Part shown: positions 1-64,000 of the stretch, piece after piece | How the letters are laid out: each line of letters begins with the position of its first letter | Numbering within the stretch: the stretch's first letter is position 1 | NCBI GenBank assembly: GCA_031413715.1 | Contig: JANOFO010000009.1 | Location: forward strand, 2,718-66,717 | DNA: 64,000 nucleotides | Direction: 5' to 3' | From: Minisyncoccota bacterium | GTDB taxonomy: Bacteria > Patescibacteriota > Minisyncoccia > Phycocordibacterales > UBA9973 | The notes under the pieces: generated by a model | What the model saw: the letters and a program-made list of their open reading frames with translations, nothing else | What the model was told of the DNA's origin: nothing | Databases searched by the model: none | Program-made: the position numbers and the translations under genes

Positions 1-1
1 T

Positions 2-238
2 TCTGGACTTACGGGATTTACCCGAGCAGCGGCATATGCTACTGTCTGCTCTCTTGCCTCGGGAACAAATGCTATTGTCGGGCTTACCTCAACTGCGGCG
101 AATATTTTAAATTCCGGTGGAGCGCCCGTTTCTGGCGGACATGCCGAAATTATCGTCAATGCCGCTATTAGCTCTACGACTCCTGCTCATAACGACTATA
201 CAGATGAGATTTTTTTTGTCGCAACGGGGACATTCTAA
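2..238 (+). CDS. C-terminal fragment (5'-truncated by window edge) of a Thr/Ala-rich secreted surface protein, paralog of 388..1608
   Basis: Frame-2 open reading from the window start to TAA at 236-238. Its C-terminus ...TTPAHNDYTDEIFFVATGTF aligns with the C-terminus ...QPAHSDYTDALTFIGTGTF of the next gene. Confidence 0.6.
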   Translation, partial: SGLTGFTRAAAYATVCSLASGTNAIVGLTSTAANILNSGGAPVSGGHAEIIVNAAISSTTPAHNDYTDEIFFVATGTF

Positions 239-387
239 TTTATTAAATTTTTTATAAAGTTATAAAAGTTATCCACAGAACTTTTTACGTCTATTTATAT
301 ATCTTTATATGTGCTAAAATGGGGCTATAAGTAAATATTATTAATCGAAATCTAATTAATAATCAATCTGTTAAAGCAGTTTGTCTT

Positions 388-1608
388 ATGAAAATATTTA
401 AATTCAAAAAATCTATGTTGTCGAAGCTCGCAAGTTCTACTATAATAACAGCTTTGATTTTGCTTACCTCATTTGGTCCACAGCTTGCAGAAGCTCTTGC
501 TATTACAGCATCAAAAGACACAGCAACAAGGCTCCAGATTAGCACTGCTGCCGACCATGTTATAAGTTTCACACTGCCGACTGGCATAGATCTGGATGTG
601 ACTACCCAGCATGATGGATTCCACTTTGATTTTCCTGCATCATTTACTTCAGCTGGTACATGGGCCAATGCTGACTTCGCTTTTACGGACAGCAACGGTT
701 CTCACACCATTGAAGGTACAACTCAAGGCGCCGGTACTATTACTTGTACCTCTACAACAGCGCAAAATGTTTGTGTTGCTGTTGATACCACCAACAATAT
801 CTTTACCGTTAAGCCCTCGACAACCTACACTGCTTCTTCCACAGCATCAGCTATTACATTTACAATCTTAGGTACAGGTGCGGGCGGTACGCTTACCAAT
901 CCCGCTTCAGTAGCTGCGACTAACATTGATTTCCAGATGTGTGATGAGACAGCTTCTTGCTTCACATCTTTTACCATATCCCACTCTAGCCAGATTGCCT
1001 ACGCTGTCATTGATGACGATGCAGTAGCAATAACCGCGACGGTCAATTCATCAATTACTTTTGATTTAGATACTGCGGGAAGCAATGATAGTACGTGTGA
1101 TACAGATGAAACTGCGGCACCGTATATAATAGCTCTAGGCTCGATTACAACTACTGATACAAGAGTCTCTGGTGCAACTGATACTATCAATTTAATCTGT
1201 GTTGATCTTGACACCAATGCCTCCGGTGGAGCAGTGATTACTATCGCAAATGCCAATGGAACAAACGGCCTTGCGTCTACATCAGTTCCAGCTGATGACA
1301 TAGACAGTGTTACTGGTAGCGTGGCAGACAACACAGAGAATTATGGTGTATGCATTGTTACCAGTACAGCTACAACAGGTACTCTAGACGATGAAGGATT
1401 ATACGACGGTGATACTTGCGCGGCAAACTCCGAAACTAATAATGTTAAAACACTGTCTGCCACAGCAGGCAATATCTTCGATACCAATGGCGCTCCGATT
1501 GCCGGTGGTCGCGGAACGATATCCGTGCAAGCTTCAATTACTGGAGTTCAGCCTGCTCATAGCGACTACACTGATGCCCTCACCTTTATAGGAACGGGCA
1601 CATTCTAG
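388..1608 (+). CDS. Secreted Thr/Ala/Ser-rich beta-rich surface protein (signal peptide ...LAEA; conserved C-terminal DYT..TF motif)
   Basis: 406-aa ORF. N-terminal hydrophobic signal sequence, T/S/A-rich low-complexity body. C-terminal motif shared with 2..238, 24712..25353 and 26365..27141. Confidence 0.7.
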   Translation: MKIFKFKKSMLSKLASSTIITALILLTSFGPQLAEALAITASKDTATRLQISTAADHVISFTLPTGIDLDVTTQHDGFHFDFPASFTSAGTWANADFAFTDSNGSHTIEGTTQGAGTITCTSTTAQNVCVAVDTTNNIFTVKPSTTYTASSTASAITFTILGTGAGGTLTNPASVAATNIDFQMCDETASCFTSFTISHSSQIAYAVIDDDAVAITATVNSSITFDLDTAGSNDSTCDTDETAAPYIIALGSITTTDTRVSGATDTINLICVDLDTNASGGAVITIANANGTNGLASTSVPADDIDSVTGSVADNTENYGVCIVTSTATTGTLDDEGLYDGDTCAANSETNNVKTLSATAGNIFDTNGAPIAGGRGTISVQASITGVQPAHSDYTDALTFIGTGTF

Positions 1609-1627
1609 ATAAGCAAATTTCCTAGCA

Positions 1628-2656
1628 ATGCATAACTACTCAAAAAAAAAGAGATATCTGGTGTTCTTGACTATCGTCATGATGAGTGCGCTCTTTGTTC
1701 CACATCACTCAGATGCCCTTGGCCTATCTCCTGTTCGTATTGAGATTAGCGGTAACCCTGGCGAGACTGTTGCCAATGAAATGCTCCTTACTAACGAAAC
1801 TAAAAAAGAAGAAACATACTATTCTTCATACGCTAATTTTGAAGCCCAGGGTGAAACAGGCAACCCATCCCTTGTGGTACCCAAAGACGGTCTCGGTACA
1901 TGGATGAAAACCGAGGCGAGCATTACACTTGGGCCAAATACTTCCCAAGTAGTAAAGGTTTCTATCAAGATTCCGCGTGATGCAGAGCCGGGAGGACACT
2001 TCGGCGCGATAATGTGGGGCACAACGCCAAATACACCTGGAAACGGAGTTGCCATCGGCGCCAAAACGGCGATGCTCGTCCTCTTGTCTGTTACCGGAGA
2101 TGTTCAAGAAAATGGCGGACTCATAGAGTTTTCAACAAAAAATCATAAAATTTGGTACAACACCTTGCCTGTTTCATTTGTCTATCGGTTTAGAAATGAT
2201 GGAGGAGACCGTATCAAGCCGGTTGGTAAAATTACAATGCATAACATTATTTATCTTCCTGCTGATCGTATCGATGCCAATCCGAGCGCTGGCAATATAT
2301 TGCCGGGTACAACGCGTCGTTTTGAAGTTGATTGGCATAAATACAAACATGCTCTAGAGTATGCTGCGCCTGCAGGCATCTTTGCTCAATTCTTTGATTC
2401 GGCGCTATATCAATGGAAAAACTTTGCCATCGGTCCATACTTTGCCAAGCTCAATCTTCTTTACGGTACTGATGCTATTCGTGTCAGTAAGTATGCTTTC
2501 TTTTTTGTATTTCCATGGCAGTTAATCATCTGTCTCGTTCTTATCATAATGACCCTATGGTTGGGTGGGAAAAAACTAATCAAACGATATAACAGGTACA
2601 TAATCAAGAAGGCACGTGCTGGTATGAATATGCCAAACGATGCCTCTCATGTATAG
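1628..2656 (+). CDS. Membrane-anchored extracytoplasmic protein (signal peptide, C-terminal TM plus K/R tail), DAEPxGxxGA-motif family; architecture reminiscent of DUF916/DUF3324 cell-surface proteins
   Basis: 342-aa ORF. Clear paralog of 25384..26355 (shared DAEPGGHFGAIMW / DAEPRGYYGALIV, NDGGDRIKPVGKITMHN / NTGNVHLVPYGEVTIKN). C-terminal hydrophobic helix followed by KRYNRY. Confidence 0.65.
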   Translation: MHNYSKKKRYLVFLTIVMMSALFVPHHSDALGLSPVRIEISGNPGETVANEMLLTNETKKEETYYSSYANFEAQGETGNPSLVVPKDGLGTWMKTEASITLGPNTSQVVKVSIKIPRDAEPGGHFGAIMWGTTPNTPGNGVAIGAKTAMLVLLSVTGDVQENGGLIEFSTKNHKIWYNTLPVSFVYRFRNDGGDRIKPVGKITMHNIIYLPADRIDANPSAGNILPGTTRRFEVDWHKYKHALEYAAPAGIFAQFFDSALYQWKNFAIGPYFAKLNLLYGTDAIRVSKYAFFFVFPWQLIICLVLIIMTLWLGGKKLIKRYNRYIIKKARAGMNMPNDASHV

Positions 2657-3560
2657 TATAAAATACATAACTAAATGGTTTATTATTGCATCGACGGTGC
2701 TTTTGGTGCCGATTCACGCTTTTGCATTTACTATCACCACTCCTCCAGAAGAAGTAGCGATATCGGCCCAAGTTATTTCAACGACTCCACCATCTCCATC
2801 TAGCAATTCAAGTGGAGGCGGGGGTTACTTTGTTAGTTCTAGCATTACATTCTCCGGCATTGCGTATCCATTTGCGCGAGTTTATATACAGCAAGATGGT
2901 CAGGCTGCTATGACTGTGACTGCTGATTTTTTCGCTCGATTCTCGGCGACTATCTATAATCTTCCAACTAACATATATAAGTTCTCCGTGTATGCAAAAG
3001 ACAGTGAAGGTAGAAAATCTGCATCGTTTGCCTTTCCACTGGCCATAACATACGGAACAACTGTAAATATTAACAATATTTACTTGTCTCCAACTATTGA
3101 TATTGATAAAAGCCACGTTGCACGGGGCGATAGCCTTATTATATTTGGTCAAAGCGCTCCCCAGGCAAGCGTAAATATTTCAGTTAACTCTAATATTCTG
3201 CATTTATATTCGGCCACGACGAACATCATTGGCCAGTATTCATACAATCTTGATACCTCGTCTCTTCTGTTTGGTCCAAATCAAACTAAGTCGAGAGCGA
3301 TGATAAACAGCCAGCTGACCTCGTTCACCCCACCGCTTACATTCATTGTGGGAGACAGAAACAAAAAAAAAGAGGTAGTTGAATGTACAACAATCGTGGC
3401 TGACCTTAACTGCGATGGGAAAGTCAGCCTGATAGATTTCTCTATTATGGCCTACTGGTATAGAAACACTAATCCTCCTTCTCGGGTTGACCTCAATAGT
3501 GACGGAGTGATATCGCTCGCGGATTTTAGCATTCTAGCATTTTACTGGACCGGATTATGA
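2640..3560 (+). CDS. Secreted protein with C-terminal type-I dockerin-like tandem repeat
   Basis: 306-aa ORF with signal peptide. C-terminus DLNCDGKVSLIDFSIMAYWY...VDLNSDGVISLADFSILAFYW gives two DxNxDGxV(S)xxD Ca-binding segments typical of dockerins. Start could be the second Met (2649). Confidence 0.65.
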   Translation: MPLMYSIKYITKWFIIASTVLLVPIHAFAFTITTPPEEVAISAQVISTTPPSPSSNSSGGGGYFVSSSITFSGIAYPFARVYIQQDGQAAMTVTADFFARFSATIYNLPTNIYKFSVYAKDSEGRKSASFAFPLAITYGTTVNINNIYLSPTIDIDKSHVARGDSLIIFGQSAPQASVNISVNSNILHLYSATTNIIGQYSYNLDTSSLLFGPNQTKSRAMINSQLTSFTPPLTFIVGDRNKKKEVVECTTIVADLNCDGKVSLIDFSIMAYWYRNTNPPSRVDLNSDGVISLADFSILAFYWTGL

Positions 3561-4474
3561 AACATACGATTTTAAAAAAATCTATAGTAATTATGTGTAG
3601 TCTAGTTTTGTTTCTAGCTTGTACTACTTATGTACTGGCATCAGAACTATTCTTTACTCCTTCCGCAAAAATGATAGGGCTCGGCGAAGAATTTTATGTT
3701 GATCTAATGCTTGATCCGGAAAATACCTCTGTAAACGGAATTGAGTCTACTATCGTATTTCCTCCCGACAAGATTTCTTTCGTTAGAAGCGAAGAAGGTA
3801 AATCAATGGTTGATCTGTGGATTGAAAAAACGAAAGAAAAGGCCGGAGTAATTGCTTTTTCAGGCATAATTTCGGGCGGTTTTTCCGGCGTTATAGACCC
3901 ATTCTATTCCGATATAAAATCGCCAGGATTGTTAGTTCGCTTAGTATTTAGAGGAGAGAGGCCGGGAGATGCAACAATCGAAAGCATTTCTTCGCATGTA
4001 GCCCACAATGATGGGGAAGGTACCACAGAGACCATTCTTCCACAAAGTGTTTTAGTTTCCGTAGAAAATAAAACTGCTTCCGATTCATATAAAAATATAG
4101 ACGAAACAAAGCCCGAACTTGTGGTATATGTAATCCGTGATCAGAATATTTTTAATAACAAATACACGCTTGTGATACAAGCGAACGATAAAGAGTCTGG
4201 AATTCGAGATATAATGGTTAAAGAAGGGGGTAGAGATTGGCAGATAGCCGAGAGTCCATATCTCCTTGAAGATCAGGACCGAGGCAGTACAATTACTATT
4301 CGCGCTACTAATCACACTGAACTTAGCGCTACAATGACGATTGATCCTACGGCACGCAACTTTTCTGAAGGATCTAATGCAGTTCTACTTATAATCTTTA
4401 GTATATTATTACTGATTACTTTACGGGGAATATATTCACGTAGGAGAAAAAGCCGCGAGTCTCGAGATATATGA
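3557..4474 (+). CDS. Cohesin-like domain protein with C-terminal membrane anchor
   Basis: 305-aa ORF. Signal peptide, cohesin-like beta-sandwich stretch (YVDLMLDPENTSVNGIESTIVFPPDKISFVRSEEG), C-terminal TM (AVLLIIFSILLLITL) plus RRRK tail. 4-nt ATGA overlap with the upstream gene. Confidence 0.5.
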   Translation: MKHTILKKSIVIMCSLVLFLACTTYVLASELFFTPSAKMIGLGEEFYVDLMLDPENTSVNGIESTIVFPPDKISFVRSEEGKSMVDLWIEKTKEKAGVIAFSGIISGGFSGVIDPFYSDIKSPGLLVRLVFRGERPGDATIESISSHVAHNDGEGTTETILPQSVLVSVENKTASDSYKNIDETKPELVVYVIRDQNIFNNKYTLVIQANDKESGIRDIMVKEGGRDWQIAESPYLLEDQDRGSTITIRATNHTELSATMTIDPTARNFSEGSNAVLLIIFSILLLITLRGIYSRRRKSRESRDI

Positions 4475-5208
4475 AGATCAATCATCTTAAAATAACTTTA
4501 TATAGCTTTGCAATTCTCGGAATATTTTTGATATCTGCGCCTTCTTTTGCTGTTACTGCAATCAATTTTGACGGTCCGTCGCTATTGCCCACTGCTCGAA
4601 TTTTTATAAAGCCGAGCTCTGGTAATTATACAGCAGGTTCTACATTTGAAGCCCCGATTTACATAGATACAGAGAATAATAATATCAACGCTATCAATAT
4701 AAAACTGCGCTTTGACTCATCTAAACTTAAGGTTGTAAAATCTTCAAGCGGTGATTCAATCTTTGGTATATGGATAGAGAGTCCAAATTATGACAATGTG
4801 AAAGGTACGGCAAGCCTGGTGGGTGTGATACCAAATGGTATCGTCACATCATCCGGACTTATTGCGACGATTACCTTCAAAGCGCTTACAACAGGGCATG
4901 CCAATGTGATGCTTACTGACTATTCGAGCGCTAATCTCAATGATGGATATGGTACAGAAGTGAAATTAATTGAAAGTGGAGCATCGTATAATTTTACACC
5001 AGCAACCCCCAATTCGATCGTGGAGACACCTAAAGATACTTTCCCTAAACCAATTATTATCTATATTCATGATAAACAAGAGTCCTTTTTCCTATCTATA
5101 TATGCTGATCTATTTCTAAAATACAATTTTCCGATTCTTCTGCTCCTGTTACTACTTTTACTCCTTCTAGAAGAGAGGCGAAAAAAGGGAAAAACCCTTA
5201 ATAACTAA
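4471..5208 (+). CDS. Cohesin-like domain protein with C-terminal poly-Leu membrane anchor
   Basis: 245-aa ORF. Signal peptide, cohesin-like region (NAINIKLRFDSSKLKVVKSSSGDSIFGIW...ATITFKALTTGHANVMLTD), C-terminal ILLLLLLLLLLLEERRKKGK. 4-nt overlap with the upstream gene. Confidence 0.55.
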   Translation: MKINHLKITLYSFAILGIFLISAPSFAVTAINFDGPSLLPTARIFIKPSSGNYTAGSTFEAPIYIDTENNNINAINIKLRFDSSKLKVVKSSSGDSIFGIWIESPNYDNVKGTASLVGVIPNGIVTSSGLIATITFKALTTGHANVMLTDYSSANLNDGYGTEVKLIESGASYNFTPATPNSIVETPKDTFPKPIIIYIHDKQESFFLSIYADLFLKYNFPILLLLLLLLLLLEERRKKGKTLNN

Positions 5209-5295
5209 AGCTATTAACCCTTTCTTTTTAAGCTCATTTTTGCTATACTGTGAGAGTATTTCACCCGTCTAAAAGGGCGATTTTTCAATAACAAA

Positions 5296-7413
5296 ATGGC
5301 CAAAAAAGAAGAAAAAATATCTAAAAAAGGTAGTCCCTCCATCGAAAAGGCTGGCAAGTATGGAGCTGATCAGATATCTGTCCTCGAAGGCCTTGAGCCG
5401 GTACGTCGCCGTCCTGGAATGTATATCGGATCGACTGGCATAGACGGCCTCCACCATCTCATCTGGGAAATATTCGATAACTCTCGCGACGAGGCGATGG
5501 GCGGGTTTGCTGATCATATTGAAGTCACACTTCTTCCAGGGAATTCTGTCCGCGTCGTGGATAACGGCCGCGGCATTCCCGTTGATGTTCATCCGAAAAC
5601 GAAAGTGTCTGCTTTAGAGACTGTCATGACTACGCTTCATGCCGGTGGAAAATTTGGTGGAGACGATTCTGGATATAAAGTTTCCGGCGGACTCCATGGT
5701 GTCGGCGCCTCGGTTGTCAATGCACTTTCTATACATACAAAAGCTGAAGTTCATCGTGATGGTGGAAAATATATTCAAGAATATTCCCAAGGTAAAAGAA
5801 AAGCTGCTGTTAAAAAAGTAGGTACTTCAAAACAACACGGTACCATCATAAGCTTCACACCTGACGAGGAGATCTTTAAGCAAGTTAAATTTGATGGCAA
5901 TACAGTTATCAATCATTTGCGCCAGCAAGCATATCTCGTGAAAGGTTTGCGTATAGACATCATTGATGCACGCGACCTGTCTTCAAAAGAAGGCGCAAAA
6001 CTTGATTCCGATTCAATTTTTTGGTTTTCTGACTTGGGTCTCGAAGTTCCCTCCACTACATTTTACTTTGAAGGTGGGCTTGTGTCGCTTGTAAAATTTT
6101 ATAATAAACTTCAAAAACCTATTCATCCGAGTGTATTCTATATAGAGCGAGAGCTTGATAATGTCGGAGTAGAAGTTGCGTTGCAATACGTGGATGATGT
6201 AAATGCCCATATCGTTCCTTTTGCCAATAATATTTATAACCCAGAAGGTGGTACGCATGTTACAGGGTTCAAAACTGCGCTCACCCGCATACTCAATACG
6301 TATGGCAAAAAGAACAACATGATCAAAGAAGCCGACGGGGGATTTACTGGTGATGATGTTCTCGAAGGTCTTATGGTCGTCGTCTCAGTTAAACTTCGTG
6401 AAATTCAGTTTGAAGGTCAGACTAAAGGGAAGTTAGGATCAACCGAGGCTCAAGGTGCTGTCGCTACCGTATTCGGTGATGCATTTACGACTTTCTTGGA
6501 AGAGAATCCTGACGAAGCGAAAGCTATAATTAATAAATCAATATTAGCACTTAGGTCTCGTAAAGCCGCCAAGGCGGCAAAGGATTCCATTCTCCGTAAA
6601 GGAGCGCTTGAGGGCATGACTCTGCCAGGCAAGCTCGCTGATTGCCAGACAAAAAGTGCCGAAGAGGCAGAGCTTTTTATTGTAGAGGGAGATTCTGCTG
6701 GTGGAACTGCTAAAATGGGGCGCGACAGAAAAACCCAAGCAATACTTCCGCTTCGCGGAAAGATTCTCAATGTTGAGCGCGCTCGCCTTGATCGAATGCT
6801 CGGATCTGAGCAGATTAAAAATCTAGTAATTGCGATGGGCAGTTCTATCGGTGACACCTTTGATCTCGAAAAAATTCGCTACCACAAGATAATAATCGCT
6901 ACTGATGCCGATGTAGATGGAGCGCACATTCGCACTCTCATCCTTACCCTTATGTATAGGTATTTCCGCTTGGTCCTGGATGCTGGCTATGTATATATTG
7001 CCCAACCTCCGCTATTTAAAATCAAAAAAGGCAAAGAAATATTTTACGCTTATTCTGACCAAGAACGCGACAAGATCCTAGGCAAGGATGCCCCTTCGCT
7101 TGCTGAGCTTCTTTCCGAGTCTGCACAAGATGGTGCAGAAGAGGTAGAGGCAGAAATTGAAGAAGAAGACGCACAAACTAAAGCTAAAAAATCTGTAAAA
7201 ATTCATATACAAAGATACAAAGGTCTCGGTGAAATGAACGCTGAAGAACTTTGGGAGACAACTATGGACCCAGAGAGAAGGATTCTAAAACAAGTGACGA
7301 TAAATGATGCTGAAGACGCAAATAAAGTCTTCGACATGCTCATGGGTTCCGAAGTTCCTCCACGTAAGGCCTTCATCCAGTCTCACGCAAAGATGGCGAA
7401 TTTGGATATATAA
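5296..7413 (+). CDS. gyrB: DNA gyrase subunit B
   Basis: 705 aa. GHKL ATPase N-terminus (LEGLEPVRRRPGMYIGST, HLIWEIFDNSRDEAM), TOPRIM region (EGDSAGG), C-terminal ...RKAFIQSHAKMANLDI. Confidence 0.95.
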   Translation: MAKKEEKISKKGSPSIEKAGKYGADQISVLEGLEPVRRRPGMYIGSTGIDGLHHLIWEIFDNSRDEAMGGFADHIEVTLLPGNSVRVVDNGRGIPVDVHPKTKVSALETVMTTLHAGGKFGGDDSGYKVSGGLHGVGASVVNALSIHTKAEVHRDGGKYIQEYSQGKRKAAVKKVGTSKQHGTIISFTPDEEIFKQVKFDGNTVINHLRQQAYLVKGLRIDIIDARDLSSKEGAKLDSDSIFWFSDLGLEVPSTTFYFEGGLVSLVKFYNKLQKPIHPSVFYIERELDNVGVEVALQYVDDVNAHIVPFANNIYNPEGGTHVTGFKTALTRILNTYGKKNNMIKEADGGFTGDDVLEGLMVVVSVKLREIQFEGQTKGKLGSTEAQGAVATVFGDAFTTFLEENPDEAKAIINKSILALRSRKAAKAAKDSILRKGALEGMTLPGKLADCQTKSAEEAELFIVEGDSAGGTAKMGRDRKTQAILPLRGKILNVERARLDRMLGSEQIKNLVIAMGSSIGDTFDLEKIRYHKIIIATDADVDGAHIRTLILTLMYRYFRLVLDAGYVYIAQPPLFKIKKGKEIFYAYSDQERDKILGKDAPSLAELLSESAQDGAEEVEAEIEEEDAQTKAKKSVKIHIQRYKGLGEMNAEELWETTMDPERRILKQVTINDAEDANKVFDMLMGSEVPPRKAFIQSHAKMANLDI

Positions 7414-7420
7414 CCTAATT

Positions 7421-8587
7421 ATGACAATAGAAAAACTTTACATCGGTACCTGGTTCCAACGGACGACACTCCACCTCTCCGAGCTCTGGAAGCTGTTTGA
7501 TATTGACGGGCCGGAAACCGTTTTTGAAAAAAGTGATCTTATTCCTTTACGTAAATTTCTTAATCTTGCAGAGAGTGACCGTATAACTTCTGGATTCGAG
7601 GGTATAAAGTTTAAAACAGCATCAGGTATTTTGGGAACTATCTATGAAGATGGGCTTATGATTATCGCAACAGATGATGTGTCCGACACTGAAGAGGCTA
7701 AGGAATCTCTCAGACTCTACTATGAAAATTGCTTATCGAAGGCGGTCGCATATTTGTTCAGCAAAGGCGCGCCGATCCCGAAAGAGCTTGCCAATATTCC
7801 GACTGTTCTCCCATATATGTTCGTGGTTTCCAAGGGTAAGGATGATGAGATAGAGAATAAATTTTTTGGAGATAAGGAGAGGCTTCATAGTAAGACGGTA
7901 GGAAACAAAACCTCAGTTTGGAAAGGTTCATCAACCATGGTTCTTCATAATCCCACAAACGATGTCCAGCAAGCTATGATTGTCGAGACCCATATATTCT
8001 TTCGTGAGTTCAAAGTCCAGCTTGAGCGCTATCTTTCCATACATCGTTCCTTGTGGGAAAAGATCAAGAAGATCCTTGAGTCGGACAAAATAAAAGGCAC
8101 GGACATCGAACCTATCCGTACCGAACTGCAAGGATATCAGAAAACGGTCAATCTTATCGAAGCACGCATTAATCAGATGCCTGCATACGTCAAAACTCGC
8201 CAAAAACTCACAGTTATAGAAGGGGATGATAGTCTTGTTCTTATCACCTCGCTTCGGTTTGAAGATCTTCTCGATACTCATGAATATATCAAGCATCTTT
8301 GGGCTATGACCAAAAATTATTTGCAGTCAGCGCTCGATATGCTTACTGCGCTTCAATCCGAGAGTACCAAGACGAGTATTTCCTCTCTCCAGCTTGTCAC
8401 TACGATCGGCGTCATTTCAGGACTCATCGCGTATCTCGGCAAAGATGCACTTCCGCCGTTTACGATATTCGGCCTAGGATATCTGGCAAGCCTCCTTCTT
8501 CTCACTTGGCTCATCAATTCGGTTATTTCGTATATTTTCAAACGTAGGATGTATACAGTTAAGAAACATCCTAATCTAAAACTTTAA
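7421..8587 (+). CDS. Hypothetical membrane protein (cytoplasmic domain plus two C-terminal TM helices)
   Basis: The ORF track starts it at 7304 inside gyrB. The first ATG after the gyrB stop is 7421 (MTIEKLYIG...). Two C-terminal hydrophobic helices. Lies upstream of the CorC-like gene. Confidence 0.6.
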   Translation: MTIEKLYIGTWFQRTTLHLSELWKLFDIDGPETVFEKSDLIPLRKFLNLAESDRITSGFEGIKFKTASGILGTIYEDGLMIIATDDVSDTEEAKESLRLYYENCLSKAVAYLFSKGAPIPKELANIPTVLPYMFVVSKGKDDEIENKFFGDKERLHSKTVGNKTSVWKGSSTMVLHNPTNDVQQAMIVETHIFFREFKVQLERYLSIHRSLWEKIKKILESDKIKGTDIEPIRTELQGYQKTVNLIEARINQMPAYVKTRQKLTVIEGDDSLVLITSLRFEDLLDTHEYIKHLWAMTKNYLQSALDMLTALQSESTKTSISSLQLVTTIGVISGLIAYLGKDALPPFTIFGLGYLASLLLLTWLINSVISYIFKRRMYTVKKHPNLKL

Positions 8588-8590
8588 ACC

Positions 8591-9592
8591 ATGAACATAC
8601 TCCTTGCTATTGTTTGCATTTTATTCTCAGCGTTGTTCGCAGGATTGACCCTCGGACTGATGGGCCTCGATCTATCTACGCTTAGGCGCAAGATGAAACA
8701 TGGAGATCGTGATGCTGCTCGTGTTTACCATATTCGCGAGAATGGAATGTTCCTCCTGACTACGCTTCTATTGGGAAATGCTGCCGCATCGGCGTTCTTC
8801 TCGATACTTGTTGGAGATATTGTAAATAATTATTGGGCTGGAATCATCGCCACTGCCGCTCTTTTTATTGTCGGTGAAATACTACCACAAGCCATTGTCT
8901 CTCGATTTGCCCTTTCTTTTGGCGCTCATACAGCTCCGCTGATTCGCTTTATTATGATAATTTTCTCACCGATCTGCTACCCGATAGCATGGATACTCAA
9001 TAAAATTCTAGGCAAAGAAACTCCGACAAGTTATACCAAGCGCGACCTGCTCTCTATCATCGAAGATGATAAGACGACCCCTGATGGAGATGTCGATCAT
9101 GATGAACGACGAATTGCCAAAGGCGCCTTCTCATTCTCGCATCGCCTTGTAGAACATGTCATGACGCCGAATACAGTAGTCAAGCTCGTTCATGCAGAAG
9201 ATATTATTGATGAAGCATATTTGGCTGATCTGAAGGATTCCGGTTACTCCCGGCTTCCAGTCGGTACCAATGACCCGAATCAATTTGTGGGTATTTTGTA
9301 TTTGAAGGATCTTCTCGGCATTGTGATTCCGAAAAAAGTAAGAGACGTAATGGATTCTACTATTCATTTCGTAAATACTTCGGATCCTCTTGATACGGTC
9401 CTTGATCAATTTATTAAAACCAAAATGCATCTCTTTGTAGTTCTCGATGAGTTCGGAGGATTCGAAGGAGTGATTACGGTAGAAGACGTGATCGAAGAGA
9501 TCATCGGTGCTGAAATAATGGATGAAGATGATGTAACCCCCGATCTTCGTCAAGAAGCCATGCTTCATAGAATTCGTAGAAGGGTAGAGTAA
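8591..9592 (+). CDS. CNNM/CorC-HlyC family transporter (DUF21 membrane domain plus CBS pair)
   Basis: 333 aa. N-terminal multi-TM DUF21-like region (LLGNAAASAFFSIL), then CBS-like region. Confidence 0.8.
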   Translation: MNILLAIVCILFSALFAGLTLGLMGLDLSTLRRKMKHGDRDAARVYHIRENGMFLLTTLLLGNAAASAFFSILVGDIVNNYWAGIIATAALFIVGEILPQAIVSRFALSFGAHTAPLIRFIMIIFSPICYPIAWILNKILGKETPTSYTKRDLLSIIEDDKTTPDGDVDHDERRIAKGAFSFSHRLVEHVMTPNTVVKLVHAEDIIDEAYLADLKDSGYSRLPVGTNDPNQFVGILYLKDLLGIVIPKKVRDVMDSTIHFVNTSDPLDTVLDQFIKTKMHLFVVLDEFGGFEGVITVEDVIEEIIGAEIMDEDDVTPDLRQEAMLHRIRRRVE

Positions 9593-9641
9593 AAAATTGA
9601 CAATTTAATATTTTCATGTATAATGTAAAAAATTTTAAAAC

Positions 9642-10097
9642 ATGAAAAATATTCAGAATGTCAAACAATTCTTTGTCTTTAATAAGAAAGTTCCTATTGA
9701 TAGCATCGACCTTATCAAAGAAGAGGCAATCGGGAGGATTGTTCTTGTTGCTTCGGCAACAAACAACCATCCGGAAATGAAAAAACCCTTAGCAACCGAA
9801 ATAGCATCAATAATTGGAGAACTCGAAAAGGGCCTGGGTGTTGTCGCTCTTAAATCCAATTCTCTGTATTCAGGCTCAGCACAAAACAATAATACTCCGG
9901 CATTTGAATTTATCAAGGAAGCTGCGAAGAAAGCAGATACTCTTGTGATAAACACAAATTCAATTCTTATTCCAGGAGTGAAAGAGCTCATTCAGAAAGC
10001 TACAGGAATTATGCTGATTTCTACTGAAGTATTGTATGCTGGACAAATGCTGCATATTGATAATGTGCAAAAGACCTTTTGTGTTTATTTTAAATAA
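9642..10097 (+). CDS. Hypothetical protein
   Basis: 151-aa ORF in a consistent coding frame. No motif recognised. Confidence 0.5.
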   Translation: MKNIQNVKQFFVFNKKVPIDSIDLIKEEAIGRIVLVASATNNHPEMKKPLATEIASIIGELEKGLGVVALKSNSLYSGSAQNNNTPAFEFIKEAAKKADTLVINTNSILIPGVKELIQKATGIMLISTEVLYAGQMLHIDNVQKTFCVYFK

Positions 10098-10145
10098 CCA
10101 AAGTCCCGCGGCAATTATTTGTCGCAGTTGTTTTATTTTTAGCAA

Positions 10146-10176
10146 CAAAAAACCGCTCTAGGAGCGGTTTTTGATT
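10146..10176. terminator. Bidirectional rho-independent terminator between the convergent 9642 gene and thrS
   Basis: AAAAAACCGCTC-tag-GAGCGGTTTTT: GC stem flanked by an A-run and a T-run. The thrS stop codon lies in the loop. Confidence 0.7.
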
Positions 10177-11927
10177 TCGGCGGCTATGTGAGCTTTGAAA
10201 TCTTCCAGATTCATTTCTATTTTTGTTCCATCGCGTTTTTCTATTGTAAGCACTCCAGAATCCTTTTCTTTGTCGCCATAGATTATTATATATGGAGCAT
10301 TTTCCTTTTTAGCAGCGTGAATGCGTTTACCGAGACTATCATTATAATCAAAATGTTCTATGCGTATATCATTATCTCTTAGTGCTTCTGCAAGTTTTGT
10401 TGTTCCTTCTATATGTGAGTCTTTGACAGGAATGATTGCGACTTGTATCGGGTTTAACCACGTAGGGAAGACTCCTGCGTAGTGTTCTATGAGCACTGAC
10501 ATGAATCTTTCTATCGAGCCCATGATAGCTGCGTGAATCATGACAATACGTTCTTGTTCACTCTTTTCATTAATACAAAATAGATCAAATCTCTCGGGCA
10601 TATTGGAATCAAGCTGGATCGTAGCGACCTGCCATTCTCTGCCTATAGAATCTTTGGCCATAAAGTCTATCTTTGGTCCGTAGAAAGCCGCCTCTCCAAC
10701 CGCTTCAACTGGCACCTCGCCCTTCTCTTTGACTATAGAGCGGAGCTCTTCTTCAGCATGAATCCATACATCCTCAGTTCCTAAGTATGCTGTCATATTC
10801 TTTGGATCATGGAGAGAAAGCCTAGGGATCAAAGTGAACCCGAATGTGCCGTAAAAAGTTTTCACGATATCATAGATCTTAGAAATTTCTTCCTTTACTT
10901 GAGTAGTGCGGCAGAATACATGAGCGTCATCCTGAGTGATAGATCGTACGCGAGAAAGCCCAGCAAGCTCTCCTGATTGCTCATCACGATAAACTTTTGT
11001 TGTAGAGGCATATCTCTCCGGCATCTCGCGATAGCTCCACTGTCTGCGCGCAAATATCTGAGTATGATGCGGGCAGTTCATCGGCTTCATGGCAAATTCA
11101 TGACCTTCACGCGTATTGATGCGGAAAAGATCATCCTTGAATTTATCCCAGTGACCAGATGTCTCGTATAATTCTTTCTTTGTGATATGCGGAATATCAA
11201 CGCGTTCATATCCGACCCTTTGGCGGAGCTCCCAGACGAAACCATCGAGTAGGTCTCGCATAAGAGTTCCTTTTGGAGTCCACAAGGGAAGGCCTGCTCC
11301 GACAAGATCGGAAAATGTAAAAAGATCAAGCTCTCTACCGAGCTTCTTGTGGTCTCTTTTTCTAGCCTCTTCCTGCTGATTTATATATGTATCGAGATCA
11401 TGCTTATTTTCAAATGCGAGTCCATAAATGCGAGTGAGCATTTTATTCTTCTCATCTCCTCGCCAGTATGCGCCAGCGACTCGTTCAAGCTTGAATGAAT
11501 CAGACTTGATCTCATCTCTAGGATTCTCTACGTGTCCGCCACGACAAAGGTCTGTGAATGATCCTGAAGTATATAAGGTGATTTCTTCTCCTTTTTCCAC
11601 AATTCCATTTATAAGCTCCTCTTTATATTCGTTACCAGCGAACATCTTCCTAGCATCACCCTCGTTCGTCACTTTCTTTTCAAATCCAGACCAGGTTGGT
11701 AGAAGCTCTCGCATTTTTGCTTCTATTTTCTCAAGATCGCTATCGGCAATTTTGCCATTTATGTCTATATCGTAGTAGAAGCCGTTATCTACAGCAGGAC
11801 CGAGAGTGAGTTTGGACCCCGGATAAAGTTCCATGACTGATGCCCCCAAAAGGTGGGCTAGGGAGTGGCGAATATGCGCCAAATGTTCATTGTTTTCCAT
11901 AGTAAGCCCATCATAGCATATTTGCAT
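10158..11927 (-). CDS. thrS: Threonyl-tRNA synthetase (lacks N-terminal TGS domain)
   Basis: 589 aa. HxxxH editing-domain motif (HIRHSLAHLL) and class II aaRS core. An alternative start MENNEH would end the gene at 11900. Confidence 0.9.
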   Translation of the reverse strand: MQICYDGLTMENNEHLAHIRHSLAHLLGASVMELYPGSKLTLGPAVDNGFYYDIDINGKIADSDLEKIEAKMRELLPTWSGFEKKVTNEGDARKMFAGNEYKEELINGIVEKGEEITLYTSGSFTDLCRGGHVENPRDEIKSDSFKLERVAGAYWRGDEKNKMLTRIYGLAFENKHDLDTYINQQEEARKRDHKKLGRELDLFTFSDLVGAGLPLWTPKGTLMRDLLDGFVWELRQRVGYERVDIPHITKKELYETSGHWDKFKDDLFRINTREGHEFAMKPMNCPHHTQIFARRQWSYREMPERYASTTKVYRDEQSGELAGLSRVRSITQDDAHVFCRTTQVKEEISKIYDIVKTFYGTFGFTLIPRLSLHDPKNMTAYLGTEDVWIHAEEELRSIVKEKGEVPVEAVGEAAFYGPKIDFMAKDSIGREWQVATIQLDSNMPERFDLFCINEKSEQERIVMIHAAIMGSIERFMSVLIEHYAGVFPTWLNPIQVAIIPVKDSHIEGTTKLAEALRDNDIRIEHFDYNDSLGKRIHAAKKENAPYIIIYGDKEKDSGVLTIEKRDGTKIEMNLEDFKAHIAAEIKNRS

Positions 11928-11955
11928 TTTAGGAGAAAATAAGTATACTACCTAT

Positions 11956-12174
11956 ATGGTTATACGAATGCGACATACACGTTCCCATACTGGGAACCGC
12001 CGATCACACCACGCTTTAAAGGGTAAGACTTTTGGAGTTTGTTCCAACTGTCAGAAGCCTAAAGAGACTCATGTAATGTGCACACACTGTGGATTTTACC
12101 GGGGACGCAAAGTTATCGATGTGGTTAAGAAAGTAGAAAAGAAGCAGGCTAAGAAAAAAGCTAAGAAGAGTTAG
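11956..12174 (+). CDS. rpmF: 50S ribosomal protein L32
   Basis: 72 aa, MRHTRSHTGNRRSHHAL... with Cys cluster CSNC...CTHCG, K-rich tail. Confidence 0.85.
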   Translation: MVIRMRHTRSHTGNRRSHHALKGKTFGVCSNCQKPKETHVMCTHCGFYRGRKVIDVVKKVEKKQAKKKAKKS

Positions 12175-12248
12175 TTTTTAGGTGATAGGTTCTAGGTTAT
12201 AGTTCTCTACTACAACCTGTAACCTACAACCTATTCGCTCATTTATTT

Positions 12249-13157
12249 ATGGCAAACCGGCACCTTTCACGTTCAATTGTTCTTCAGACACTCTTTGAGT
12301 GGGATTTTGCTGTTGAAAAAGACATTACCCCGAAGGAGATGCTCGACAAGAATATTTTAGAATTCGGCCCTGGGCTTGACGACGCATCTTTCATGTCCGA
12401 GCTCATGCAGGGCGTCGTAAAGAAGCAGGCTATTATCGATGAGATCATAGAAAAAGCTGCGCCTGATTGGCCGATTGACAAAATATCAATCGTTGACCGC
12501 AATATTCTCCGTATGGGGCTCTACGAGCTTCTCTTTGGTGATCGAACCCAAGTTCCACCGAAAGTAGCTATCAATGAAGCTATAGAACTTGCAAAGAGTT
12601 TTGGTGGAGAAAATTCCAGCAAATTTATAAACGGCGTACTAGGAGGAGTATATAAAGAAATCGGTGAACCAGGCAAAGATGATGTTAGCAAAAAGAAGAA
12701 AGCTCTCCAATTCGAGACCGACCCTGCAAAATTTCCAATTGAGAAAAAAGCTGGCGCTGTTATATACGCAGAACATGAAAGCAGTATTTACTTTGCCTTC
12801 GTCCATGACGTTTTTGGTTACTGGACGCTTTCAAAAGGGGGAGTTGAAGAAGGTGAAGATGTCAAAGCGGGAGCAATAAGAGAGATTAAAGAAGAGCTTG
12901 GAATTGAAATAAATATAAAAGAAATCCTTGGTGAGAATGAGTACATTGCTTCTCATCCAGAAAAAGGAAAAATTCGCAAACAAGTTACATTTTTTTTGGC
13001 TGAAACTGTGTATGGTGATCTTGCACTCCACAATAAATCAGGTGGACTCGATGATGCAAAATGGTTCCCGCTTGAAGAAATCGCGAGCCTAAAGATGTAT
13101 GACAATATGATCCCGCTTCTGACGAAAGCGATTGAAATTTTAACAACAAAGAATTAG
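12249..13157 (+). CDS. nusB: NusB antitermination factor fused to a C-terminal Nudix hydrolase domain
   Basis: The N-terminal ~140 aa look NusB-like (RSIVLQTLFEWDF...). The C-terminal domain has a perfect Nudix box GGVEEGEDVKAGAIREIKEELGI (Gx5Ex7REUxEExGU). Confidence 0.8.
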   Translation: MANRHLSRSIVLQTLFEWDFAVEKDITPKEMLDKNILEFGPGLDDASFMSELMQGVVKKQAIIDEIIEKAAPDWPIDKISIVDRNILRMGLYELLFGDRTQVPPKVAINEAIELAKSFGGENSSKFINGVLGGVYKEIGEPGKDDVSKKKKALQFETDPAKFPIEKKAGAVIYAEHESSIYFAFVHDVFGYWTLSKGGVEEGEDVKAGAIREIKEELGIEINIKEILGENEYIASHPEKGKIRKQVTFFLAETVYGDLALHNKSGGLDDAKWFPLEEIASLKMYDNMIPLLTKAIEILTTKN

Positions 13158-13222
13158 TTCCTAGTTGTTATGTCCTAGTCAAAATACTAGTCCCTAGCAA
13201 CTATAACCTATAACCTAATCCT

Positions 13223-13918
13223 ATGTCCGACCTGTCCTTATTTGAGAAAAAGACCAATCTAATATTTAAAGATAAAAAGCTTCTGGAACAAGCTTTTATT
13301 CACCGTTCATATATTAATGAGAACACTGGCTCCAATTTCTCTCACAACGAACGCTTGGAGTTTTTAGGGGATGCGGTTCTTGAGCTTATTGTTACCGATT
13401 ATTTGTATAATAAATATCCTGATCGCGATGAAGGAGAGCTGACAGCGTATCGATCAGCACTCGTAAATGCTGTGATAATCGGTCAGGTAGCGCTTGAGCT
13501 CGGTATGAATGATTATTTATTGCTTTCAAAAGGAGAAGCTAAAGATATCGGTAAGGCTCGCAGTTATATTCTCGCTAATACCTATGAAGCATATGTTGGT
13601 GCTGTCTATTTAGATTTGGGATATGATTCGGCTCAGTCTTTTATCTCTAAAACTCTTTTCGGAAAGATTGATACAATAGTTGCCAAGAAACTCTGGCGCG
13701 ATGCTAAAAGCCTGGTTCAGGAGAAGTCGCAAGAATATCTTAATGTGACTCCAGTCTACAAAGTTTTAGCTGAAGCCGGTCCTGACCATGACAAGCATTT
13801 TACTATCGGAGTATTTTTCGGGGATGAGAAAATAGCAGAAGGTAAAGGCAAGTCCAAACAGGAAGCTGAACAATCTGCTGCCAAACTCGCATTAGAAGTT
13901 AAAGATTGGCTCGATTAA
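13223..13918 (+). CDS. rnc: Ribonuclease III
   Basis: 231 aa. RNase III signature ERLEFLGDAVLEL, C-terminal dsRBD. Confidence 0.92.
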   Translation: MSDLSLFEKKTNLIFKDKKLLEQAFIHRSYINENTGSNFSHNERLEFLGDAVLELIVTDYLYNKYPDRDEGELTAYRSALVNAVIIGQVALELGMNDYLLLSKGEAKDIGKARSYILANTYEAYVGAVYLDLGYDSAQSFISKTLFGKIDTIVAKKLWRDAKSLVQEKSQEYLNVTPVYKVLAEAGPDHDKHFTIGVFFGDEKIAEGKGKSKQEAEQSAAKLALEVKDWLD

Positions 13919-13923
13919 ATTCT

Positions 13924-13944
13924 GCCACAAGTCCGACTTGTGGC
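13924..13944. repeat. Palindromic element GCCACAAGTCCGACTTGTGGC (copy 1 of 2)
   Basis: Perfect 8-bp arms. The same element with similar flanks occurs in inverted orientation at 59388..59408. Confidence 0.8.
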
Positions 13945-13955
13945 TCAGTATTATT

Positions 13956-16217
13956 ATGACACTAAAATCTATAGAACTCTCCGGATTTAAATCATTTGGC
14001 AAGAAAAGCCTAGTCTCATTTACGACTCCTATTACCGCTATTGTCGGGCCAAATGGTTCCGGCAAGTCAAATATTGTTGAAGCAATCCGCTTCGTGCTCG
14101 GTGAACAATCTATGAAATCGCTCCGTGGTAAAGGAGGAGTCGATCTTATCTTCAAAGGCTCGAAAGCTATGTCGTCGGCGAACCGTGCCTTGGTGACCAT
14201 TACATTTGATAACAGCAAGAAGATTTTCTCATTTTCAAATAGCGGTCTCGGTGTCTCGCTCGACTATGATGAGATCACGATTTCTCGTGAAGTATTTTCT
14301 GATGGGGCAAACACATATAGTATCAACTCAAGCGAAGTACGACTCAAAGATGTGATAGATCTGCTTTCGTCGGTCAATATAGGTAGTTCAGGACACCATA
14401 TCATATCGCAGGGCGAATCCGATCGTGTGCTAAATGCTTCCAATAAAGACCGTCGGGCTATGATCGAAGACGCGCTCGGGCTTAAAATTTATCAATATCG
14501 TATACGAGAAGCAGAACGCAAACTTGATAAAACTATCCTCAATGTCAAAGAAGTGCAGGCCTCTCGTCGCGAGATCGCCCCGCATTTGGCATTCCTCAAA
14601 AAGCAGGTACAGATAGTAGAGAAAGCTCACGCAATGCGCGAAGAGTTAAGAGATTTATACAAAACTTATTTAGGCGCTGAATCGACATATATACATAAAG
14701 AGACAGAAAGACTTCGTGGTCTTAAGCATACACTTGATAAAGATATGCAATCGTTCGAAGAAGGCATCCATGGCTTACAGAAAGATAAAAATGAAATAGC
14801 AGGTGAAAGTGTGCATGGAAACGAAATAAAAGAACTTGAAACCAAGCTCTCCTTAGTACGGAAAGAAAAAGATGAACTTACTCGTAAGCTCGGCCGAATC
14901 GAAGGGATACTCGAGAGTTTAGAAAGAGAACTTAATCGAGCCCAAGATGTGAATGAAAAAGTAATTCCTGAGAAAGAATGGAGGGGACTAATTGCTGATT
15001 TGAAGGAAAAAATCAGCGAAGCTCTCAGGTCTCAAGATTTGCCAGAAGTCGCTCAAATCCTCAGGGCAATAAAGGAGCGTATCGATACATTAGATACAGA
15101 AAATGCGGGACAGCCGAAGGAAACCGATCCAAAGATTCACAAAGAATATGAAGAAATGAAAACTGTCCGCAGTGAGATTGTATCTAATGTAGAAGAATTA
15201 GAGAGACAAGAACAATCAGTCTTGGCAGAGATTACATCACTCCGAGAGAAAGAACACGATAGAGATCTGCAGATTCGCGACAGCGAGCGAGTTTTATATG
15301 AAGCTCTTGGTAAAAAGAGCGAAGTTACCGCAAGCTTACAAGCAGTGCATTTTGAAGAAGAAAAACTTGCTCTCATAAAAAATGCTTTTTCCATGGAAGT
15401 TGAAGAAGCAAGCGTACTTATAGGTCCTGAAATAGGAAGATATGTGGAAGAAACGGCAGCTAGTGATGTCCTACGATCTTCACAAGAAGAACTAAGAAAG
15501 AAAATTGAGCGCATCAAGATCAAGCTTGAAGATGTCGGTTCTGGTGGCGGAGCTGATGTGCTTAAAGAATATAAAGATACAGAAGAGCGTGATCTCTTCC
15601 TTGGCAAAGAAATAAGCGACTTACACAAAGGTGTCGAAGATTGTCGATCGCTCATACAAGACTTGAAAGAAACGCTTGATTCGGAATTCAAGCGTGGAGT
15701 TGAGAAAATAAACAAGCAGTTCCATGACTTTTTTGTCCTCATGTTCGGAGGAGGTTCTGCATTCTTGTCAGTGGTGATGGAACACAAAAAGGGAAGAAGG
15801 GGAGCAAATGAAGATGACGAGGAGATGGAAGAAGAAAAAGATGAAGATGAACTTGGTTTTGAGCGGGGAATAGAGATAAATGTATCTCTTCCGCACAAAA
15901 AAGTAAAAGACTTGCACATGCTATCTGGCGGTGAACGATCGCTTGCATCTATCGCGCTCCTCTTTGCTATTTCGCAAGTGAATCCTCCGCCATTCTTAGT
16001 CCTCGATGAGACCGATGCTGCGCTTGATGAAGCGAACTCTCGTAAGTATGGAAATATGCTCGAAAACCTTTCTAAATACTCGCAACTCATTGTCGTTACC
16101 CACAATCGTGAGACTATGTCTCGCGCAAATGTGCTCTATGGGGTCACAATGGACTCATCCGGTGCTTCCAAGCTTCTCTCCATTCACCTCGAAGACGCAA
16201 GTATATATGCAAAATAG
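13956..16217 (+). CDS. smc: SMC-family chromosome-segregation ATPase (short form, ~754 aa)
   Basis: N-terminal MTLKSIELSGFKSF...GPNGSGKSN Walker A. Long coiled coils. C-terminal signature LSGGERSLASIALLFAI and Walker B VLDETDAALD. Acidic insert EDDEEMEEEKDEDE. Start chosen at the Met that matches the SMC N-terminus. Confidence 0.8.
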   Translation: MTLKSIELSGFKSFGKKSLVSFTTPITAIVGPNGSGKSNIVEAIRFVLGEQSMKSLRGKGGVDLIFKGSKAMSSANRALVTITFDNSKKIFSFSNSGLGVSLDYDEITISREVFSDGANTYSINSSEVRLKDVIDLLSSVNIGSSGHHIISQGESDRVLNASNKDRRAMIEDALGLKIYQYRIREAERKLDKTILNVKEVQASRREIAPHLAFLKKQVQIVEKAHAMREELRDLYKTYLGAESTYIHKETERLRGLKHTLDKDMQSFEEGIHGLQKDKNEIAGESVHGNEIKELETKLSLVRKEKDELTRKLGRIEGILESLERELNRAQDVNEKVIPEKEWRGLIADLKEKISEALRSQDLPEVAQILRAIKERIDTLDTENAGQPKETDPKIHKEYEEMKTVRSEIVSNVEELERQEQSVLAEITSLREKEHDRDLQIRDSERVLYEALGKKSEVTASLQAVHFEEEKLALIKNAFSMEVEEASVLIGPEIGRYVEETAASDVLRSSQEELRKKIERIKIKLEDVGSGGGADVLKEYKDTEERDLFLGKEISDLHKGVEDCRSLIQDLKETLDSEFKRGVEKINKQFHDFFVLMFGGGSAFLSVVMEHKKGRRGANEDDEEMEEEKDEDELGFERGIEINVSLPHKKVKDLHMLSGGERSLASIALLFAISQVNPPPFLVLDETDAALDEANSRKYGNMLENLSKYSQLIVVTHNRETMSRANVLYGVTMDSSGASKLLSIHLEDASIYAK

Positions 16218-16241
16218 CCTTTAATATAAAGACATTATAAA

Positions 16242-16288
16242 ACACCCTCTGTCAATAGTCCTATTGACAGAGGGTGTTTTATTTGCTA
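16242..16288 (+). terminator. Rho-independent terminator after smc (18-bp perfect stem)
   Basis: AACACCCTCTGTCAATAG-tc-CTATTGACAGAGGGTGTT followed by TTTATTT. Confidence 0.8.
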
Positions 16289-16422
16289 TAATATGAAGAA
16301 TAGTGCGTTCTTTGACAATGACGGGTTAAATATTGAGGAGCAAAATCTTTTTTTGTAGTGCACGCAATGTGCATTCGAAGAAAGGTTAGCTTCTTAATTT
16401 TTTTAACTTTAAAAACAGTAAA

Positions 16423-17550
16423 ATGTTAAACAAAAAAGCAAAGAGAGCCGTAACGGCTCCAACGACACCAACCATTCCTTTAAAAAGGAGCCAGGTTGAA
16501 GAAGTTTTTTCGGGACAAAAGAAGGCGATTAATGATAATATCTACCTTCACCTGAAAGAAGTTGATGAGCTCAAAAAACCATTACCGGCAATGAGCCAAG
16601 AACTTTACAAAACCAGAGAGTATTCATTGAAAAGAGGGTACAAATTTATCCTTACAATAATAGTCTTACTGGTTGTTTCAGGATTAGAGATTCCATTGAA
16701 TGCAACCGGGCTTGAAATGCTTGGAAGACCGCAGACCACAACCACTATTATGGCTTTGGGATTAGCTTGCGCATTAGGCTTACTGGCCGAAGGTGCAGGG
16801 TTTTCTTTCAGAAGAGCCGTAGCAAGGGGAAGTTTTCTGGGAGTCATAGGTGCATTATTCTGCGCAGGTGTAGCCCTCACTATTATTTACTGGCTTTCAG
16901 AGTTTCGTGTAGACTACTTTATAAGGATGAAGTATAAGAAGGAAGATATCAGTCTCACGGGACAAGTTGTATTTTCCATTGCTGTCTGGTGTGCAGGCGT
17001 TATTGGAGTTTATTTTTTAACCAGCGGGGTTAAAAATCTCCACATGGAGAAAGTTTTTAACAGTAAACGTAAATCGATCAGGCAACTGCATAAAAAAATT
17101 GATTTACTGAAAGCTGAGAAAAACATTCTTAAAGATCAGCACCCAAAAAATTTGGTGGCCGCTGAGGCCTATGAAGCCAACATTCAGCATGAAAAACAAA
17201 GAGCCGAGAATTTGAAAAATGAATTGGCTGCGCTGACAATTAAACAAAATGAAGATAATCTAAAGCAAAAATCGGAAGAAGAAAAAGTTAGAACCGGATT
17301 GCAAAAAGATGCATTTTATGGCAAATATAAGGCTTTACTGGCTATAAAAGGCCGGGTAGAGAAAATTGCAGCCGAAAATGAAGACAAAAGTGAGTTAAGC
17401 GTTAATGAAGATTACGTATCATCTATGTCTTCAGCCGAAACCCTCGTTGAAGAAATGAAAGAGTTAGTCTCAGATGAAATCCCTGAAACAGGGAAAGATT
17501 TCCAGAACGCTAAAACTATTCTTAACGATTTAAAAAACCTGGCAGCATGA
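16423..17550 (+). CDS. Hypothetical membrane protein (about 4 TM helices) with long C-terminal coiled coil
   Basis: 375-aa ORF. Hydrophobic helices at residues ~70-200, then a K/E-rich heptad-like region. No motif recognised. Confidence 0.6.
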   Translation: MLNKKAKRAVTAPTTPTIPLKRSQVEEVFSGQKKAINDNIYLHLKEVDELKKPLPAMSQELYKTREYSLKRGYKFILTIIVLLVVSGLEIPLNATGLEMLGRPQTTTTIMALGLACALGLLAEGAGFSFRRAVARGSFLGVIGALFCAGVALTIIYWLSEFRVDYFIRMKYKKEDISLTGQVVFSIAVWCAGVIGVYFLTSGVKNLHMEKVFNSKRKSIRQLHKKIDLLKAEKNILKDQHPKNLVAAEAYEANIQHEKQRAENLKNELAALTIKQNEDNLKQKSEEEKVRTGLQKDAFYGKYKALLAIKGRVEKIAAENEDKSELSVNEDYVSSMSSAETLVEEMKELVSDEIPETGKDFQNAKTILNDLKNLAA

Positions 17551-18251
17551 AAAGTTCAATCCTCACAGTAATGATAGCTGTATCAGCTATCTTACTCTCT
17601 TGTGGCGCAAAAACACCCAAGAAAAAAAACGATGTTTATATACTGGTAGATAACACCGAAAAAGTGGCGTACAAAAATGATATGGTAGCAACTCAGGCTA
17701 TTTTAGGCCTGGTTGGCAACCGTGGCACCGTCACTTTTAAGGCCCTGACAGGGGTCTCAATAAATGCTGAGGCAGAAGCTTCAGTATTGGTGGATGGATC
17801 AACAAGTGTTCTGAGACAGGATCAAATTGATCCATTTGTTGAAAAATTGGACTCACTAAAGAAGAAGTATTTTGGTGTAATAACTGAATATAAAACTTCA
17901 AGCTTATGGGTTCCAATTTGCCAGGCTATAAAAAAGCTGAATAATTCAATATTGTCTGATCCAAATTCGGCCGGTACAAAGACGCTGATAATAATGTCAG
18001 ACATGTTGGAAAATTCGGAGTATGGAAATTTTTACAAAGATATTCCATACGAAACGGTAAAAAAAGGTTTAGAAGTATCAGGAGATACTTTGCCGAAAAA
18101 TTGTAAAGTAAAAGTCGTTGTTGTGTTCAATCCTGAACAAAGTATAGAAAAAGAGAAGAAGCATAAGAAAGCCATGAAATACTGGCACAAATTCTTCGAA
18201 GAGTCAGGAATTGAATATGAAGTAACAGCCAAAATGGGCGAAAAACTGTAA
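17547..18251 (+). CDS. Hypothetical lipoprotein
   Basis: 234 aa. Signal peptide with lipobox-like LLSCG. 4-nt overlap with the upstream gene. Confidence 0.55.
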   Translation: MKSSILTVMIAVSAILLSCGAKTPKKKNDVYILVDNTEKVAYKNDMVATQAILGLVGNRGTVTFKALTGVSINAEAEASVLVDGSTSVLRQDQIDPFVEKLDSLKKKYFGVITEYKTSSLWVPICQAIKKLNNSILSDPNSAGTKTLIIMSDMLENSEYGNFYKDIPYETVKKGLEVSGDTLPKNCKVKVVVVFNPEQSIEKEKKHKKAMKYWHKFFEESGIEYEVTAKMGEKL

Positions 18252-18254
18252 TGT

Positions 18255-18755
18255 ATGCCAAACCAAGCAGGCGAAGCGCTAGGACAGTTAAAAGGCTACA
18301 TTCCACAGCTCGTATTGGTTAAAACCATGCTTCAGCAGATGGTGAAAAGATTTTCTCCAATTAGTTACTATAAAAAGTTTATTTATGGCAAAAATCCACC
18401 GAGCCTAATTCCCATTGAGGCGATTGAAGAGTTCTGGACTGGTTTAAGTTCTGCCCAAAAGTCCCTACTTGAATTTAGGAGTTTATTTAATGAAAATGAT
18501 CTTCCTGAAAACATTAGGCCAACTTTTGTGAGTATTTCTGTAGACCTCTTACAAAACAAGTTCGATCTCGATAACGAAGTTGTGAAGATTGGAGGTATCG
18601 GCGGTGCATGGTGGAAGGATGTTCCATATGTCTTAAAAAACTGGAATCCGATGAAATATAAGGTAAAAGTAATGTACTCGCAAGAGGCTTACGAAAATAT
18701 ATCTTATTATTTCAAGCTGATAGGCCTTATTGAAGGATTAGAAGCAAAGATGTAA
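18255..18755 (+). CDS. Hypothetical protein
   Basis: 166-aa ORF, 3 nt after the previous stop. No motif recognised. Confidence 0.5.
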   Translation: MPNQAGEALGQLKGYIPQLVLVKTMLQQMVKRFSPISYYKKFIYGKNPPSLIPIEAIEEFWTGLSSAQKSLLEFRSLFNENDLPENIRPTFVSISVDLLQNKFDLDNEVVKIGGIGGAWWKDVPYVLKNWNPMKYKVKVMYSQEAYENISYYFKLIGLIEGLEAKM

Positions 18756-18785
18756 CTTTACTGTTTTACCGTCATTGAAAATAAC

Positions 18786-18830
18786 ACAACAACCCGTGAG
18801 CTTATTTATAAGTCTCCGGGTTGTTTTTCT
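18786..18830 (+). terminator. Rho-independent terminator closing the 16423-18755 module
   Basis: ACAACCCG...CGGGTTGT stem followed by TTTTT. Confidence 0.6.
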
Positions 18831-18853
18831 ATTCAGCAAGCTCATCTTTCGCC

Positions 18854-20875
18854 TTATATAATCAGGTAATCAATTGTCTTTTTGTTCATATCCGCGCTTC
18901 TGACTTCAAATTTTACTCGATCTCCGAGAGTATACTTCTTGTGTGTTTTTTTGCCGCTGATACTCATATGCTTTTTATCAAATGTATAATAATCATCCTT
19001 AAGATCTCGCATCCGGACCATACCTTCGCATTTTGTTTTCATATCCTCTATATAGAGACCCCATTCGGTCACTCCCGTAATAATACCATCGAATTTCTCC
19101 CCTATGCGGGTCGACATATATTCCACCTGCTTGTATTTAATAGATGCACGCTCTGCTTCGGCAGCTTCTTTCTCACGATTAGATGCCTCTGTACTCATCT
19201 CTTCATATTCTTTCCATTCTTCCTTTGGAACATTCTTGTTATCGAGGAAATATGATAGGAGGCGATGGACGAGAACATCTGGATATCTTCTGATTGGGGA
19301 TGTGAAGTGAGTATATGATTTAAATCCAAGTCCGTAGTGACCAATGTTTTTTGTAGAGTAAATCGCTTTAGCCATAGTGCGGATAATGGCAGTGTGGACG
19401 GTATCGCGAAGAGGATTGTGCTCAAGCTTACCGACAAGCACATTGATCTCTTCTGACGGTATGATTCCATCTTTTAGTTTCATATTGTAGCCAAGCTTCT
19501 TTAGAAATGTAACAAGATCTTGCATCTTTTCTTTATCCGGCAAGCCATGGATGCGATATACGAAGACGCCGTGATTGGGGCTCTTTTTTGCTGTCATGTG
19601 TTCAGCGACACGCTTATTTGCGAGAAGCATAAACTCCTCGATAAGTTTGTGAGTATCTCCTCGTTCTTTTGTGTAAACAGAAAGAGGTACACCATGTGAA
19701 TCAAGCTTGAATTTCACTTCTTCTTGGTCTAACGATATCGCACCTTCCTCAAATCGCTTATTGAGTAGTTTCTTTGCTATCTTATTGAGAGTCAAAAGTT
19801 CGTCAAAGAATATACCCTGTCCATCATCGAGAACTTTCTGTGCATTCTCATACGTGAATCGCTTGTCAGAATGTATGACAGTTCTTCCAAACCACTCGGC
19901 ATGGACCTCACCATCCTTATCAAGCTCAAATATTGCTGAGAAGGTGAGTCGATCTACATCGGGATTCAAACTACACAGACCATTTGAAAGCTCTTCAGGA
20001 AGCATTGGAATCGTACGGTCGACAAGATAGACAGAGGTGCCACGCTCGCGCGCTTCTCTATCAAGTGCCGTGCCAAGGCGTACATAGTGCGATACGTCAG
20101 CGATGTGGATGCCGATTTCAAAATGACCATTTGAGAGTTTTTTGAAAGAAAGCGCATCATCGAAATCTTTAGCATCTTCGGGGTCAATCGTGAATGTCGT
20201 GATACCGCGCATGTCTTTTCGCTTACTTTTTTCTTCTTCAGTGATGCCTATTTTTCCAATTTCTTCTGCTTCTCTTTCCACAGTTGGAGGGAAAACCGCA
20301 TCGAATCCTTTTTCAAGAGCGATGGCTTCCATCTCGGCATTGTGTTCCATAGGCTCTCCTAAAACTTTTGCGACTTCTCCCACTGGCGCTTTCTTGGCAT
20401 CTTTCCAATCGGTTATAACCACGAAAACTTTCTGTCCGACGCGCGCGCCATTTAGTCCACTCTCAGGGATGATGATATCCGAATACATTTTTAGGTCACT
20501 CGGAATCAGGAAGTACATGTCATGCTCTTTTTCCAAAACTCCCGAAAAGCCCTTCTTTGACCGTCTAAGCACTTCAGCCACTTCACCGCTCTGTGTGTCG
20601 TCTCTCTTTGTTGGATGCAGTAGTACCCGGACAGTGTCGCCGTGACAGGCGGTATGCAAAAAAGTATGATCTACTTCTACTGTGTCATTGGTATGCTTTA
20701 TGCGCACAGTTCCCACACCCTTATGCGAGATACTGATAATGCCTTCTATATAGCGACTATTGTGCGTGTGAGCTTTTAGCGTATCTGGCTTTCTAGTCGT
20801 ATTATTTCTAAGGTCCCTAGCTTTTTTGCCATCCGATCTTGGTCGGTTACTTGCTTGTCTTTTCTGATTTTTCAC
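18854..20875 (-). CDS. rnr: Ribonuclease R (RNB-family 3'-5' exoribonuclease with C-terminal S1 domain)
   Basis: 673 aa. RNB catalytic motifs (HIADVSHYV, DRTIPMLPE), C-terminal S1-like domain and basic tail. Confidence 0.9.
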   Translation of the reverse strand: MKNQKRQASNRPRSDGKKARDLRNNTTRKPDTLKAHTHNSRYIEGIISISHKGVGTVRIKHTNDTVEVDHTFLHTACHGDTVRVLLHPTKRDDTQSGEVAEVLRRSKKGFSGVLEKEHDMYFLIPSDLKMYSDIIIPESGLNGARVGQKVFVVITDWKDAKKAPVGEVAKVLGEPMEHNAEMEAIALEKGFDAVFPPTVEREAEEIGKIGITEEEKSKRKDMRGITTFTIDPEDAKDFDDALSFKKLSNGHFEIGIHIADVSHYVRLGTALDREARERGTSVYLVDRTIPMLPEELSNGLCSLNPDVDRLTFSAIFELDKDGEVHAEWFGRTVIHSDKRFTYENAQKVLDDGQGIFFDELLTLNKIAKKLLNKRFEEGAISLDQEEVKFKLDSHGVPLSVYTKERGDTHKLIEEFMLLANKRVAEHMTAKKSPNHGVFVYRIHGLPDKEKMQDLVTFLKKLGYNMKLKDGIIPSEEINVLVGKLEHNPLRDTVHTAIIRTMAKAIYSTKNIGHYGLGFKSYTHFTSPIRRYPDVLVHRLLSYFLDNKNVPKEEWKEYEEMSTEASNREKEAAEAERASIKYKQVEYMSTRIGEKFDGIITGVTEWGLYIEDMKTKCEGMVRMRDLKDDYYTFDKKHMSISGKKTHKKYTLGDRVKFEVRSADMNKKTIDYLII

Positions 20876-20964
20876 ACTAAAAGTATAGCATAAAATTGTG
20901 CTCTCCTCAGTTAAATCCCTTGATTATTCAAAGATTGAATTTTGACAGACGAGACGAGAAAAAG

Positions 20965-20992
20965 TTGACATTTATTATAAATTTGGTATAAT
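20965..20992 (+). promoter_or_regulatory. Consensus sigma70 promoter (TTGACA-16-TATAAT) for the 21035 gene
   Basis: TTGACA at 20965-20970, TATAAT at 20987-20992. Confidence 0.55.
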
Positions 20993-21034
20993 ATAATTTA
21001 CATTATCATTTAAAAGCAGTATTATATAATTTAT

Positions 21035-23128
21035 ATGCAAGAACAAAACAAGCCCTCAGATTCTATAGCGAAAAAACTCCAATTACTTAAGAATAAAAAT
21101 ATAGAAGAAAAACAGGCTCCTGTTCGTGCTCGGATTAAGAAAGTTCAAGAAGACTTATATTTTCTTACTGTAATTAAAGGGTCACTCACACTGAAGTCAC
21201 AACAAGTTCCAGGCTCTAATTCCACTGAGAGTGGCATAGGTATGTCAGAATACAAAGATAGCATTAATTCAATGCTTGAAGAAAAAGAGCATGCACTAAA
21301 GGATCTATTTGCATCTCATAAAGACGACCTAGCGCCTCTTGGTGTTCTAAAATGGGAAGACTTACTTACGAATAATGAATTTAAAGATGGAGTAGAAGCC
21401 AATGAATATAACCAAGCTGTCGAAGAAAACGAGATACTTGCCAAAACTGATACCACGCTTCATGAAAGACTAAAAGCACTCGATGTATTGCCACCAAGTA
21501 ATGACTTTTCTTATGCGCTAGCCACTCAAGCAGTTGATAAGAAAATTGGCGAACTAAAGAAAGAACTTGTAGAAAAAACAAAAGAATTCCCAGAAGAAAG
21601 AAAAAAACTTCTTCAAAGTATGATTCTGGAATATAAATTAAAACCCAATGGCCTAAAATTCAATATTAAGGATAATGCTGCAGAAGATTTTGACCTAACT
21701 CAAGATTCAATAGAGAAATCTCAATCAGACTTTTTTGCGTTAGAGCAAAAATACGGAAGCGATTTTGCTTATGAAGTGCTAAGAGAGACATACCGACCAA
21801 ATGTCCACGATCAGATTCGTAAGTATGATAATAATAATGAACATGTTCTCTCACTCTCTGAGCAGATAAAAGCTATTTCTCCTGAGGTAAAGAAGAGAGC
21901 TTTGGAGTTGCTCACTGAATTTCAAAGAGTTCAAGTAGTATGCATAGAAATGCTTAATGTCAAATCTGAAGAATTGAAGGGAAAGGGATTAGTTCTTGAC
22001 CCTGTCAATCTTCCTAATAGTTACGGTCTTACGTATCAAGAAATCATTGGTTTAACCAGCCATCCTGAAATGACCCAAAGTTATGAAAATAGCATTAAAG
22101 ATGAAGGATTTCCTCCAAAGTTTAATCTTAGCGATCTTTCTGCGAGATTAGAAAGTAGAACAGAGGCAGTTAAAAATTTTACTGAACAAATTAAAGGTAT
22201 TGAAGATCAAGAAAGCTTAAAAGCATTTTACGATGCCGGAGATAAAGGTCAAATAGCTAAATTACATTTCAATCTGTTGCACCAAAAAGATTTGTACAAT
22301 TTTAAATTTGTTGAAGAAAACTACGACTCTAGTAACAAATCACCTCTTAAAGAAGTAATTTCTAAGATAAGAGGCTCAAAAACATACGAAGAAGCAGAGA
22401 AATACCTTGCTGAGAAGAGAGCTAAACTCCAAGCTATGGAAGATAATGTTCTTTTGAAAGTTGAATATAAATCAAAAGATCGACATATATATAATAAATT
22501 GGAGGTTCTTTTTGCGAATGTGAGAGAAGCGGAGAATAGAAATAAAATTGCGTACATGACTGATGTTTTAAGGCGGACAGATAAAATAGAAGAACTCAAA
22601 GGTCCGTTTAATATTGCAATTGATGATGTGAAAGAAAGAATGAGACTTTATTCCGATTCTGAACCAGTTACTATTAATGAATGGGTCTTTAAAATCAATT
22701 CTTTCGATAGTTCAATATTTGCTGTGGAGTCGCGAATTCATCAATTAGAAAAAGAATTAAGAGATAAAATAAAAGAAGTAAAGATAAAACAAGAAAAAAA
22801 TCCCGGGAAAGATAGGTGGTTCAGTTTGAGTTCAAAGCATGCAGTATGGGAGTCAGAATTAGAAAAGTTAATGATAGAAGAAAGAGACTTAAGTAACAAT
22901 ATAAAAAATGAAGAAGAAAAGCTACGTGTTTTAAAAAAGGAATCGGTATTGGCGATGCCAAATGGTGATTCTTTTTCAATGTTCTTGGATAGGTTACAGT
23001 TTACTGGAACTAAAGCTGAAGTTTTCCAAGAGTTAGAAAGGATAGTAAAAGAAAAAACAGAACCTAAATTTCCACCAGGTGCTCTTGAACTATATAAACA
23101 ATATCAAGATTTACCTAAAGAGAGCTAA
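21035..23128 (+). CDS. Large hypothetical K/E-rich, coiled-coil-rich cytoplasmic protein
   Basis: 697-aa ORF, no TM or signal peptide, no catalytic motif recognised. Confidence 0.6.
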   Translation: MQEQNKPSDSIAKKLQLLKNKNIEEKQAPVRARIKKVQEDLYFLTVIKGSLTLKSQQVPGSNSTESGIGMSEYKDSINSMLEEKEHALKDLFASHKDDLAPLGVLKWEDLLTNNEFKDGVEANEYNQAVEENEILAKTDTTLHERLKALDVLPPSNDFSYALATQAVDKKIGELKKELVEKTKEFPEERKKLLQSMILEYKLKPNGLKFNIKDNAAEDFDLTQDSIEKSQSDFFALEQKYGSDFAYEVLRETYRPNVHDQIRKYDNNNEHVLSLSEQIKAISPEVKKRALELLTEFQRVQVVCIEMLNVKSEELKGKGLVLDPVNLPNSYGLTYQEIIGLTSHPEMTQSYENSIKDEGFPPKFNLSDLSARLESRTEAVKNFTEQIKGIEDQESLKAFYDAGDKGQIAKLHFNLLHQKDLYNFKFVEENYDSSNKSPLKEVISKIRGSKTYEEAEKYLAEKRAKLQAMEDNVLLKVEYKSKDRHIYNKLEVLFANVREAENRNKIAYMTDVLRRTDKIEELKGPFNIAIDDVKERMRLYSDSEPVTINEWVFKINSFDSSIFAVESRIHQLEKELRDKIKEVKIKQEKNPGKDRWFSLSSKHAVWESELEKLMIEERDLSNNIKNEEEKLRVLKKESVLAMPNGDSFSMFLDRLQFTGTKAEVFQELERIVKEKTEPKFPPGALELYKQYQDLPKES

Positions 23129-23167
23129 ACTATTGATTAGTTGTATCCTATATGCTACTATAGCCCT

Positions 23168-23473
23168 ATGCTAAAAATCAGGTTACAAAGAATAGGCCGA
23201 AAGAATGACGCGAGTTTCCGAGTTGTTTTAACTGATTCTAAAAATGCTGCTAAAAGCGGTAAATTTAAAGAAATACTGGGTTCTTACAACCTAAAGACAA
23301 ACGAGGTGCTTTTCAAGGCTGACCGTATCAAACACTGGATGAGTCATGGTGCAAAAGCTTCTGATACAGTGCATAATTTCTTGGTAAAACAGAAACTCAT
23401 TGATGGCAAGAAAAAAAATGTACTTTCAAGAAAGACTCCTACGAAAGCTCGCAAAGAACTAAAAAATAAGTAA
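23168..23473 (+). CDS. rpsP: 30S ribosomal protein S16
   Basis: MLKIRLQRIGRKNDASFRVVLTDSKNAAKSGK... The start moved to the internal Met that matches the S16 N-terminus. Confidence 0.9.
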   Translation: MLKIRLQRIGRKNDASFRVVLTDSKNAAKSGKFKEILGSYNLKTNEVLFKADRIKHWMSHGAKASDTVHNFLVKQKLIDGKKKNVLSRKTPTKARKELKNK

Positions 23474-23474
23474 A

Positions 23475-23505
23475 ATAGCCCCATCTGTGGCTATTTTCTT
23501 GTTTT
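23475..23505 (+). terminator. Terminator/attenuator hairpin after rpsP
   Basis: ATAGCC-ccatctgt-GGCTAT followed by TTTCTTGTTTT. Confidence 0.55.
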
Positions 23506-23512
23506 ATGAGTG

Positions 23513-23521
23513 TGATATAAT
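23513..23521 (+). promoter_or_regulatory. Extended -10 promoter element (TGaTATAAT) upstream of the KH-trmD genes
   Basis: TG at 23513-14, TATAAT at 23516-23521. Confidence 0.4.
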
Positions 23522-23584
23522 AGAAAGAAGGCAGGTTTCTAGTCGATACACTGCATAGATTACGAATAATACGAAAAAGATTTT

Positions 23585-23920
23585 ATGGCAGATGATAAAG
23601 GGTTTCTTGAATATATAGTTAAAGCGTTAGTTGATAATCCAGACGATGTAAAAATTGATCGAACCGTTGATGAGATGGGAGTGTTGATTACTATGACAGT
23701 CAATGCCGCAGACATGGGTAAAATAATCGGTCGCCAAGGCAATACCGCTAAAGCGATCCGCACATTGCTCCGGGTTATCGGCATGAAGAATAATGCGCGC
23801 GTCAATCTCAAAATCAATGAGCCGGAAGGTGGTACTCACCACACTGCTTCCTCTCCTAATGATTCAGGCGAAGCATCTAGATCAGTTGATGCAGCACTCG
23901 AAGACTTGAAGGGAATATAG
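23585..23920 (+). CDS. KH-domain RNA-binding protein (YlqC/UPF0109-like) with S/D-rich tail
   Basis: GKIIGRQGNTAKAIRTLLRVIG KH motif (GxxG). Position between rpsP and trmD is typical. Confidence 0.8.
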   Translation: MADDKGFLEYIVKALVDNPDDVKIDRTVDEMGVLITMTVNAADMGKIIGRQGNTAKAIRTLLRVIGMKNNARVNLKINEPEGGTHHTASSPNDSGEASRSVDAALEDLKGI

Positions 23921-24625
23921 ATGCATTTCCATGTTGTAACACTATTTCCTGAAATGTTCGATTCGTATTTAGGCGAATCTATTTTGGGGCGGGCGATAAA
24001 ACAAAAAAAGATACGTGTCTCATTTGTAAATCCACGCACGTTTGCAACTGGGAAATATAGAAAAGTCTGGCCTGATGGCAATGTTTCTCAACAAATTGAT
24101 GAGCGTCCATATGCCGGTGGTCCTGGGATGGTTATGATGGCAGAACCAATTATAAAAGCGGTAGGACAAATTTATAAAAAAATATCTAAGAAGAAAAAAA
24201 CAAAAATTCTTACGATAAATTTTATTCCAACTGCTTTAAAATTTACTACCAAATCAGCAAAACAGATTTCTAAGAAATATACAGATATTATTTTAATCTG
24301 TGGTCGATACGAAGGTATCGATGCGCGTGTAGACAAGATATTGAAAACGAAAAAGTTTTCAATAGGGGACTATGTGCTGACCGGAGGGGAAATCCCGGCC
24401 ATGGTGCTTATTGATTCTATTTCCCGACAAGTGGAGGGCGTCTTAGGCAACTTTGATTCCCGCGAAGAAGAGCGCACATCATCGAGCGAAGTCTATACTC
24501 GTCCTGAAAAATTAGTCTATAAAGGAAAAGCGTACAAGGTTCCAAAAGTACTCCTCTCCGGAGACCATAAAAAAATAGAAAGCTGGAAAAAGGATCAAAA
24601 TAAAGATCAAAGAGACTGTGGATAA
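23921..24625 (+). CDS. trmD: tRNA (guanine37-N1)-methyltransferase
   Basis: MHFHVVTLFPEMFDSYLGESILGRA..., SPOUT knot region, K-rich insert. Confidence 0.9.
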   Translation: MHFHVVTLFPEMFDSYLGESILGRAIKQKKIRVSFVNPRTFATGKYRKVWPDGNVSQQIDERPYAGGPGMVMMAEPIIKAVGQIYKKISKKKKTKILTINFIPTALKFTTKSAKQISKKYTDIILICGRYEGIDARVDKILKTKKFSIGDYVLTGGEIPAMVLIDSISRQVEGVLGNFDSREEERTSSSEVYTRPEKLVYKGKAYKVPKVLLSGDHKKIESWKKDQNKDQRDCG

Positions 24626-24711
24626 CTTAAGTCTTAAAACTAGGTGTTTCCTTGCTATATAGACTCCTTTTTGACATAATGGAAATATAATAAATAATTA
24701 AAATAATTATA

Positions 24712-25353
24712 ATGAAAACTGCTTTTACTAAAATTGCTTCTTTAACCTTGGTCTCACTTATTTCTCTTCAAGCATTCTATACGGTCGTTTTTGAACCTTC
24801 CCTAGCTGAGGCAGTTACTGACAACGTCATCGTAACTCTGACAGTCGATGCAGGCATCACTATTTCAGACGGTGCAGCTGTTACTATGTCTCCCAACATT
24901 GGTATTAGTGCCAATGGCTCCATAGGCTCTTCCTCTTGGGTTGTTACAACTAATGATGCTGATGGATATACCTTGGCTGTACAAGCTTCAGCTTCTCCTG
25001 CTCTTGCAAGCGGTGGCAACTCATTTGCTGATTATACGGAAGCGGTTGCCGGGACTCCTGAAGTATGGAGCGTGCCGGGTGGATCGAAAGAATTCGGGTA
25101 CTCAGCGTTCGGGACTGATACATCAACTGCAGAATATGGAACAGGCGCTTCATGCGGTTCAGCCGGAGCGCCGACTGGTACTGCAAAGTATGAAGGATTT
25201 GATACATCTCCTAATACGATTGCTACAAGGGCGAGCGTCACTCCAACTACTGGAATAACAACTACAATTTGTTTTGCTGCTGAACAAGACACGACCTTTG
25301 CAGCTGCTGGTACCTACACTGCAACTATTACCGGCACTGCGCTTGCATTGTAA
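24712..25353 (+). CDS. Secreted Thr/Ala-rich surface protein (paralog family of 388..1608)
   Basis: 213 aa. Signal peptide ...SLAEA, T/A/G-rich, C-terminal GTYTATITGTALAL. Confidence 0.65.
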   Translation: MKTAFTKIASLTLVSLISLQAFYTVVFEPSLAEAVTDNVIVTLTVDAGITISDGAAVTMSPNIGISANGSIGSSSWVVTTNDADGYTLAVQASASPALASGGNSFADYTEAVAGTPEVWSVPGGSKEFGYSAFGTDTSTAEYGTGASCGSAGAPTGTAKYEGFDTSPNTIATRASVTPTTGITTTICFAAEQDTTFAAAGTYTATITGTALAL

Positions 25354-25383
25354 AAGAAGTCTTAATTAAGTATCTCTAAATTT

Positions 25384-26355
25384 GTGAAGCAATCATTCCG
25401 AAATAAAACAGTCTTTTATATATTTCTTATTCTTGTCTTTTTTTCATCAGGGAGTGTTTTTGCATATCAAAAAAGTAAGATTGATATAACTCCGCAAAAT
25501 GACTTTGTGGTAGAACCGGGAAAAACTGAGATCTTTCTCAATCCAGGGGAGTCAACTGTCAAGAATATCACTATTACGAATAGAATTGATAGGAATGTTA
25601 ATTTCAAACTAACAACTGAAGACATAATCGGAACAGATAATCCTCTTGAACAGATTGTGCTTCTTGGCGATGAAGCGAGCCCGTATTCACTGAAAGACTT
25701 AATTAAGCCTGAAATCAATGAATTCTCGCTTGCACTTGGGGAAAAAATAGTAATACCTGTTAGCATTTCAGTTCCTGTTGATGCAGAGCCACGCGGGTAC
25801 TATGGAGCTCTTATTGTTTCTAACGATCCCGAAAAGGTAGCGACTAGTAATACAACAGAAGCAGAGAGTAAAACTCGTATAGTTTCACGAATAGGCTCTT
25901 TATTCCTAGTTAAAATAAATGGACAAGGAAAGGAAGAAGGCGCCCTTGATAGCTTTGGCCTAATAGGCCCTAAAAAGTCTTTTTATGAAAAGAGGCCAAC
26001 AGGATTTTCAATTGGATTTAAAAATACTGGAAATGTCCACTTAGTACCGTACGGAGAAGTGACTATTAAGAACATGCTTGGTAGGACTGTTGGCCAGATT
26101 CCTGTCGATGCTTATTTTGCTCTTCCAGATTCTATACGTTATCGAGAAGTTGTTTGGACTGAAGGCTTCGGGCTTGGTCACTACACTGCGCACCTATCTT
26201 TATATAAAGGATACGGCAATGAATATGATGAATCAAAAATCGGCTTTTGGGTACTGCCATGGAAAGTACTCCTCTCAATCTTGGGAGTCCTAGTGGTTCT
26301 TGTTTCACTTATATACTATATTTCTACTCGATTTGAACTAAGAAAGAAGAAGTAA
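25384..26355 (+). CDS. Membrane-anchored extracytoplasmic protein, DAEPxGxxGA family (paralog of 1628..2656)
   Basis: 323 aa. Signal peptide, DAEPRGYYGALIV, C-terminal TM plus RKKK. Confidence 0.65.
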   Translation: MKQSFRNKTVFYIFLILVFFSSGSVFAYQKSKIDITPQNDFVVEPGKTEIFLNPGESTVKNITITNRIDRNVNFKLTTEDIIGTDNPLEQIVLLGDEASPYSLKDLIKPEINEFSLALGEKIVIPVSISVPVDAEPRGYYGALIVSNDPEKVATSNTTEAESKTRIVSRIGSLFLVKINGQGKEEGALDSFGLIGPKKSFYEKRPTGFSIGFKNTGNVHLVPYGEVTIKNMLGRTVGQIPVDAYFALPDSIRYREVVWTEGFGLGHYTAHLSLYKGYGNEYDESKIGFWVLPWKVLLSILGVLVVLVSLIYYISTRFELRKKK

Positions 26356-26364
26356 AATTGTTAT

Positions 26365-27141
26365 ATGAAAGCATTACACTCTTTTATAAAAAGTAGAAAT
26401 GCTAGATTTATCTGTTTTGTGATTATTATCCTGATTTCTATACCTTCAAGGAGCATTTTAGCAGAAATGATGCAAAGTACCGGTTATAAAATCGAATCTG
26501 ACAGCATCAATATTGAAGGGAAAAATTCGTCAAGCACAAGTTATATTCTCGATGATACAGCGGGTGAGCTTAGTACTGGAGATTCAAATAGCACTAATTT
26601 TTATATGCATGCAGGCTTTTGGCAGATGCAGGAAAGTTATATTTCTATTTCTACTCCTTCTGATCTTGCCCTTACCTCTATACAAGGTTTGTCTGGAGGT
26701 GCTACGGAGGGTACGCTAGACTGGCTTGTGAAGACTGACAATGTCGCGGGATACACTATGACCATAGCTTCCTCTACAACTCCATCCCTTCAATCTGGCT
26801 CGGATTCATTTGCTGACTATGCCCCAAGCGGTGGTAACCCTGACTATACATTTACTAATACTGCCGCTAATTCGTCATTTGGGTTTTCTCCAGAAGGTAC
26901 TGAAGTTACACAGAGATATAAAGATAATGGCTCAATATGCAATACGGGTTCATCAGAGGCATCAGGTAAGTGCTGGGATGGACTTTCGACTACTCCGAAA
27001 ACTATAGCAGGTAGTACAACGAGCAATCACACTGCCGGAAATACTACTACGGTTAGATTCCGGGCTGAATCAGGTGCAAGTCATATTCAAACTTCTGGAG
27101 ATTACACGGTATCAATCATAATAACTGCTATGACATTATGA
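26365..27141 (+). CDS. Secreted Thr/Ser-rich surface protein (same family)
   Basis: 258 aa. Signal peptide, C-terminal GDYTVSIIITAMTL. Confidence 0.6.
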   Translation: MKALHSFIKSRNARFICFVIIILISIPSRSILAEMMQSTGYKIESDSINIEGKNSSSTSYILDDTAGELSTGDSNSTNFYMHAGFWQMQESYISISTPSDLALTSIQGLSGGATEGTLDWLVKTDNVAGYTMTIASSTTPSLQSGSDSFADYAPSGGNPDYTFTNTAANSSFGFSPEGTEVTQRYKDNGSICNTGSSEASGKCWDGLSTTPKTIAGSTTSNHTAGNTTTVRFRAESGASHIQTSGDYTVSIIITAMTL

Positions 27142-28202
27142 TTAAATCATCCCGCACTCTAATTTTACTTGGATTTTTTCTGTCCCTCACTTTTTCTACA
27201 TTCATTGGAAAAATTCAAGCTGGAACCGATGGAATAAATGTAAAACTCGGTGTTAATGGATGTGATAATAACGGAATATGCGAAGCAAGCAATGGTGAGG
27301 ATGTCAATAGTTGTCCGAATGATTGCACAGTAATTCCATTAGGTACTGGAAGTGGAAGCGGTGGGGGAGGAACATTTTCTATTAATTCTAGTAATTTTCA
27401 CGATCTAGTAATAGATGTTAGTTTAACTGATGCGACTATAGAGTGGAAGACTGCAATGCCCACTCTTACTGTTCTAAAGTGGGGAGAGAGTACTGATTAC
27501 GTGAGTGGCACTATCGGAGGCTACTTTTTTTTCAGGGATCATAAAGCTGAACTTATTAATTTGAAAAGCAATACTCGGTATTATTTCTCTATCAGTGGTC
27601 AGAATATTTATGGCACAATAATACAACCATACGTTGGTACATTTGTGACATCCACACCTCCAGACACAACACCTCCTAGTAAACCAAAAATCACAAACAA
27701 GATTATAAGTGCAGATGCAATCAAGCTAACATGGATCAATCCCTCCGATATAGATTTTGATTATGTTCGTTTGATGCGCAGTGAAAAATCCTTCCCAAAA
27801 ACTCCATTCACTGGCAAACTCATCTATGAGAATAAGAGGCAATATTTCACAGATCTAAATGTAACTCCGGTGAAAAAATATTATTATTCGCTTTTTGCCC
27901 GTGATAAAACTGGCAACTTTTCTTTAGGTGCAGAAGTATTTGCCCAGATGGAAATTAAGATAGTCACATGCGATCTTGATCCGTCACTATGTGCAGATAT
28001 TCCTTCTCTCTCACCACAAACCGATAATAGAAATATACCCATTACATTTCCTACCTTAAAATCATATTCCTACATAACAGTGCCTTCTACTATGACAGCT
28101 TCTCTGTCAATGCTAGAAATCAAGATAAACTCTTTTAAGATTAAAATAAAGGGGATTATTTCAACCCTCCAATCATTTTTTATAAATAAGCTTAATTTTT
28201 AA
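27138..28202 (+). CDS. Secreted Cys-rich / fibronectin type III-like domain protein with hydrophobic C-terminus
   Basis: 354 aa. Signal peptide, CDNNGICEASNGEDVNSCPNDC, FN3-like PPSKPKITNKIISADAIKLTWINP. 4-nt overlap with the upstream gene. Confidence 0.55.
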   Translation: MIKSSRTLILLGFFLSLTFSTFIGKIQAGTDGINVKLGVNGCDNNGICEASNGEDVNSCPNDCTVIPLGTGSGSGGGGTFSINSSNFHDLVIDVSLTDATIEWKTAMPTLTVLKWGESTDYVSGTIGGYFFFRDHKAELINLKSNTRYYFSISGQNIYGTIIQPYVGTFVTSTPPDTTPPSKPKITNKIISADAIKLTWINPSDIDFDYVRLMRSEKSFPKTPFTGKLIYENKRQYFTDLNVTPVKKYYYSLFARDKTGNFSLGAEVFAQMEIKIVTCDLDPSLCADIPSLSPQTDNRNIPITFPTLKSYSYITVPSTMTASLSMLEIKINSFKIKIKGIISTLQSFFINKLNF

Positions 28203-28228
28203 GGACAATATATAGATGTGTATAACTT

Positions 28229-28261
28229 AGCCTTATTTTATTGGAAAATAAGGCTTTTTGA
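28229..28261 (+). terminator. Rho-independent terminator
   Basis: TAGCCTTATTTT-attgg-AAAATAAGGCT followed by TTTTT. Confidence 0.75.
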
Positions 28262-28347
28262 TTTATAATATCTTTATATCGAGTTTAGTTAAAATTTAAC
28301 AAATTTTAACCTCGGCTATCCGAGATCTCCTTATTTTACTTCACTAA

Positions 28348-28716
28348 ATGAACTTATTAAAAAAAGTCGTTCCACTAAGCCAAGCAGCAAAACTCTCCGG
28401 CTACAACCAAGACTACTTGGGCTATTTAATCCGTGTAGGAGAAATTAAGGGGCAAAAAGTCGGCCGGGGATGGGTTACAACTGAAGAAGAAATAAAAAAT
28501 TATCTTTTAAAGCAGAAGATTCGTCAAAAAAAATTAGCACTCTTGGACTTCTTTACCCGAGAGCGTAATAAAAAGATTATCCTAACCACCATCATATTGT
28601 TTGTAGTCAGTTTTTCGACGTGGTTTTATATTCTAGATCATAAGAATTTTCATGCAACTGGTGTCCAATCTTCACTTACTTCTGAATCTGAAAAATTACA
28701 GGAAAAGGAAAATTAA
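28348..28716 (+). CDS. Small membrane protein with N-terminal excisionase-type helix-turn-helix-like segment
   Basis: 122 aa. LSQAAKLSGYNQDYLGYLIRVGEIKGQKVGRGWVTTEEEIKNYL resembles Xis/MerR-type HTH. One TM helix. Confidence 0.5.
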   Translation: MNLLKKVVPLSQAAKLSGYNQDYLGYLIRVGEIKGQKVGRGWVTTEEEIKNYLLKQKIRQKKLALLDFFTRERNKKIILTTIILFVVSFSTWFYILDHKNFHATGVQSSLTSESEKLQEKEN

Positions 28717-28721
28717 AAAAT

Positions 28722-31700
28722 ATGTATTCATTCGAAAAAACAAACAGAAAATTAAGAAACAAATCAAATACTGCGCTCGCAGTTTTATTGGTTGCTCTGT
28801 CACTTTTTCAGTTTCCATTCATCGGTAGAGCGGCATTTAACAAACAAATAAATTATCAAGGCAAGCTCACCAACGCGTCTGGAGTTGCAGTTGCAAATGG
28901 GGACTACAATATGGAATTCAAGTTAATGACAGTCTCAAGCGGTGGTGACACTACGCAAGGTTCGTGTACTACTAGTTGTGCATGGATGGAAACAAGAACT
29001 GGCGGAAGCAAGGTAACTGTGACGAACGGCCTCTTTAGTGTTCTCCTTGGTGAAGTTACTTCACTCTCTGGAGTTGATTTTAACCAGACCTTATATTTGT
29101 CAGTTCAGATCGGCAATACAGGAAGTCCATCATGGGATGGAGAAATGACTCCACGAAAAAAATTGGGAGCAGTTCCTGCAGCAGTTGAATCAGAGCGAGT
29201 CGGAGGATTTACTCCAGCCCAATCTGCAACAGGCAATCAAGTTCCGGTGCTTACATCTGGAAATTTAATTCTTGGCGGAACAAATCCAACATTCGGCGGA
29301 ACGGGATCAAATACATTGACGCTTCATAATGGCGCAACAGGAGATATTCAATTTTTCGGTTCATCAAATAAGATTACTTCCGGAGGCGCGCTTACAGTTA
29401 CGGGTGTTGTAAATGCTGCAGGATTGACTTCTTCTGGAGCAATTACATTTTCATCACTTGGCACCGGTATTGCTCATCTATCTTCGGGGGGCGTGCTCTC
29501 ATCGTCAGCTATTGATCTGGCAACTGCTGATGTCACGGGAATTTTGACAACAGCAAAAGGTGGAACAGGCATTGGAACACTTGCCTCCAATGCAGTACTC
29601 TATGGTAATGGTACCGGAGCCATTCAAGCCTTGGCTGTAAACTCAGGTGCAACCCTGTGTCTTACTCAAGCAAGTAGTGGTGCACCGGCATGGGGATCAT
29701 GTGGTGCAGGAGGCTCTACCAACTGGGATACCATAGGTGATGCAGGAGGGAATGGCGCCATTGCTATGGGTACCACGGAGCAGACTATGGATTGGGATTT
29801 CACTACGACTGATCACGATGGACTTACCTTTAATTTTGATAACAATGGAGGAACAGCAGGGACCGACCATGGAATTGTTATCAATAACGCACTCTCAACA
29901 AATGCATCTGGAGATCTTGATACAGAAAATTTATTACTGATTCAACAACTCGATACGACTGCTTCTGGCGTAACTGATATTGATAATCTTCTTAAGATAG
30001 ATATCGCAGCAAACTCAGGTGCAACTGATGGCATCGAAATTACAAATTCTGGAGGAAACATCACTGGCAGTGGACTTAATATTGTCGACACAGGAGGCGG
30101 TACCTTTACAACAGGCATCACGCTTGCGGGAACGTTTACTACTGGAATAGATATGGGAGCGAGTACATTAATTAATATTGGAAACGCTGCCACTGATTTT
30201 AATTCGAGCGGTGGACTAACACTTGCGAGTGACCTCGTACTCAATGCCCAAGCAGATGTCCGGTTTGCAGATGCGGATAGTTCTCATTATGTTGGATTCC
30301 AAGCACCATCAAGTATCAGTTCGAGCTTTACATGGACACTGCCATCTACTGACGCAACAGGGTGTCTAAAATCGAATGGTTCAGGAACACTTTCTTTTGA
30401 TGGTGCCTGTGGAGAAACTGACTATGAAACATTTACAGGAAATGGAACTTTTACTAAAAAATCAAATGCCCTTTTAGTTGTTGTCGAAGCATGGGGTCCT
30501 GGTGGTGGCGGTGCAGGAGGAGGTAGTGTTGCTGCTGGTACCGCTACTACAGGTGGTGGAGGTGGTGGAGGAGGCGCATATACAACTCGATCGATTGCTG
30601 CAGGATCTGTCGGAGCGACTGAAACGGTGACCGTTCCTGCTGGCGGTACGGCTGGAACCGGTGGTACAAATGCTGTCGGTACAGATGGTTCTGCTCCGAC
30701 AGCTGATACAAGTTTTGGATCACTCCTCATTGCATATAGAGGAGGAGGTTCTGGAAATGGAAACAACTCTGCTACTGGCGGCGGAGGCGGCGGAGGCGGC
30801 GGATCAGCAGGTGCAGGAACAAGCTCGACGAACCAAACAGGAGGAGCTGGTGGTACATGTGCTGGTGGTGTAACCGTTGGTGCTGGAGCAAACGCTTTTG
30901 GTAGCTGTGGCGGCGGCGGAGGAACAACAACTTCAGGTAATGCGAATGAAGGAGGAGGCGGTGGTGGAGGACTTGCTGCCGGAGGAACTGCAGGACGATC
31001 GGGAGGTACATCCCTCAAGGGAGGCGGCGGAGGCGGTGGAGGAGCAAGTCTTGCAGCAACTCATGCTTCGACTGCCGGAGGTCCAGGAGGTGCAAGTGGT
31101 GCTGCGATGCAGGCAGCAGGAACCGGCGGAGGTGTTGCCGGAGGTGCTGCTGGAACAAATAATGGAACTGCCGGCCAAGATGCAACTTCTTCAACTGGTT
31201 CGCAGATTGGAGGTGGTGGAGGAGGCGGTGGAGGAGGCAGTCAGGCTACAGCTGGATCAAACGGCGGAGCCGGGGCAGTCGGAGGTATTCCTGGAGGAGG
31301 TGGTGGAGGAGGCGGAGCAGGAACGCATAACGGTTCGACAGGAAGTGGCGGAGCCGGAGGAGCCGGCGCACGTGGAGAAATTCGTGTTTGGACCTATCGT
31401 GGCACAGGAGCCGATTTGGCGGAAGTTTACGGAACAAATGACTCAACCCTTGAAGCCGGAGATGTCGTATCTCTTGATCATGACATGCAAGCGGGAGTTA
31501 AAAAAAGCAGCAAAGCATATGATGCTGAGGTAATGGGTATTGTTTCAACAAAACCTGGCATGATTATCGGTAATATTGAAGATGCTGGCGCCATTCCAGT
31601 CCTTCTCGCACTCTCTGGTCGTGTTCCCGTAAAAGTAAATATGGAAAATGGCGCGATTAAAAAAGGCGACCTCCTTACCCCTTCATCCATTCCTGGTGTT

Positions 31701-32990
31701 GCAATGCGAGCGACAAAAGCAGGTAGTATTATCGGACAGTCAATGACAGAGTATATTGACCCTGATGCGCCAGGGTATGTGGTAGTTTTTATTAAGAATA
31801 GTCATACGACGGGAGCAAAACTTTCTGATCTTTTTGCAGGAGAACTTGAGATGATAGGAGGGGAGATAGATAAAGGAGTGGAATTAAATCCATCAGAATT
31901 AATAAAAGGAACCAAAACGCTCCAACAGCGTGCACTTGCTTATTTTAATACTAATAAATTGACTCTCTCAGAGTCTCTCAATCTTTCGGAAGTGACTGCC
32001 GATAGAGTTACTGCAGGACTTGAAATTATAACGCCGACACTCTTTGTAGGAACTGTTTCAACCGATTCTATAACTCCTCTAAATGGAACTTCTCTTGATA
32101 TACTGCTTTCGAATGAAGGTACATTCAACATTAAGAACCAATTGTTGACAGAAGGAGCCGGATCAGCCGAACCTATTGTCAGTATTGATAATTTAGGGAA
32201 CGCGACATTTGCGGGTAATCTAAAAGTAAAAAGTATCAAAGCAGATTCGATCGAAGGTCTCGATTCTTTACTCATGACTAATGCCCATTTAGCCTGGGAT
32301 TCTTTCACAACAAAAACCCTGACTGTATCCGAGAACGCAATCTTTAGTGGAGAATCAAGGTTTGATGGCCTCACATTCTTTAGTATGGCTGCGAACTTTG
32401 ATTCCAGTGTGACATTTAATGCACAATCGGAATTTATTCTTCCACCACTCTTCAATAGTGATACAGCTGGCTTTGCTATAATAAAAAAGGGGAGTCGCAG
32501 AGTTCAAATAATTTTTGAGACGCCTTATATAGTTGAGCCTGTTGTAACCACATCGCTTGTATTTAGCACTGCGGATAAAGTGACTGATTCTGGAGCAGAT
32601 GAGATATTTACTGCAAGCGTTCAGTCTCTTGTCATCGATAGTGATCAAAATGGATTTACTATTTTTTTGAACAAAAACGCGCCACAAGATCTAAGATTCA
32701 CTTGGAATGCGCTTTCTGTCCGCGATCCGAAAATTTTTGAAAGTGTTATCGAAGGTCTCACCATTGAAAATTTACCACTAGACCTACTTCCGCCAGATCC
32801 TTTACCTGATCCAATTCCAGAACCCGACCCAGTCCCTGATCCAACTTCAAAAGAAGAAGATCCAGTTCTTGATCCTATTCCTGTGCTTGATCCAGAGCCT
32901 GTCCAACAAGAAGACCCAGCCCCGATACTTATAGAGATATCTGAGCCGGTAGTGGAAACAAAAGAGGAGCCCATTCCTATAGTTGAGTAA
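28722..32990 (+). CDS. Giant (1422 aa) secreted glycine-rich fibre-like surface protein with Pro/Asp-rich C-terminal tail
   Basis: Signal peptide. N-terminal YQGKLT... beta domains. About 300 aa of GGGGGGG/GAGG low-complexity repeats. C-terminal PDPLPDPIPEPDPVPDP. Confidence 0.75.
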   Translation: MYSFEKTNRKLRNKSNTALAVLLVALSLFQFPFIGRAAFNKQINYQGKLTNASGVAVANGDYNMEFKLMTVSSGGDTTQGSCTTSCAWMETRTGGSKVTVTNGLFSVLLGEVTSLSGVDFNQTLYLSVQIGNTGSPSWDGEMTPRKKLGAVPAAVESERVGGFTPAQSATGNQVPVLTSGNLILGGTNPTFGGTGSNTLTLHNGATGDIQFFGSSNKITSGGALTVTGVVNAAGLTSSGAITFSSLGTGIAHLSSGGVLSSSAIDLATADVTGILTTAKGGTGIGTLASNAVLYGNGTGAIQALAVNSGATLCLTQASSGAPAWGSCGAGGSTNWDTIGDAGGNGAIAMGTTEQTMDWDFTTTDHDGLTFNFDNNGGTAGTDHGIVINNALSTNASGDLDTENLLLIQQLDTTASGVTDIDNLLKIDIAANSGATDGIEITNSGGNITGSGLNIVDTGGGTFTTGITLAGTFTTGIDMGASTLINIGNAATDFNSSGGLTLASDLVLNAQADVRFADADSSHYVGFQAPSSISSSFTWTLPSTDATGCLKSNGSGTLSFDGACGETDYETFTGNGTFTKKSNALLVVVEAWGPGGGGAGGGSVAAGTATTGGGGGGGGAYTTRSIAAGSVGATETVTVPAGGTAGTGGTNAVGTDGSAPTADTSFGSLLIAYRGGGSGNGNNSATGGGGGGGGGSAGAGTSSTNQTGGAGGTCAGGVTVGAGANAFGSCGGGGGTTTSGNANEGGGGGGGLAAGGTAGRSGGTSLKGGGGGGGGASLAATHASTAGGPGGASGAAMQAAGTGGGVAGGAAGTNNGTAGQDATSSTGSQIGGGGGGGGGGSQATAGSNGGAGAVGGIPGGGGGGGGAGTHNGSTGSGGAGGAGARGEIRVWTYRGTGADLAEVYGTNDSTLEAGDVVSLDHDMQAGVKKSSKAYDAEVMGIVSTKPGMIIGNIEDAGAIPVLLALSGRVPVKVNMENGAIKKGDLLTPSSIPGVAMRATKAGSIIGQSMTEYIDPDAPGYVVVFIKNSHTTGAKLSDLFAGELEMIGGEIDKGVELNPSELIKGTKTLQQRALAYFNTNKLTLSESLNLSEVTADRVTAGLEIITPTLFVGTVSTDSITPLNGTSLDILLSNEGTFNIKNQLLTEGAGSAEPIVSIDNLGNATFAGNLKVKSIKADSIEGLDSLLMTNAHLAWDSFTTKTLTVSENAIFSGESRFDGLTFFSMAANFDSSVTFNAQSEFILPPLFNSDTAGFAIIKKGSRRVQIIFETPYIVEPVVTTSLVFSTADKVTDSGADEIFTASVQSLVIDSDQNGFTIFLNKNAPQDLRFTWNALSVRDPKIFESVIEGLTIENLPLDLLPPDPLPDPIPEPDPVPDPTSKEEDPVLDPIPVLDPEPVQQEDPAPILIEISEPVVETKEEPIPIVE

Positions 32991-33020
32991 GAATTGTAAA
33001 AATAGATTACTATATATAGT

Positions 33021-33998
33021 ATGAAAATAGGCTTAAAGACAACCGCCCTCTCACTCTTCTTTCTCCTTATAGGTTTTGGAGTTGGTTTTGTTTTGGATAA
33101 AGGTACTCACTCTCGATGTAGTGCTGAAAATTTTGAACATATTAATCCTGACTTGGTTTGTAAACTGGCACCAGTGGTCAGCAAACAAGGATACAGTAAA
33201 CTCAAAGCTGATTTAGAAAAGTTTATCTCGGATAAAAAACAAGAAGGAATTGTTAGCTCAGTATCAATTTATTTTCGTGATTTACATAATGGACCTACGC
33301 TTGGTATGAATGAGTATGAAAAATTTTCTCCGGCAAGCTTATTAAAGCTCCCGCTCTTCTTAACTTACCTTAATCTTTCAGAAAATAATCCTGCATTCTT
33401 AGAAACAAAAATAGGTTTCGAAGAAAAAAATCTTACTCAAAAGCAGTACTTTCCGTCTGCGAAAATTGCCCAGAACAATACTCCCTATACTATAAATACT
33501 CTGCTTGAATATATGATAGAGTATTCTGATAATAATTCGTACTATGCCTTAAATCAATACTTGAGACAGGTCTCTCCAAATACTGATTTATTGCGAGAGA
33601 CATTCCTGGATTTAGGTATCATTGATCCACAAAACTTTGCCGATCAGACGTTGTCTGTTAAGTCGTATGGATCTATTTTTGTCCAGCTTTATCACAGTTC
33701 TTTTTTTTCTAAAAAGGAACTGTCGGAACAAGCACTTTCCTTGCTTTCTAAATCAGATTTTAAAGAAGGGATAACTCTTGGTGTGCCTACTGAACTTGAA
33801 ATAGCTCATAAATTTGGCGAACGTTCTGACTTGCCAAATAATGAAAAACAGCTGCACGATTGCGGAATTGTGTATTACCCCAAGAATCCATATCTCCTAT
33901 GTGTGATGACACGGGGGACTGACTTTAAACAACTTTCCCATATAATAGGCGAGATATCGAAAATGACATATAAAGAATTCGATTCTCGAAAAATATAG
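33021..33998 (+). CDS. Class A beta-lactamase-like / penicillin-binding-fold serine hydrolase
   Basis: 325 aa. N-terminal TM/signal. SxxK (SLLK), SDN (YSDNNS) and K(T/S)G-like (KFG) motifs in the canonical order. Confidence 0.5.
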   Translation: MKIGLKTTALSLFFLLIGFGVGFVLDKGTHSRCSAENFEHINPDLVCKLAPVVSKQGYSKLKADLEKFISDKKQEGIVSSVSIYFRDLHNGPTLGMNEYEKFSPASLLKLPLFLTYLNLSENNPAFLETKIGFEEKNLTQKQYFPSAKIAQNNTPYTINTLLEYMIEYSDNNSYYALNQYLRQVSPNTDLLRETFLDLGIIDPQNFADQTLSVKSYGSIFVQLYHSSFFSKKELSEQALSLLSKSDFKEGITLGVPTELEIAHKFGERSDLPNNEKQLHDCGIVYYPKNPYLLCVMTRGTDFKQLSHIIGEISKMTYKEFDSRKI

Positions 33999-34011
33999 TA
34001 TAATTAAAAAT

Positions 34012-34737
34012 ATGGAAAGAACACAAGAAGGATTTATTGTACCTCTTATTATTATCATAATCGCAGGGCTTGGTGTCGGGGGAGGTGTTTATTATTCTAA
34101 AAAAGTTAAACAACAAAATCTAGAGAAAGGGGCTGCTGTACAAAAAGTTGATGCCACGATAGACTCTAGATTAGATGGAAAGATTGAAGCAAATTCAAAT
34201 CAAAAAATTTCTGATAATGGTAAATCGTCTGTCGATTTAAACGCAGGGAATTCTCTATCAGGAATTGTAAAGACCAATATGACGATGCAAGAATTGCTTT
34301 CTGTATATAAAGGAAAAACTTTAGAATGCATTTCAAACTTTGCAGATCCGTCATCTGGAATGACAAATAGTGGCACAACCTATATTCATGGAAATCTTAT
34401 TCGTTCTGATAATACTATGATGTACAAAGGTGCTGTAACTAAAAGTAGTATGATCATTAAAGATGGAAATGAGATATATTCTTGGACTGGGAGTCAAGGA
34501 ACGAAAATGTCTATCAATGCTTCATTTGATATAAATACTGCGCTCAGCATGAGTGCCGGTGTCAAAAATTCCTCAAACCAAAAATCAGAATATTCATGTA
34601 CTCCTTGGATAGCTGATGCAAGTAAATTTGTACCACCAGCTTCTGTTAAATTTACTGATTACGGTACAATCTCAATCCCATCAGTTTCTCCCGAAATGAT
34701 GAAGCAGATGATAGAAGCACAGGCAGGTACTAGATAA
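34012..34737 (+). CDS. Hypothetical N-terminally anchored extracytoplasmic protein
   Basis: 241 aa. One N-terminal TM, S/N/G-rich. Confidence 0.5.
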   Translation: MERTQEGFIVPLIIIIIAGLGVGGGVYYSKKVKQQNLEKGAAVQKVDATIDSRLDGKIEANSNQKISDNGKSSVDLNAGNSLSGIVKTNMTMQELLSVYKGKTLECISNFADPSSGMTNSGTTYIHGNLIRSDNTMMYKGAVTKSSMIIKDGNEIYSWTGSQGTKMSINASFDINTALSMSAGVKNSSNQKSEYSCTPWIADASKFVPPASVKFTDYGTISIPSVSPEMMKQMIEAQAGTR

Positions 34738-34999
34738 AAAAGATATATAGGGAATTAGGTTCTCTCGAAAGCAGGGTCTTTTTCTATAATATTGTTTGAC
34801 AAAAAAGCAGGGGTAGTATATGATAGAACCCTAGTGAAATCGATTGAGTTATGGCAGATCAATCACTATTTTTAAGTTAAGACAAGCTCGCTCTGTGTCA
34901 AAACTACATTCTGCCAATTTTAATAGATAGTTCTAAATAATACGGTTTGGTCGCCGTTATTTTTTGCGTTTCGTCGGCAGGCGAATAAATTTTATTAAT

Positions 35000-37900
35000 A
35001 TGAAAAAAACAGCACAAATAGAAAAGAAGTATTTCGCGCGCTATAAAAAGCCACTCGTTCCGTTCCCAAATCTTATTCAAGATCAGCTGGCATCATTCAA
35101 CTGGTTGATCGAGAGTGGACTCAAAGAAGTCTTCAAAGAATTTTCCCCGATAAATGATTATTCTGAGAAAAAATTCCAGCTCGACTTTACATCTTTTGTG
35201 CTTGGTGAACCAAAGTTCGATGAAGAGTACACAAAGATAAATAAACTGACATACGAAGGTCAGCTAAAAGCTCGCGTCAAACTTCTAAATAAAAGCATTG
35301 GAACTTCTAAAGAACAGGAAATTTTCCTAGCTGATGTGCCACTGATGACCAAGCATGGCACTTTCATCATAAACGGCGTAGAGCGAGTTATCGTAGGACA
35401 GCTTACACGTAGTTTCGGAGTATTTTTTACCGAGCAGGAATTAAAAGGCAAGCGTTACTTCGGCGCAAAGATTATACCTTCTCGTGGTGTGTGGATTGAA
35501 GTTGAGTCTGATCCCGATGGTGCTATATATGTCCGTATCGACAAAAAGCGCAAGTTCTCCATTGCTTCTCTTCTTCGCGTTCTTGGCCTTGATACAGATG
35601 AGACTCTTACAAAAACTTTTGGCAAGGATATGAGTGAAGAATTGTCAAAAGCCCTTAAAATATCGCTTGAAAAAGACCCAGCCAAGACCCTATCGGACTC
35701 ATATATAGAGATCTACAAGCGTCTACGCGATGGCGATCTTGCAACTCCTGATAATGCCCGTGAATTTATTAACATGCTTCTTTCAAATGAGCGTTATGAC
35801 CTTTCTCCTGTCGGTCGCTTTCGATTCAACAAGCGTTTCGGTAAGAGTATGGATGATAAAGAAATGGAGCGCCGTACAATCTCTGCCGATGATGTTGTGT
35901 CTATATTTAAAAATATTGTCGAGCTCAATAATACGCTTCATGCTAAAGCAGACGATATAGATCACTTGGGCCAGCGTCGAGTACGCTATGTGGGTGAAAT
36001 GCTTCAGCAGAAGTTCCGCATGGGCATGGCTCAAATAAAAAGAAATGTTCAAGATCGCATGTCGACAATCGATGTTGGCACTAGTCTTCCGATTGCTATC
36101 ATCAACCAGCGTCCGCTCCAAGCTCGCATCAAGGAGTTTTTTACCGCAAACCAGCTTTCTCAATTCATGAACCAAGAAAATGTCATGGCTGAAGTTGAGC
36201 ATTTGAGAATCCTCTCTGCGCTTGGTCCCGGAGGTCTTACTCGTGAGCGTGCAGGTCTTGAAGTCCGCGATGTGCATACATCCCACTATGGAAGAGTATG
36301 TCCGATCCACACACCTGAAGGTCCGAACATCGGTCTTATCCTCCACCTCTCTACATATGCCAAGATCAATGAGTTCGGTATTATCGAGACACCATATATA
36401 AAAGTAAAGAATGGAAAAATAACTGGCGAAGTTGTGTACCTAAACGCGCTCGAAGAAGAGAAGTTTAATATTGCCCACGCTGGTATCGATTACGACGAAA
36501 AGGGAAATATCATGGAAGATCGAGTTGAAGCTCGTCTTTCAACAAAGCCTGGCATGATATCCCGAGACAAAATTGACTATATAGACGTAGCTACGAACCA
36601 AGCGTTCTCAGTGGCGACTTCTATGATTCCATTCCTCGAACACGATGACGCTCACCGAACACTCATGGGAAGTAACATGCAGAAACAAGCCCTCCCTTGT
36701 ATTATTCCTGAAGCACCACTTGTGGCTACAGGTATGGAAGAGCTTGCATCTCGCGACTCTGGCAGACTCGTCGTATCCGAAGTCTCAGGTACTGTTTCAT
36801 ATGTAGACGCAAAGAAAATCAACATTAAAGATGACAAAGGCAAGGAGCATGTCTACCCGCTAATTAGCTTTTCACGTACAAACAACTTCTCAGTTCTTCA
36901 TCAGCGTCCAAGTGTTTCTATGGGCGACCATGTAAAGAAAGGACAAGTTCTCGCTGATACTAGTACAACTGACCGCGGCCAAATCGCCCTCGGACAGAAT
37001 GCTCTAGTGGCCTTTATGTCATGGGGCGGCGCTAACTACGAAGATGCGATAATTCTCTCAGAAAAGCTTGTAAAACAAAGTAAATTCACAAGTATCTATG
37101 TCACAGAATTTATCTGTAACGTCCGTGATACTAAGCTTGGTCCAGAAATAACTACTCGCGATATTCCGAACGTCGGCGAAAACAAACTCAAAGATTTGGA
37201 TGAAGACGGTATTATCGTTATCGGCGCTGAAGTTCGCGAAAATGATATCCTTGTTGGTAAGATTACTCCCAAAGGTGAGACCGAACTTACTCCCGAAGAA
37301 CGCCTACTCCGATCAATCTTCACTGAAAAAGCTCGTGATGTGAAGGACACATCACTACGTCTTGAACATGGAAAGAAAGGAAGAGTAACAGGAGTCAAAA
37401 TTTTCTCACGTGATCAAGGGCACAATCTTGAGTCAGGTATCATAAAAAGAATTGTAGTAGAAATCGCTCAGATTCGTAACATCTCAGTCGGTGACAAACT
37501 TGCTGGTCGCCACGGTAATAAGGGAGTCATCTCTGTTATCCTTCCGGAAGAAGAAATGCCATTTATGCAAGATGGTACTCCGATCGATATCATTCTCACG
37601 CCGCTAGGTGTCCCATCTCGTATGAACTTAGGTCAGATTCTTGAAATGCATCTAGGATATGCTGCTCATACACTTAATTACCAAGCGATCGTCCCTCCGT
37701 TCTCTTCTGCAACCGTGCCCGAAATTAAAGCCGAGCTCGTTCTCGCTGGTCTACCTGAAAGTGGTAAAGTCACACTCTATGATGGCCGTACTGGAGATGC
37801 ATTTGATCAGGATATCGCTATAGGTTACATGTATATGCTCAAGCTACATCACATGGTGGAAGACAAGCTGCACATGCGCTCCATTGGTCCGTACTCTCTT

Positions 37901-38176
37901 ATTACTCAGCAACCACTTGGAGGTAAAGCTCAAGGTGGAGGACAGAGATTTGGAGAAATGGAGGTCTGGGCGCTCGAAGGTCATGGTGCAGCATATGCGC
38001 TTCGTGAAATGCTTACGATTAAGTCTGATGATATCATGGGTCGCTCACAGACATTCGACGCTATTATCAAAGGTAACCCGATCGGAGAGCCGAATATTCC
38101 TGCATCGTTTAATGTACTTCTCAACTATCTCCGCGGGCTTTCTCTTGATGTTGATCTTAAAAAAAGTGAGGAATAA
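35000..38176 (+). CDS. rpoB: DNA-directed RNA polymerase subunit beta
   Basis: RpoB signatures throughout. The ORF is open from 34964; the ATG at 35000 (MKKTAQIEKKYF) is the more likely start. Confidence 0.95.
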   Translation: MKKTAQIEKKYFARYKKPLVPFPNLIQDQLASFNWLIESGLKEVFKEFSPINDYSEKKFQLDFTSFVLGEPKFDEEYTKINKLTYEGQLKARVKLLNKSIGTSKEQEIFLADVPLMTKHGTFIINGVERVIVGQLTRSFGVFFTEQELKGKRYFGAKIIPSRGVWIEVESDPDGAIYVRIDKKRKFSIASLLRVLGLDTDETLTKTFGKDMSEELSKALKISLEKDPAKTLSDSYIEIYKRLRDGDLATPDNAREFINMLLSNERYDLSPVGRFRFNKRFGKSMDDKEMERRTISADDVVSIFKNIVELNNTLHAKADDIDHLGQRRVRYVGEMLQQKFRMGMAQIKRNVQDRMSTIDVGTSLPIAIINQRPLQARIKEFFTANQLSQFMNQENVMAEVEHLRILSALGPGGLTRERAGLEVRDVHTSHYGRVCPIHTPEGPNIGLILHLSTYAKINEFGIIETPYIKVKNGKITGEVVYLNALEEEKFNIAHAGIDYDEKGNIMEDRVEARLSTKPGMISRDKIDYIDVATNQAFSVATSMIPFLEHDDAHRTLMGSNMQKQALPCIIPEAPLVATGMEELASRDSGRLVVSEVSGTVSYVDAKKINIKDDKGKEHVYPLISFSRTNNFSVLHQRPSVSMGDHVKKGQVLADTSTTDRGQIALGQNALVAFMSWGGANYEDAIILSEKLVKQSKFTSIYVTEFICNVRDTKLGPEITTRDIPNVGENKLKDLDEDGIIVIGAEVRENDILVGKITPKGETELTPEERLLRSIFTEKARDVKDTSLRLEHGKKGRVTGVKIFSRDQGHNLESGIIKRIVVEIAQIRNISVGDKLAGRHGNKGVISVILPEEEMPFMQDGTPIDIILTPLGVPSRMNLGQILEMHLGYAAHTLNYQAIVPPFSSATVPEIKAELVLAGLPESGKVTLYDGRTGDAFDQDIAIGYMYMLKLHHMVEDKLHMRSIGPYSLITQQPLGGKAQGGGQRFGEMEVWALEGHGAAYALREMLTIKSDDIMGRSQTFDAIIKGNPIGEPNIPASFNVLLNYLRGLSLDVDLKKSEE

Positions 38177-38270
38177 TTATTAATAAGCGAATAGCGAATA
38201 GAATAAAGGGAATAGACAGAAGAATTGAATTTCCACTATACCCTTATAACTATCCGCTCTACCCTAATAT

Positions 38271-41200
38271 ATGAAAACAATTGATACAACTGACTTTGAT
38301 TCCATCACACTGAAGCTCGCATCGCCCGAGCGCATACGAGAGTGGTCATACGGAGAGGTTACCAAGCCTGAAACAATTAACTATCGTACAGGGCGCTCTG
38401 AGCGATCCGGACTCTTTGACGAGCGAATATTCGGTCCCGAGAAAGATTATGAATGTTACTGCGGTAAATACCGACGTATTCGATATAAAGACATCGTTTG
38501 TGAAAAGTGCGGCGTGGAAGTTACACGTTCCATTGTTCGTCGTGATCGTATGGGCCACATCGAGCTTGCAAGCCCGGTTGCACACATCTGGTTTCTTCGC
38601 GGCGTACCATCTCGCATGTCTGTACTTCTCAATATTCCTGTGAGTGACTTGGAAAAAGTCATTTACTTTGCTGGCTACATTATTACAAATATTCACCAAG
38701 AAGAAAAAGATACGATCATCAAGAATCTTGAATCTGAATTCAAAGCTAAAGTTAAAAGCGCAACTAACGAAGAAGACAAAGAGAAACTCAAGGATCTTTT
38801 GACTAATACAAAGCGCGAAATCAATGATATCGTTCCAGGCAAAGTTCTCAATGAGATCGCGTATCATCACTTTGGTCTCAAGTATGGTTCATGCTTTGAA
38901 GCATCAATCGGTGCTGAAGCTATCTTTACACTTTTCAAGAATCTCGATCTGGAGAAACTCAAAACCGAGACGCTTGCCATGATTCCAAAAGCCTCAAGCA
39001 TAGAGAAAGAAAAACTTGAGAAGCGCATGTCCCTCATCCGCTCGATGCTTGCCTCCGGCATTCGTCCTGAGTGGATGTTCCTGACTGTCATTCCAGTGAT
39101 CCCACCAGCGCTTCGCCCGATGGTTGCGCTTGATGGCGGACGACATGCAACATCTGATCTTAATGACTTGTATCGCCGCGTTATCAACCGAAATAACCGT
39201 TTGAAAAAACTAAAAGAAATCGGTGCGCCTGATGTTATCTTGCGTAACGAGAAAAGAATTCTCCAAGAAGCATGCGATGCTCTTATTGATAACTCGATTG
39301 CAAAACAGAACGATTCACAAGCAATATCTGCTTCACAGAAGCGCGCACTCAAGTCACTTTCTGATAACTTGAAATCAAAACAAGGTTTATTCCGTCAGAA
39401 TCTCTTGGGTAAGCGTGTCGACTACTCTGGTCGCTCGGTTATTGTCGTTGGTCCTAATCTTAAGCTTAATCAATGCGGTCTGCCGAAACATATGGCTCTT
39501 GAACTTTTTCGTCCATTCGTGATATCTAAAATCTTAGAAACTGAACTCTCATTCAATATTCGTGGTGCTAACCGTCTCATCGAAGAGGGAATTCCGGAAG
39601 TCTGGGCGATCTTAGAAGAAGTAATTCGTGGCAAGTACGTGCTTCTTAATCGAGCGCCGACGCTTCACCGTCTTGGTATTCAGGCATTCAATCCAATACT
39701 TATTGAAGGTAATGCGATTCAAGTGCATCCTCTTGTCTGTACAGGGTTCAATGCTGACTTCGACGGAGACCAAATGGCCGTATATGTACCGCTTTCTGAT
39801 ATGGCTCAGATAGAAGCTCGTGACTATATGGCTTCAAATAAAAACCTTCTCAAGCCTCAAGATGGAGCGCCGATTGTCATGCCAAAGATGGACATGATCT
39901 TGGGTTGTTACTGGATGACAAAATCAATAGATGGGGAAAAGGGTGAAGGTCTAGCATTTGCAAGTCCGAACCAAGCCATTACCGCTTTTGATCTTGGTGT
40001 GATTACATTCCGCGCGAAAATTAAAGTTCTCGGTAGTGATAAGACAAGGTACAAAATATTTGACGGCAAACCATTTGAGACTACTGTCGGAAGGCTTTTC
40101 TTCAATAGCATTTTCCCCGATGATTTCCCATACATGAATGAAGAAATCACTATCAAACGCATGTCCCTTCTTGTAGATGAACTTATAATGCATTACGGTA
40201 TAGATGCGACTCCACCAGTTCTCGATAAGATCAAGAGCTTCGGATTCTTGTATGCGACATATTCGGGGGTAACATGGGGTATTGATAATGTTCGTGTACC
40301 CGAAGGAAAACAAGCAATTGTAGCAAAAGGACGAAAAGAAGAAGAAATTGTCCGCGATCAATTTGCCGATGGACTTTTGTCTGAAGATGAACAATATCAG
40401 AAAGTTATTGAAATCTGGGAGCATGCTAAGAAAGAGATTGAGAAGACCATTCCAGAGACGCTTGATCGAAAAGGTTCAACATATGACCTAATCACTTCTG
40501 GTGCTCGAGGTAATATGGGCTCTCTCGTTCAGATGTGCGGAATGAAAGGATTGATTGTAAACACATCAGGTGCAACATTGGACTTCCCAATTATCCCATC
40601 ATATATAGAAGGTCTTTCACCGCTTGAATACTTTATTACTACTCACGGCTCTCGTAAAGGTGCAGCTGACACGGCGCTCAATACTGCTAAAGCTGGATAC
40701 CTAACTCGCCGTCTCGTTGACGTTGCTCAAGATGTTGTTGTTACTGAAGAAGACTGTGGCACAAAACTCGGCAAGAAAATTGTCGCAGTAGATGGTGTTT
40801 TTGCCAAGCATATCCACGGACGAGTTATTATCTCGGATATTAAAGACAAAGATGGAAAAGTTGCATTCAAAAAAGGATCTTTGATTCTCAAGGAAGATGC
40901 GCGTGCTCTTGAAAAGATGGGTATAATGGAAGCGTATGTCCGTACTCCGCTTTCGTGTGAGACGACTCATGGTATCTGCCGTATGTGTTACGGTCTCGAT
41001 CTTGGACGCAACTGTATGATTGAGCTCGGCCAAGCCGTCGGTATCATCGCTGCGCAAGCTATCGGTGAACCTGGTACACAGCTTACACTCCGTACGTTCC
41101 ACGCCGGAGGTGTGGCGACAGTGGACATCACAACCGGTCTTCCTCGTGTCGAAGAAATCTTTGAGCGCCGCATTCCAAAGAATCCCGCAATTGTATCGAT

Positions 41201-41945
41201 AACTTCTGGTGAAGTTATAAGTGTTACTGATAATGGCAAAGAGAAAGTTATTAAAGTACTCTCTGATCTAACTCTAGACAATAAGCCGACAGGCAAAGCA
41301 AGTAGCAAATCTCAATCAGTACAGACAGGTAACGAAGTTGAGTATACGATTGCCTTCCGTCGTCAGCCACTTGTCAAAGTAGGGTCAAAAGTTAAAAAAG
41401 GTGATCTTCTAACTGATGGTTCAGCTGATATCAACGAAATCGTCAAATACGGCGGCAAAGAACTCGCTGAGGACTACATCGTCGATGAAATCAACAAAGT
41501 CTACGACTTGCAGAGCGCTTCAATCTCGAGAAAGCATATCGAGATAATCATTCGTCAAATGTTCTCACGCAAGAAGATCAAAGATGCAGGCGACACAACA
41601 TTCTCACCAGGTGAAATCGTCGAAGCTATTGAACTTATCGAAGAGAATAATCGCTTAGAAGCTGAAGGCGATGGTAAAAAAGCTGTTGCAGATACGATCG
41701 TACTTGGTATCACCGAGGTATCGCTTACAACCAAGAGCTGGCTTTCTGCAGCATCATTCCAGAACACCAATCGTGTGCTTATCAACAATGCCATTCGTGG
41801 CGGCGTTGACAATCTTCGTGGACTCAAAGAAAATGTTATTATAGGCAACCTCATCCCTGCTGGTACAGGATTCGGGGTAGAACGCATACGGAAAGTGAAA
41901 GAGGTAGATGCAAGTAGAGCAAGTGGAGAGAATGACTCATTATAA
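38271..41945 (+). CDS. rpoC: DNA-directed RNA polymerase subunit beta'
   Basis: Zn finger CYCGKYRRIRYKDIVCEKCG, catalytic NADFDGDQMAVYVPLS, 1224 aa. Confidence 0.95.
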   Translation: MKTIDTTDFDSITLKLASPERIREWSYGEVTKPETINYRTGRSERSGLFDERIFGPEKDYECYCGKYRRIRYKDIVCEKCGVEVTRSIVRRDRMGHIELASPVAHIWFLRGVPSRMSVLLNIPVSDLEKVIYFAGYIITNIHQEEKDTIIKNLESEFKAKVKSATNEEDKEKLKDLLTNTKREINDIVPGKVLNEIAYHHFGLKYGSCFEASIGAEAIFTLFKNLDLEKLKTETLAMIPKASSIEKEKLEKRMSLIRSMLASGIRPEWMFLTVIPVIPPALRPMVALDGGRHATSDLNDLYRRVINRNNRLKKLKEIGAPDVILRNEKRILQEACDALIDNSIAKQNDSQAISASQKRALKSLSDNLKSKQGLFRQNLLGKRVDYSGRSVIVVGPNLKLNQCGLPKHMALELFRPFVISKILETELSFNIRGANRLIEEGIPEVWAILEEVIRGKYVLLNRAPTLHRLGIQAFNPILIEGNAIQVHPLVCTGFNADFDGDQMAVYVPLSDMAQIEARDYMASNKNLLKPQDGAPIVMPKMDMILGCYWMTKSIDGEKGEGLAFASPNQAITAFDLGVITFRAKIKVLGSDKTRYKIFDGKPFETTVGRLFFNSIFPDDFPYMNEEITIKRMSLLVDELIMHYGIDATPPVLDKIKSFGFLYATYSGVTWGIDNVRVPEGKQAIVAKGRKEEEIVRDQFADGLLSEDEQYQKVIEIWEHAKKEIEKTIPETLDRKGSTYDLITSGARGNMGSLVQMCGMKGLIVNTSGATLDFPIIPSYIEGLSPLEYFITTHGSRKGAADTALNTAKAGYLTRRLVDVAQDVVVTEEDCGTKLGKKIVAVDGVFAKHIHGRVIISDIKDKDGKVAFKKGSLILKEDARALEKMGIMEAYVRTPLSCETTHGICRMCYGLDLGRNCMIELGQAVGIIAAQAIGEPGTQLTLRTFHAGGVATVDITTGLPRVEEIFERRIPKNPAIVSITSGEVISVTDNGKEKVIKVLSDLTLDNKPTGKASSKSQSVQTGNEVEYTIAFRRQPLVKVGSKVKKGDLLTDGSADINEIVKYGGKELAEDYIVDEINKVYDLQSASISRKHIEIIIRQMFSRKKIKDAGDTTFSPGEIVEAIELIEENNRLEAEGDGKKAVADTIVLGITEVSLTTKSWLSAASFQNTNRVLINNAIRGGVDNLRGLKENVIIGNLIPAGTGFGVERIRKVKEVDASRASGENDSL

Positions 41946-41966
41946 TTAAATAGAATATAGGGCTAT

Positions 41967-43751
41967 ATGAACGGAACTGCCCAGAAAATAAAAGAGAGAC
42001 TCTCTATCGTTGATGTTATTTCATCGTATCTTTCTTTAGATCAAGCTGGTAAAAATTACAAAGCTAAATGCCCGTTCCATAACGAGAAGACTCCCTCATT
42101 TTTCATTTCTCCTGATCGTGGTACATACTATTGTTTCGGTTGCAATGCCAAAGGCGATATCTTTTCTTTCGTAGAACATTTTGAAGGAACTGATTTCCTT
42201 GGTGCTTTGAAAATTTTGGCCGAGCGTGCGGGAATCACACTCGAGTATGGTAGTCGCAATGAATCTCATGATGATAAAGAAAAACTCTACGCTATCATGG
42301 AAGAAGCTACGGTATTTTTCGAAACCGTATTCGAGAAAATGCCTGAACCTCGAAGTTATCTCCGTGATCGTGGACTCTCTGATGCAACGATTAAAGCATT
42401 TCGAATCGGATATGCACCTCAAGCATGGAAATCAGTTTCAGACCATTTGGTCACCAAAGGATTTTCTATTGCTGATATAGAAACTGTCGGACTCTCTAAA
42501 AAGGGGAACAACGGCTTTTATGATCGGTTCCGTTCTCGTATTATTTTCCCAATTAGTGATTCAAGTGGCAGAGTCATAGCTTTCTCAGGTCGGATTTTTA
42601 CTCTTTCTCCAGATACTAAATCTACTATTGAAGAGGCCCGCCCGCCCGATTCATTCGGGCAGGCAAAATATCTCAATAGTCCTGATACTCCACTTTTCAA
42701 CAAATCCAATGTGCTATTTGGTATTGATAAAGCAAAAGCTGCCATTCGTACTCGTGGATACAGCATTATGGTTGAAGGTCAGATGGATCTCATCCTTTCT
42801 CATCAAGCAGGGCTCACTAATACCGTTGCAGTGTCGGGTACCGCGCTTGCGGATAATGTAAACGATGAGTCCTCAAGCGAGTCTAAAATAAATAACCTCG
42901 GTCTTGTTCGCCGTCTCTCTCCAAATATTATATTTGCTTTTGACGGTGACACTGCCGGAATTAGGGCAGCAGGTCGCTCAGCTATGATCGCCCTGTCCCT
43001 CGATATGCAGGTCAAAATTGCTGTTATGCCGGAAGGGCAAGATCCTGCGGATATCATCGTTAAAAACGAAGCGACATGGAAAGATATCATCAAAAATTCG
43101 GTAAACATCGTAAATTTTCATATCAATCGTATTTGTACAAGCACTACTGATATCAGATTAAGAGGCAAAGAGATTCGCGACATTGTCTTTCCATTCCTCT
43201 CTATGGTCCTAAGTTCAATTGAACGTTCGGCATATATTAACGAGATTTATGCAAAGACCGGGCTATCCGAGAGGGCTATTATTGAAGACTTTGAGAAATA
43301 TGAACGTACAACTAATGTTAATAAAGTTGTTACGAGAGATCAAAAGGTAAGTAAGGAAGTAAAAGAAAGTATTGCCAAGTCCCGTCGAGAAAACCTTGAA
43401 CATAGACTCTTTGGTATACTTTTCTGGCAAACTGCTGATGGGGAAGTATCTAAAGAAATAAAAGAACTTATTGATTTTCTAAAAGAACGGATAACAGTAG
43501 AAACATTTGAAAAAATGAAAGAAGTACACGAACCATTCTCTGATAGGCTGGCAATTGAAGCTGAAATGTGGTATGGTAGCAAGATTGAGACGCTTACTCG
43601 TGACCTACGGGAACTCATATTAAACCTCGAGGAAGAAATCTTGCATGAACAAAAAATTATTCTGCAGCCTCTCGATACCGAAGAAAAACTTACAAATTTT
43701 AATATAATATCAAAACGGATTGAAGAAATTAGAAAAGAGCGTTCGTTATAA
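41967..43751 (+). CDS. dnaG: DNA primase
   Basis: CHC2 zinc finger CPFHNEKTPSFFISPDRGTYYCFGC, TOPRIM EGQMDLIL...DGDTAG. Contains an in-frame GC-rich insertion at 42637-42665. Confidence 0.9.
   Translation: MNGTAQKIKERLSIVDVISSYLSLDQAGKNYKAKCPFHNEKTPSFFISPDRGTYYCFGCNAKGDIFSFVEHFEGTDFLGALKILAERAGITLEYGSRNESHDDKEKLYAIMEEATVFFETVFEKMPEPRSYLRDRGLSDATIKAFRIGYAPQAWKSVSDHLVTKGFSIADIETVGLSKKGNNGFYDRFRSRIIFPISDSSGRVIAFSGRIFTLSPDTKSTIEEARPPDSFGQAKYLNSPDTPLFNKSNVLFGIDKAKAAIRTRGYSIMVEGQMDLILSHQAGLTNTVAVSGTALADNVNDESSSESKINNLGLVRRLSPNIIFAFDGDTAGIRAAGRSAMIALSLDMQVKIAVMPEGQDPADIIVKNEATWKDIIKNSVNIVNFHINRICTSTTDIRLRGKEIRDIVFPFLSMVLSSIERSAYINEIYAKTGLSERAIIEDFEKYERTTNVNKVVTRDQKVSKEVKESIAKSRRENLEHRLFGILFWQTADGEVSKEIKELIDFLKERITVETFEKMKEVHEPFSDRLAIEAEMWYGSKIETLTRDLRELILNLEEEILHEQKIILQPLDTEEKLTNFNIISKRIEEIRKERSL
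42637..42665. repeat. GC-rich motif GCCCGCCCGCCC...GGGCAGGC (copy inside dnaG, in frame)
   Basis: Shares CCCGCCCGCCC and GGGCAGGCA blocks with 59514..59547. Both are imperfect hairpins. Confidence 0.6.
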
Positions 43752-43785
43752 GTAAAAAGGGCCAAGCGCGATTTGGCTAAATCAT

Positions 43786-45075
43786 ATGTCTAAAAAAACT
43801 AAAAAGAAAATTATTAAAAAATCAAAAAAGAAAGCGATCAAAAAAAATATTGTCAAGAAATCTGCTAAAAAAGGAGCAAAAAAGAACGTGTCCAAGAAAA
43901 AGGTTTTAAAAAAGCCTGCAAAATCTACCAAGAAACCTCTAAAGAAGCAAAACGAGCCCAAGAAGGCAGCTAAGGGTGCCAAAGCTACCGCACTTGAGCG
44001 CAAAGCTCACGACCTTGAACAGAAATCACAATTAATGATAGAAAAAGGCAAGAAACGCGGTTTTGTGACATATGATGAAATCATAAAAGTTTTTCCTGAT
44101 ATCGAGAACAATATTCTTTTCCTTGATGAACTCTACGAGAAGCTCTCGATATCTGGTATCGATGTTCTTGAAGGTGGAAATCTTCTTGATATGGATGGCG
44201 ACACAGAGAAGCAGGCGCTTAAATACTCTAAAGATGCTCAGACGTATGACTCTATACAGATGTATTTAAAGGAAATTGGCCAGTATCCGCTTATTACTGC
44301 ATTTGATGAGAAAGATCTGGCTCGTCGTATTGAAAAAGGTGATATGGAAGCCAAGAACTTGCTTGCTCGTGCGAACCTCCGTCTCGTGGTATCTATAGCA
44401 AAAAAATACGTCGGACGTAGTTCAGATCTTACCCTTCTTGATCTCATACAGGAAGGAAACCTTGGACTATTTAAAGCAGTCGAGAAATTTGACTGGACGA
44501 AGGGCTATAAATTCTCGACATATGCTACGTGGTGGATCCGTCAGTCTATCACTCGCGCACTTGCTGACCAGTCTCGCACGATCCGTATTCCAGTTCACAT
44601 GGTGGAGACTATTTCCAAATACAAACAGGTTGTTCGCAGACTTTCTCAGGATCTTGGCCGTGAGCCACTAGTGGAAGAAATAGCAACGGAGATGAATTTG
44701 GAAGTTGAAAAGATTCACATCATTGAGCAGATCAATCAGGAAACAGTCTCACTTGAACAGCCGATAGGGGATGACGACGAAAAGTCTACTCGTGGCGAAT
44801 TCATTCCTGATGACAAGATCCTCCGTCCCGATCAAGATGCCTCACGTCGTATCCTATCTGACCAAATCAAAGAAGTTCTAGATACACTTACACCTAAAGA
44901 AAGAAAAATTCTAGAGTTGCGCTATGGTTTAAACGACGGCATTCAGCATACACTCGAAGAAGTGGGAACAGAGTTTAATGTCACTCGTGAGCGTATCCGT
45001 CAAATTGAAGCGAAGGTTCACGAAAAGCTCCGCAATAACGAAAAAATCGCAAGACTTAAAAACTACTTTGATTAA
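43786..45075 (+). CDS. rpoD: RNA polymerase sigma factor (sigma70 family) with N-terminal Lys-rich extension
   Basis: Regions 2-4 ([13 protein letters not shown], helix-turn-helix [20 protein letters not shown]). N-terminal KKxxKK repeats. Confidence 0.9.
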
Positions 45076-45679
45076 AAAAACAAAAGATATTTTAAAAAAA
45101 GTTATAGCCGCTATCATTATTACTATATTAGCGATTTTTGTTGCCTTTTCAAATTCAAAAGATAAAGAAGTATTTAAAGAAGCAAATATTGAAGTGAAAG
45201 AGTTCTCTGATAGCGAAAAAACTGAAGAAGTTAACCAAAAAGACTCTTCTATAAAGGACCAGAAAGCTCGGTATTTCTCTCTTGCTGCTGAACAAATGCA
45301 AAAGGGTGATTTTAGATCATCAATTGAAAATTTTCAAAAAGTAGTAAATATTGATCCTACTAATAATTTTGAACCACAGAACATAAGAGCACTTTCAGGT
45401 GAATTATCTTTATATATAGTTTTAGGAAGAAATGGAGACATTAGAGATTCAGATAATAAAAGGATAATTGAAGTCGCGACAAAAATCATAGATTCTGGTA
45501 TTGTTAATGATCCAGATGTTGCAGGTATCTACTTTGCTAGAGGAGTAGCATATGCCGATAGTAAGCAATATGATAAGGCAATTGCTGATTTTGACCTTGT
45601 CATAAAGATTGATCCCTCTATGAGAGAAGAGGCTCTGAATTTCAGAGAAGATGTCTTAAGAGAAAAAGAAGGGTTATAG
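45069..45679 (+). CDS. TPR-repeat protein with N-terminal TM anchor (start uncertain)
   Basis: Open from 44978, overlapping the rpoD end. A TTG at 45069 overlapping the rpoD stop is a plausible start. [18 protein letters not shown], then TPR-like repeats. Confidence 0.5.
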
Positions 45680-45691
45680 TAGGGTAGCAAC

Positions 45692-45790
45692 AGTTACTCG
45701 CGAGCGTATCCGTCAGATCGAAGCCAAAGTTCACGAAAAGCTCCATAATAACGAAAAAATCGCAAGACTTAAAAACTACAAGGAAAGAAA
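45692..45790 (+). repeat. Diverged (~90% identity) duplicate of the rpoD 3' end (matches 44983..45066)
   Basis: Would encode [29 protein letters not shown], the same peptide as the real rpoD C-terminus apart from R to H, with mostly synonymous nucleotide changes. Confidence 0.85.
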
Positions 45791-45800
45791 TACAAAAATA

Positions 45801-45836
45801 AAAAGACCATTTTTTAAAAGATGGTCTTTTCGTTTG
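45801..45836. terminator. Bidirectional rho-independent terminator
   Basis: AAAAGACCAT-tttttaaaag-ATGGTCTTTT with an A-rich 5' flank. Confidence 0.75.
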
Positions 45837-45837
45837 A

Positions 45838-46536
45838 TTATAGCTGTCCTGAAACTGTATCTTTCTTGTCCATCAAACCAAAGAGTAAGTCAGCATACTT
45901 CCAGAATGCATCTTCGCCTTTCAATTTAGCGACACAGTCAGCCGCAGTGAGCATTGCAAATGAATGCTGATGAAGAGGGTAGTGACGATAAATCCAGGCG
46001 GTATCTGGATTCTCCTTTACGATTCTCTCTAATACCGGATGATATCCTTTACAGTATGGACATTCAAAATCAGAATATTCTATTATGGTGACTTTAGCAT
46101 TCGGATTACCCATGACATGATCGCCTGGCTCGGAAAGTACGACATTACCAGTGTAGGGTATTGTTGCTTTACCGAGAAGAGCATCATCAACTATCTTTTT
46201 CGTATTTTCATATGTTTCTTGTCCGCGAATATCTGTTCTGGCTCCGTTTTGACCAATGACGATAGTATACGGAGTACCGCGCTGCTCTCGAGGATACGGA
46301 CTCATAGCTTTATCCACACTTTGCACGATACGAGCATTAAGAGCCTCATCATCGGTTCCCTCGATACATGCCTGCAAGCTCGCATTGGATACTCCTACCT
46401 GTTCGGATAGTGTTTTTGGGGTGGAGATGCCACTGCCACCTCGAGTGCCCAAAATACCAATCATAATAAGGACTCCAGCAACAATAATAGCTGAAGGAAC
46501 TGAAATTTGAGATTTACTCGCTGGCTTATTTTCCAT
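45838..46536 (-). CDS. DsbA-family thiol:disulfide oxidoreductase, membrane anchored
   Basis: 232 aa. N-terminal TM. Thioredoxin-fold CxxC motif FECPYCKGYHP. Confidence 0.8.
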   Translation of the reverse strand: MENKPASKSQISVPSAIIVAGVLIMIGILGTRGGSGISTPKTLSEQVGVSNASLQACIEGTDDEALNARIVQSVDKAMSPYPREQRGTPYTIVIGQNGARTDIRGQETYENTKKIVDDALLGKATIPYTGNVVLSEPGDHVMGNPNAKVTIIEYSDFECPYCKGYHPVLERIVKENPDTAWIYRHYPLHQHSFAMLTAADCVAKLKGEDAFWKYADLLFGLMDKKDTVSGQL

Positions 46537-46645
46537 ACGTAGTATTGTATCATGACTTTTTATTGCACGCTACGAGGCAGTATATGTTATAATAAAAACG
46601 TTATTAAATGGTCTCTTTATTATTAATTTTCCACTTCTAGGTGGA

Positions 46646-46954
46646 ATGCGAGTACACAATATGATGACATGTAATTGTAAAAGTGGATGCGGTTGCTCGA
46701 AGTTTGGGTTGGTCCTTATTATTATCGGTGGTCTTAACTGGGGCCTTGTCGGCGCAGGTATGCTCTTTGGTTCTATGCACGACATGAGTTGGAATGTTGT
46801 CCATATGCTCCTTGGATCATGGCCAGTTGTCGAAGGCATTGTTTATCTCTTGGTAGGTATTGCGGCAATCGTCAAAATTTTTGGCTGCCCATGCAAGAAA
46901 TGCAAAGGTATGGATGCTGCCCCTATGGGAACTCCTTCTGGTTCATCAATGTAA
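46646..46954 (+). CDS. DUF378-like small membrane protein with Cys-rich N- and C-terminal extensions
   Basis: GLNWGLVGAGMLFG matches the DUF378 signature. CNCKSGCGC and CPCKKCKG cysteine clusters. Confidence 0.55.
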   Translation: MRVHNMMTCNCKSGCGCSKFGLVLIIIGGLNWGLVGAGMLFGSMHDMSWNVVHMLLGSWPVVEGIVYLLVGIAAIVKIFGCPCKKCKGMDAAPMGTPSGSSM

Positions 46955-47018
46955 ATAAGGCTTTTGTAAAGCATCCTGACCATGTCAGGGTGTTTTACGT
47001 TGGATAATATGGCTTTTT

Positions 47019-48296
47019 ATGCTATCATGCATTCTACGTATGGCTTATAGTATAATCTTTTATACACTTGCTTTTTGCGCTGTATATGTCCAGGTATATT
47101 TCTTGGTGACGTTTTTAGAGAAACGTCGCTCGATTATTCGATACCCTGACACCCTTGGCCTACAATATTATCCTAGTGTGACAATTATCATACCGTGTTA
47201 TAACGAGGAAAAAACAATCGGCGCAACAGTTGAGTCACTTCTTGCACTCGACTATCCGAAGGATAAAGTCTCGATCTTTTTGGTAGACGATGGTAGTACC
47301 GATGATACGTGGAATGTTTTTAAAAGTTTTGACAATATCTCAAACATTCGTATCTTCCAGAAGGAAAACGGCGGCAAGCATACATGTCTTAATCTCGGGC
47401 TCGAGCATACAACAACAGAATTCGTCGGCTGTCTAGATTCTGATTCGTTTGCTCATCCACAAGCTCTAAAGCGCATGATGAAAATGTTTGAAGAAGACCC
47501 CAAGGCTATGGCGATTGTTCCTTCTATTATCGTCCTTAATCCTAAGAATATATTGCAAGATGCTCAGAAAATTGAGTACGAAATGGCAATTTATATAAAG
47601 AAAATGCTAGGCTTCATGGGGGGTATTCATGTTACTCCCGGGCCGCTTTCCATGTTTAAGAAAAAAGTTTTTGATGAGCTTGGACCATATCGTAAAGCTC
47701 ATAATACTGAAGATCAGGAAATTGCCCTCCGAATGCAGGAACATCACTACAAAATTGATCATTGTCCTGATGCATATGTCTACACACTTACACCAAGCTC
47801 ATTGCCGAAGCTTTATCGTCAACGCCTGCGTTGGGTATATGGATTCCTTAAGAATACAGTTGATTATCGAAGGCTTTTATTTAAAAGAAAGTATGGGACC
47901 GTAGCCTTCTTCACTATCCCATCTGGTCTCATTTCGATTATCTCTGTTCTCTTTATTTTTGGAGTGTTTTTGTATCATACAAGTAGCTTTGTCTATCATA
48001 AAATTATCGAAATCAATACCATTGGGTTCTCTCAATTATCACTTTCTGGATTCAAATTTGATTGGTTCTTCTTTAATACGAAAGCAATCGTCTTCTTCTC
48101 GATAATCCTTTACCTTCTTCTTATTACCGCTATGATCATTGGTCGTAATATTGCAAATGCGAAAAGTGGATTTTCTTTCAAGATCATTTATTTTATTCTT
48201 ATTTACAGTATCATTGCACCATTCTGGCTTTTTAGAGCGGTCCTTAATTCCGTTTTTTCAAAAGAATCCAACTGGGCACTTGAGCGAAGCACATAA
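47019..48296 (+). CDS. Family 2 processive beta-glycosyltransferase (membrane-embedded synthase, QxxRW motif)
   Basis: IIIPCYNEE, DDGSTDDT, DSDS and QRLRW motifs, then 4-5 C-terminal TM helices. Alternative start at 47040. Confidence 0.85.
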   Translation: MLSCILRMAYSIIFYTLAFCAVYVQVYFLVTFLEKRRSIIRYPDTLGLQYYPSVTIIIPCYNEEKTIGATVESLLALDYPKDKVSIFLVDDGSTDDTWNVFKSFDNISNIRIFQKENGGKHTCLNLGLEHTTTEFVGCLDSDSFAHPQALKRMMKMFEEDPKAMAIVPSIIVLNPKNILQDAQKIEYEMAIYIKKMLGFMGGIHVTPGPLSMFKKKVFDELGPYRKAHNTEDQEIALRMQEHHYKIDHCPDAYVYTLTPSSLPKLYRQRLRWVYGFLKNTVDYRRLLFKRKYGTVAFFTIPSGLISIISVLFIFGVFLYHTSSFVYHKIIEINTIGFSQLSLSGFKFDWFFFNTKAIVFFSIILYLLLITAMIIGRNIANAKSGFSFKIIYFILIYSIIAPFWLFRAVLNSVFSKESNWALERST

Positions 48297-48306
48297 TATA
48301 TAAACT

Positions 48307-49038
48307 ATGGAACCATATAAAACAAACTGGGCAAAAATTTTCTTCGTTTTTCTTATCACAATTATGCTTTTTGGTATTGCTTTTGGATTATCTTATTACT
48401 TTAATAACAAGAAGATCGTAGAGCTCCGTGAGATTGAAAATAAGATCTCAATTGATCTTATGTCGTCAGAAACGCAGTTTGCGCTTCTTGAAGAACTCGC
48501 ATGTAAAGATGTCCAGACCACAGTGCTTTCAACTGAACTTAATTCACTTGCGGATCGAATCACATACAGCGAAGAGAACATCGGTACAACGAATGTCGAC
48601 GTCATCAGTCTCAAACGTTCATATTCGCTTCTGGAAATTAAGGATTATCTTCTTATGAAGAAGATTACTGAACGCTGTGGGCAAAAGCCGATATTTGTAC
48701 TCTATTTCTACAATAATAACGATTGCAGCGATTGTACGAAGCAAGGATATGTGCTGACGAGCCTCCGCGAAAAGTATCCAGACCTCCGGGTGTATTCGTT
48801 TGACTATAATCTTGACCTCTCTGCTCTCAGGGCCATGATTTCAATCTATAAGGTTCCAGATCAGTTACCAGCTCTGGTGATAAACGGCAAGGTATATAGC
48901 GGGTTTCAGAGTGTAGAAGATATAGAGAGTATTGAGCCAGCTATCCCAAAATCGCTTGTTAAACCTGAAGACGCAGTCAAGAAAACAGATACTTCCAAGT
49001 CAAAATCTGTTCCTGCACCCACAAAACCTAAGGAGTAA
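48307..49038 (+). CDS. Membrane-anchored protein with a CxxC motif (possible thioredoxin-like fold)
   Basis: 243 aa. N-terminal TM. YFYNNNDCSDCTKQGYVL. C-terminal K/P-rich tail. Confidence 0.45.
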   Translation: MEPYKTNWAKIFFVFLITIMLFGIAFGLSYYFNNKKIVELREIENKISIDLMSSETQFALLEELACKDVQTTVLSTELNSLADRITYSEENIGTTNVDVISLKRSYSLLEIKDYLLMKKITERCGQKPIFVLYFYNNNDCSDCTKQGYVLTSLREKYPDLRVYSFDYNLDLSALRAMISIYKVPDQLPALVINGKVYSGFQSVEDIESIEPAIPKSLVKPEDAVKKTDTSKSKSVPAPTKPKE

Positions 49039-49082
49039 TATTGAACTCTTCTTTCAAAGTTTCTATTAGCTCATCAATTTGT

Positions 49083-49215
49083 GCGGGTAGATACCCGCGC
49101 TTCTAGCGGAAATGCCCGAGGCTCTTACTCATGCTTGCCCCACATCCTCCCGTTCGCGCGCACTTCTTCCGCTAATTTTAGGACGGAAAGAGAAAACGAG
49201 CGGAAACCCCCTTAA
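49083..49215. ncRNA. GC-rich island in a 650-bp AT-rich intergenic region; candidate structured RNA of unknown class
   Basis: Hairpin GCGGGTAgatACCCGC. Long-range pairing TAGCGGAA (49102) with TTCCGCTA (49163). Roughly 60% GC against an AT-rich surround. No match by eye to SRP, RNase P or tmRNA consensus. Confidence 0.3.
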
Positions 49216-49446
49216 TTCACAGCAATATAACAATTTTTATTGTCTGTGGTTTATAACTTTTTGTAAAAATTCAGAAACAATAGTGGCTTATTTCGGTTGC
49301 TTTTGATGTGTATTGTTTTTTAATTACAACAATAAAAATTACTACCATTTTTATTGTTTTCTGGTACACTTGTAATATAATATTATAAATTAATTTAACA
49401 TAAAAACTATGGAACATACACCGATATTAAATAATGCTTCATTGAA

Positions 49447-49629
49447 ATGATTGGAGCAATTGAAAAAGGAGCTATAAAATATGATGATACATGGGTAGAT
49501 CTCGTCGCTGTAAAAAATGATGAACTCGCACAACTTGAAGAAGGGTGGGGAGGTCTCCTAATATTATTGGCAGTCCACAGGGAAAGAGCTCAGAAATTCC
49601 TCATGAAAAAATTGTTGCGATTATTGTAA
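49447..49629 (+). CDS. Small hypothetical ORF (60 aa)
   Basis: Only an ORF in the long leader upstream of 49696. No support beyond an open frame. Confidence 0.2.
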   Translation: MIGAIEKGAIKYDDTWVDLVAVKNDELAQLEEGWGGLLILLAVHRERAQKFLMKKLLRLL

Positions 49630-49695
49630 AACACTTAAAGAAGAAAATTTAATCTTTTAGTCACAGAAAAGACATTGTGACTAATAACTCTTAAT

Positions 49696-51801
49696 ATGAA
49701 AGAAAAAAATATTATTGAAAATAATACAAGAGAAGAGGTATATAATACGCTTAGACAGAAATTAAATATTTCACGAGAAGCGTTCAGTGAATCCGAAACA
49801 GTTTTAGGTTTGGTAACAGAGGAATTAAAACAGAGTTACGGAAAAAATTTGCAAGAAAGAGAGCAACTTATACTCATGCGCAAAATTGCATTGTTCCATC
49901 GGGGGAATGGTATAGCAGATGCAGTAATTATCGCCAAAACGATTATAGATACACCTGATCTATTACTCTCCAATGGATTCCCTAATCTAAAAACAGCCCT
50001 TGATATTGCCAAGAATTCTCAAAAAAAATCTGCAAATCAAGTATGGCAAGGTATATCAAACGAGACCAGAGATATGCCCACAATAGCTGAAGTTTCACTA
50101 GGAAACGGTAGCCATTATCTTGGTCGTATTTTTACAAAAAATCAAATCGCAGAGAATGGAGCTACGCTCAACACATGCATTCAAGGGAAAAGTCTTGAAA
50201 GATACTTCGATAAATCTGTGAGTGGTACTATAGAAATATTTTCGGTGTTTACTTCAAACTCTCATACTCCCATTACGACCATCGTATATGATTCTGGCCT
50301 TGGAGAAATTATGCAAGTAAAGAAACAAGACGATAGACTCCTTGATGGAGCGGAGCCATTTTTTGATGTAGTCATGGAATCTATTCACCACCTTGTATCT
50401 GAACCGAGCTATCGTACTGATGGTTCACCGTATTCGCGAACTGTTAAATATATCAGAGATATGGAAGATCTATCACCTGAACACCCGATAGCAATAGATA
50501 CATCTGGGGAAATTCGTCCGCTTGACGAAATGATATACACATCACCAGAAGCAATTTTGGGCGGTTCAAAAATAAAAGTTCATTCCGATATTAATATTCA
50601 AAAAATGATTGAGCTTACTGAAAGTGCACCTGTTGCCATTGATATGACCGAGGCGACAAACGAACAGCGTAAATCGTTACGAAAGGTACTCGGAACACTT
50701 GTTGATGACAGATCGTCAGTGAGCGGGTACGATTCACTGGAATCAGTTGGAGGCCAAATACTTGCTAATAACGCGAGCGCTGCTTCTTTCAAGAATCTAT
50801 CACATGTTCGACGGGGTTTGTACGCAAAAAAGGCAAAAGAAGTTTCAATACCTCTCTTACAAACGGTTTTAGGGAGGATTGATGTGCCTATGGCAGAAAC
50901 TCTCTACGCGCCTGAATTAACATTTGCGGGCGGAAATATAGATGCTTCTTCAGTGCAAGAGTTGATATTTTCAAAATTACAGAAAGTCGGGTGGGATATT
51001 CGTGCACACAATGCATCGCGAGTTGAAATGCCACTTGTCGAAGAAATTGGTGGTGAGTTTCAGGTTGAGCAAGCGTTAGAAATATTTGCACCATTGTTGC
51101 GCGTATGTCGTGGAATTAAAACTACGCCTCAAAGCAAAATAACAGTTCCGGATGCTATTTTGGTCTTTAGGGACAGCGGAAATGATGCTCAAGAAAAATT
51201 ATCTAAACTTCAGGAACAAGATCAAATATTACAAGAAAAAAATGCTGAGATTAAAACAAAGATTGAAGTGGTATTGCATGAATGGCAACAACAACTCCCT
51301 GAAGTAAAAATAATACTGGATGGGTCGCTAGTTTCAGGATTACATATCATTGACCAAGATACGAAAGTTATTGATGCTGATGTCCGAATATTGTCTGATA
51401 TGCCCATTACAGATGAGCTTCAGAAAAAGATTACATCAATCACTGGTCTTATATATCGCAAGACACATGACATAGATATTTGGCCTGATGGAGAAAAATT
51501 GGGTAAAGGTATTATGCTTGCTGAGGCCATGAAAATATTGGGGATTAATCTTCCTGTTGAAGTATGCGCTATGCTTCGTAGTAGTGCACAGTATATTAAT
51601 TGGGGACAATATTACAGGCAGGTACTTACAGAAAATGAAATTTTTAGTTATACTAAACAAAAACGATTACTGCAATCAGGAAGTGATGAAAAAGAATACA
51701 AGAAATTCAAAAAAAAGTATTTGGACTTGGTGCGAAAACGATGCGCTGAGCGTGGTTTAGTTGAACTGCCTAATTATGTATTACCTGAAGTCCCTAATTA
51801 G
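49696..51801 (+). CDS. Large hypothetical protein (701 aa), first gene of the P-loop/HD/Nudix cluster
   Basis: No TM segment, no motif recognised. Consistent coding frame. Confidence 0.6.
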   Translation: MKEKNIIENNTREEVYNTLRQKLNISREAFSESETVLGLVTEELKQSYGKNLQEREQLILMRKIALFHRGNGIADAVIIAKTIIDTPDLLLSNGFPNLKTALDIAKNSQKKSANQVWQGISNETRDMPTIAEVSLGNGSHYLGRIFTKNQIAENGATLNTCIQGKSLERYFDKSVSGTIEIFSVFTSNSHTPITTIVYDSGLGEIMQVKKQDDRLLDGAEPFFDVVMESIHHLVSEPSYRTDGSPYSRTVKYIRDMEDLSPEHPIAIDTSGEIRPLDEMIYTSPEAILGGSKIKVHSDINIQKMIELTESAPVAIDMTEATNEQRKSLRKVLGTLVDDRSSVSGYDSLESVGGQILANNASAASFKNLSHVRRGLYAKKAKEVSIPLLQTVLGRIDVPMAETLYAPELTFAGGNIDASSVQELIFSKLQKVGWDIRAHNASRVEMPLVEEIGGEFQVEQALEIFAPLLRVCRGIKTTPQSKITVPDAILVFRDSGNDAQEKLSKLQEQDQILQEKNAEIKTKIEVVLHEWQQQLPEVKIILDGSLVSGLHIIDQDTKVIDADVRILSDMPITDELQKKITSITGLIYRKTHDIDIWPDGEKLGKGIMLAEAMKILGINLPVEVCAMLRSSAQYINWGQYYRQVLTENEIFSYTKQKRLLQSGSDEKEYKKFKKKYLDLVRKRCAERGLVELPNYVLPEVPN

Positions 51802-51841
51802 ATTTTTATGCAAAAGTATGTAATTAACTATATATAATATT

Positions 51842-54136
51842 ATGAAACCAGAAAATTCGCCTAATATTGGCATAAAAAAAGCTATAGAATATGTTAAAAA
51901 ACAAGAGGATATGCTTACAAAAAGCAAAGAAACCCCTATTGAAATTGAGTTTGAAGGAGGGTTATCTGAAAGTCAAAAAGCAAAAAAACATATTGTATGT
52001 TTCGTAGGCATGCCGGGTGCGGGGAAAACAACGCAGATAGAAGCGCTCCAAGGTTACACAGGTGCTCCAGTATTTCATCTTGCAAAAGTCGCTAAAACTC
52101 TTAATCTTGAGAAAGATGGTGTACAAGTACCAGTAGCTGATCTTATGGAGGAAAAGAGAAAAATGGGTGAACTTATCGAAGGGCTCGATGATCTCTTTTT
52201 AGCTGAAGTTGCAAACTCAAAACAAGGCATTGCAATTCTTGATGGATTTCCAAGATCACCCGACCAAGCCGCACATCTGCTGGCGTATGCGGCGAAAAAT
52301 CGATGGCACATTGATGTTGTCTATCTTGAATCAGATGTGCATCATGCATGGCGTCATCAGGTACGGAGAGCGAAAAACTCGAATGAGAATGTTGATTGGG
52401 AAAGATTCGACGGCAAAATAGATAGGGCAATCCGCAAAGATATTCCTGCTGTACAAGCTCTGAAGTCGGCTGGTGTTCCAATTACCGAACTCGATGCGAC
52501 ACGTGACAAGAAGGATCTCAAGGGAGAGATACGAGAATCCCTTGGATTTTCATACGAGAATCTTCCTTGGGAAAAGAATATTCTTGAGTACGGAAAGATT
52601 GCTTCACAGCGCTCTGGCGTTCAACTTTGGTTTGGCGCAGGGATGTTGTATCGTCCTTTTTGGAACGGAAAGTTCGGCCCTTTTCAAGAATCAACTGACA
52701 AAGACATCTTTGTCATGCGGAAAGAAGATATTGAATCGGTACAAAAGGTTCTTGAAGAGATTGCACCTGATATTAGGTGGTCAGTACATAGCCGCGCCGA
52801 AGAGAGTGAGGCGCATTTCGGACATACACCTACAACACTAGAAGAAGGTATTACACACGCACCCATGAATTTTAGAAAAGGTGGAGTTCGTATGGGACCA
52901 GATGGAAAGATGGAGGTGCTATTGTCACCTATAGTTGAGGCCGATTTACGAAATGGCATATTGCGACTTGATGATTCAGTACTTGCTTCCATTGATCAGG
53001 CGAAGCGAGAAGAGTATATCAACGATGCTATGCGCCGTATGCACAAGACCTTGCGTGAATATCCTGGTCTGCAATTTGCTGATACCACGCTCGCAGAGAA
53101 GTATGCACAAGTGACCGGTTCTGCTCACGCACCAAAAGAGCTTATTACTCGATGGGAAGAAATACAGGACGAGATTTGGGAAACGGAGACTGGGGGGCGT
53201 GCTCGATGGAATCCTGATTCAATTAACATTGAACAAGAAAACCTTATGAACGAGCTTGTTTCTTTTTATCGTACAGTAGACAAGAGTCCCTCTGCTCCTC
53301 CTCGACCAAAGAAATCTATCATGCCTGTATTGATTGAAGATTTGCGTGTACGAAATATTACTGACAAGGTTCAGCCTCCCGAGGGATACGAATCATGGCT
53401 CCAGTATGTTATCCGCGAAGCAACTGACGCGGAGTTTTGCGAATGGCTTTTGAATCAGACTCGAAGCAGACAGCCGATTGGGGGGCGTGATCAAGATCTA
53501 TCGGGAATACTGACCTTTTCGCGAGAAAAAGAGCAAGAAATTGGAGTACAGACGCAGGAGCAGAAACGGTCGCATCTCGGATTTACACTCGACCAACACT
53601 TACTCGAATCGGCTTTGCAATTACATACAGATGAACTCGAAGAATTACTCAAGTCTTTTCCAGTAATTCCATTGCAGTTTAGAGATGTACGTGCTTCCTT
53701 ACGCATGGGTATGCTCTATCACGACATCGGAAAATTGTACAATGTGCATACGCCTGGCTCCCATGAAGGAGTCGGAGCAAAAATGTGGAATCGCTTAAAA
53801 CCGTCATGGATATCAGACGAACAAGCAAGCCTTGCAGAATGGATTATTCGAACTCACGACGTATTCGGAAGGTTGGCGCGTGGCATTACAGAAAAGGAAA
53901 ATAAATCGCTTGAAGATAATAGTTTCAACCCAATGGCAACCCCATCTTATCAGGGAGCACTTGATCCCCATGAAGCCTTGGGTGAACTAGAGCGACTTGG
54001 TTACCCGAGGGATCTAGTGATAGCTCTGCATAAAATAGCGTGGACTGCGGATGTAAGTTCAGTCTCGGCACTCAGATGGATTTTACCGGCAGCAGACATC
54101 CTAGAGAAAATCGTTATACAAGAAACAAAAAAATAG
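51842..54136 (+). CDS. Multidomain protein: N-terminal adenylate-kinase-like P-loop NMP-kinase domain plus C-terminal HD-superfamily phosphohydrolase domain
   Basis: Walker A FVGMPGAGKTT and the AK-like ILDGFPRSPDQA motif. C-terminal HD motifs LHTDE...MLYHDIGK...HTPGSHEGV...IRTHDVFG...HKIAWTAD. Confidence 0.65.
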   Translation: MKPENSPNIGIKKAIEYVKKQEDMLTKSKETPIEIEFEGGLSESQKAKKHIVCFVGMPGAGKTTQIEALQGYTGAPVFHLAKVAKTLNLEKDGVQVPVADLMEEKRKMGELIEGLDDLFLAEVANSKQGIAILDGFPRSPDQAAHLLAYAAKNRWHIDVVYLESDVHHAWRHQVRRAKNSNENVDWERFDGKIDRAIRKDIPAVQALKSAGVPITELDATRDKKDLKGEIRESLGFSYENLPWEKNILEYGKIASQRSGVQLWFGAGMLYRPFWNGKFGPFQESTDKDIFVMRKEDIESVQKVLEEIAPDIRWSVHSRAEESEAHFGHTPTTLEEGITHAPMNFRKGGVRMGPDGKMEVLLSPIVEADLRNGILRLDDSVLASIDQAKREEYINDAMRRMHKTLREYPGLQFADTTLAEKYAQVTGSAHAPKELITRWEEIQDEIWETETGGRARWNPDSINIEQENLMNELVSFYRTVDKSPSAPPRPKKSIMPVLIEDLRVRNITDKVQPPEGYESWLQYVIREATDAEFCEWLLNQTRSRQPIGGRDQDLSGILTFSREKEQEIGVQTQEQKRSHLGFTLDQHLLESALQLHTDELEELLKSFPVIPLQFRDVRASLRMGMLYHDIGKLYNVHTPGSHEGVGAKMWNRLKPSWISDEQASLAEWIIRTHDVFGRLARGITEKENKSLEDNSFNPMATPSYQGALDPHEALGELERLGYPRDLVIALHKIAWTADVSSVSALRWILPAADILEKIVIQETKK

Positions 54137-54203
54137 TTTAAAAATCATAAATATATAGAGAGTTGATTATTATTAATAAATTTATCACAATATAAAAGAA
54201 ATT

Positions 54204-55508
54204 ATGAAAACTCCTGACCAACCAAACACTAATACCCGAGAACTACAACCACTAACTGGTCGTGAAGGTATTGATATGTTAAAAGCATCATCTGCAAAAG
54301 TGTCTGGCATTAGTTTGGTTGATTTTCTGAAAACTTCTGAAGGCAAAGAGGCCATGAAGCAAAAGAAAATCGTACTCGCTGGCCCCCCTCGTTCCGGTAA
54401 ATCTTGCCTACGGCAAGGATTAAAGGATGCCATAAAGCAAATAAGCAATGGTGACGTGTATCCTTATGTTTTGACAGCATGTCCTGATGGCGAGGGTGCA
54501 TGGTTCCAAGAATCAATGAACAATGATCCTATCCTGGCAGCCAAACTAAAAGCAGACTACAAATCAAAATTTACTCCAGAGTTCGTGGAAAGAATTACAA
54601 AATCTGTAGAAAATTTATCACTTCCGCTTAGTTTTGTTGATATAGGAGGTATGACTACTCCAGAGAATGAACAAATTTGCAAACACACAAATGGCGCTAT
54701 ACTACTTTGTGGCGAGACAGCAACTAAGAACGACGCCCCAGCTGAATGGAAAATTTTTTTTACAAAACTCGGTATTCCAATTATTGCTGAAGTTTATTCA
54801 GACTATAAAGGTATAGAAGATATAGTTGATGGAACTGGAGGAGATGGTGTGTTTAGAGGTTCTATACACCATCTTGAACGAGGTGAACCTCTTTTAAACA
54901 GAGAAACCATTAGAGCGTTAGGTAGTTTCATAATTAATCTTGGGAAAGAAATAGATGATACATTGAACATAACACATACAGTAAAACAGCTACAGGGTGC
55001 AGGAATAGATATAACAAATTGGGGTAAGGGAGGAACAAAAACTGTAGAACAATTACATAAGGAAATTCAAGACGAAGAGACCATTTTAGTTCAGGGTGAA
55101 CGCGGAGAGCTTTTAAGGAAAGTCATTGTAGGTGGTGGCGATATTTATTACACCTCGCCTGAAGGAAAAAAATATCGCTTGATCGAAGAAAAACAGGTTT
55201 TTGCCAATGGTAGTGAAAGAAGAAGAAACTTGGGACACGCTGTATCAGAAAAACTAAAGCACGGCGAAGATATAAAAGAAGCAATGATCCGTGGTATTAG
55301 TGAAGAGCTCGGCATCTCGGGAGATATATCTTTAGAAGAAGTAAAAACCCATGAAGAAATTCTATCCTCTCCTAGTTACCCTGGCTTAAGATCGCAATAC
55401 ATACTACCGGAGTTTAAGATACTCCTAACTCAAGAACAGTTTAAGCCAGAGGGCTATATTGAAACACAATCAGACAAGAGCACTTACTTTATTTGGAAAG
55501 AAATTTAA
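54204..55508 (+). CDS. Multidomain protein: P-loop NTPase (GPPRSGKS) plus C-terminal Nudix-like domain
   Basis: Walker A LAGPPRSGKS. C-terminal E-x7-RGISEELGI fits a Nudix box with one deviation (G in place of E at the REx position). Confidence 0.5.
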   Translation: MKTPDQPNTNTRELQPLTGREGIDMLKASSAKVSGISLVDFLKTSEGKEAMKQKKIVLAGPPRSGKSCLRQGLKDAIKQISNGDVYPYVLTACPDGEGAWFQESMNNDPILAAKLKADYKSKFTPEFVERITKSVENLSLPLSFVDIGGMTTPENEQICKHTNGAILLCGETATKNDAPAEWKIFFTKLGIPIIAEVYSDYKGIEDIVDGTGGDGVFRGSIHHLERGEPLLNRETIRALGSFIINLGKEIDDTLNITHTVKQLQGAGIDITNWGKGGTKTVEQLHKEIQDEETILVQGERGELLRKVIVGGGDIYYTSPEGKKYRLIEEKQVFANGSERRRNLGHAVSEKLKHGEDIKEAMIRGISEELGISGDISLEEVKTHEEILSSPSYPGLRSQYILPEFKILLTQEQFKPEGYIETQSDKSTYFIWKEI

Positions 55509-55513
55509 TCAAC

Positions 55514-56287
55514 TTATTCTGGATACTGATTTATAGGATATTTATTCCAGAGAGTGTCAAACAGCATATCAAAAGTTTTTCTAATATTTTGATCTTCTAT
55601 GATGGTAGTAATCATGCAATCTGCGAAAGAACTAAGCGCAACTTTATTTCCGTAAACGATAACCTGCGCCGGATTATTCAATTCCGTACGTGGCACTCGT
55701 TTTCTCTCAGTTAAATATTTTTCATCTTCTGCTTTGGAAATTGTACTGGGAGTGTTCTTGATTGGCACAATAAGTTTTATCTTAATACCAATTTCTCTTA
55801 ATGCTTCTCGATTTTTTGACCAAATTGGAATTACTTCTTCAGCATTATTATCAAGTGGAGAGCGGATCAGTTTAATATCAGACTTCGTGTGTAGTATGTC
55901 TTTATTTAGAATCTTCAATCCCTCTAGCCCTTCATAGAAACGCACCGTTGGTTTTCCGCATGCGAGATTAAACTGTGCTCCAAGTGTGCTAACCGCTTCA
56001 TGCAGAGCTTGGTCGGCAAGTTTTAAATCTTCTTCTTTTCTTTTTACTAGAGTGTGAAGTTTTGAAGGATGGAGTGCGGTGAAAGTACTAACTGATCCGG
56101 GGACAGTGCTTTCAATTATTAAACCTAATTCAACGAGTTGTTTTAGTATTTTATATACCAAACTGCGATTAACTCTACTTTCTAGAGCTATTTTTCTTGC
56201 CGGTAAAGCACCCGAAGAAACTAAAGATAAATATACTTTTGCCTGTTCAAGATTTAAACCAACTTGTTCTAGTAATTTTGTGCTCAT
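55514..56287 (-). CDS. TrmB-family transcriptional regulator
   Basis: N-terminal winged HTH LEQAKVYLSLVSSGALPARKIALESRVNRSLVYKILKQLVELGLI, then a C-terminal TrmB-like domain. Confidence 0.7.
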   Translation of the reverse strand: MSTKLLEQVGLNLEQAKVYLSLVSSGALPARKIALESRVNRSLVYKILKQLVELGLIIESTVPGSVSTFTALHPSKLHTLVKRKEEDLKLADQALHEAVSTLGAQFNLACGKPTVRFYEGLEGLKILNKDILHTKSDIKLIRSPLDNNAEEVIPIWSKNREALREIGIKIKLIVPIKNTPSTISKAEDEKYLTERKRVPRTELNNPAQVIVYGNKVALSSFADCMITTIIEDQNIRKTFDMLFDTLWNKYPINQYPE

Positions 56288-56398
56288 AAATTGTTTTTTC
56301 TACATAACAATAATAGCCTTATATTATCATAGTGGTATATAAGCTGTCAAATTTGCGTAAATATATCCTTATTTATATAGGTATTTATAAAATAATGC

Positions 56399-56427
56399 TT
56401 GACATTTAGAACTCAATATGCTATACT
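56399..56427 (+). promoter_or_regulatory. Near-consensus sigma70 promoter TTGACA-17-TATACT
   Basis: TTGACA at 56399-56404, TATACT at 56422-56427, about 55 nt upstream of a GGGAGGTG Shine-Dalgarno. Confidence 0.55.
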
Positions 56428-56480
56428 TATCCTAGTTAAGTTAGTTCTTTAAAAATAACCATAGTTATCGGGAGGTGAAC

Positions 56481-56579
56481 ATGAACGCAATAAATTTTGT
56501 TTTCATATCCACCTTCCGATTCACGGATAGTGAAAAACAATCCGCCGGTGATTGGTCCGGCAAAAATTATGTTAAATGA
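56481..56579 (+). CDS. Small peptide gene (32 aa, MNAINFVFISTFRFTDSEKQSAGDWSGKNYVK) translationally coupled (ATGA overlap) to the downstream gene
   Basis: Strong SD GGGAGGTG 6 nt upstream of ATG. The stop overlaps the start of 56576..56881. Confidence 0.4.
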   Translation: MNAINFVFISTFRFTDSEKQSAGDWSGKNYVK

Positions 56580-56881
56580 AATATTTTAATATAAATCTTG
56601 AGGGCGATACCCTTAAGATAGGGTTTGGTCAACCTGCCCAAAATGATCAAATTGTTTCCGAGGTTATCGAGACCTTAGAAGCAATGAAAACCTCCGGGGA
56701 GCTTGCTGGAGGAAAACTGGTAAAAATTAACGGGCCGGCAAGCCTGCCAGTAGCGATGGCAATAGGCCATGCCGTCGCCCATCTCTATGAGGTGGTGGCC
56801 TGCTTCGACCCGAAGCTGGCCAAGTATGTGGTTGCCGTTTCGCACGGCGTAGACCACAGGCCAGGCGACCTGATTGATTAA
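56576..56881 (+). CDS. Hypothetical 101-aa protein; the 3' half of the gene is strongly GC-rich (~58% GC), suggesting foreign origin
   Basis: Consistent frame. No motif recognised. Composition shifts from AT-rich to GC-rich midway through the gene. Confidence 0.55.
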   Translation: MKYFNINLEGDTLKIGFGQPAQNDQIVSEVIETLEAMKTSGELAGGKLVKINGPASLPVAMAIGHAVAHLYEVVACFDPKLAKYVVAVSHGVDHRPGDLID

Positions 56882-57072
56882 AAGATCAAGTTCGCCGGAG
56901 GGAGTTTAAATATTCTCCTAAGTTCCGTAAATTCGGAATACTGAACAAAATATTTTATTTGTCCCCGTATATCTAAAATAAGAAGGACTTATTTTAAGAA
57001 AATGGAGAGCCATGAGGGAGCAGAACCTCTATCGATCTTGGGGGATGAATAATTTATTTATCTCATTCCCCA

Positions 57073-57123
57073 GCTTTCACAAGATGCGTATCTTGTCTGA
57101 TGAGTCCAAAAGGACGAAAAAGC
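57073..57123 (+). ncRNA. Type III hammerhead self-cleaving ribozyme
   Basis: GCUUUC|ACAAGAU-gcgu-AUCUUGU CUGAUGA GUCC-aaaa-GGAC GAAA AAGC. Stem I is 7 bp, core is C3UGAUGA9, stem II is 4 bp with the G10.1-C11.1 pair, then G12A13A14, A15.1-U16.1, and stem III of 5 bp. Predicted cleavage after C at 57078. Confidence 0.8.
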
Positions 57124-57143
57124 ATATAAAAACTTTTGTAATT

Positions 57144-57170
57144 AAAAAACCACCTTACGGTGGTTTTTTA
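57144..57170. terminator. Bidirectional rho-independent terminator
   Basis: AAAAAACCACC-ttac-GGTGGTTTTTT. Confidence 0.8.
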
Positions 57171-57310
57171 ATTCATATAGTATTTTAAATTTTGCCCATC
57201 GCCCCATACCAAATTTAAATTCCCCCGCCAAACAAAGCTAGAATTAAAAGCAATGGGGTGAGGGCGGATGCACCGAAGGCGCATGGCGGAGTTCATTGGG
57301 TGTTGATTGC

Positions 57311-57385
57311 GGAGCCGCCTCCCAGACTCGAACTGGGGACCCTCACTTTACAAAAGTGTAGCTCTACCAACTGAGCTAAGGCGGC
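57311..57385 (-). tRNA. tRNA-Thr (anticodon TGT)
   Basis: Reverse complement GCCGCCTTAGCTCAGTTGGTAGAGCTACACTTTTGTAAAGTGAGGGTCCCCAGTTCGAGTCTGGGAGGCGGCTCC folds as a cloverleaf: 7-bp acceptor stem, GTTCGAGTC T-loop, anticodon loop TTTGTAA. A27-A43 mismatch; CCA not encoded. Confidence 0.85.
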
Positions 57386-57430
57386 ATACTAATTTTCTTC
57401 TTCTTTCAAACTTCAATTATTAATTACTCT

Positions 57431-57832
57431 TTATTCGTGTTCTTCTTTCACTTTCTCCTTGACCCTTCTTATCTTGGCTTTTGATTCCAGTATCGCTTTA
57501 CGGAAAAACGAAGGTCTCCTTGGAGTATCGGGGGATTCTGGCTTCCTTTTTAAGTAAGCATTTACCTTTGGCCAACTATCAGCAATCTTCTTCTTTGTCT
57601 TAGTTGTCAATATAAACCAGTATTTTACAATAACGAGCACGATATTCTGAACCACGTGCTTGATGAAATATAACATACTTTTCTCCACATGTCTAAACGA
57701 TAGATCTGGTAGGGGACTCTCCGTATACTCCGGTAATTTTACTCTCTCGGTGCGGAGTTCCCATGCCCGAAATACGAGCATTCCAAATGCTACGATAATC
57801 GCGACAATAAAGATAATGAAAATTATAAGCAT
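57431..57832 (-). CDS. Small hypothetical membrane protein with basic C-terminal tail
   Basis: 133 aa. N-terminal TM. K/R-rich C-terminus. Confidence 0.45.
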   Translation of the reverse strand: MLIIFIIFIVAIIVAFGMLVFRAWELRTERVKLPEYTESPLPDLSFRHVEKSMLYFIKHVVQNIVLVIVKYWFILTTKTKKKIADSWPKVNAYLKRKPESPDTPRRPSFFRKAILESKAKIRRVKEKVKEEHE

Positions 57833-57846
57833 AATATTTAGAGCTA

Positions 57847-58629
57847 CTAACCAATCGACTCACGTACAAATCGTACCAAAGTCGCACCCTTATCTGCAAG
57901 TAGCTTACCAACAGTTACATCAGGATTCTTTATGAATGATTGATCCATAAGTGTTTGTTCTTTGAAGTAAGTAGTTATTTTTCCTTCGAGCATTTTTTTC
58001 TTTATATCTTCAGATTTGTTCGATTCACCGACTTCCTTTTCAAAGACCTCGATTACTTTTTTCTTATCTTCTTCAGTTATATCATCACTTTTTGTAAATG
58101 CTGGCTTCATAGCTGCGATATGCATAGCGATATCTTTGGCAAGTTCAGATGTCCCGGCTGTAAGCGATACGATGACAGCGCTTTTACCGCCATGAACGTA
58201 TGCTCCGATAGTATCGCCAGTGACTTCCTCGACTCGGCCAAGTTCGATCTTCTCTCCTACTTTCTGAATCACAGGATTTATCATATCTCCAGCTCTTTCT
58301 TTCATCTTTCCTATTCCATCATTAAATGCAACTTGAGCAAGTTCCCGCGCGAGTTTTGTGAAGTCTTCATTTTTGGCAACGAAATCAGTTTCTGAATTTA
58401 GAGTAAGCAATAGCGCTCTGCCAATCTCTTCCATTACAACAATAGTACCATCATGCGCATCACGATCAGCTTTCTTCATCGCGATAGTACTTGATTTCTT
58501 TTTGAGTATTATCAAGGCTTTTTCCATATCGCCCTCTGCTTCCTCGAGTGCTGTTCGGCACTGCATTACAGAGACGCCAGTTGCATCTCTTAATTCTTTA
58601 ACTTGCTCTGCTGTGATTTTTGTAGACAT
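57847..58629 (-). CDS. tsf: Elongation factor Ts
   Basis: MSTKITAEQVKELRDATGVSVMQCRTALEEAEGDMEKAL UBA-like N-terminus. 260 aa. Confidence 0.92.
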   Translation of the reverse strand: MSTKITAEQVKELRDATGVSVMQCRTALEEAEGDMEKALIILKKKSSTIAMKKADRDAHDGTIVVMEEIGRALLLTLNSETDFVAKNEDFTKLARELAQVAFNDGIGKMKERAGDMINPVIQKVGEKIELGRVEEVTGDTIGAYVHGGKSAVIVSLTAGTSELAKDIAMHIAAMKPAFTKSDDITEEDKKKVIEVFEKEVGESNKSEDIKKKMLEGKITTYFKEQTLMDQSFIKNPDVTVGKLLADKGATLVRFVRESIG

Positions 58630-58684
58630 AATTTTTTAAATGTATTTAAGCAAAGTGGAGCTTATATATTATAAGTTAATATTT

Positions 58685-59377
58685 TTATTTTCCTGCAACA
58701 CCCTTTGTGTATGCATTCTTAACTGCTCTCACAAAAAAACTTATACTAGATACTGATGCGTCGTTGCCTACGATAGGGTGTTCTACTTGTTTTAGATTGC
58801 AGTCAGTATTGAGTAGGGCGATAACAGGAAGATTCATTTTGTGAGCTTCAGTTACTGCTATGTGTTCTTTCTTTGGATCAATGACAAATAGTACATCAGG
58901 AGTTTTGTTTATACCTGTAAGACCTTGGAAGTTCTTGGTCATATCTTCCATCTCACGGTCTATTAATAGGCGTTCTTTTTTAGTGTATTTATCAAGCTCG
59001 CCCTTTTCTTTCTGGTCGCGCCATTCGAGGAGCTTTGTAATGCGTTTTTTAATTTCTGGGAAATTTGTAAGAGATCCTCCAACCCAGCGTTCTGACACGT
59101 ACGGCATGTTTAGGGAAAGGGCTGCTTCTATCATTTGCTGACGCGCTTCGGCTTTTGTTCCTACGAATAGTATTGTCTTGCCGCTCGCTGCGAGCTTAGT
59201 AACTGTCTCTAGAACTTTCTCAAGCAGTTCGTATGACTTTTCAATATTAATAATGTCAACTCCATTTTTCGTTGCGAAAATATATGGAGTTGTAGACGGA
59301 TGACGGCGACTCTTTGAATATCCATAGTGCGCGCCATCTTTAAACATTTCTTCTATGATCTCGTTTTGTGTACTCAT
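58685..59377 (-). CDS. rpsB: 30S ribosomal protein S2
   Basis: FKDGAHYGYSKSRRHPSTTPYIF... 230 aa. Directly upstream of tsf. Confidence 0.92.
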   Translation of the reverse strand: MSTQNEIIEEMFKDGAHYGYSKSRRHPSTTPYIFATKNGVDIINIEKSYELLEKVLETVTKLAASGKTILFVGTKAEARQQMIEAALSLNMPYVSERWVGGSLTNFPEIKKRITKLLEWRDQKEKGELDKYTKKERLLIDREMEDMTKNFQGLTGINKTPDVLFVIDPKKEHIAVTEAHKMNLPVIALLNTDCNLKQVEHPIVGNDASVSSISFFVRAVKNAYTKGVAGK

Positions 59378-59387
59378 TTTTTATCCA

Positions 59388-59408
59388 GCCACAAGTCGGA
59401 CTTGTGGC
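59388..59408. repeat. Palindromic element GCCACAAGTCGGACTTGTGGC (copy 2, inverted relative to 13924..13944) in the rpsB 5' leader
   Basis: Exact reverse complement of copy 1, including similar flanks (CCAGCC...GGCTGG). Confidence 0.8.
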
Positions 59409-59513
59409 TGGTCGGATTTAATTATAATTACCGCTTTCGAAGGCAGTACGCTCCGTTTTTAAGCATTCCAGCTAATCTACAAGGTGATAATTCTAATGTT
59501 AATTAAAAAAATC

Positions 59514-59547
59514 CCCGCCCGCCCCCGAGTATATTGAGGGCAGGCAG
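59514..59547. repeat. GC-rich motif CCCGCCCGCCC...GGGCAGGCAGG (intergenic copy)
   Basis: Shares blocks with 42637..42665. Confidence 0.6.
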
Positions 59548-59606
59548 GCCTCACGGAACATATGGCTATAGTACCAGAAAAACCATTGTTTTGCAAATGA
59601 TTATTT

Positions 59607-59635
59607 TTGACCGGGAGGGCAATTTAGGGTAGTAT
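59607..59635 (+). promoter_or_regulatory. sigma70 promoter TTGACC-17-TAGTAT for proS; the transcript is probably leaderless
   Basis: The -10 ends 6 nt before the ATG at 59642. No SD is present. Confidence 0.5.
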
Positions 59636-59641
59636 GGCAGT

Positions 59642-60901
59642 ATGACTATAGGCATGAAGCAAACGCAACTATTTACCAAAACAAAAAAGGAAAATCCAGC
59701 TGATGAAGTCTCGCTTAATGCCGAGCTTCTTATAAAGGCAGGTTTTATCCATAAGGAAATGGCTGGTGTGTATTCTTACCTGCCTCTCGGTCTAAAGGTT
59801 CTAAATAAAATCGAAACCATCATTCGCGAAGAGATGGACAATATCGGTGGAATCGAAATGCGGACATCAGTGTTGCAGAGCAAAGAAGTATGGGAGAAAT
59901 CAAATCGCTGGGATGATAAAGTAGTAGATAATTGGTTTAAAACACAATTTAAAAATGGTGGTGAGGTGGGCCTTTCTTTTACTAATGAAGAAGCTTATTC
60001 TAATATTTTAAAGCAATATGTAAGTTCATATAAAGATCTGCCAATTTATCCATACGATTTTAAAACTATTTTTCGGAACGAGATAAGGAGTAAATCTGGC
60101 ATTATGCGCGGAAGAGAATTCTACTGGAAAGCTCTCTATTCATTTTCTAAGAATGAAGCCGAGCATAATGAATTCTATGAAAAATCTAAAATAGCGTATA
60201 AAAATATTTTCCAAAAAGTTGGCATTGGCCATCTCACATATTTAACTTTTGCTTCTGGCGGGACTTTTTCAAAATTTTCTCATGAATTTCAGACAATTAC
60301 TTCTGCAGGTGAAGATACTATCTATATTGATGAGAGCAAAGCCATCGCAGTAAATAAAGAAGTCTACACTGATGAAATATTAGAAAATCTCGGATTTAAA
60401 AAAGAAAATTTAATAGAGAAAACTACTGTTGAGGTTGGAAATATTTTCTCTCTTGGCACGAAATTCTCAGCACCGTTTGATTTGAAATATAAAGACGAGA
60501 AGGGAGAAGAAAATTTGGTTATCATGGGATGCTATGGTATAGGTCTTGGTCGTCTTATGGGGACGGTTGTTGAGGTTCTCTCAGATGGTAAAGGAATAAT
60601 ATGGCCAGAGTCTATTGCTCCGTTCAAGATTCACCTGCTCGCACTTGGCGAAGATGAATCGATACACAAAGAAGCAAGCGATCTATATGCAGATCTAGTA
60701 GCAAAAGGTATAGAAGTGCTCTTTGATGATCGCCACGATGTGAATGCAGGAGAGAAGTTTGCAGATGCTGATTTGATAGGCATTCCTTACCGAGTTGTAG
60801 TATCAAAAAGAAGCTTGGCAGATGGGGGATACGAAATTAAAAAACGCACAGAAGAGGGTGGTAAAATTGTTAACAAAGAAGAATTGTTCGCTCAACTATA
60901 A
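59642..60901 (+). CDS. proS: Prolyl-tRNA synthetase (short form without the large editing insertion)
   Basis: LFTKTKKENPADEVSLNAELLIKAGFIHKEMAGVYSYLPLGLKVL. Class II motifs. 419 aa. Confidence 0.85.
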   Translation: MTIGMKQTQLFTKTKKENPADEVSLNAELLIKAGFIHKEMAGVYSYLPLGLKVLNKIETIIREEMDNIGGIEMRTSVLQSKEVWEKSNRWDDKVVDNWFKTQFKNGGEVGLSFTNEEAYSNILKQYVSSYKDLPIYPYDFKTIFRNEIRSKSGIMRGREFYWKALYSFSKNEAEHNEFYEKSKIAYKNIFQKVGIGHLTYLTFASGGTFSKFSHEFQTITSAGEDTIYIDESKAIAVNKEVYTDEILENLGFKKENLIEKTTVEVGNIFSLGTKFSAPFDLKYKDEKGEENLVIMGCYGIGLGRLMGTVVEVLSDGKGIIWPESIAPFKIHLLALGEDESIHKEASDLYADLVAKGIEVLFDDRHDVNAGEKFADADLIGIPYRVVVSKRSLADGGYEIKKRTEEGGKIVNKEELFAQL

Positions 60902-60903
60902 AA

Positions 60904-61927
60904 ATGTTCAAAAAATTCTACAAAATGTTTTCCAACGATATCGGTATTGATCTTGGAACTGCCAACACGCTGGTCTATTTGAAAGGGCATGGTATTGTCA
61001 TCAATGAACCGTCAGTAGTTGTCGTCAATCAGAAGACTGGTCAGATCGTAGCAGTAGGAGCAGAAGCTAAAGAGATGCTCGGGCGTACGCCGGGCCACGT
61101 CCGCGCCGTGCGACCGATTGTCGATGGCGTCATCTCCGACTTTGAAGTAACAGAAGAAATGCTTTCATATCTGATCGGTAAAGCTGAGAAGATATCAAAG
61201 AAATTTATTCGACCTCGAGTGCTTCTAGGTGTGCCTACTGGAATTACAAATGTAGAGATACGCGCAGTTGAAGATGCTGCTCGCTCTGCAGGTGCTCGCG
61301 AAGTCTATATTGTTGAGGAACCGATGTCTGCCGCTGTCGGCATACGCCTTCCAGTCAAGGAAGCCATAGGTTCGGTTATTGTAGATATCGGTGGAGGCAC
61401 TACTGATATAGCGGTGATATCGCTCGGTGGCGTTGTACGATCCAAGAATTTGAAAATTGCTGGAGACTTGCTCAATACAAATATTGTAAACTATATGCGT
61501 GATGAATTTAAGCTCTTAATCGGTGAGAGAACTGCTGAGAATGTAAAGATTGCTATCGGTTCTGTCATAGAAGGGGATCATATGGAAGCTGAAGTTCGGG
61601 GAAGAGACTTAGTTACCGGATTACCTCGTCAAGTTATCATTACTGATTCTGATATTCGTGAGGCTATCATGCCGTCCGTGCTTAGCCTTATCGACGGCAT
61701 CAAGGAAGTCTTGGAAACTACCCCGCCTGAATTACTCTCCGATATTATGCACCGCGGACTTGTTTTATCAGGTGGTGGAGCTCTCATTCGTGGATTTGAT
61801 ACGTTGCTTGGGGAGGGGCTTAAGATTCCTATATATGTTGCAGAAGATCCTCTTACCGCTGTAGCAAGGGGAACAGGAGTGATAATGGATGATTTTGAGT
61901 CGTTTCGGGAAGTTTTAGTAAATACAG

Positions 61928-61950
<23 letters not shown>
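60904..61950 (+). CDS. mreB: Rod shape-determining protein MreB
   Basis: GIDLGTANTLVY, actin-fold motifs, 348 aa. Confidence 0.92.
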
Positions 61951-63939
<1,989 letters not shown>

Positions 63940-64000
63940 TCCTCTTGACGACTATGCTATTATAAATAGAGATGTCTAAAGTATTCAAACTAAAAAGCGA

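Follow-up and report, generated by a model that had tools for sequence, protein, structure and literature searches.

A predicted type III hammerhead ribozyme behind a csx3-family gene in a genome of candidate-phyla-radiation type

Thousands of hammerhead ribozymes were catalogued in bacteria and phages in 2011, and their purpose has been unclear since (PMC3088659, PMC6765202). In prophages, clustered hammerheads flank single genes, and three such arrays cleaved in vitro (PMC3088659). The role suggested for bacterial hammerheads is the processing of mRNAs or 3' UTRs (PMC6765202). The literature searched contained no paper that connects hammerheads with Csx3 or with the candidate phyla radiation (CPR; Patescibacteria). 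The locus described here lies in a 64-kb stretch of DNA that was analysed as a whole (the window) and has a hammerhead behind a gene of the Csx3/Crn3 family. It is a fresh example of a known, poorly understood use of ribozymes rather than a novel type of system. It is fairly probable that a Csx3/Crn3-like protein is expressed here from a self-contained cassette, in which hammerhead cleavage forms a hairpin-protected mRNA 3' end and insulates the downstream RNA. Csx3 cassettes of this type occur in CPR (Patescibacteria-type) genomes; related loci are given here as L numbers, and their labels are the basis for placing the window in the CPR.

The csx3 gene, its partners and its leader

The part of the locus up to the end of csx3 comprises the following features.

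54204-55508, plus strand: gene for a 434-aa P-loop ATPase, equivalent to the AAA portion of Csx3-AAA, with a weak NUDIX-like C-terminus
55514-56287, minus strand: TrmB-family transcription regulator, divergent from csx3 (Pfam TrmB, E 1e-11)
56323-56350, minus strand: promoter-like site for the TrmB gene (TTGACA, 16-nt spacer, GATAAT; 11/12 matches)
56399-56427, plus strand: csx3 promoter (TTGACA at 56399-56404, 17-nt spacer, TATACT at 56422-56427; 11/12 matches)
56444-56459, plus strand: conserved leader motif GTTCTTTAAAAATAAC, invariant in the leader alignment
56468-56519, plus strand: conserved leader hairpin (RNAalifold consensus), enclosing the ATG of the 32-codon ORF
56481-56579, plus strand: 32-codon upstream ORF, not conserved
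56544-56561, plus strand: second leader hairpin (GCCGG-UGAUUGGU-CCGGC), five pairs, three with two-sided changes
56576-56881, plus strand: csx3 (101 aa), Csx3/Crn3 family, Pfam PF09620

The homology search of the 101-aa protein called for in the preliminary description recovered 720 homologues and places the protein, by its sequence, in the Csx3/Crn3 family. Residues 33-100 match Pfam PF09620 (Cas_csx3) at 24.4 bits, above the cut-off of 21. The PADLOC Csx3 models are matched with E-values from 1e-24 to 2e-5, and the Csx3-AAA model PDLC01045 is matched over profile positions 1-99 (E 1e-24). A profile of the csx3 family also matches the AF_1864 Csx3 structures (E 0.02). Csx3/Crn3 is a cyclic-tetraadenylate ring nuclease, and H57, H60, D69, R71 and H80 are the catalytic or ligand residues of AfCsx3 (PMC7371418). 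The window protein has H65, D78 and H90, invariant in the family, aligned with AfCsx3 H57, D69 and H80. Unlike AfCsx3, it has a lysine (K80, likewise invariant) at the position of R71, and H60 aligns with A68, the invariant H69 standing one position on. It scores 23.4 bits against NCBIfam TIGR02579, below the equivalog cut-off of 55.4 bits. Any ring nuclease activity is putative.

No CRISPR-like array was found in the 64-kb window and no cas gene was recognised among its profile-scanned ORFs, so that csx3 stands there apart from any recognised type III CRISPR-Cas system. Its neighbours are AAA, kinase/NTase/HD, TrmB and housekeeping genes. The 434-aa ATPase matches PDLC01045 at profile positions 88-285 of 286 (E 3e-46), and its match to Pfam NUDIX (E 0.057) is below the cut-off. 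ATPase homologues adjoin csx3 in 13 related loci. In the Csx3-AAA fusions the two halves form one polypeptide, whereas in the window they are separate genes with the TrmB gene between them. An orphan module of Csx3 and AAA exists outside CRISPR loci. The divergent position of TrmB is kept by its orthologues in eight other csx3 loci, and orthologues also lie 5' of other hammerhead cassettes in metagenomes. The first genes vary behind one shared layout of regulator and promoter, and the csx3 unit belongs to this wider family of cassettes composed of TrmB, promoter, gene and hairpin-hammerhead.

The strong near-consensus promoter of the preliminary description is borne out, with an extended -10 TG at 56419-56420 and near-invariance in L004, L043, L064 and L154. 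The intergenic block 56330-56465 is near-invariant in L004, L043 and L064. The Shine-Dalgarno (SD) sequence, 32-aa ORF and ATGA overlap described earlier are present as letters, with the TGA overlapping the csx3 ATG at 56576-56579, but they do not constitute a conserved peptide gene. The apparent SD (GGAGGTGA, 56471-56478, with the ATG at 56481) is the 5' arm of the leader hairpin, which has the compensatory changes GGGAGGTG/CACCTTCC, CAGTAGGTG/CACCTACTG and CGGCAGGTG/CACCTGCCG in the RNAalifold consensus. The leader fold has a z-score of -5.6. In L154 the arm is GUUAGAUGAA, which is not SD-like. In L004, L043 and L064 the ORF is either missing or cut short; the frame stops after four codons in L004, and L043 has no ATG there. 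A 32-aa peptide as gene product was rejected because the frame is not conserved and the SD is a covarying hairpin arm. The alignments suggest that the ORF is probably not a peptide gene. It may couple csx3 translation in the window genome only. The window csx3 has no SD of its own; relatives carry AGGAG 6-9 nt 5' of the ATG.

The jump to about 58% GC reported for the downstream half of csx3 is real, and the excess lies at synonymous sites. GC peaks at 0.58 in 56700-56849. Within csx3, GC3 rises from 0.36 (5' half) to 0.69 (3' half); the latter value exceeds the window mean, 0.35 over 48 ORFs (sd 0.056), by 6 sd. In relatives, GC3 values of 0.9-1.0 stand against a host GC of about 40%, and the adjacent ATPase gene has native GC3. 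Cassette ORFs reach a GC3 of 1.0, while the spacers remain AT-rich. The flanking module genes in the window are native in composition, and L154 harbors a window-type cassette that is fully native. High synonymous GC is an oddity of the whole csx3 family, and this extreme bias of its cassettes is unexplained. GC elevation as a general trait of hammerhead-bounded cassettes was rejected, since phage genes flanked by hammerheads are raised by only 2-4%.

The ribozyme and the hairpin before it

The region 3' of csx3 comprises the following features.

56958-57029, plus strand: conserved 3'-UTR element (TTTGTCCCCGT, inserted hairpin, AATGGAGAGCC, hairpin GAGG-GAGCAGAA-CCTC)
57040-57071, plus strand: stable hairpin directly 5' of the ribozyme, the predicted 3'-terminal hairpin of cleaved csx3 mRNA
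57073-57123, plus strand: type III hammerhead ribozyme, three stems around a canonical core, with the cut predicted between C57078 and A57079
57073-57077/57119-57123: hammerhead stem III
57078: hammerhead C17
57079-57085/57090-57096: hammerhead stem I
57097-57103: hammerhead CUGAUGA
57104-57107/57112-57115: hammerhead stem II
57116-57118: hammerhead GAA
57144-57169, both strands: bidirectional intrinsic terminator AAAAAACCACC-UUAC-GGUGGUUUUUU (A6-CCACC-UUAC-GGUGG-U6)
57311-57385, minus strand: tRNA-Thr(UGU), convergent with the csx3 unit (ARAGORN; Rfam tRNA, 62.5 bits)

The preliminary description had placed a complete hammerhead about 190 nt past the gene. Indeed, a canonical and conserved hammerhead starts 191 nt past the csx3 stop codon. 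Its core has C3-A9, G12-A14, A15.1-U16.1 and C17, in agreement with the required C3 U4 G5 A6 N7 G8 A9, G12 A13 A14, A15.1-U16.1 and H17. The A15.1-U16.1 pair is A57119-U57077, and the pairs adjoining the core are G57104-C57115 and A57079-U57096. Stems I, II and III have 7, 4 and 5 bp; stems I and II are capped and stem III is open, with covariation support. The ribozyme also satisfies the acceptance criteria used for hammerheads in PMC3088659. A leave-one-out covariance model from 14 relatives, with the window sequence excluded, matches it at 75 bits (E 6e-21) and nothing else in the 64 kb. Among the 14 relatives, 99.1% of 224 cells are paired and 13 of the 16 pairs have two-sided compensatory changes. 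Slid alignments are only 34-51% paired, and none of 500 shuffles reached the observed values. The sequences of loop 1 (AUGUGUAU) and loop 2 (RAAA) hardly vary among 14 hammerheads; positions A19, T20, G21, T24 and T26 of loop 1 and its closing pairs, and A44-A46 of loop 2, are invariant or nearly so. This invariance is consistent with a predicted tertiary contact between loops 1 and 2, which hammerheads require if they are to cleave fast at physiological Mg2+.

A functionless, hammerhead-like sequence arising by chance might be suspected from the Rfam results. Hammerhead_3 (RF00008) gives just 23.7 bits for the window (E 0.024 in a 1.15-kb search) with a gathering score of 48.5, and at the gathering threshold only the tRNA is matched in the whole window. 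In E-value mode, the sub-threshold hammerhead appears along with chance terminator-like matches (rliG, psRNA14). However, the relatives score 30.3-46.7 bits, all below 48.5, and the low score is due to the calibration of the model, not to a structural defect. The match to an independent model and the compensatory changes at an orthologous position in at least 14 genomes effectively refute chance, whose probability is negligible. On these comparative grounds the hammerhead is genuine and evolutionarily conserved, and self-cleavage is predicted. No match to another Rfam ribozyme class was found at the GC-extreme csx3 loci that lack a hammerhead.

The ribozyme is preceded by a stable hairpin, the 45 nt that end at the window cleavage site having a folding energy of -17.1 kcal/mol. 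In 16/16 related hammerheads the end of a stable hairpin lies 1-8 nt 5' of the cleavage site (p 5e-6 against random windows), and such a hairpin also precedes the cleavage site in 47/47 hammerheads of phage contigs (p 1e-28). In the related hammerheads, the structure of this hairpin is kept while its sequence is not conserved. Of the ideas in the preliminary description, that of an mRNA 3' end set by ribozyme cleavage is the one best supported by the relatives.

Hammerhead matches number 20, in 15 of about 85 sources. Twelve, including that of the window, lie 32-760 nt 3' of the stop codon of csx3. Two more are found immediately 5' of the gene, and the remainder follow the next genes. More genes lie 3' of the post-csx3 hammerhead in 9/12 loci. 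In the window, in L018 and probably in L016, no gene lies beyond the hammerhead that follows csx3, and in the window and L018 a terminator comes immediately after, indicating that the ribozyme is retained even where there is nothing to separate. Several hammerhead copies lie on one strand in L024 (three), L032 (two) and L062 (three), and phage contigs (L098, L091 and others) have 2-6 hammerheads of the window subtype each, all on the same strand. Only 4 of 120 metagenomic contigs with exactly this subtype contain csx3; nothing therefore ties the ribozyme to Csx3 biochemistry. The leader motif recurs right after the hammerhead in L004, L043 and L064, and a degenerate copy (AACTTTTGTAAT) lies 3' of the window hammerhead, before the terminator.

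The downstream cargo proteins of L004, L043, L064, L062, L011 and L013 have no family in Pfam, NCBIfam or PADLOC; exceptions among the cargo are a DEAD helicase in L024 and, as a weak match, a cold-shock domain in L032. The L098 phage genes flanked by hammerheads are mostly without a PHROG match. A phage anti-CRISPR cassette is unsupported, as csx3 and hammerhead never occur together in the phage contigs searched: none of 5 csx3 loci has a hammerhead, and none of 53 phage stretches with a hammerhead has csx3.

The 3'-UTR element is common to the window, L018, L003 and L040, and its core GnGAGCC-N7-AGCAGA recurs in L001, L024 and L079 and, in two copies, in L058; every copy lies close to csx3 and on its strand. 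It matches no Rfam family of ribozymes or riboswitches. The convergent tRNA-Thr and the bidirectional terminator of the preliminary description are both present, the terminator 20 nt 3' of the ribozyme and a perfect hairpin in MFE and centroid folds. The GC-rich non-coding stretches 57176-57312 and 49040-49240 fold no better than shuffles.

Possible roles and origin of the cassette

In the expression cassette that we favour, the near-consensus sigma-70 promoter and the divergent TrmB-family regulator would drive a transcript consisting of the structured leader, the csx3 ORF, the structured 3' UTR, the stable hairpin and the type III hammerhead. The hammerhead would fold and cut itself co-transcriptionally after C57078. 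The cleaved csx3 mRNA would end in the hairpin and a tail of 7 nt that carries a 2',3'-cyclic phosphate, its 3' end being formed independently of termination. We infer that such cleavage takes place in vivo, that the hairpin and cyclic phosphate stabilise the product and that TrmB regulates the unit; protection of RNA by such an end in these bacteria is assumed. The downstream part would be a separate 5'-OH RNA. In the window this RNA would be about 95 nt long and comprise nothing beyond the terminator and the body of the ribozyme. Most relatives would have at least one further cistron in it, each again closed by a hairpin and hammerhead. The ribozyme would thus be a cassette boundary and an insulating element that forms 3' ends, rather than a device specific to Csx3.

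An argument against insulation is that the terminator 20 nt downstream would by itself give the transcript a stable 3' end, so that it is not evident what cleavage would add; cleavage could also lower rather than raise expression. Self-cleavage might strip the terminator hairpin and U-tail and expose the csx3 mRNA to decay, as suggested by a ribozyme in the 3' UTR 5' of a good terminator. Csx3 might then be kept low, or its level might be set by conditions that modulate ribozyme folding, for example via the 3'-UTR element. Such negative control is unlikely in either form. A conserved structured element does lie just upstream of the ribozyme, and 3'-UTR ribozymes affect reporter expression (PMC6765202), but the element is present without a hammerhead in L003, L001, L040 and L058 and so is not an obligatory ribozyme controller. 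The hairpin before the cleavage site in all 16 relatives and all 47 phage copies is as expected if the cleaved end persists. Another reading to which we give little credence is that of the hammerhead as a relic, a processing site between cistrons that outlasted its downstream cargo and has no present role here. All core nucleotides and 16/16 pairs are intact, the leave-one-out score equals that of copies with downstream genes, and L018 (probably also L016) independently has csx3 and hammerhead without a downstream gene, the L018 terminator following directly. A vestige would nevertheless explain why genes follow the hammerhead at the majority of csx3 loci and why only a degenerate motif is left before the window terminator. 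The loss of the SD and the native GC3 of the 5' half of csx3 also suggest an old, eroding copy.

The preliminary description had proposed a remnant or cargo of a mobile element. Hints of mobility were found in relatives, but the window has no direct repeat of the 3' part of the tRNA (att) in 44000-58000, and no integrase, phage family or reverse transcriptase was found among the window neighbours that were profile-scanned. The hints include a large serine recombinase beside the module in L062, Abi and toxin-antitoxin genes that adjoin in relatives, and tRNA genes next to the unit in the window, L016, L018 and L058. In L058 the cassette lies between two diverged tRNA-like gene copies (79-86% identical), and in L024 a 233-nt unit of hammerhead plus leader is duplicated around one gene with 95% identity. 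The GC3 excess in the 3' half of csx3 and in relatives whose ATPase gene is native also points to foreign origin, yet the cassette of L154 is native throughout. A single ribozyme means that no unit-length RNA can be excised. In addition, promoter and leader are much better conserved than the coding sequence, the cassette proteins differing by 35-50%, which indicates long-term selection rather than recent transfer. It is quite improbable that the block is cargo or a remnant of an element beside tRNA-Thr, with the ribozyme serving transcript processing or RNA circles of the element. We regard as very improbable a broader scheme of hammerhead-bounded cassettes that form a family in CPR bacteria and their phages, with the csx3 unit among their cargoes and the ribozyme units serving also as joints for recombination or at the RNA level. 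Each cassette would consist of TrmB, an invariant promoter and leader, and ORFs of foreign composition, each followed by hairpin, hammerhead and leader; through such joints cassettes would be acquired, duplicated and exchanged, much as in integrons or retrozymes. The varying first genes and ORF GC3 of up to 1.0 against AT-rich spacers fit this scheme without proving it, as do the duplicated L024 unit and the tRNA-like brackets of L058.

Comparison with known ribozyme systems

The window ribozyme has the same catalytic core as the type III hammerheads of Rfam RF00008 (clan CL00010), the same capped stems I and II and open stem III, the same C17 cleavage position after A15.1-U16.1, and stem and loop sizes typical of natural type III members. 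In contrast to the family, it is under the gathering threshold and so is missed by automatic annotation, as is its whole subgroup. Loop 1 of the window type (GYGU, closed by A-U/U-A) is short and conserved, and a stable hairpin is invariably joined to the 5' side of the ribozyme.

The prophage clusters are similar in that hammerheads are intergenic, on the coding strand, and bound small accessory genes of varying identity; the role proposed for them is to cut long transcripts into mRNAs of gene length (Perreault et al. 2011, PMC3088659). L024, L032, L062 and the phage contigs resemble these clusters in having 2-6 copies on one strand. However, the window has one copy in 64 kb rather than a cluster, followed by a terminator rather than a gene. 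Its context is also chromosomal, between housekeeping genes of a CPR-type genome, and the unit is headed by a conserved TrmB gene, promoter and leader. Hairpin and ribozyme are conserved together as one composite unit, both in CPR genomes and in phage contigs, which makes mRNA processing a specific and testable proposal: the ribozyme would make a hairpin-capped 3' end with a cyclic phosphate while transcription continues.

RiboJ-type insulators consist of an engineered hammerhead and a hairpin downstream of the cut, and the mammalian CLEC2 hammerhead is a ribozyme in a 3' UTR. Twister reporters with the ribozyme in the 3' UTR are mentioned in PMC6765202. By analogy, self-cleavage in the window would likewise uncouple an ORF from neighbouring RNA and fix the transcript end, and, as in RiboJ, the adjacent hairpin would shield the new end. 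Unlike RiboJ, the window arrangement is natural and its hairpin lies upstream of the cut, where it is predicted to protect the 5' product. With one promoter, a small gene, a hairpin, a ribozyme and a terminator, the window locus is close to the simplest natural case.

The csx3 locus and its hammerhead

The preliminary description, a reading of the sequence alone, had proposed a micro-operon of a 32-aa peptide and a 101-aa protein that ends in a hammerhead ribozyme. The features it listed (promoter, Shine-Dalgarno-like sequence, both ORFs, GC rise, hammerhead, terminator and tRNA-Thr) were all found in place, and the reading as a whole is partly supported. The locus is laid out as follows.

54204-55508, + strand: gene for a 434-aa ATPase, the AAA half of the PADLOC Csx3-AAA profile
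55514-56287, - strand: TrmB-family regulator gene, divergent, between the ATPase gene and csx3
56399-56427, + strand: csx3 promoter, TTGACA, 17-nt spacer, TATACT, with TG upstream of the -10 (11/12 matches)
56471-56478, + strand: Shine-Dalgarno-like GGAGGTGA; the ATG of the 32-codon ORF is at 56481
56576-56881, + strand: 101-aa ORF (csx3), its ATG overlapped by the TGA of the 32-codon ORF
57040-57071, + strand: stable hairpin just 5' of the ribozyme, from a fold of the 45 nt leading up to the cut
57073-57123, + strand: complete type III hammerhead, beginning 191 nt past the csx3 stop; C17 is 57078
57144-57169: perfect hairpin A6-CCACC-UUAC-GGUGG-U6 (terminator), 20 nt 3' of the hammerhead
57311-57385, - strand: tRNA-Thr(UGU), convergent with the csx3 unit

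The window hammerhead scores 23.7 bits with Rfam Hammerhead_3, against a gathering score of 48.5, and the model had no match at that score over the whole window. Because the Rfam score alone leaves the motif doubtful, 80 genomic loci encoding relatives of the 101-aa protein were compared. Scanning with a simple descriptor and then with a covariance model turned up this ribozyme in 14 of these loci as well as in the window, 20 times in all over 0.92 Mb. When 14 copies are aligned, standard pairs fill 99.1% of base-pair cells and 13 of the 16 pairs have changes on both sides. None of 500 shuffles equalled the observed pairing and covariation, and partner-slid controls dropped to 34-51% paired. 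A second covariance model, built from 14 copies from other genomes only, matches the window at 57066-57130 (75 bits, E 6e-21) and nowhere else in the 64 kb. The core satisfies the acceptance rules of Perreault et al. (PMC3088659), and loops 1 and 2 are almost unvarying in the alignment, as would be expected if they make the usual tertiary contact. The complete hammerhead of the preliminary description is thus borne out by covariation and by an independent model, and the motif is very probably a functional self-cleaving ribozyme. The relatives' hammerheads score 30-47 bits with Rfam, so the whole subgroup lies just below the curated threshold and stays unannotated.

A homology search, named earlier as a check, assigns the 101-aa protein to the Csx3/Crn3 family on profile matches. 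It scores 24.4 bits with Pfam PF09620 (cut-off 21) and E 1e-24 with PADLOC Csx3-AAA over profile positions 1-99, and falls under the NCBIfam equivalog cut-off; a family profile picks out crystal structures of the AF_1864 Csx3 (E 0.02). Family-invariant residues align with H57, D69 and H80 of AfCsx3, R71 is replaced by lysine, and H60 aligns one position off an invariant histidine (residues from PMC7371418). The 434-aa protein aligns to the AAA half of that PADLOC profile at E 3e-46; since separate genes match the two halves, they constitute a split Csx3/AAA pair with the TrmB gene between them. Further upstream, 51842-54136 encodes a 764-aa protein with an adenylate-kinase/zeta-toxin-like P-loop, a nucleotidyltransferase domain (NTP_transf_6) and a GlnD/HD-like C-terminus; at 49696-51801 is the gene for a 701-aa paralogue of the Csx3-associated ATPase. 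With the ATPase-NUDIX-like gene they make up a nucleotide-handling module on the 5' side of csx3. No CRISPR array was found in the window, so Csx3 is not CRISPR-linked here. Some comparison loci have two csx3 paralogues (L011 3151-3555, L017 6600-6953, L062 3109-3456), one of native composition directly upstream of the ATPase gene and one GC-rich, behind a TrmB promoter with a hammerhead.

A conserved leader and a variable cargo

Both promoter and transcript, the latter over its initial ~135 nt, are near-invariant in comparison loci L004, L043, L064 and L154, where the csx3 proteins differ by 35-50%. This bidirectional promoter and early leader occupies 56330-56465 in the window, 2264-2400 in L004, 5739-5875 in L043 and 5741-5877 in L064, and recurs in the metagenomic L154; in all five, non-coding cassette DNA is much more conserved than the adjoining coding DNA. 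What looks like a Shine-Dalgarno sequence forms the 5' arm of a long leader hairpin (56468-56519) whose arms covary (GGGAGGTG/CACCTTCC, CAGTAGGTG/CACCTACTG, CGGCAGGTG/CACCTGCCG; L154 arm GUUAGAUGAA). The 32-codon ORF stops after 4 codons in L004, lacks an ATG in L043 and has 11 codons in L064. Being unconserved, it is very unlikely to yield a peptide as gene product, and the proposed peptide gene has to be given up. In relatives an AGGAG precedes the csx3 ATG; the window has none at that place, and here the chance ORF, through its ATGA end, could provide translational coupling.

The near-invariant leader includes the motif GTTCTTTAAAAATAAC. A motif GTTCTTTAAAAATA(AC) lies ~12 nt past the predicted transcription start (window 56444-56459) and occurs twice each in L004 (2378 and 2945), L043 (5853 and 6399) and L064 (5855 and 6420). 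Its second copy is 1-3 nt 3' of the hammerhead in multi-gene relatives, so each processed cistron would bear the motif near its 5' end. Only the leader copy is a partial palindrome (GTTnTTTnnAAAnAAC). The motif is a candidate operator or RNA-level signal.

The hammerhead lies 32-760 nt past the csx3 stop in 12 loci, including the window, and just upstream of csx3 in two; other copies are found behind the genes that come next in that transcription unit. Past the ribozyme there is at least one additional gene, variable and mostly of unknown family, in L004, L043, L064, L020, L032, L011, L013, L062 and L024. No gene follows it in the window, L018 or L016, and a terminator is immediately 3' in the window and L018. 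A metagenome scan with the exact 33-base hammerhead pattern matched at least 120 contigs. Among the matches listed, csx3 is on only 4 of 120 contigs and a divergent upstream TrmB-type regulator on ~14 of 120, with differing first genes. This layout indicates that TrmB gene, promoter, gene(s) and hairpin-hammerhead make up a general unit, of which csx3 is one cargo. Non-csx3 cassettes (metagenome L147-L266, e.g. L195, L209, L220/L177, L214/L156, L251) have the divergent regulator, a strong promoter and a hairpin-hammerhead, and GC-elevated first genes for 114-aa, 116-aa, 184-aa and 262-aa proteins of unknown family.

A conserved RNA element lies past csx3, always on the csx3 strand. It consists of TTTGTCCCCGT, a variable hairpin, AATGGAGAGCC, 3 nt and a hairpin of 4-5 bp whose AGCAGA loop is invariant (core GnGAGCC-N7-AGCAGA), and an Rfam search gave no family match. 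It occurs with and without a hammerhead, and flanks csx3 on both sides in L058.

Window: 56958-57029
L018: 6379-6433
L003: 936-992
L040: 6393-6449
L001: ~4575-4625
L024: ~6420-6468
L058: 5765-5822 and 6363-6420
L079: 1262-1325

In L024, a sequence resembling the acceptor stem and T-arm of a tRNA (GAGTCGG...GGTTCGATCCCTCACCGACTC; ~6500-6560), not called by ARAGORN, lies between csx3 and the first hammerhead. L004 has a sub-threshold Rfam LOOT RNA match at 5950-6041 (38 bits vs 46.4), truncated by the contig end.

Composition and a possible history of transfer

The compositional jump noted earlier is real: GC peaks at 0.58 within 56700-56849. GC3 of csx3 is 0.52 for the whole gene and climbs from 0.36 (5' half) to 0.69 (3' half), against 0.35 +/- 0.056 for window ORFs; the anomaly sits at synonymous sites. 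Among relatives the bias is a conspicuous trait of the family: CPR-type csx3 alleles reach GC3 0.9-1.0, with third-position A near 0, in loci of 40-47% GC (extreme genes in L007, L058, L068, L064, L062 at 5850-6158, L013, L073 and L075). The adjoining ATPase gene has GC3 ~0.25, and promoters, leaders, ribozymes and spacers are AT-rich (intergenic 20-30% GC). Cargo genes 3' of the ribozyme are likewise GC-rich. Cyanobacterial and Poribacteria csx3 genes have native composition and no hammerhead, and the L154 csx3 is fully native (GC3 0.37) behind a window-type promoter and leader. The ORFs may have been transferred repeatedly from high-GC lineages and then ameliorated, and high-GC hosts (L013, L020, L057) do bear the same cassette; alternatively, selection on the mRNA, such as for resistance to an A/U-preferring RNase, may have raised GC3. 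GC-rich non-coding stretches also occur within this AT-rich genome at 49050-49230 and 57195-57310, where folding is no better than in shuffled sequence and no Rfam match was found.

The preliminary description had suggested a remnant or cargo of a mobile element. That the csx3 unit is an accessory cassette with a history of transfer is plausible from its relatives: tRNA genes adjoin it in L016, L018 and L058, a large serine recombinase is present in L062, and toxin-antitoxin and Abi genes are among the neighbours. The GC-rich cassette of L058 is bracketed by 79-86% identical tRNA-like segments (4982-5246 and 6685-6948), and in L024 one gene is flanked by two 95% identical copies of a 233-nt unit of hairpin, hammerhead and next gene's leader. 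An element integrated at the window's tRNA-Thr is, however, unsupported: no tRNA-derived direct repeat was found in the window and no integrase among the neighbours scanned, there is only one ribozyme, and the flanking module genes are native in composition. The L058 bracketing segment contains an odd tRNA-like gene with a 4-base ARAGORN anticodon, 'tacc', with rpsL-rpsG-fusA just beyond. The L024 copies (10353-10585 and 11038-11270) are 685 nt apart and enclose a single 134-aa gene.

A putative role in forming mRNA 3' ends

Each of the 16 copies examined has a stable hairpin in the 45 nt that run up to the cleavage site; it ends 1-8 nt before the cut (mean MFE -12.6 vs -7.3 kcal/mol for random windows, p 5e-6), and its sequence is not conserved between loci. 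The same hammerhead subtype is abundant in IMG/VR phage contigs, with 2-6 copies per contig on one strand, and there the hairpin is stronger (-18.4 vs -6.0 kcal/mol, p 1e-28, 47/47 copies). In phage clusters L089-L141 (e.g. L098 8484-12983, L091 3311-6052) a GC-rich hairpin is directly 5' of each hammerhead, and most of the flanked genes have unknown functions. This ever-adjacent hairpin is the strongest pointer to a stabilised 3' end over triggered decay; no description of a hairpin invariably adjoining a hammerhead upstream was found in the literature consulted.

The hammerhead would cut co-transcriptionally after C57078. The 3' end of the csx3 mRNA would then consist of the 57040-57071 hairpin followed by a 7-nt tail, AGCUUUC, with a terminal 2',3'-cyclic phosphate, and the ribozyme body would be released together with all downstream RNA as a separate 5'-OH molecule. 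Where relatives have several genes, cleavage would give mRNAs of gene length whose 3' ends are all protected, as transcription goes on; in the window, it would exchange a terminator end for a hairpin/cyclic-phosphate end. Engineered ribozyme insulators act likewise. A 3'-end-forming or insulating role for the window hammerhead seems somewhat favoured. For the clustered hammerheads of prophages an mRNA-processing role was proposed, and three such arrays self-cleaved in vitro (PMC3088659); a like role was suggested for bacterial ribozymes in general (PMC6765202). The literature searched gave no paper connecting hammerheads to Csx3, to the candidate phyla radiation or to Patescibacteria.

By structural criteria, though not by Rfam score, the window copy qualifies as a canonical type III hammerhead. 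Its use matches that of the gene-flanking prophage hammerheads described in 2011 (PMC3088659), but unlike those it is a single copy without phage context. Beyond this known kind of hammerhead, the locus has three extras: the invariant leader with its GTTCTTTAAAAATAAC motif, the conserved 3'-UTR element and the extreme GC3.

Follow-up and report, generated by a model that had tools for sequence, protein, structure and literature searches.

That bacteria and phages possess hammerhead ribozymes has been known since 2010-2011, and one further copy is therefore not news. The hammerhead of the tobacco ringspot virus satellite RNA (sTRSV) is of type III, with a GUCC/GGAC stem II, a stem I of 6-7 bp and a U/G-rich loop, and gave rise to the engineered minimal hammerhead, whose core CUGAUGAGUCCGUGAGGACGAAAC is documented in methods-type papers. 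Bacterial hammerheads flank prophage genes and may cut long transcripts to gene-length mRNAs (PMC3088659). Natural type III hammerheads use loop-loop contacts, and the role of prokaryotic hammerheads has been called an open question (PMC6155905). Our literature search found nothing specific on hammerheads with Patescibacteria, CPR or Csx3 beyond passing co-mentions in reviews, and no paper in which Csx3-AAA modules are described with a ribozyme or structured RNA. The hammerhead considered here is of an ordinary kind; the enrichment in CPR, the Csx3-like partner gene and the adjacent uncharacterised RNA are a context that we have not found described.

The locus lies in a 64-kb stretch of DNA, the whole of which was analysed and which we call the window. 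Like the prophage and phage hammerheads of Perreault et al. (2011, PMC3088659) and de la Pena et al. (2017, PMC6155905), the window hammerhead is intergenic and co-oriented with its gene; the occasional presence of several copies per operon, the tie to variable or integrated DNA and the proposed role in transcript processing are shared as well. It differs from them in its host DNA, a Patescibacteria chromosome, in the lack of recognised integrase or phage genes nearby and in its Csx3-like partner gene. Compared with Rfam RF00008, the core (CUGAUGA, GAA, A15.1-U16.1, C17) is identical, stem III is likewise open and stem II, GUCC/GGAC, is the consensus, whereas loop II is shorter, at 4 nt against 8 in the model, and the 15.2-16.2 pair is A-U where C-G is usual.

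Read base by base, positions 57073-57123 of the + strand encode a complete type III hammerhead (Table 1), as the earlier note had claimed; no core position and none of the three helices is missing, and the element is a full-length, indel-free member of its family. The coordinates, stems, loops and core letters given there were verified at each base, including C17 at 57078. The 51-nt element reads GCUUU-C-ACAAGAU-gcgu-AUCUUGU-CUGAUGA-GUCC-aaaa-GGAC-GAA-AAAGC. By this reading the invariant core has no deviation at any position, and both core-flanking pairs are present, A15.1-U16.1 as A57119-U57077 and G10.1-C11.1 as G57104-C57115. In its minimum free energy (MFE) structure (-11.7 kcal/mol) the 51-mer forms the three-way junction, in which loops cap stems I and II and stem III is left open; MFE folding recovers the same junction within 145 or 299 nt of context. 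Stem III is just 5 bp long and A/U-rich. The folding z-score of the isolated 51-mer is -1.6, and it is not more stable than 14 of 200 shuffles.

Table 1. Features in and around the hammerhead locus, with positions in the window.
Feature	Position	Strand	Basis or remark
Variable island, ~8.3 kb, beside the 3' end of tRNA-Thr(UGU)	49039..57310		Synteny with L332, L328, L330
Promoter-like site, sigma-70-type, TTGACA-17-TATACT with TG	56399..56427	+	Consensus scan, 11/12 matches; consensus match alone
Csx3-like gene, 101 aa	56576..56881	+	Pfam PF09620, E 2.7e-5; PADLOC Csx3-AAA PDLC01045
Diverged copy of conserved structured RNA (~140-160 nt)	56879..57039	+	R2, 26.1 bits, E 3e-4, full length
Stable hairpin GGGGGAUGA...UCAUUCCCC, abutting the 5' strand of stem III	57039..57072	+	Fold
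Type III hammerhead ribozyme	57073..57123	+	Sequence read, MFE fold, family model R1, shuffles
Stem III, GCUUU / AAAGC	57073-57077 / 57119-57123	+	5 bp; U16.1 = 57077, A15.1 = 57119
Predicted cleavage-site C17 (H17, non-G)	57078	+	Sequence read
Stem I, ACAAGAU / AUCUUGU	57079-57085 / 57090-57096	+	7 bp
Loop I, GCGU	57086-57089	+	Closed by U-A, UGNGU-type
Core C3-A9, CUGAUGA	57097-57103	+	Sequence read
Stem II, GUCC / GGAC	57104-57107 / 57112-57115	+	4 bp
Loop II, AAAA	57108-57111	+	Sequence read
G12A13A14	57116-57118	+	Sequence read
Bidirectional intrinsic-terminator-like hairpin AAAAAACCACC-uuac-GGUGGUUUUUU	57140..57175		Sequence, fold; 17 nt past the ribozyme
tRNA-Thr (UGU), conserved anchor bordering the island	57311..57385	-	ARAGORN; Rfam tRNA, 62.5 bits

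Our own type III descriptor, which specified the core, H17, A15.1-U16.1, G10.1-C11.1 and stems of at least 4/3/3 bp, found exactly one match when both strands of the window were scanned. Among 1500 dinucleotide-preserving shuffles of the whole window there were 2 matches at these loose stem lengths, and none when the stems were set to at least 7/4/5 bp, as observed. The expectation is far below 1e-3 per window, and a chance origin of the window hammerhead is excluded. The earlier note had also proposed a search with the Rfam Hammerhead_3 model (RF00008), which does not reach the threshold: in permissive mode a match was found at 57078-57118, but its score of 23.7 bits is below the gathering score of 48.5. 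At gathering thresholds the only Rfam match in the whole window is the tRNA (62.5 bits); the permissive search also returned noise matches over the terminator. Sister copies score 28-50 bits with Hammerhead_3, and only 1 of 8 exceeds the gathering score; we therefore attribute the low score to the seed of the model and not to the sequence. It follows that the window hammerhead goes unannotated, and that routine annotation mostly misses its subfamily.

Relatives were sought in viral contigs with a pattern of core plus stem II (CTGATGAGTCC-N3-8-GGACGAAA), which matched at least 120 loci. Among 126 matches listed, 86 completed a type I hammerhead, 30 a type III hammerhead and 3 either, with 7 completing neither; since 119 of the 126 are complete hammerheads, the pattern marks real ribozymes. 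The phage type III copies share one layout, consisting of an upstream hairpin, a short stem III, C17, a 7-bp stem I, the core and GUCC-NAAA-GGAC. Their alignment (A1) has 93.8% of its cells paired and shows double changes at 10 of 16 pairs; stems I and III covary strongly, in a set that was chosen with a stem filter, which bears on this covariation. A covariance model (R1) was built from 31 phage type III hammerheads, with the window sequence left out. R1 gave a single match in the window, at 57072-57124, which covers model positions 1-53 with no indels (61.8 bits, E 5e-17).

A scan of species-representative genomes used the pattern TGNGT-N7-CTGATGAGTCC-N4-GGACGAAA, in which stems I and III were not specified and loop II was free. 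The type III fold was completed by 129 of the 130 genomic matches listed. Of these 129, 124 have a stem I of exactly 7 bp and 125 have NAAA as loop II (though the pattern left it as N4). The H17 base is C in 85 copies, U in 34 and A in 10, and each of the four Watson-Crick pair types is represented at 15.2-16.2. As to their hosts, ~63 of 80 genomic matches listed come from Patescibacteria lineages (Saccharibacteria, Parcu-/Paceibacteria, Nomura-, Woese-, Kaiser-, Ames-, Collier- and Gracilibacteria among those listed), and ~11 from other phyla, which among those listed are mostly Gammaproteobacteria MAG contigs with phage-like repeats. On these sequence comparisons, the window copy is shown to belong to a large natural subfamily that occurs in phage contigs and, chiefly, in Patescibacteria (CPR) genomes; the hallmarks of this subfamily are a 7-bp stem I, a UGNGU-type loop, a GUCC-NAAA-GGAC stem II and a variable stem III.

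In an alignment (A5) of 21 distinct copies near Csx3-like genes, 97.6% of cells are paired as fitted to the model, and compensatory changes occur at 13 of 16 pairs, three of them in stem II, such that all three stems covary in this model-fitted alignment. The copy at L261 has a stem III identical to that of the window, while its stem I differs by an A-U to G-C double change. That the window element is a chance or decayed look-alike without cleavage activity is thus very improbable in our judgement. Such a reading could draw on the Rfam score under threshold, the weak, A/U-rich stem III and the modest folding z-score of the isolated 51-mer; against it stand the low expectation from the shuffles, the full-length match to an independent family model, a core without deviation and the compensatory changes in the sister copies.

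The earlier note had suggested that, as the loops are short, tertiary contacts may be absent. The comparative data oppose this view: NAAA and UGNGU are conserved, and the helix lengths are fixed. Among the phage members loop I is UGNGU in ~17 of 31, although the pattern left this loop unconstrained, and essentially all of the members with a UGNGU loop I also have an NAAA loop II. A loop-loop contact would be expected to constrain unpaired loops and helix lengths in this way. Hence, the conserved loops, their co-occurrence and the fixed lengths of 7 bp and 4 bp point to a predicted contact between loops I and II, and, given the contacts known in natural type III hammerheads, efficient cleavage of the window hammerhead at low Mg2+ would be expected.

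The window element also resembles well-studied constructs. It has in common with the sTRSV hammerhead and the engineered minimal hammerhead the type III topology, stem II and a stem I of similar length that is capped by a U/G-rich loop; it differs from sTRSV in having AAAA and not GUGA as loop II, in a loop I (GCGU, 4 nt) that is smaller than the sTRSV loop, and in lying in bacterial DNA with no rolling-circle RNA replicon. As the core CUGAUGAGUCC...GGACGAAA is nearly that of the engineered hammerhead carried by many constructs, and some related loci have two or three copies, one might suspect an engineered or vector-derived contaminant, or one half of a ribozyme-bounded circular RNA of the retrozyme or viroid type. 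We regard both as extremely improbable. There is a single copy in 64 kb and no tandem repeat, where a circular RNA of this kind calls for two or more copies on the same strand; loop II (AAAA) and position 15.2 (A) are unlike the engineered version; hundreds of natural relatives exist in metagenome-assembled genomes and viral contigs; and the ribozyme is embedded in syntenic chromosomal DNA.

The window is core chromosome of a Paceibacteria-like type, with rpoC, dnaG, rpoD, proS, mreB, mreC, rpsB and tsf. The closest named relatives of the S2 protein of the window are from Candidatus Paceibacterota MAGs (78-80% identity). Close relatives, with an S2 protein 85-86% identical, retain the order rpsB-tsf-133aa-tRNA-Thr. 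In one of these loci, L332, the tRNA-Thr block runs directly into orthologues of window positions 48928-46616, and ~49039-57310 is therefore a variable island. The same site holds a diversity-generating retroelement in L330 and glycosyltransferases in L328, and the hammerhead and the whole island are absent from L332, L328 and L330. Besides the Csx3-like protein, the island encodes a 434-aa protein which is the AAA part of Csx3-AAA (PADLOC, E 3e-46), a 701-aa protein, a TrmB-type regulator and a 764-aa kinase/nucleotidyltransferase-like protein. Searches of the island with Pfam, NCBIfam and PADLOC revealed no recognisable integrase or transposase and no phage structural gene. No att-like direct repeats of the tRNA end were found at the far side of the island, where there is only a 15-nt inverted repeat in AT-rich DNA, and a search of phage DNA with 4 kb around the site matched the tRNA only.

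These observations bear on the main alternative to the reading that we favour, namely that the ribozyme is active and is a passenger borne by a phage- or MGE-derived island, providing generic or selfish punctuation with no specific role for Csx3 or the host. The position of an 8.3-kb island beside tRNA-Thr, with other cargo or none in relatives, would fit such an origin, as would the abundance of the subfamily in viral contigs and the link that the literature draws between prokaryotic hammerheads and phages and prophages (PMC3088659; PMC6155905); the lack of a recognised integrase, transposase or phage structural gene speaks against it. The neighbourhoods of the family as a whole also bear on this point. 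Among the genomic matches listed, 89 of 118 upstream neighbours are co-oriented ORFs and 29 are opposite, and the co-oriented ORFs typically end 30-100 nt before the ribozyme. A partner gene common to the family was sought and rejected: among the matches listed, 83 upstream and 58 downstream proteins cluster in groups of at most 2. Flanking genes that are almost all mutually unrelated, as these listed matches show, favour a passenger; so extreme a diversity is as compatible with a generic or selfish element as with a specific role. Two or three copies of the hammerhead punctuate small genes in L274, L296 and L300, and such arrays, too, are in keeping with a passenger.

Within the window, the hammerhead lies on the coding strand of the csx3-like gene, 192 nt past its end, in the 3' untranslated tail. 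The 101-aa product matches Pfam PF09620 (Cas_csx3) and, over positions 1-99, the PADLOC model 'Csx3-AAA' PDLC01045 (E 1e-24). With respect to Csx3-AAA modules (PDLC01045), this protein is the Csx3 part and the 434-aa protein encoded at 54204-55508 is the AAA part; unlike in the fused model, the two halves are separate genes in the window, with a TrmB-type regulator on the opposite strand between them. The protein has 720 homologues, of which those named are mostly from Patescibacteria, and no relative of the family in the PDB is detectable by sequence.

When the Csx3-like protein was compared by tblastn with the hammerhead loci listed, two independent cases of gene followed by ribozyme were found, with a spacing of 40-60 nt; both came from the genome scan, one from a Gracilibacteria MAG (L195) and one from a Saccharibacteria MAG (L203). 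We also gathered 80 Csx3-like loci from metagenomes by protein alone, blind to ribozymes. R1 gave 23 matches in 18 of these loci, or 19 in 16 once duplicates were removed, and all of them share the strand of the gene. A hammerhead is present within 260 nt downstream in 10 of 63 distinct downstream regions of Csx3-like genes, that is, in about one in six. The pairing of a Csx3-like gene with a downstream hammerhead thus recurs in related loci. In L276 the ribozyme is followed by a terminator, as in the window, and in L320 a promoter-like site follows the ribozyme. We rejected the possibility that all Csx3-like genes carry the hammerhead as a conserved 3'-UTR element, as it is missing from the closest Csx3-like relative (76% identity, L122) and from ~84% of the loci. 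Since about five in six Csx3-like genes are without the ribozyme, it is dispensable for the gene.

 A strand-specific position after Csx3-like genes in diverse CPR lineages exceeds what a random passenger would be expected to show, and the viral Csx3-like relatives (45-52% identity) have no such ribozyme. On the other hand, the absence of the ribozyme from most Csx3-like genes, the terminator immediately after it and the dispensability of the island argue against a specific role. On balance, we consider it unlikely that the hammerhead is only an island-borne passenger.

The tail of the csx3-like gene contains a second RNA element. A conserved structured RNA begins at the stop codon of Csx3-like genes in ~24 of 70 loci, never on the other strand. 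A search with model R2 gave 26 matches to it; each has the orientation of the gene, and all but one start within a few bases of the stop codon. Its layout consists of hairpins A and B, then a long hairpin GUCCCCGU...AUGGAGAGCC and then hairpin D, GAGG-GAGCAGAA-CCUC. No Rfam family matches this RNA, permissive thresholds included. The window and three further loci (L320, L276 and L309) share the order of gene, RNA motif, hairpin and hammerhead, while in loci that have the RNA motif and no hammerhead a long near-perfect hairpin takes the place of the ribozyme. The hairpin that abuts the hammerhead is a wider feature of the family. It is also apparent in phage members, and an upstream hairpin ending within 4 nt of the hammerhead is present in 51 of 124 listed members, against 16 of 121 downstream controls and 9 of 124 shuffles.

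It is conceivable, then, that the ribozyme sets the 3' end of the conserved ~160-nt RNA and so releases or shapes an RNA that works with the Csx3/AAA proteins. The recurrent start of this RNA at the stop codon on the gene strand, the shared order in the window, L320, L276 and L309, and the long hairpin that stands where the hammerhead is missing would all agree with this. We nevertheless think it decidedly unlikely, because many hammerhead-bearing Csx3-like loci (L261, L263, L300, L325 and L296) lack the RNA motif, many motif-bearing loci lack the hammerhead, the copy in the window is weak (26 bits), and we identified nothing that could serve a separate RNA as its promoter or 5' processing site. 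A bolder form of the idea, which we put forward as quite unlikely, is that Csx3/AAA cassettes of CPR bacteria carry a hitherto undescribed composite RNA element, in which a stop-codon hairpin, a structured RNA of ~160 nt, a protective hairpin and a self-cleaving ribozyme would follow one another, with the long hairpin substituting in some loci. Cleavage would then mature an RNA that acts together with the Csx3 and AAA proteins; it might, for instance, be their cofactor, regulator or antitoxin-like partner. If true, this would give a prokaryotic hammerhead a concrete and testable biological role.

The explanation that we favour, and hold to be rather probable as a joint statement, is that the window hammerhead is a member of the subfamily described above that the csx3-like mRNA carries in its tail and that serves by self-cleavage as a protein-independent site of 3'-end processing. 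The order on the + strand is promoter-like site, 32-aa ORF, csx3-like gene, 190 nt of structured RNA with a strong hairpin at its end, hammerhead and terminator, and the promoter-like site could drive a transcript that contains the 32-aa ORF, csx3-like gene, RNA motif and hammerhead. The terminator hairpin was missed by a simple terminator scan because its A/U tracts extend the stem. In the mechanism we propose, transcription would start from the promoter-like site at 56399-56427 and yield a csx3-like mRNA with the hammerhead as its tail. The hammerhead would fold and, by the transesterification that is standard for this ribozyme, would cleave itself between C57078 and A57079. The upstream RNA, comprising the csx3-like mRNA and the conserved 3' RNA, would keep a 2',3'-cyclic phosphate, and its new 3' end would lie 6 nt beyond the hairpin at 57039-57072. 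As the terminator lies within 17 nt, cleavage would remove only ~95 nt, an RNA with a 5'-OH that would consist of the ribozyme body and the terminator. The role of cleavage would be to fix the 3' end of the upstream transcript and to uncouple this transcript from what follows, which is the role in transcript processing that has been proposed for the hammerheads flanking prophage genes.

In summary, we describe a tight, Patescibacteria-concentrated subfamily of hammerheads that recurs on the coding strand shortly after a small Csx3-like gene, beside an uncharacterised conserved RNA, and so offers a defined gene-ribozyme pair for testing the processing hypothesis. Because most members of this subfamily fall under the Rfam gathering threshold, the annotation of CPR genomes probably lacks many self-cleaving ribozymes.

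Downstream of Csx3-like genes, and starting at their stop codon, lies a conserved structured RNA of ~140-160 nt. A covariance model of this RNA (model R2) gave 26 matches, and in all 26 the RNA lies on the strand of the gene. It contains hairpins A and B, followed by a long hairpin (GUCCCCGUUU/AAAUGGAGAG); hairpin D, GAGG-AAGCAGA-GCCUC, comes last and shows covariation. A C.A mismatch is conserved in the long hairpin and is reversed to A.C in two metagenomic Csx3-like loci (L252 and L253). Comparison of the RNA with Rfam 15 gave no family match. Its 5' end, CCAUCGAUCAG, is complementary to the final Csx3-like codons, CUGAUCGAC-UAA (in the window, UUGAU-uaaaag-AUCAA); a hairpin formed by this pairing would therefore enclose the Csx3-like stop codon.

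'Csx3-AAA', a fused protein in other organisms, is split in the window, where an opposite-strand gene for a TrmB-type regulator lies between the two parts. In other loci from Patescibacteria (CPR), a P-loop gene (GPPRSGKS...CPDGEG) is the immediate neighbour of the Csx3-like gene, on either its 5' or its 3' side. Upstream of the csx3-like gene of the window is a 32-aa ORF, MNAINFVFISTFRFTDSEKQSAGDWSGKNYVK, that has a Shine-Dalgarno sequence of its own and a stop codon overlapping the csx3-like start codon (ATGA); a strong promoter-like site is present just upstream of this ORF. Csx3-like relatives with 45-52% identity are also encoded by seven viral contigs of 22-155 kb (L333-L339), six of which are 77-155 kb in length, and no hammerhead of the type III subfamily occurs within 3 kb of these viral genes.

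Features of the window and of related loci. L131, L137, L169 and L170 are species-representative genome matches to the hammerhead subfamily pattern; other L numbers in the table are metagenomic Csx3-like loci fetched by protein alone. Structured-RNA coordinates are examples, and further copies exist.
Feature	Window	Strand	Other loci	Basis
AAA part of Csx3-AAA (434 aa)	54204-55508	+		PADLOC, E 3e-46
TrmB-type regulator	55514-56287	-		
32-aa ORF	56482-56580	+		
Csx3 part of Csx3-AAA (101 aa)	56576-56881	+		PADLOC, E 1e-24
Candidate stop-codon hairpin	56873-56889		e.g. L301:~1005-1035	complementarity
Structured RNA 3' of Csx3-like gene	56879-57039	+	L320:361-502; L276:1262-1398; L309:907-1036; L301:1023-1160; L323:773-908; L275:776-913; L252:2292-2435; L305:2810-2967; L259:1556-1712	model R2 match (window)
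Hammerhead arrays			L274:2924-2976, 3298-3350, 4546-4610; L300:2872-2924, 4584-4636; L296:838-890, 1243-1295	
GUUCUUUGAAAA-like motif after hammerhead	57129-57141		e.g. L131, L137, L169, L170, L261, L276	
15-nt inverted repeat	49315-49329; 57136-57150			
Long hairpin in place of hammerhead			L278:~2337-2383; L323:~940-990; L301:~1190-1250; L253:~600-650	

The csx3-like gene of the window lies in a variable island of ~8.3 kb (~49039-57310) that adjoins the 3' end of tRNA-Thr(UGU). At this site, one close relative (L332) has no cargo, a second (L328) has glycosyltransferases and a third (L330) has a diversity-generating retroelement made up of a reverse transcriptase and bAvd. No integrase was found in the island of the window. 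A sequence of 15 nt near one end (GTTTTTTAATTACAA) recurs near the other as an exact reverse complement; the right copy of this inverted repeat starts 12 nt 3' of the hammerhead and overlaps the terminator. The repeat may be due to chance because the DNA is AT-rich. Elsewhere in the window, positions 30001-32000, within a 1422-aa ORF (28722-32990), have a GC content of 0.50, as compared to ~0.39 in the surroundings, and a strong GC skew.

Patescibacteria are the main hosts of the type III subfamily, accounting for ~63 of 80 record titles among the matches listed (L128-L207). Several genomes among these matches have multiple copies, with at least three in the complete chromosome OY970327.1; in a literature search, no paper dealing with CPR hammerheads was found. 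Arrays of two to three same-strand hammerheads occur between small genes in runs 3' of Csx3-like genes; in L274, the products of these small genes include a membrane protein of 71 aa, a protein of 127 aa and an HD-like protein of 170 aa. A motif resembling GUUCUUUGAAAA recurs 1-15 nt 3' of many hammerheads, and other copies have a TTGACA promoter-like box within ~30 nt downstream. In Csx3-like loci with the 3' RNA motif and no hammerhead, the usual position of the ribozyme is occupied by a long near-perfect hairpin (e.g., CUUAUCUGAGUUU...AAACUCAGAAUAGG), which might be a processing site of the RNase III type.
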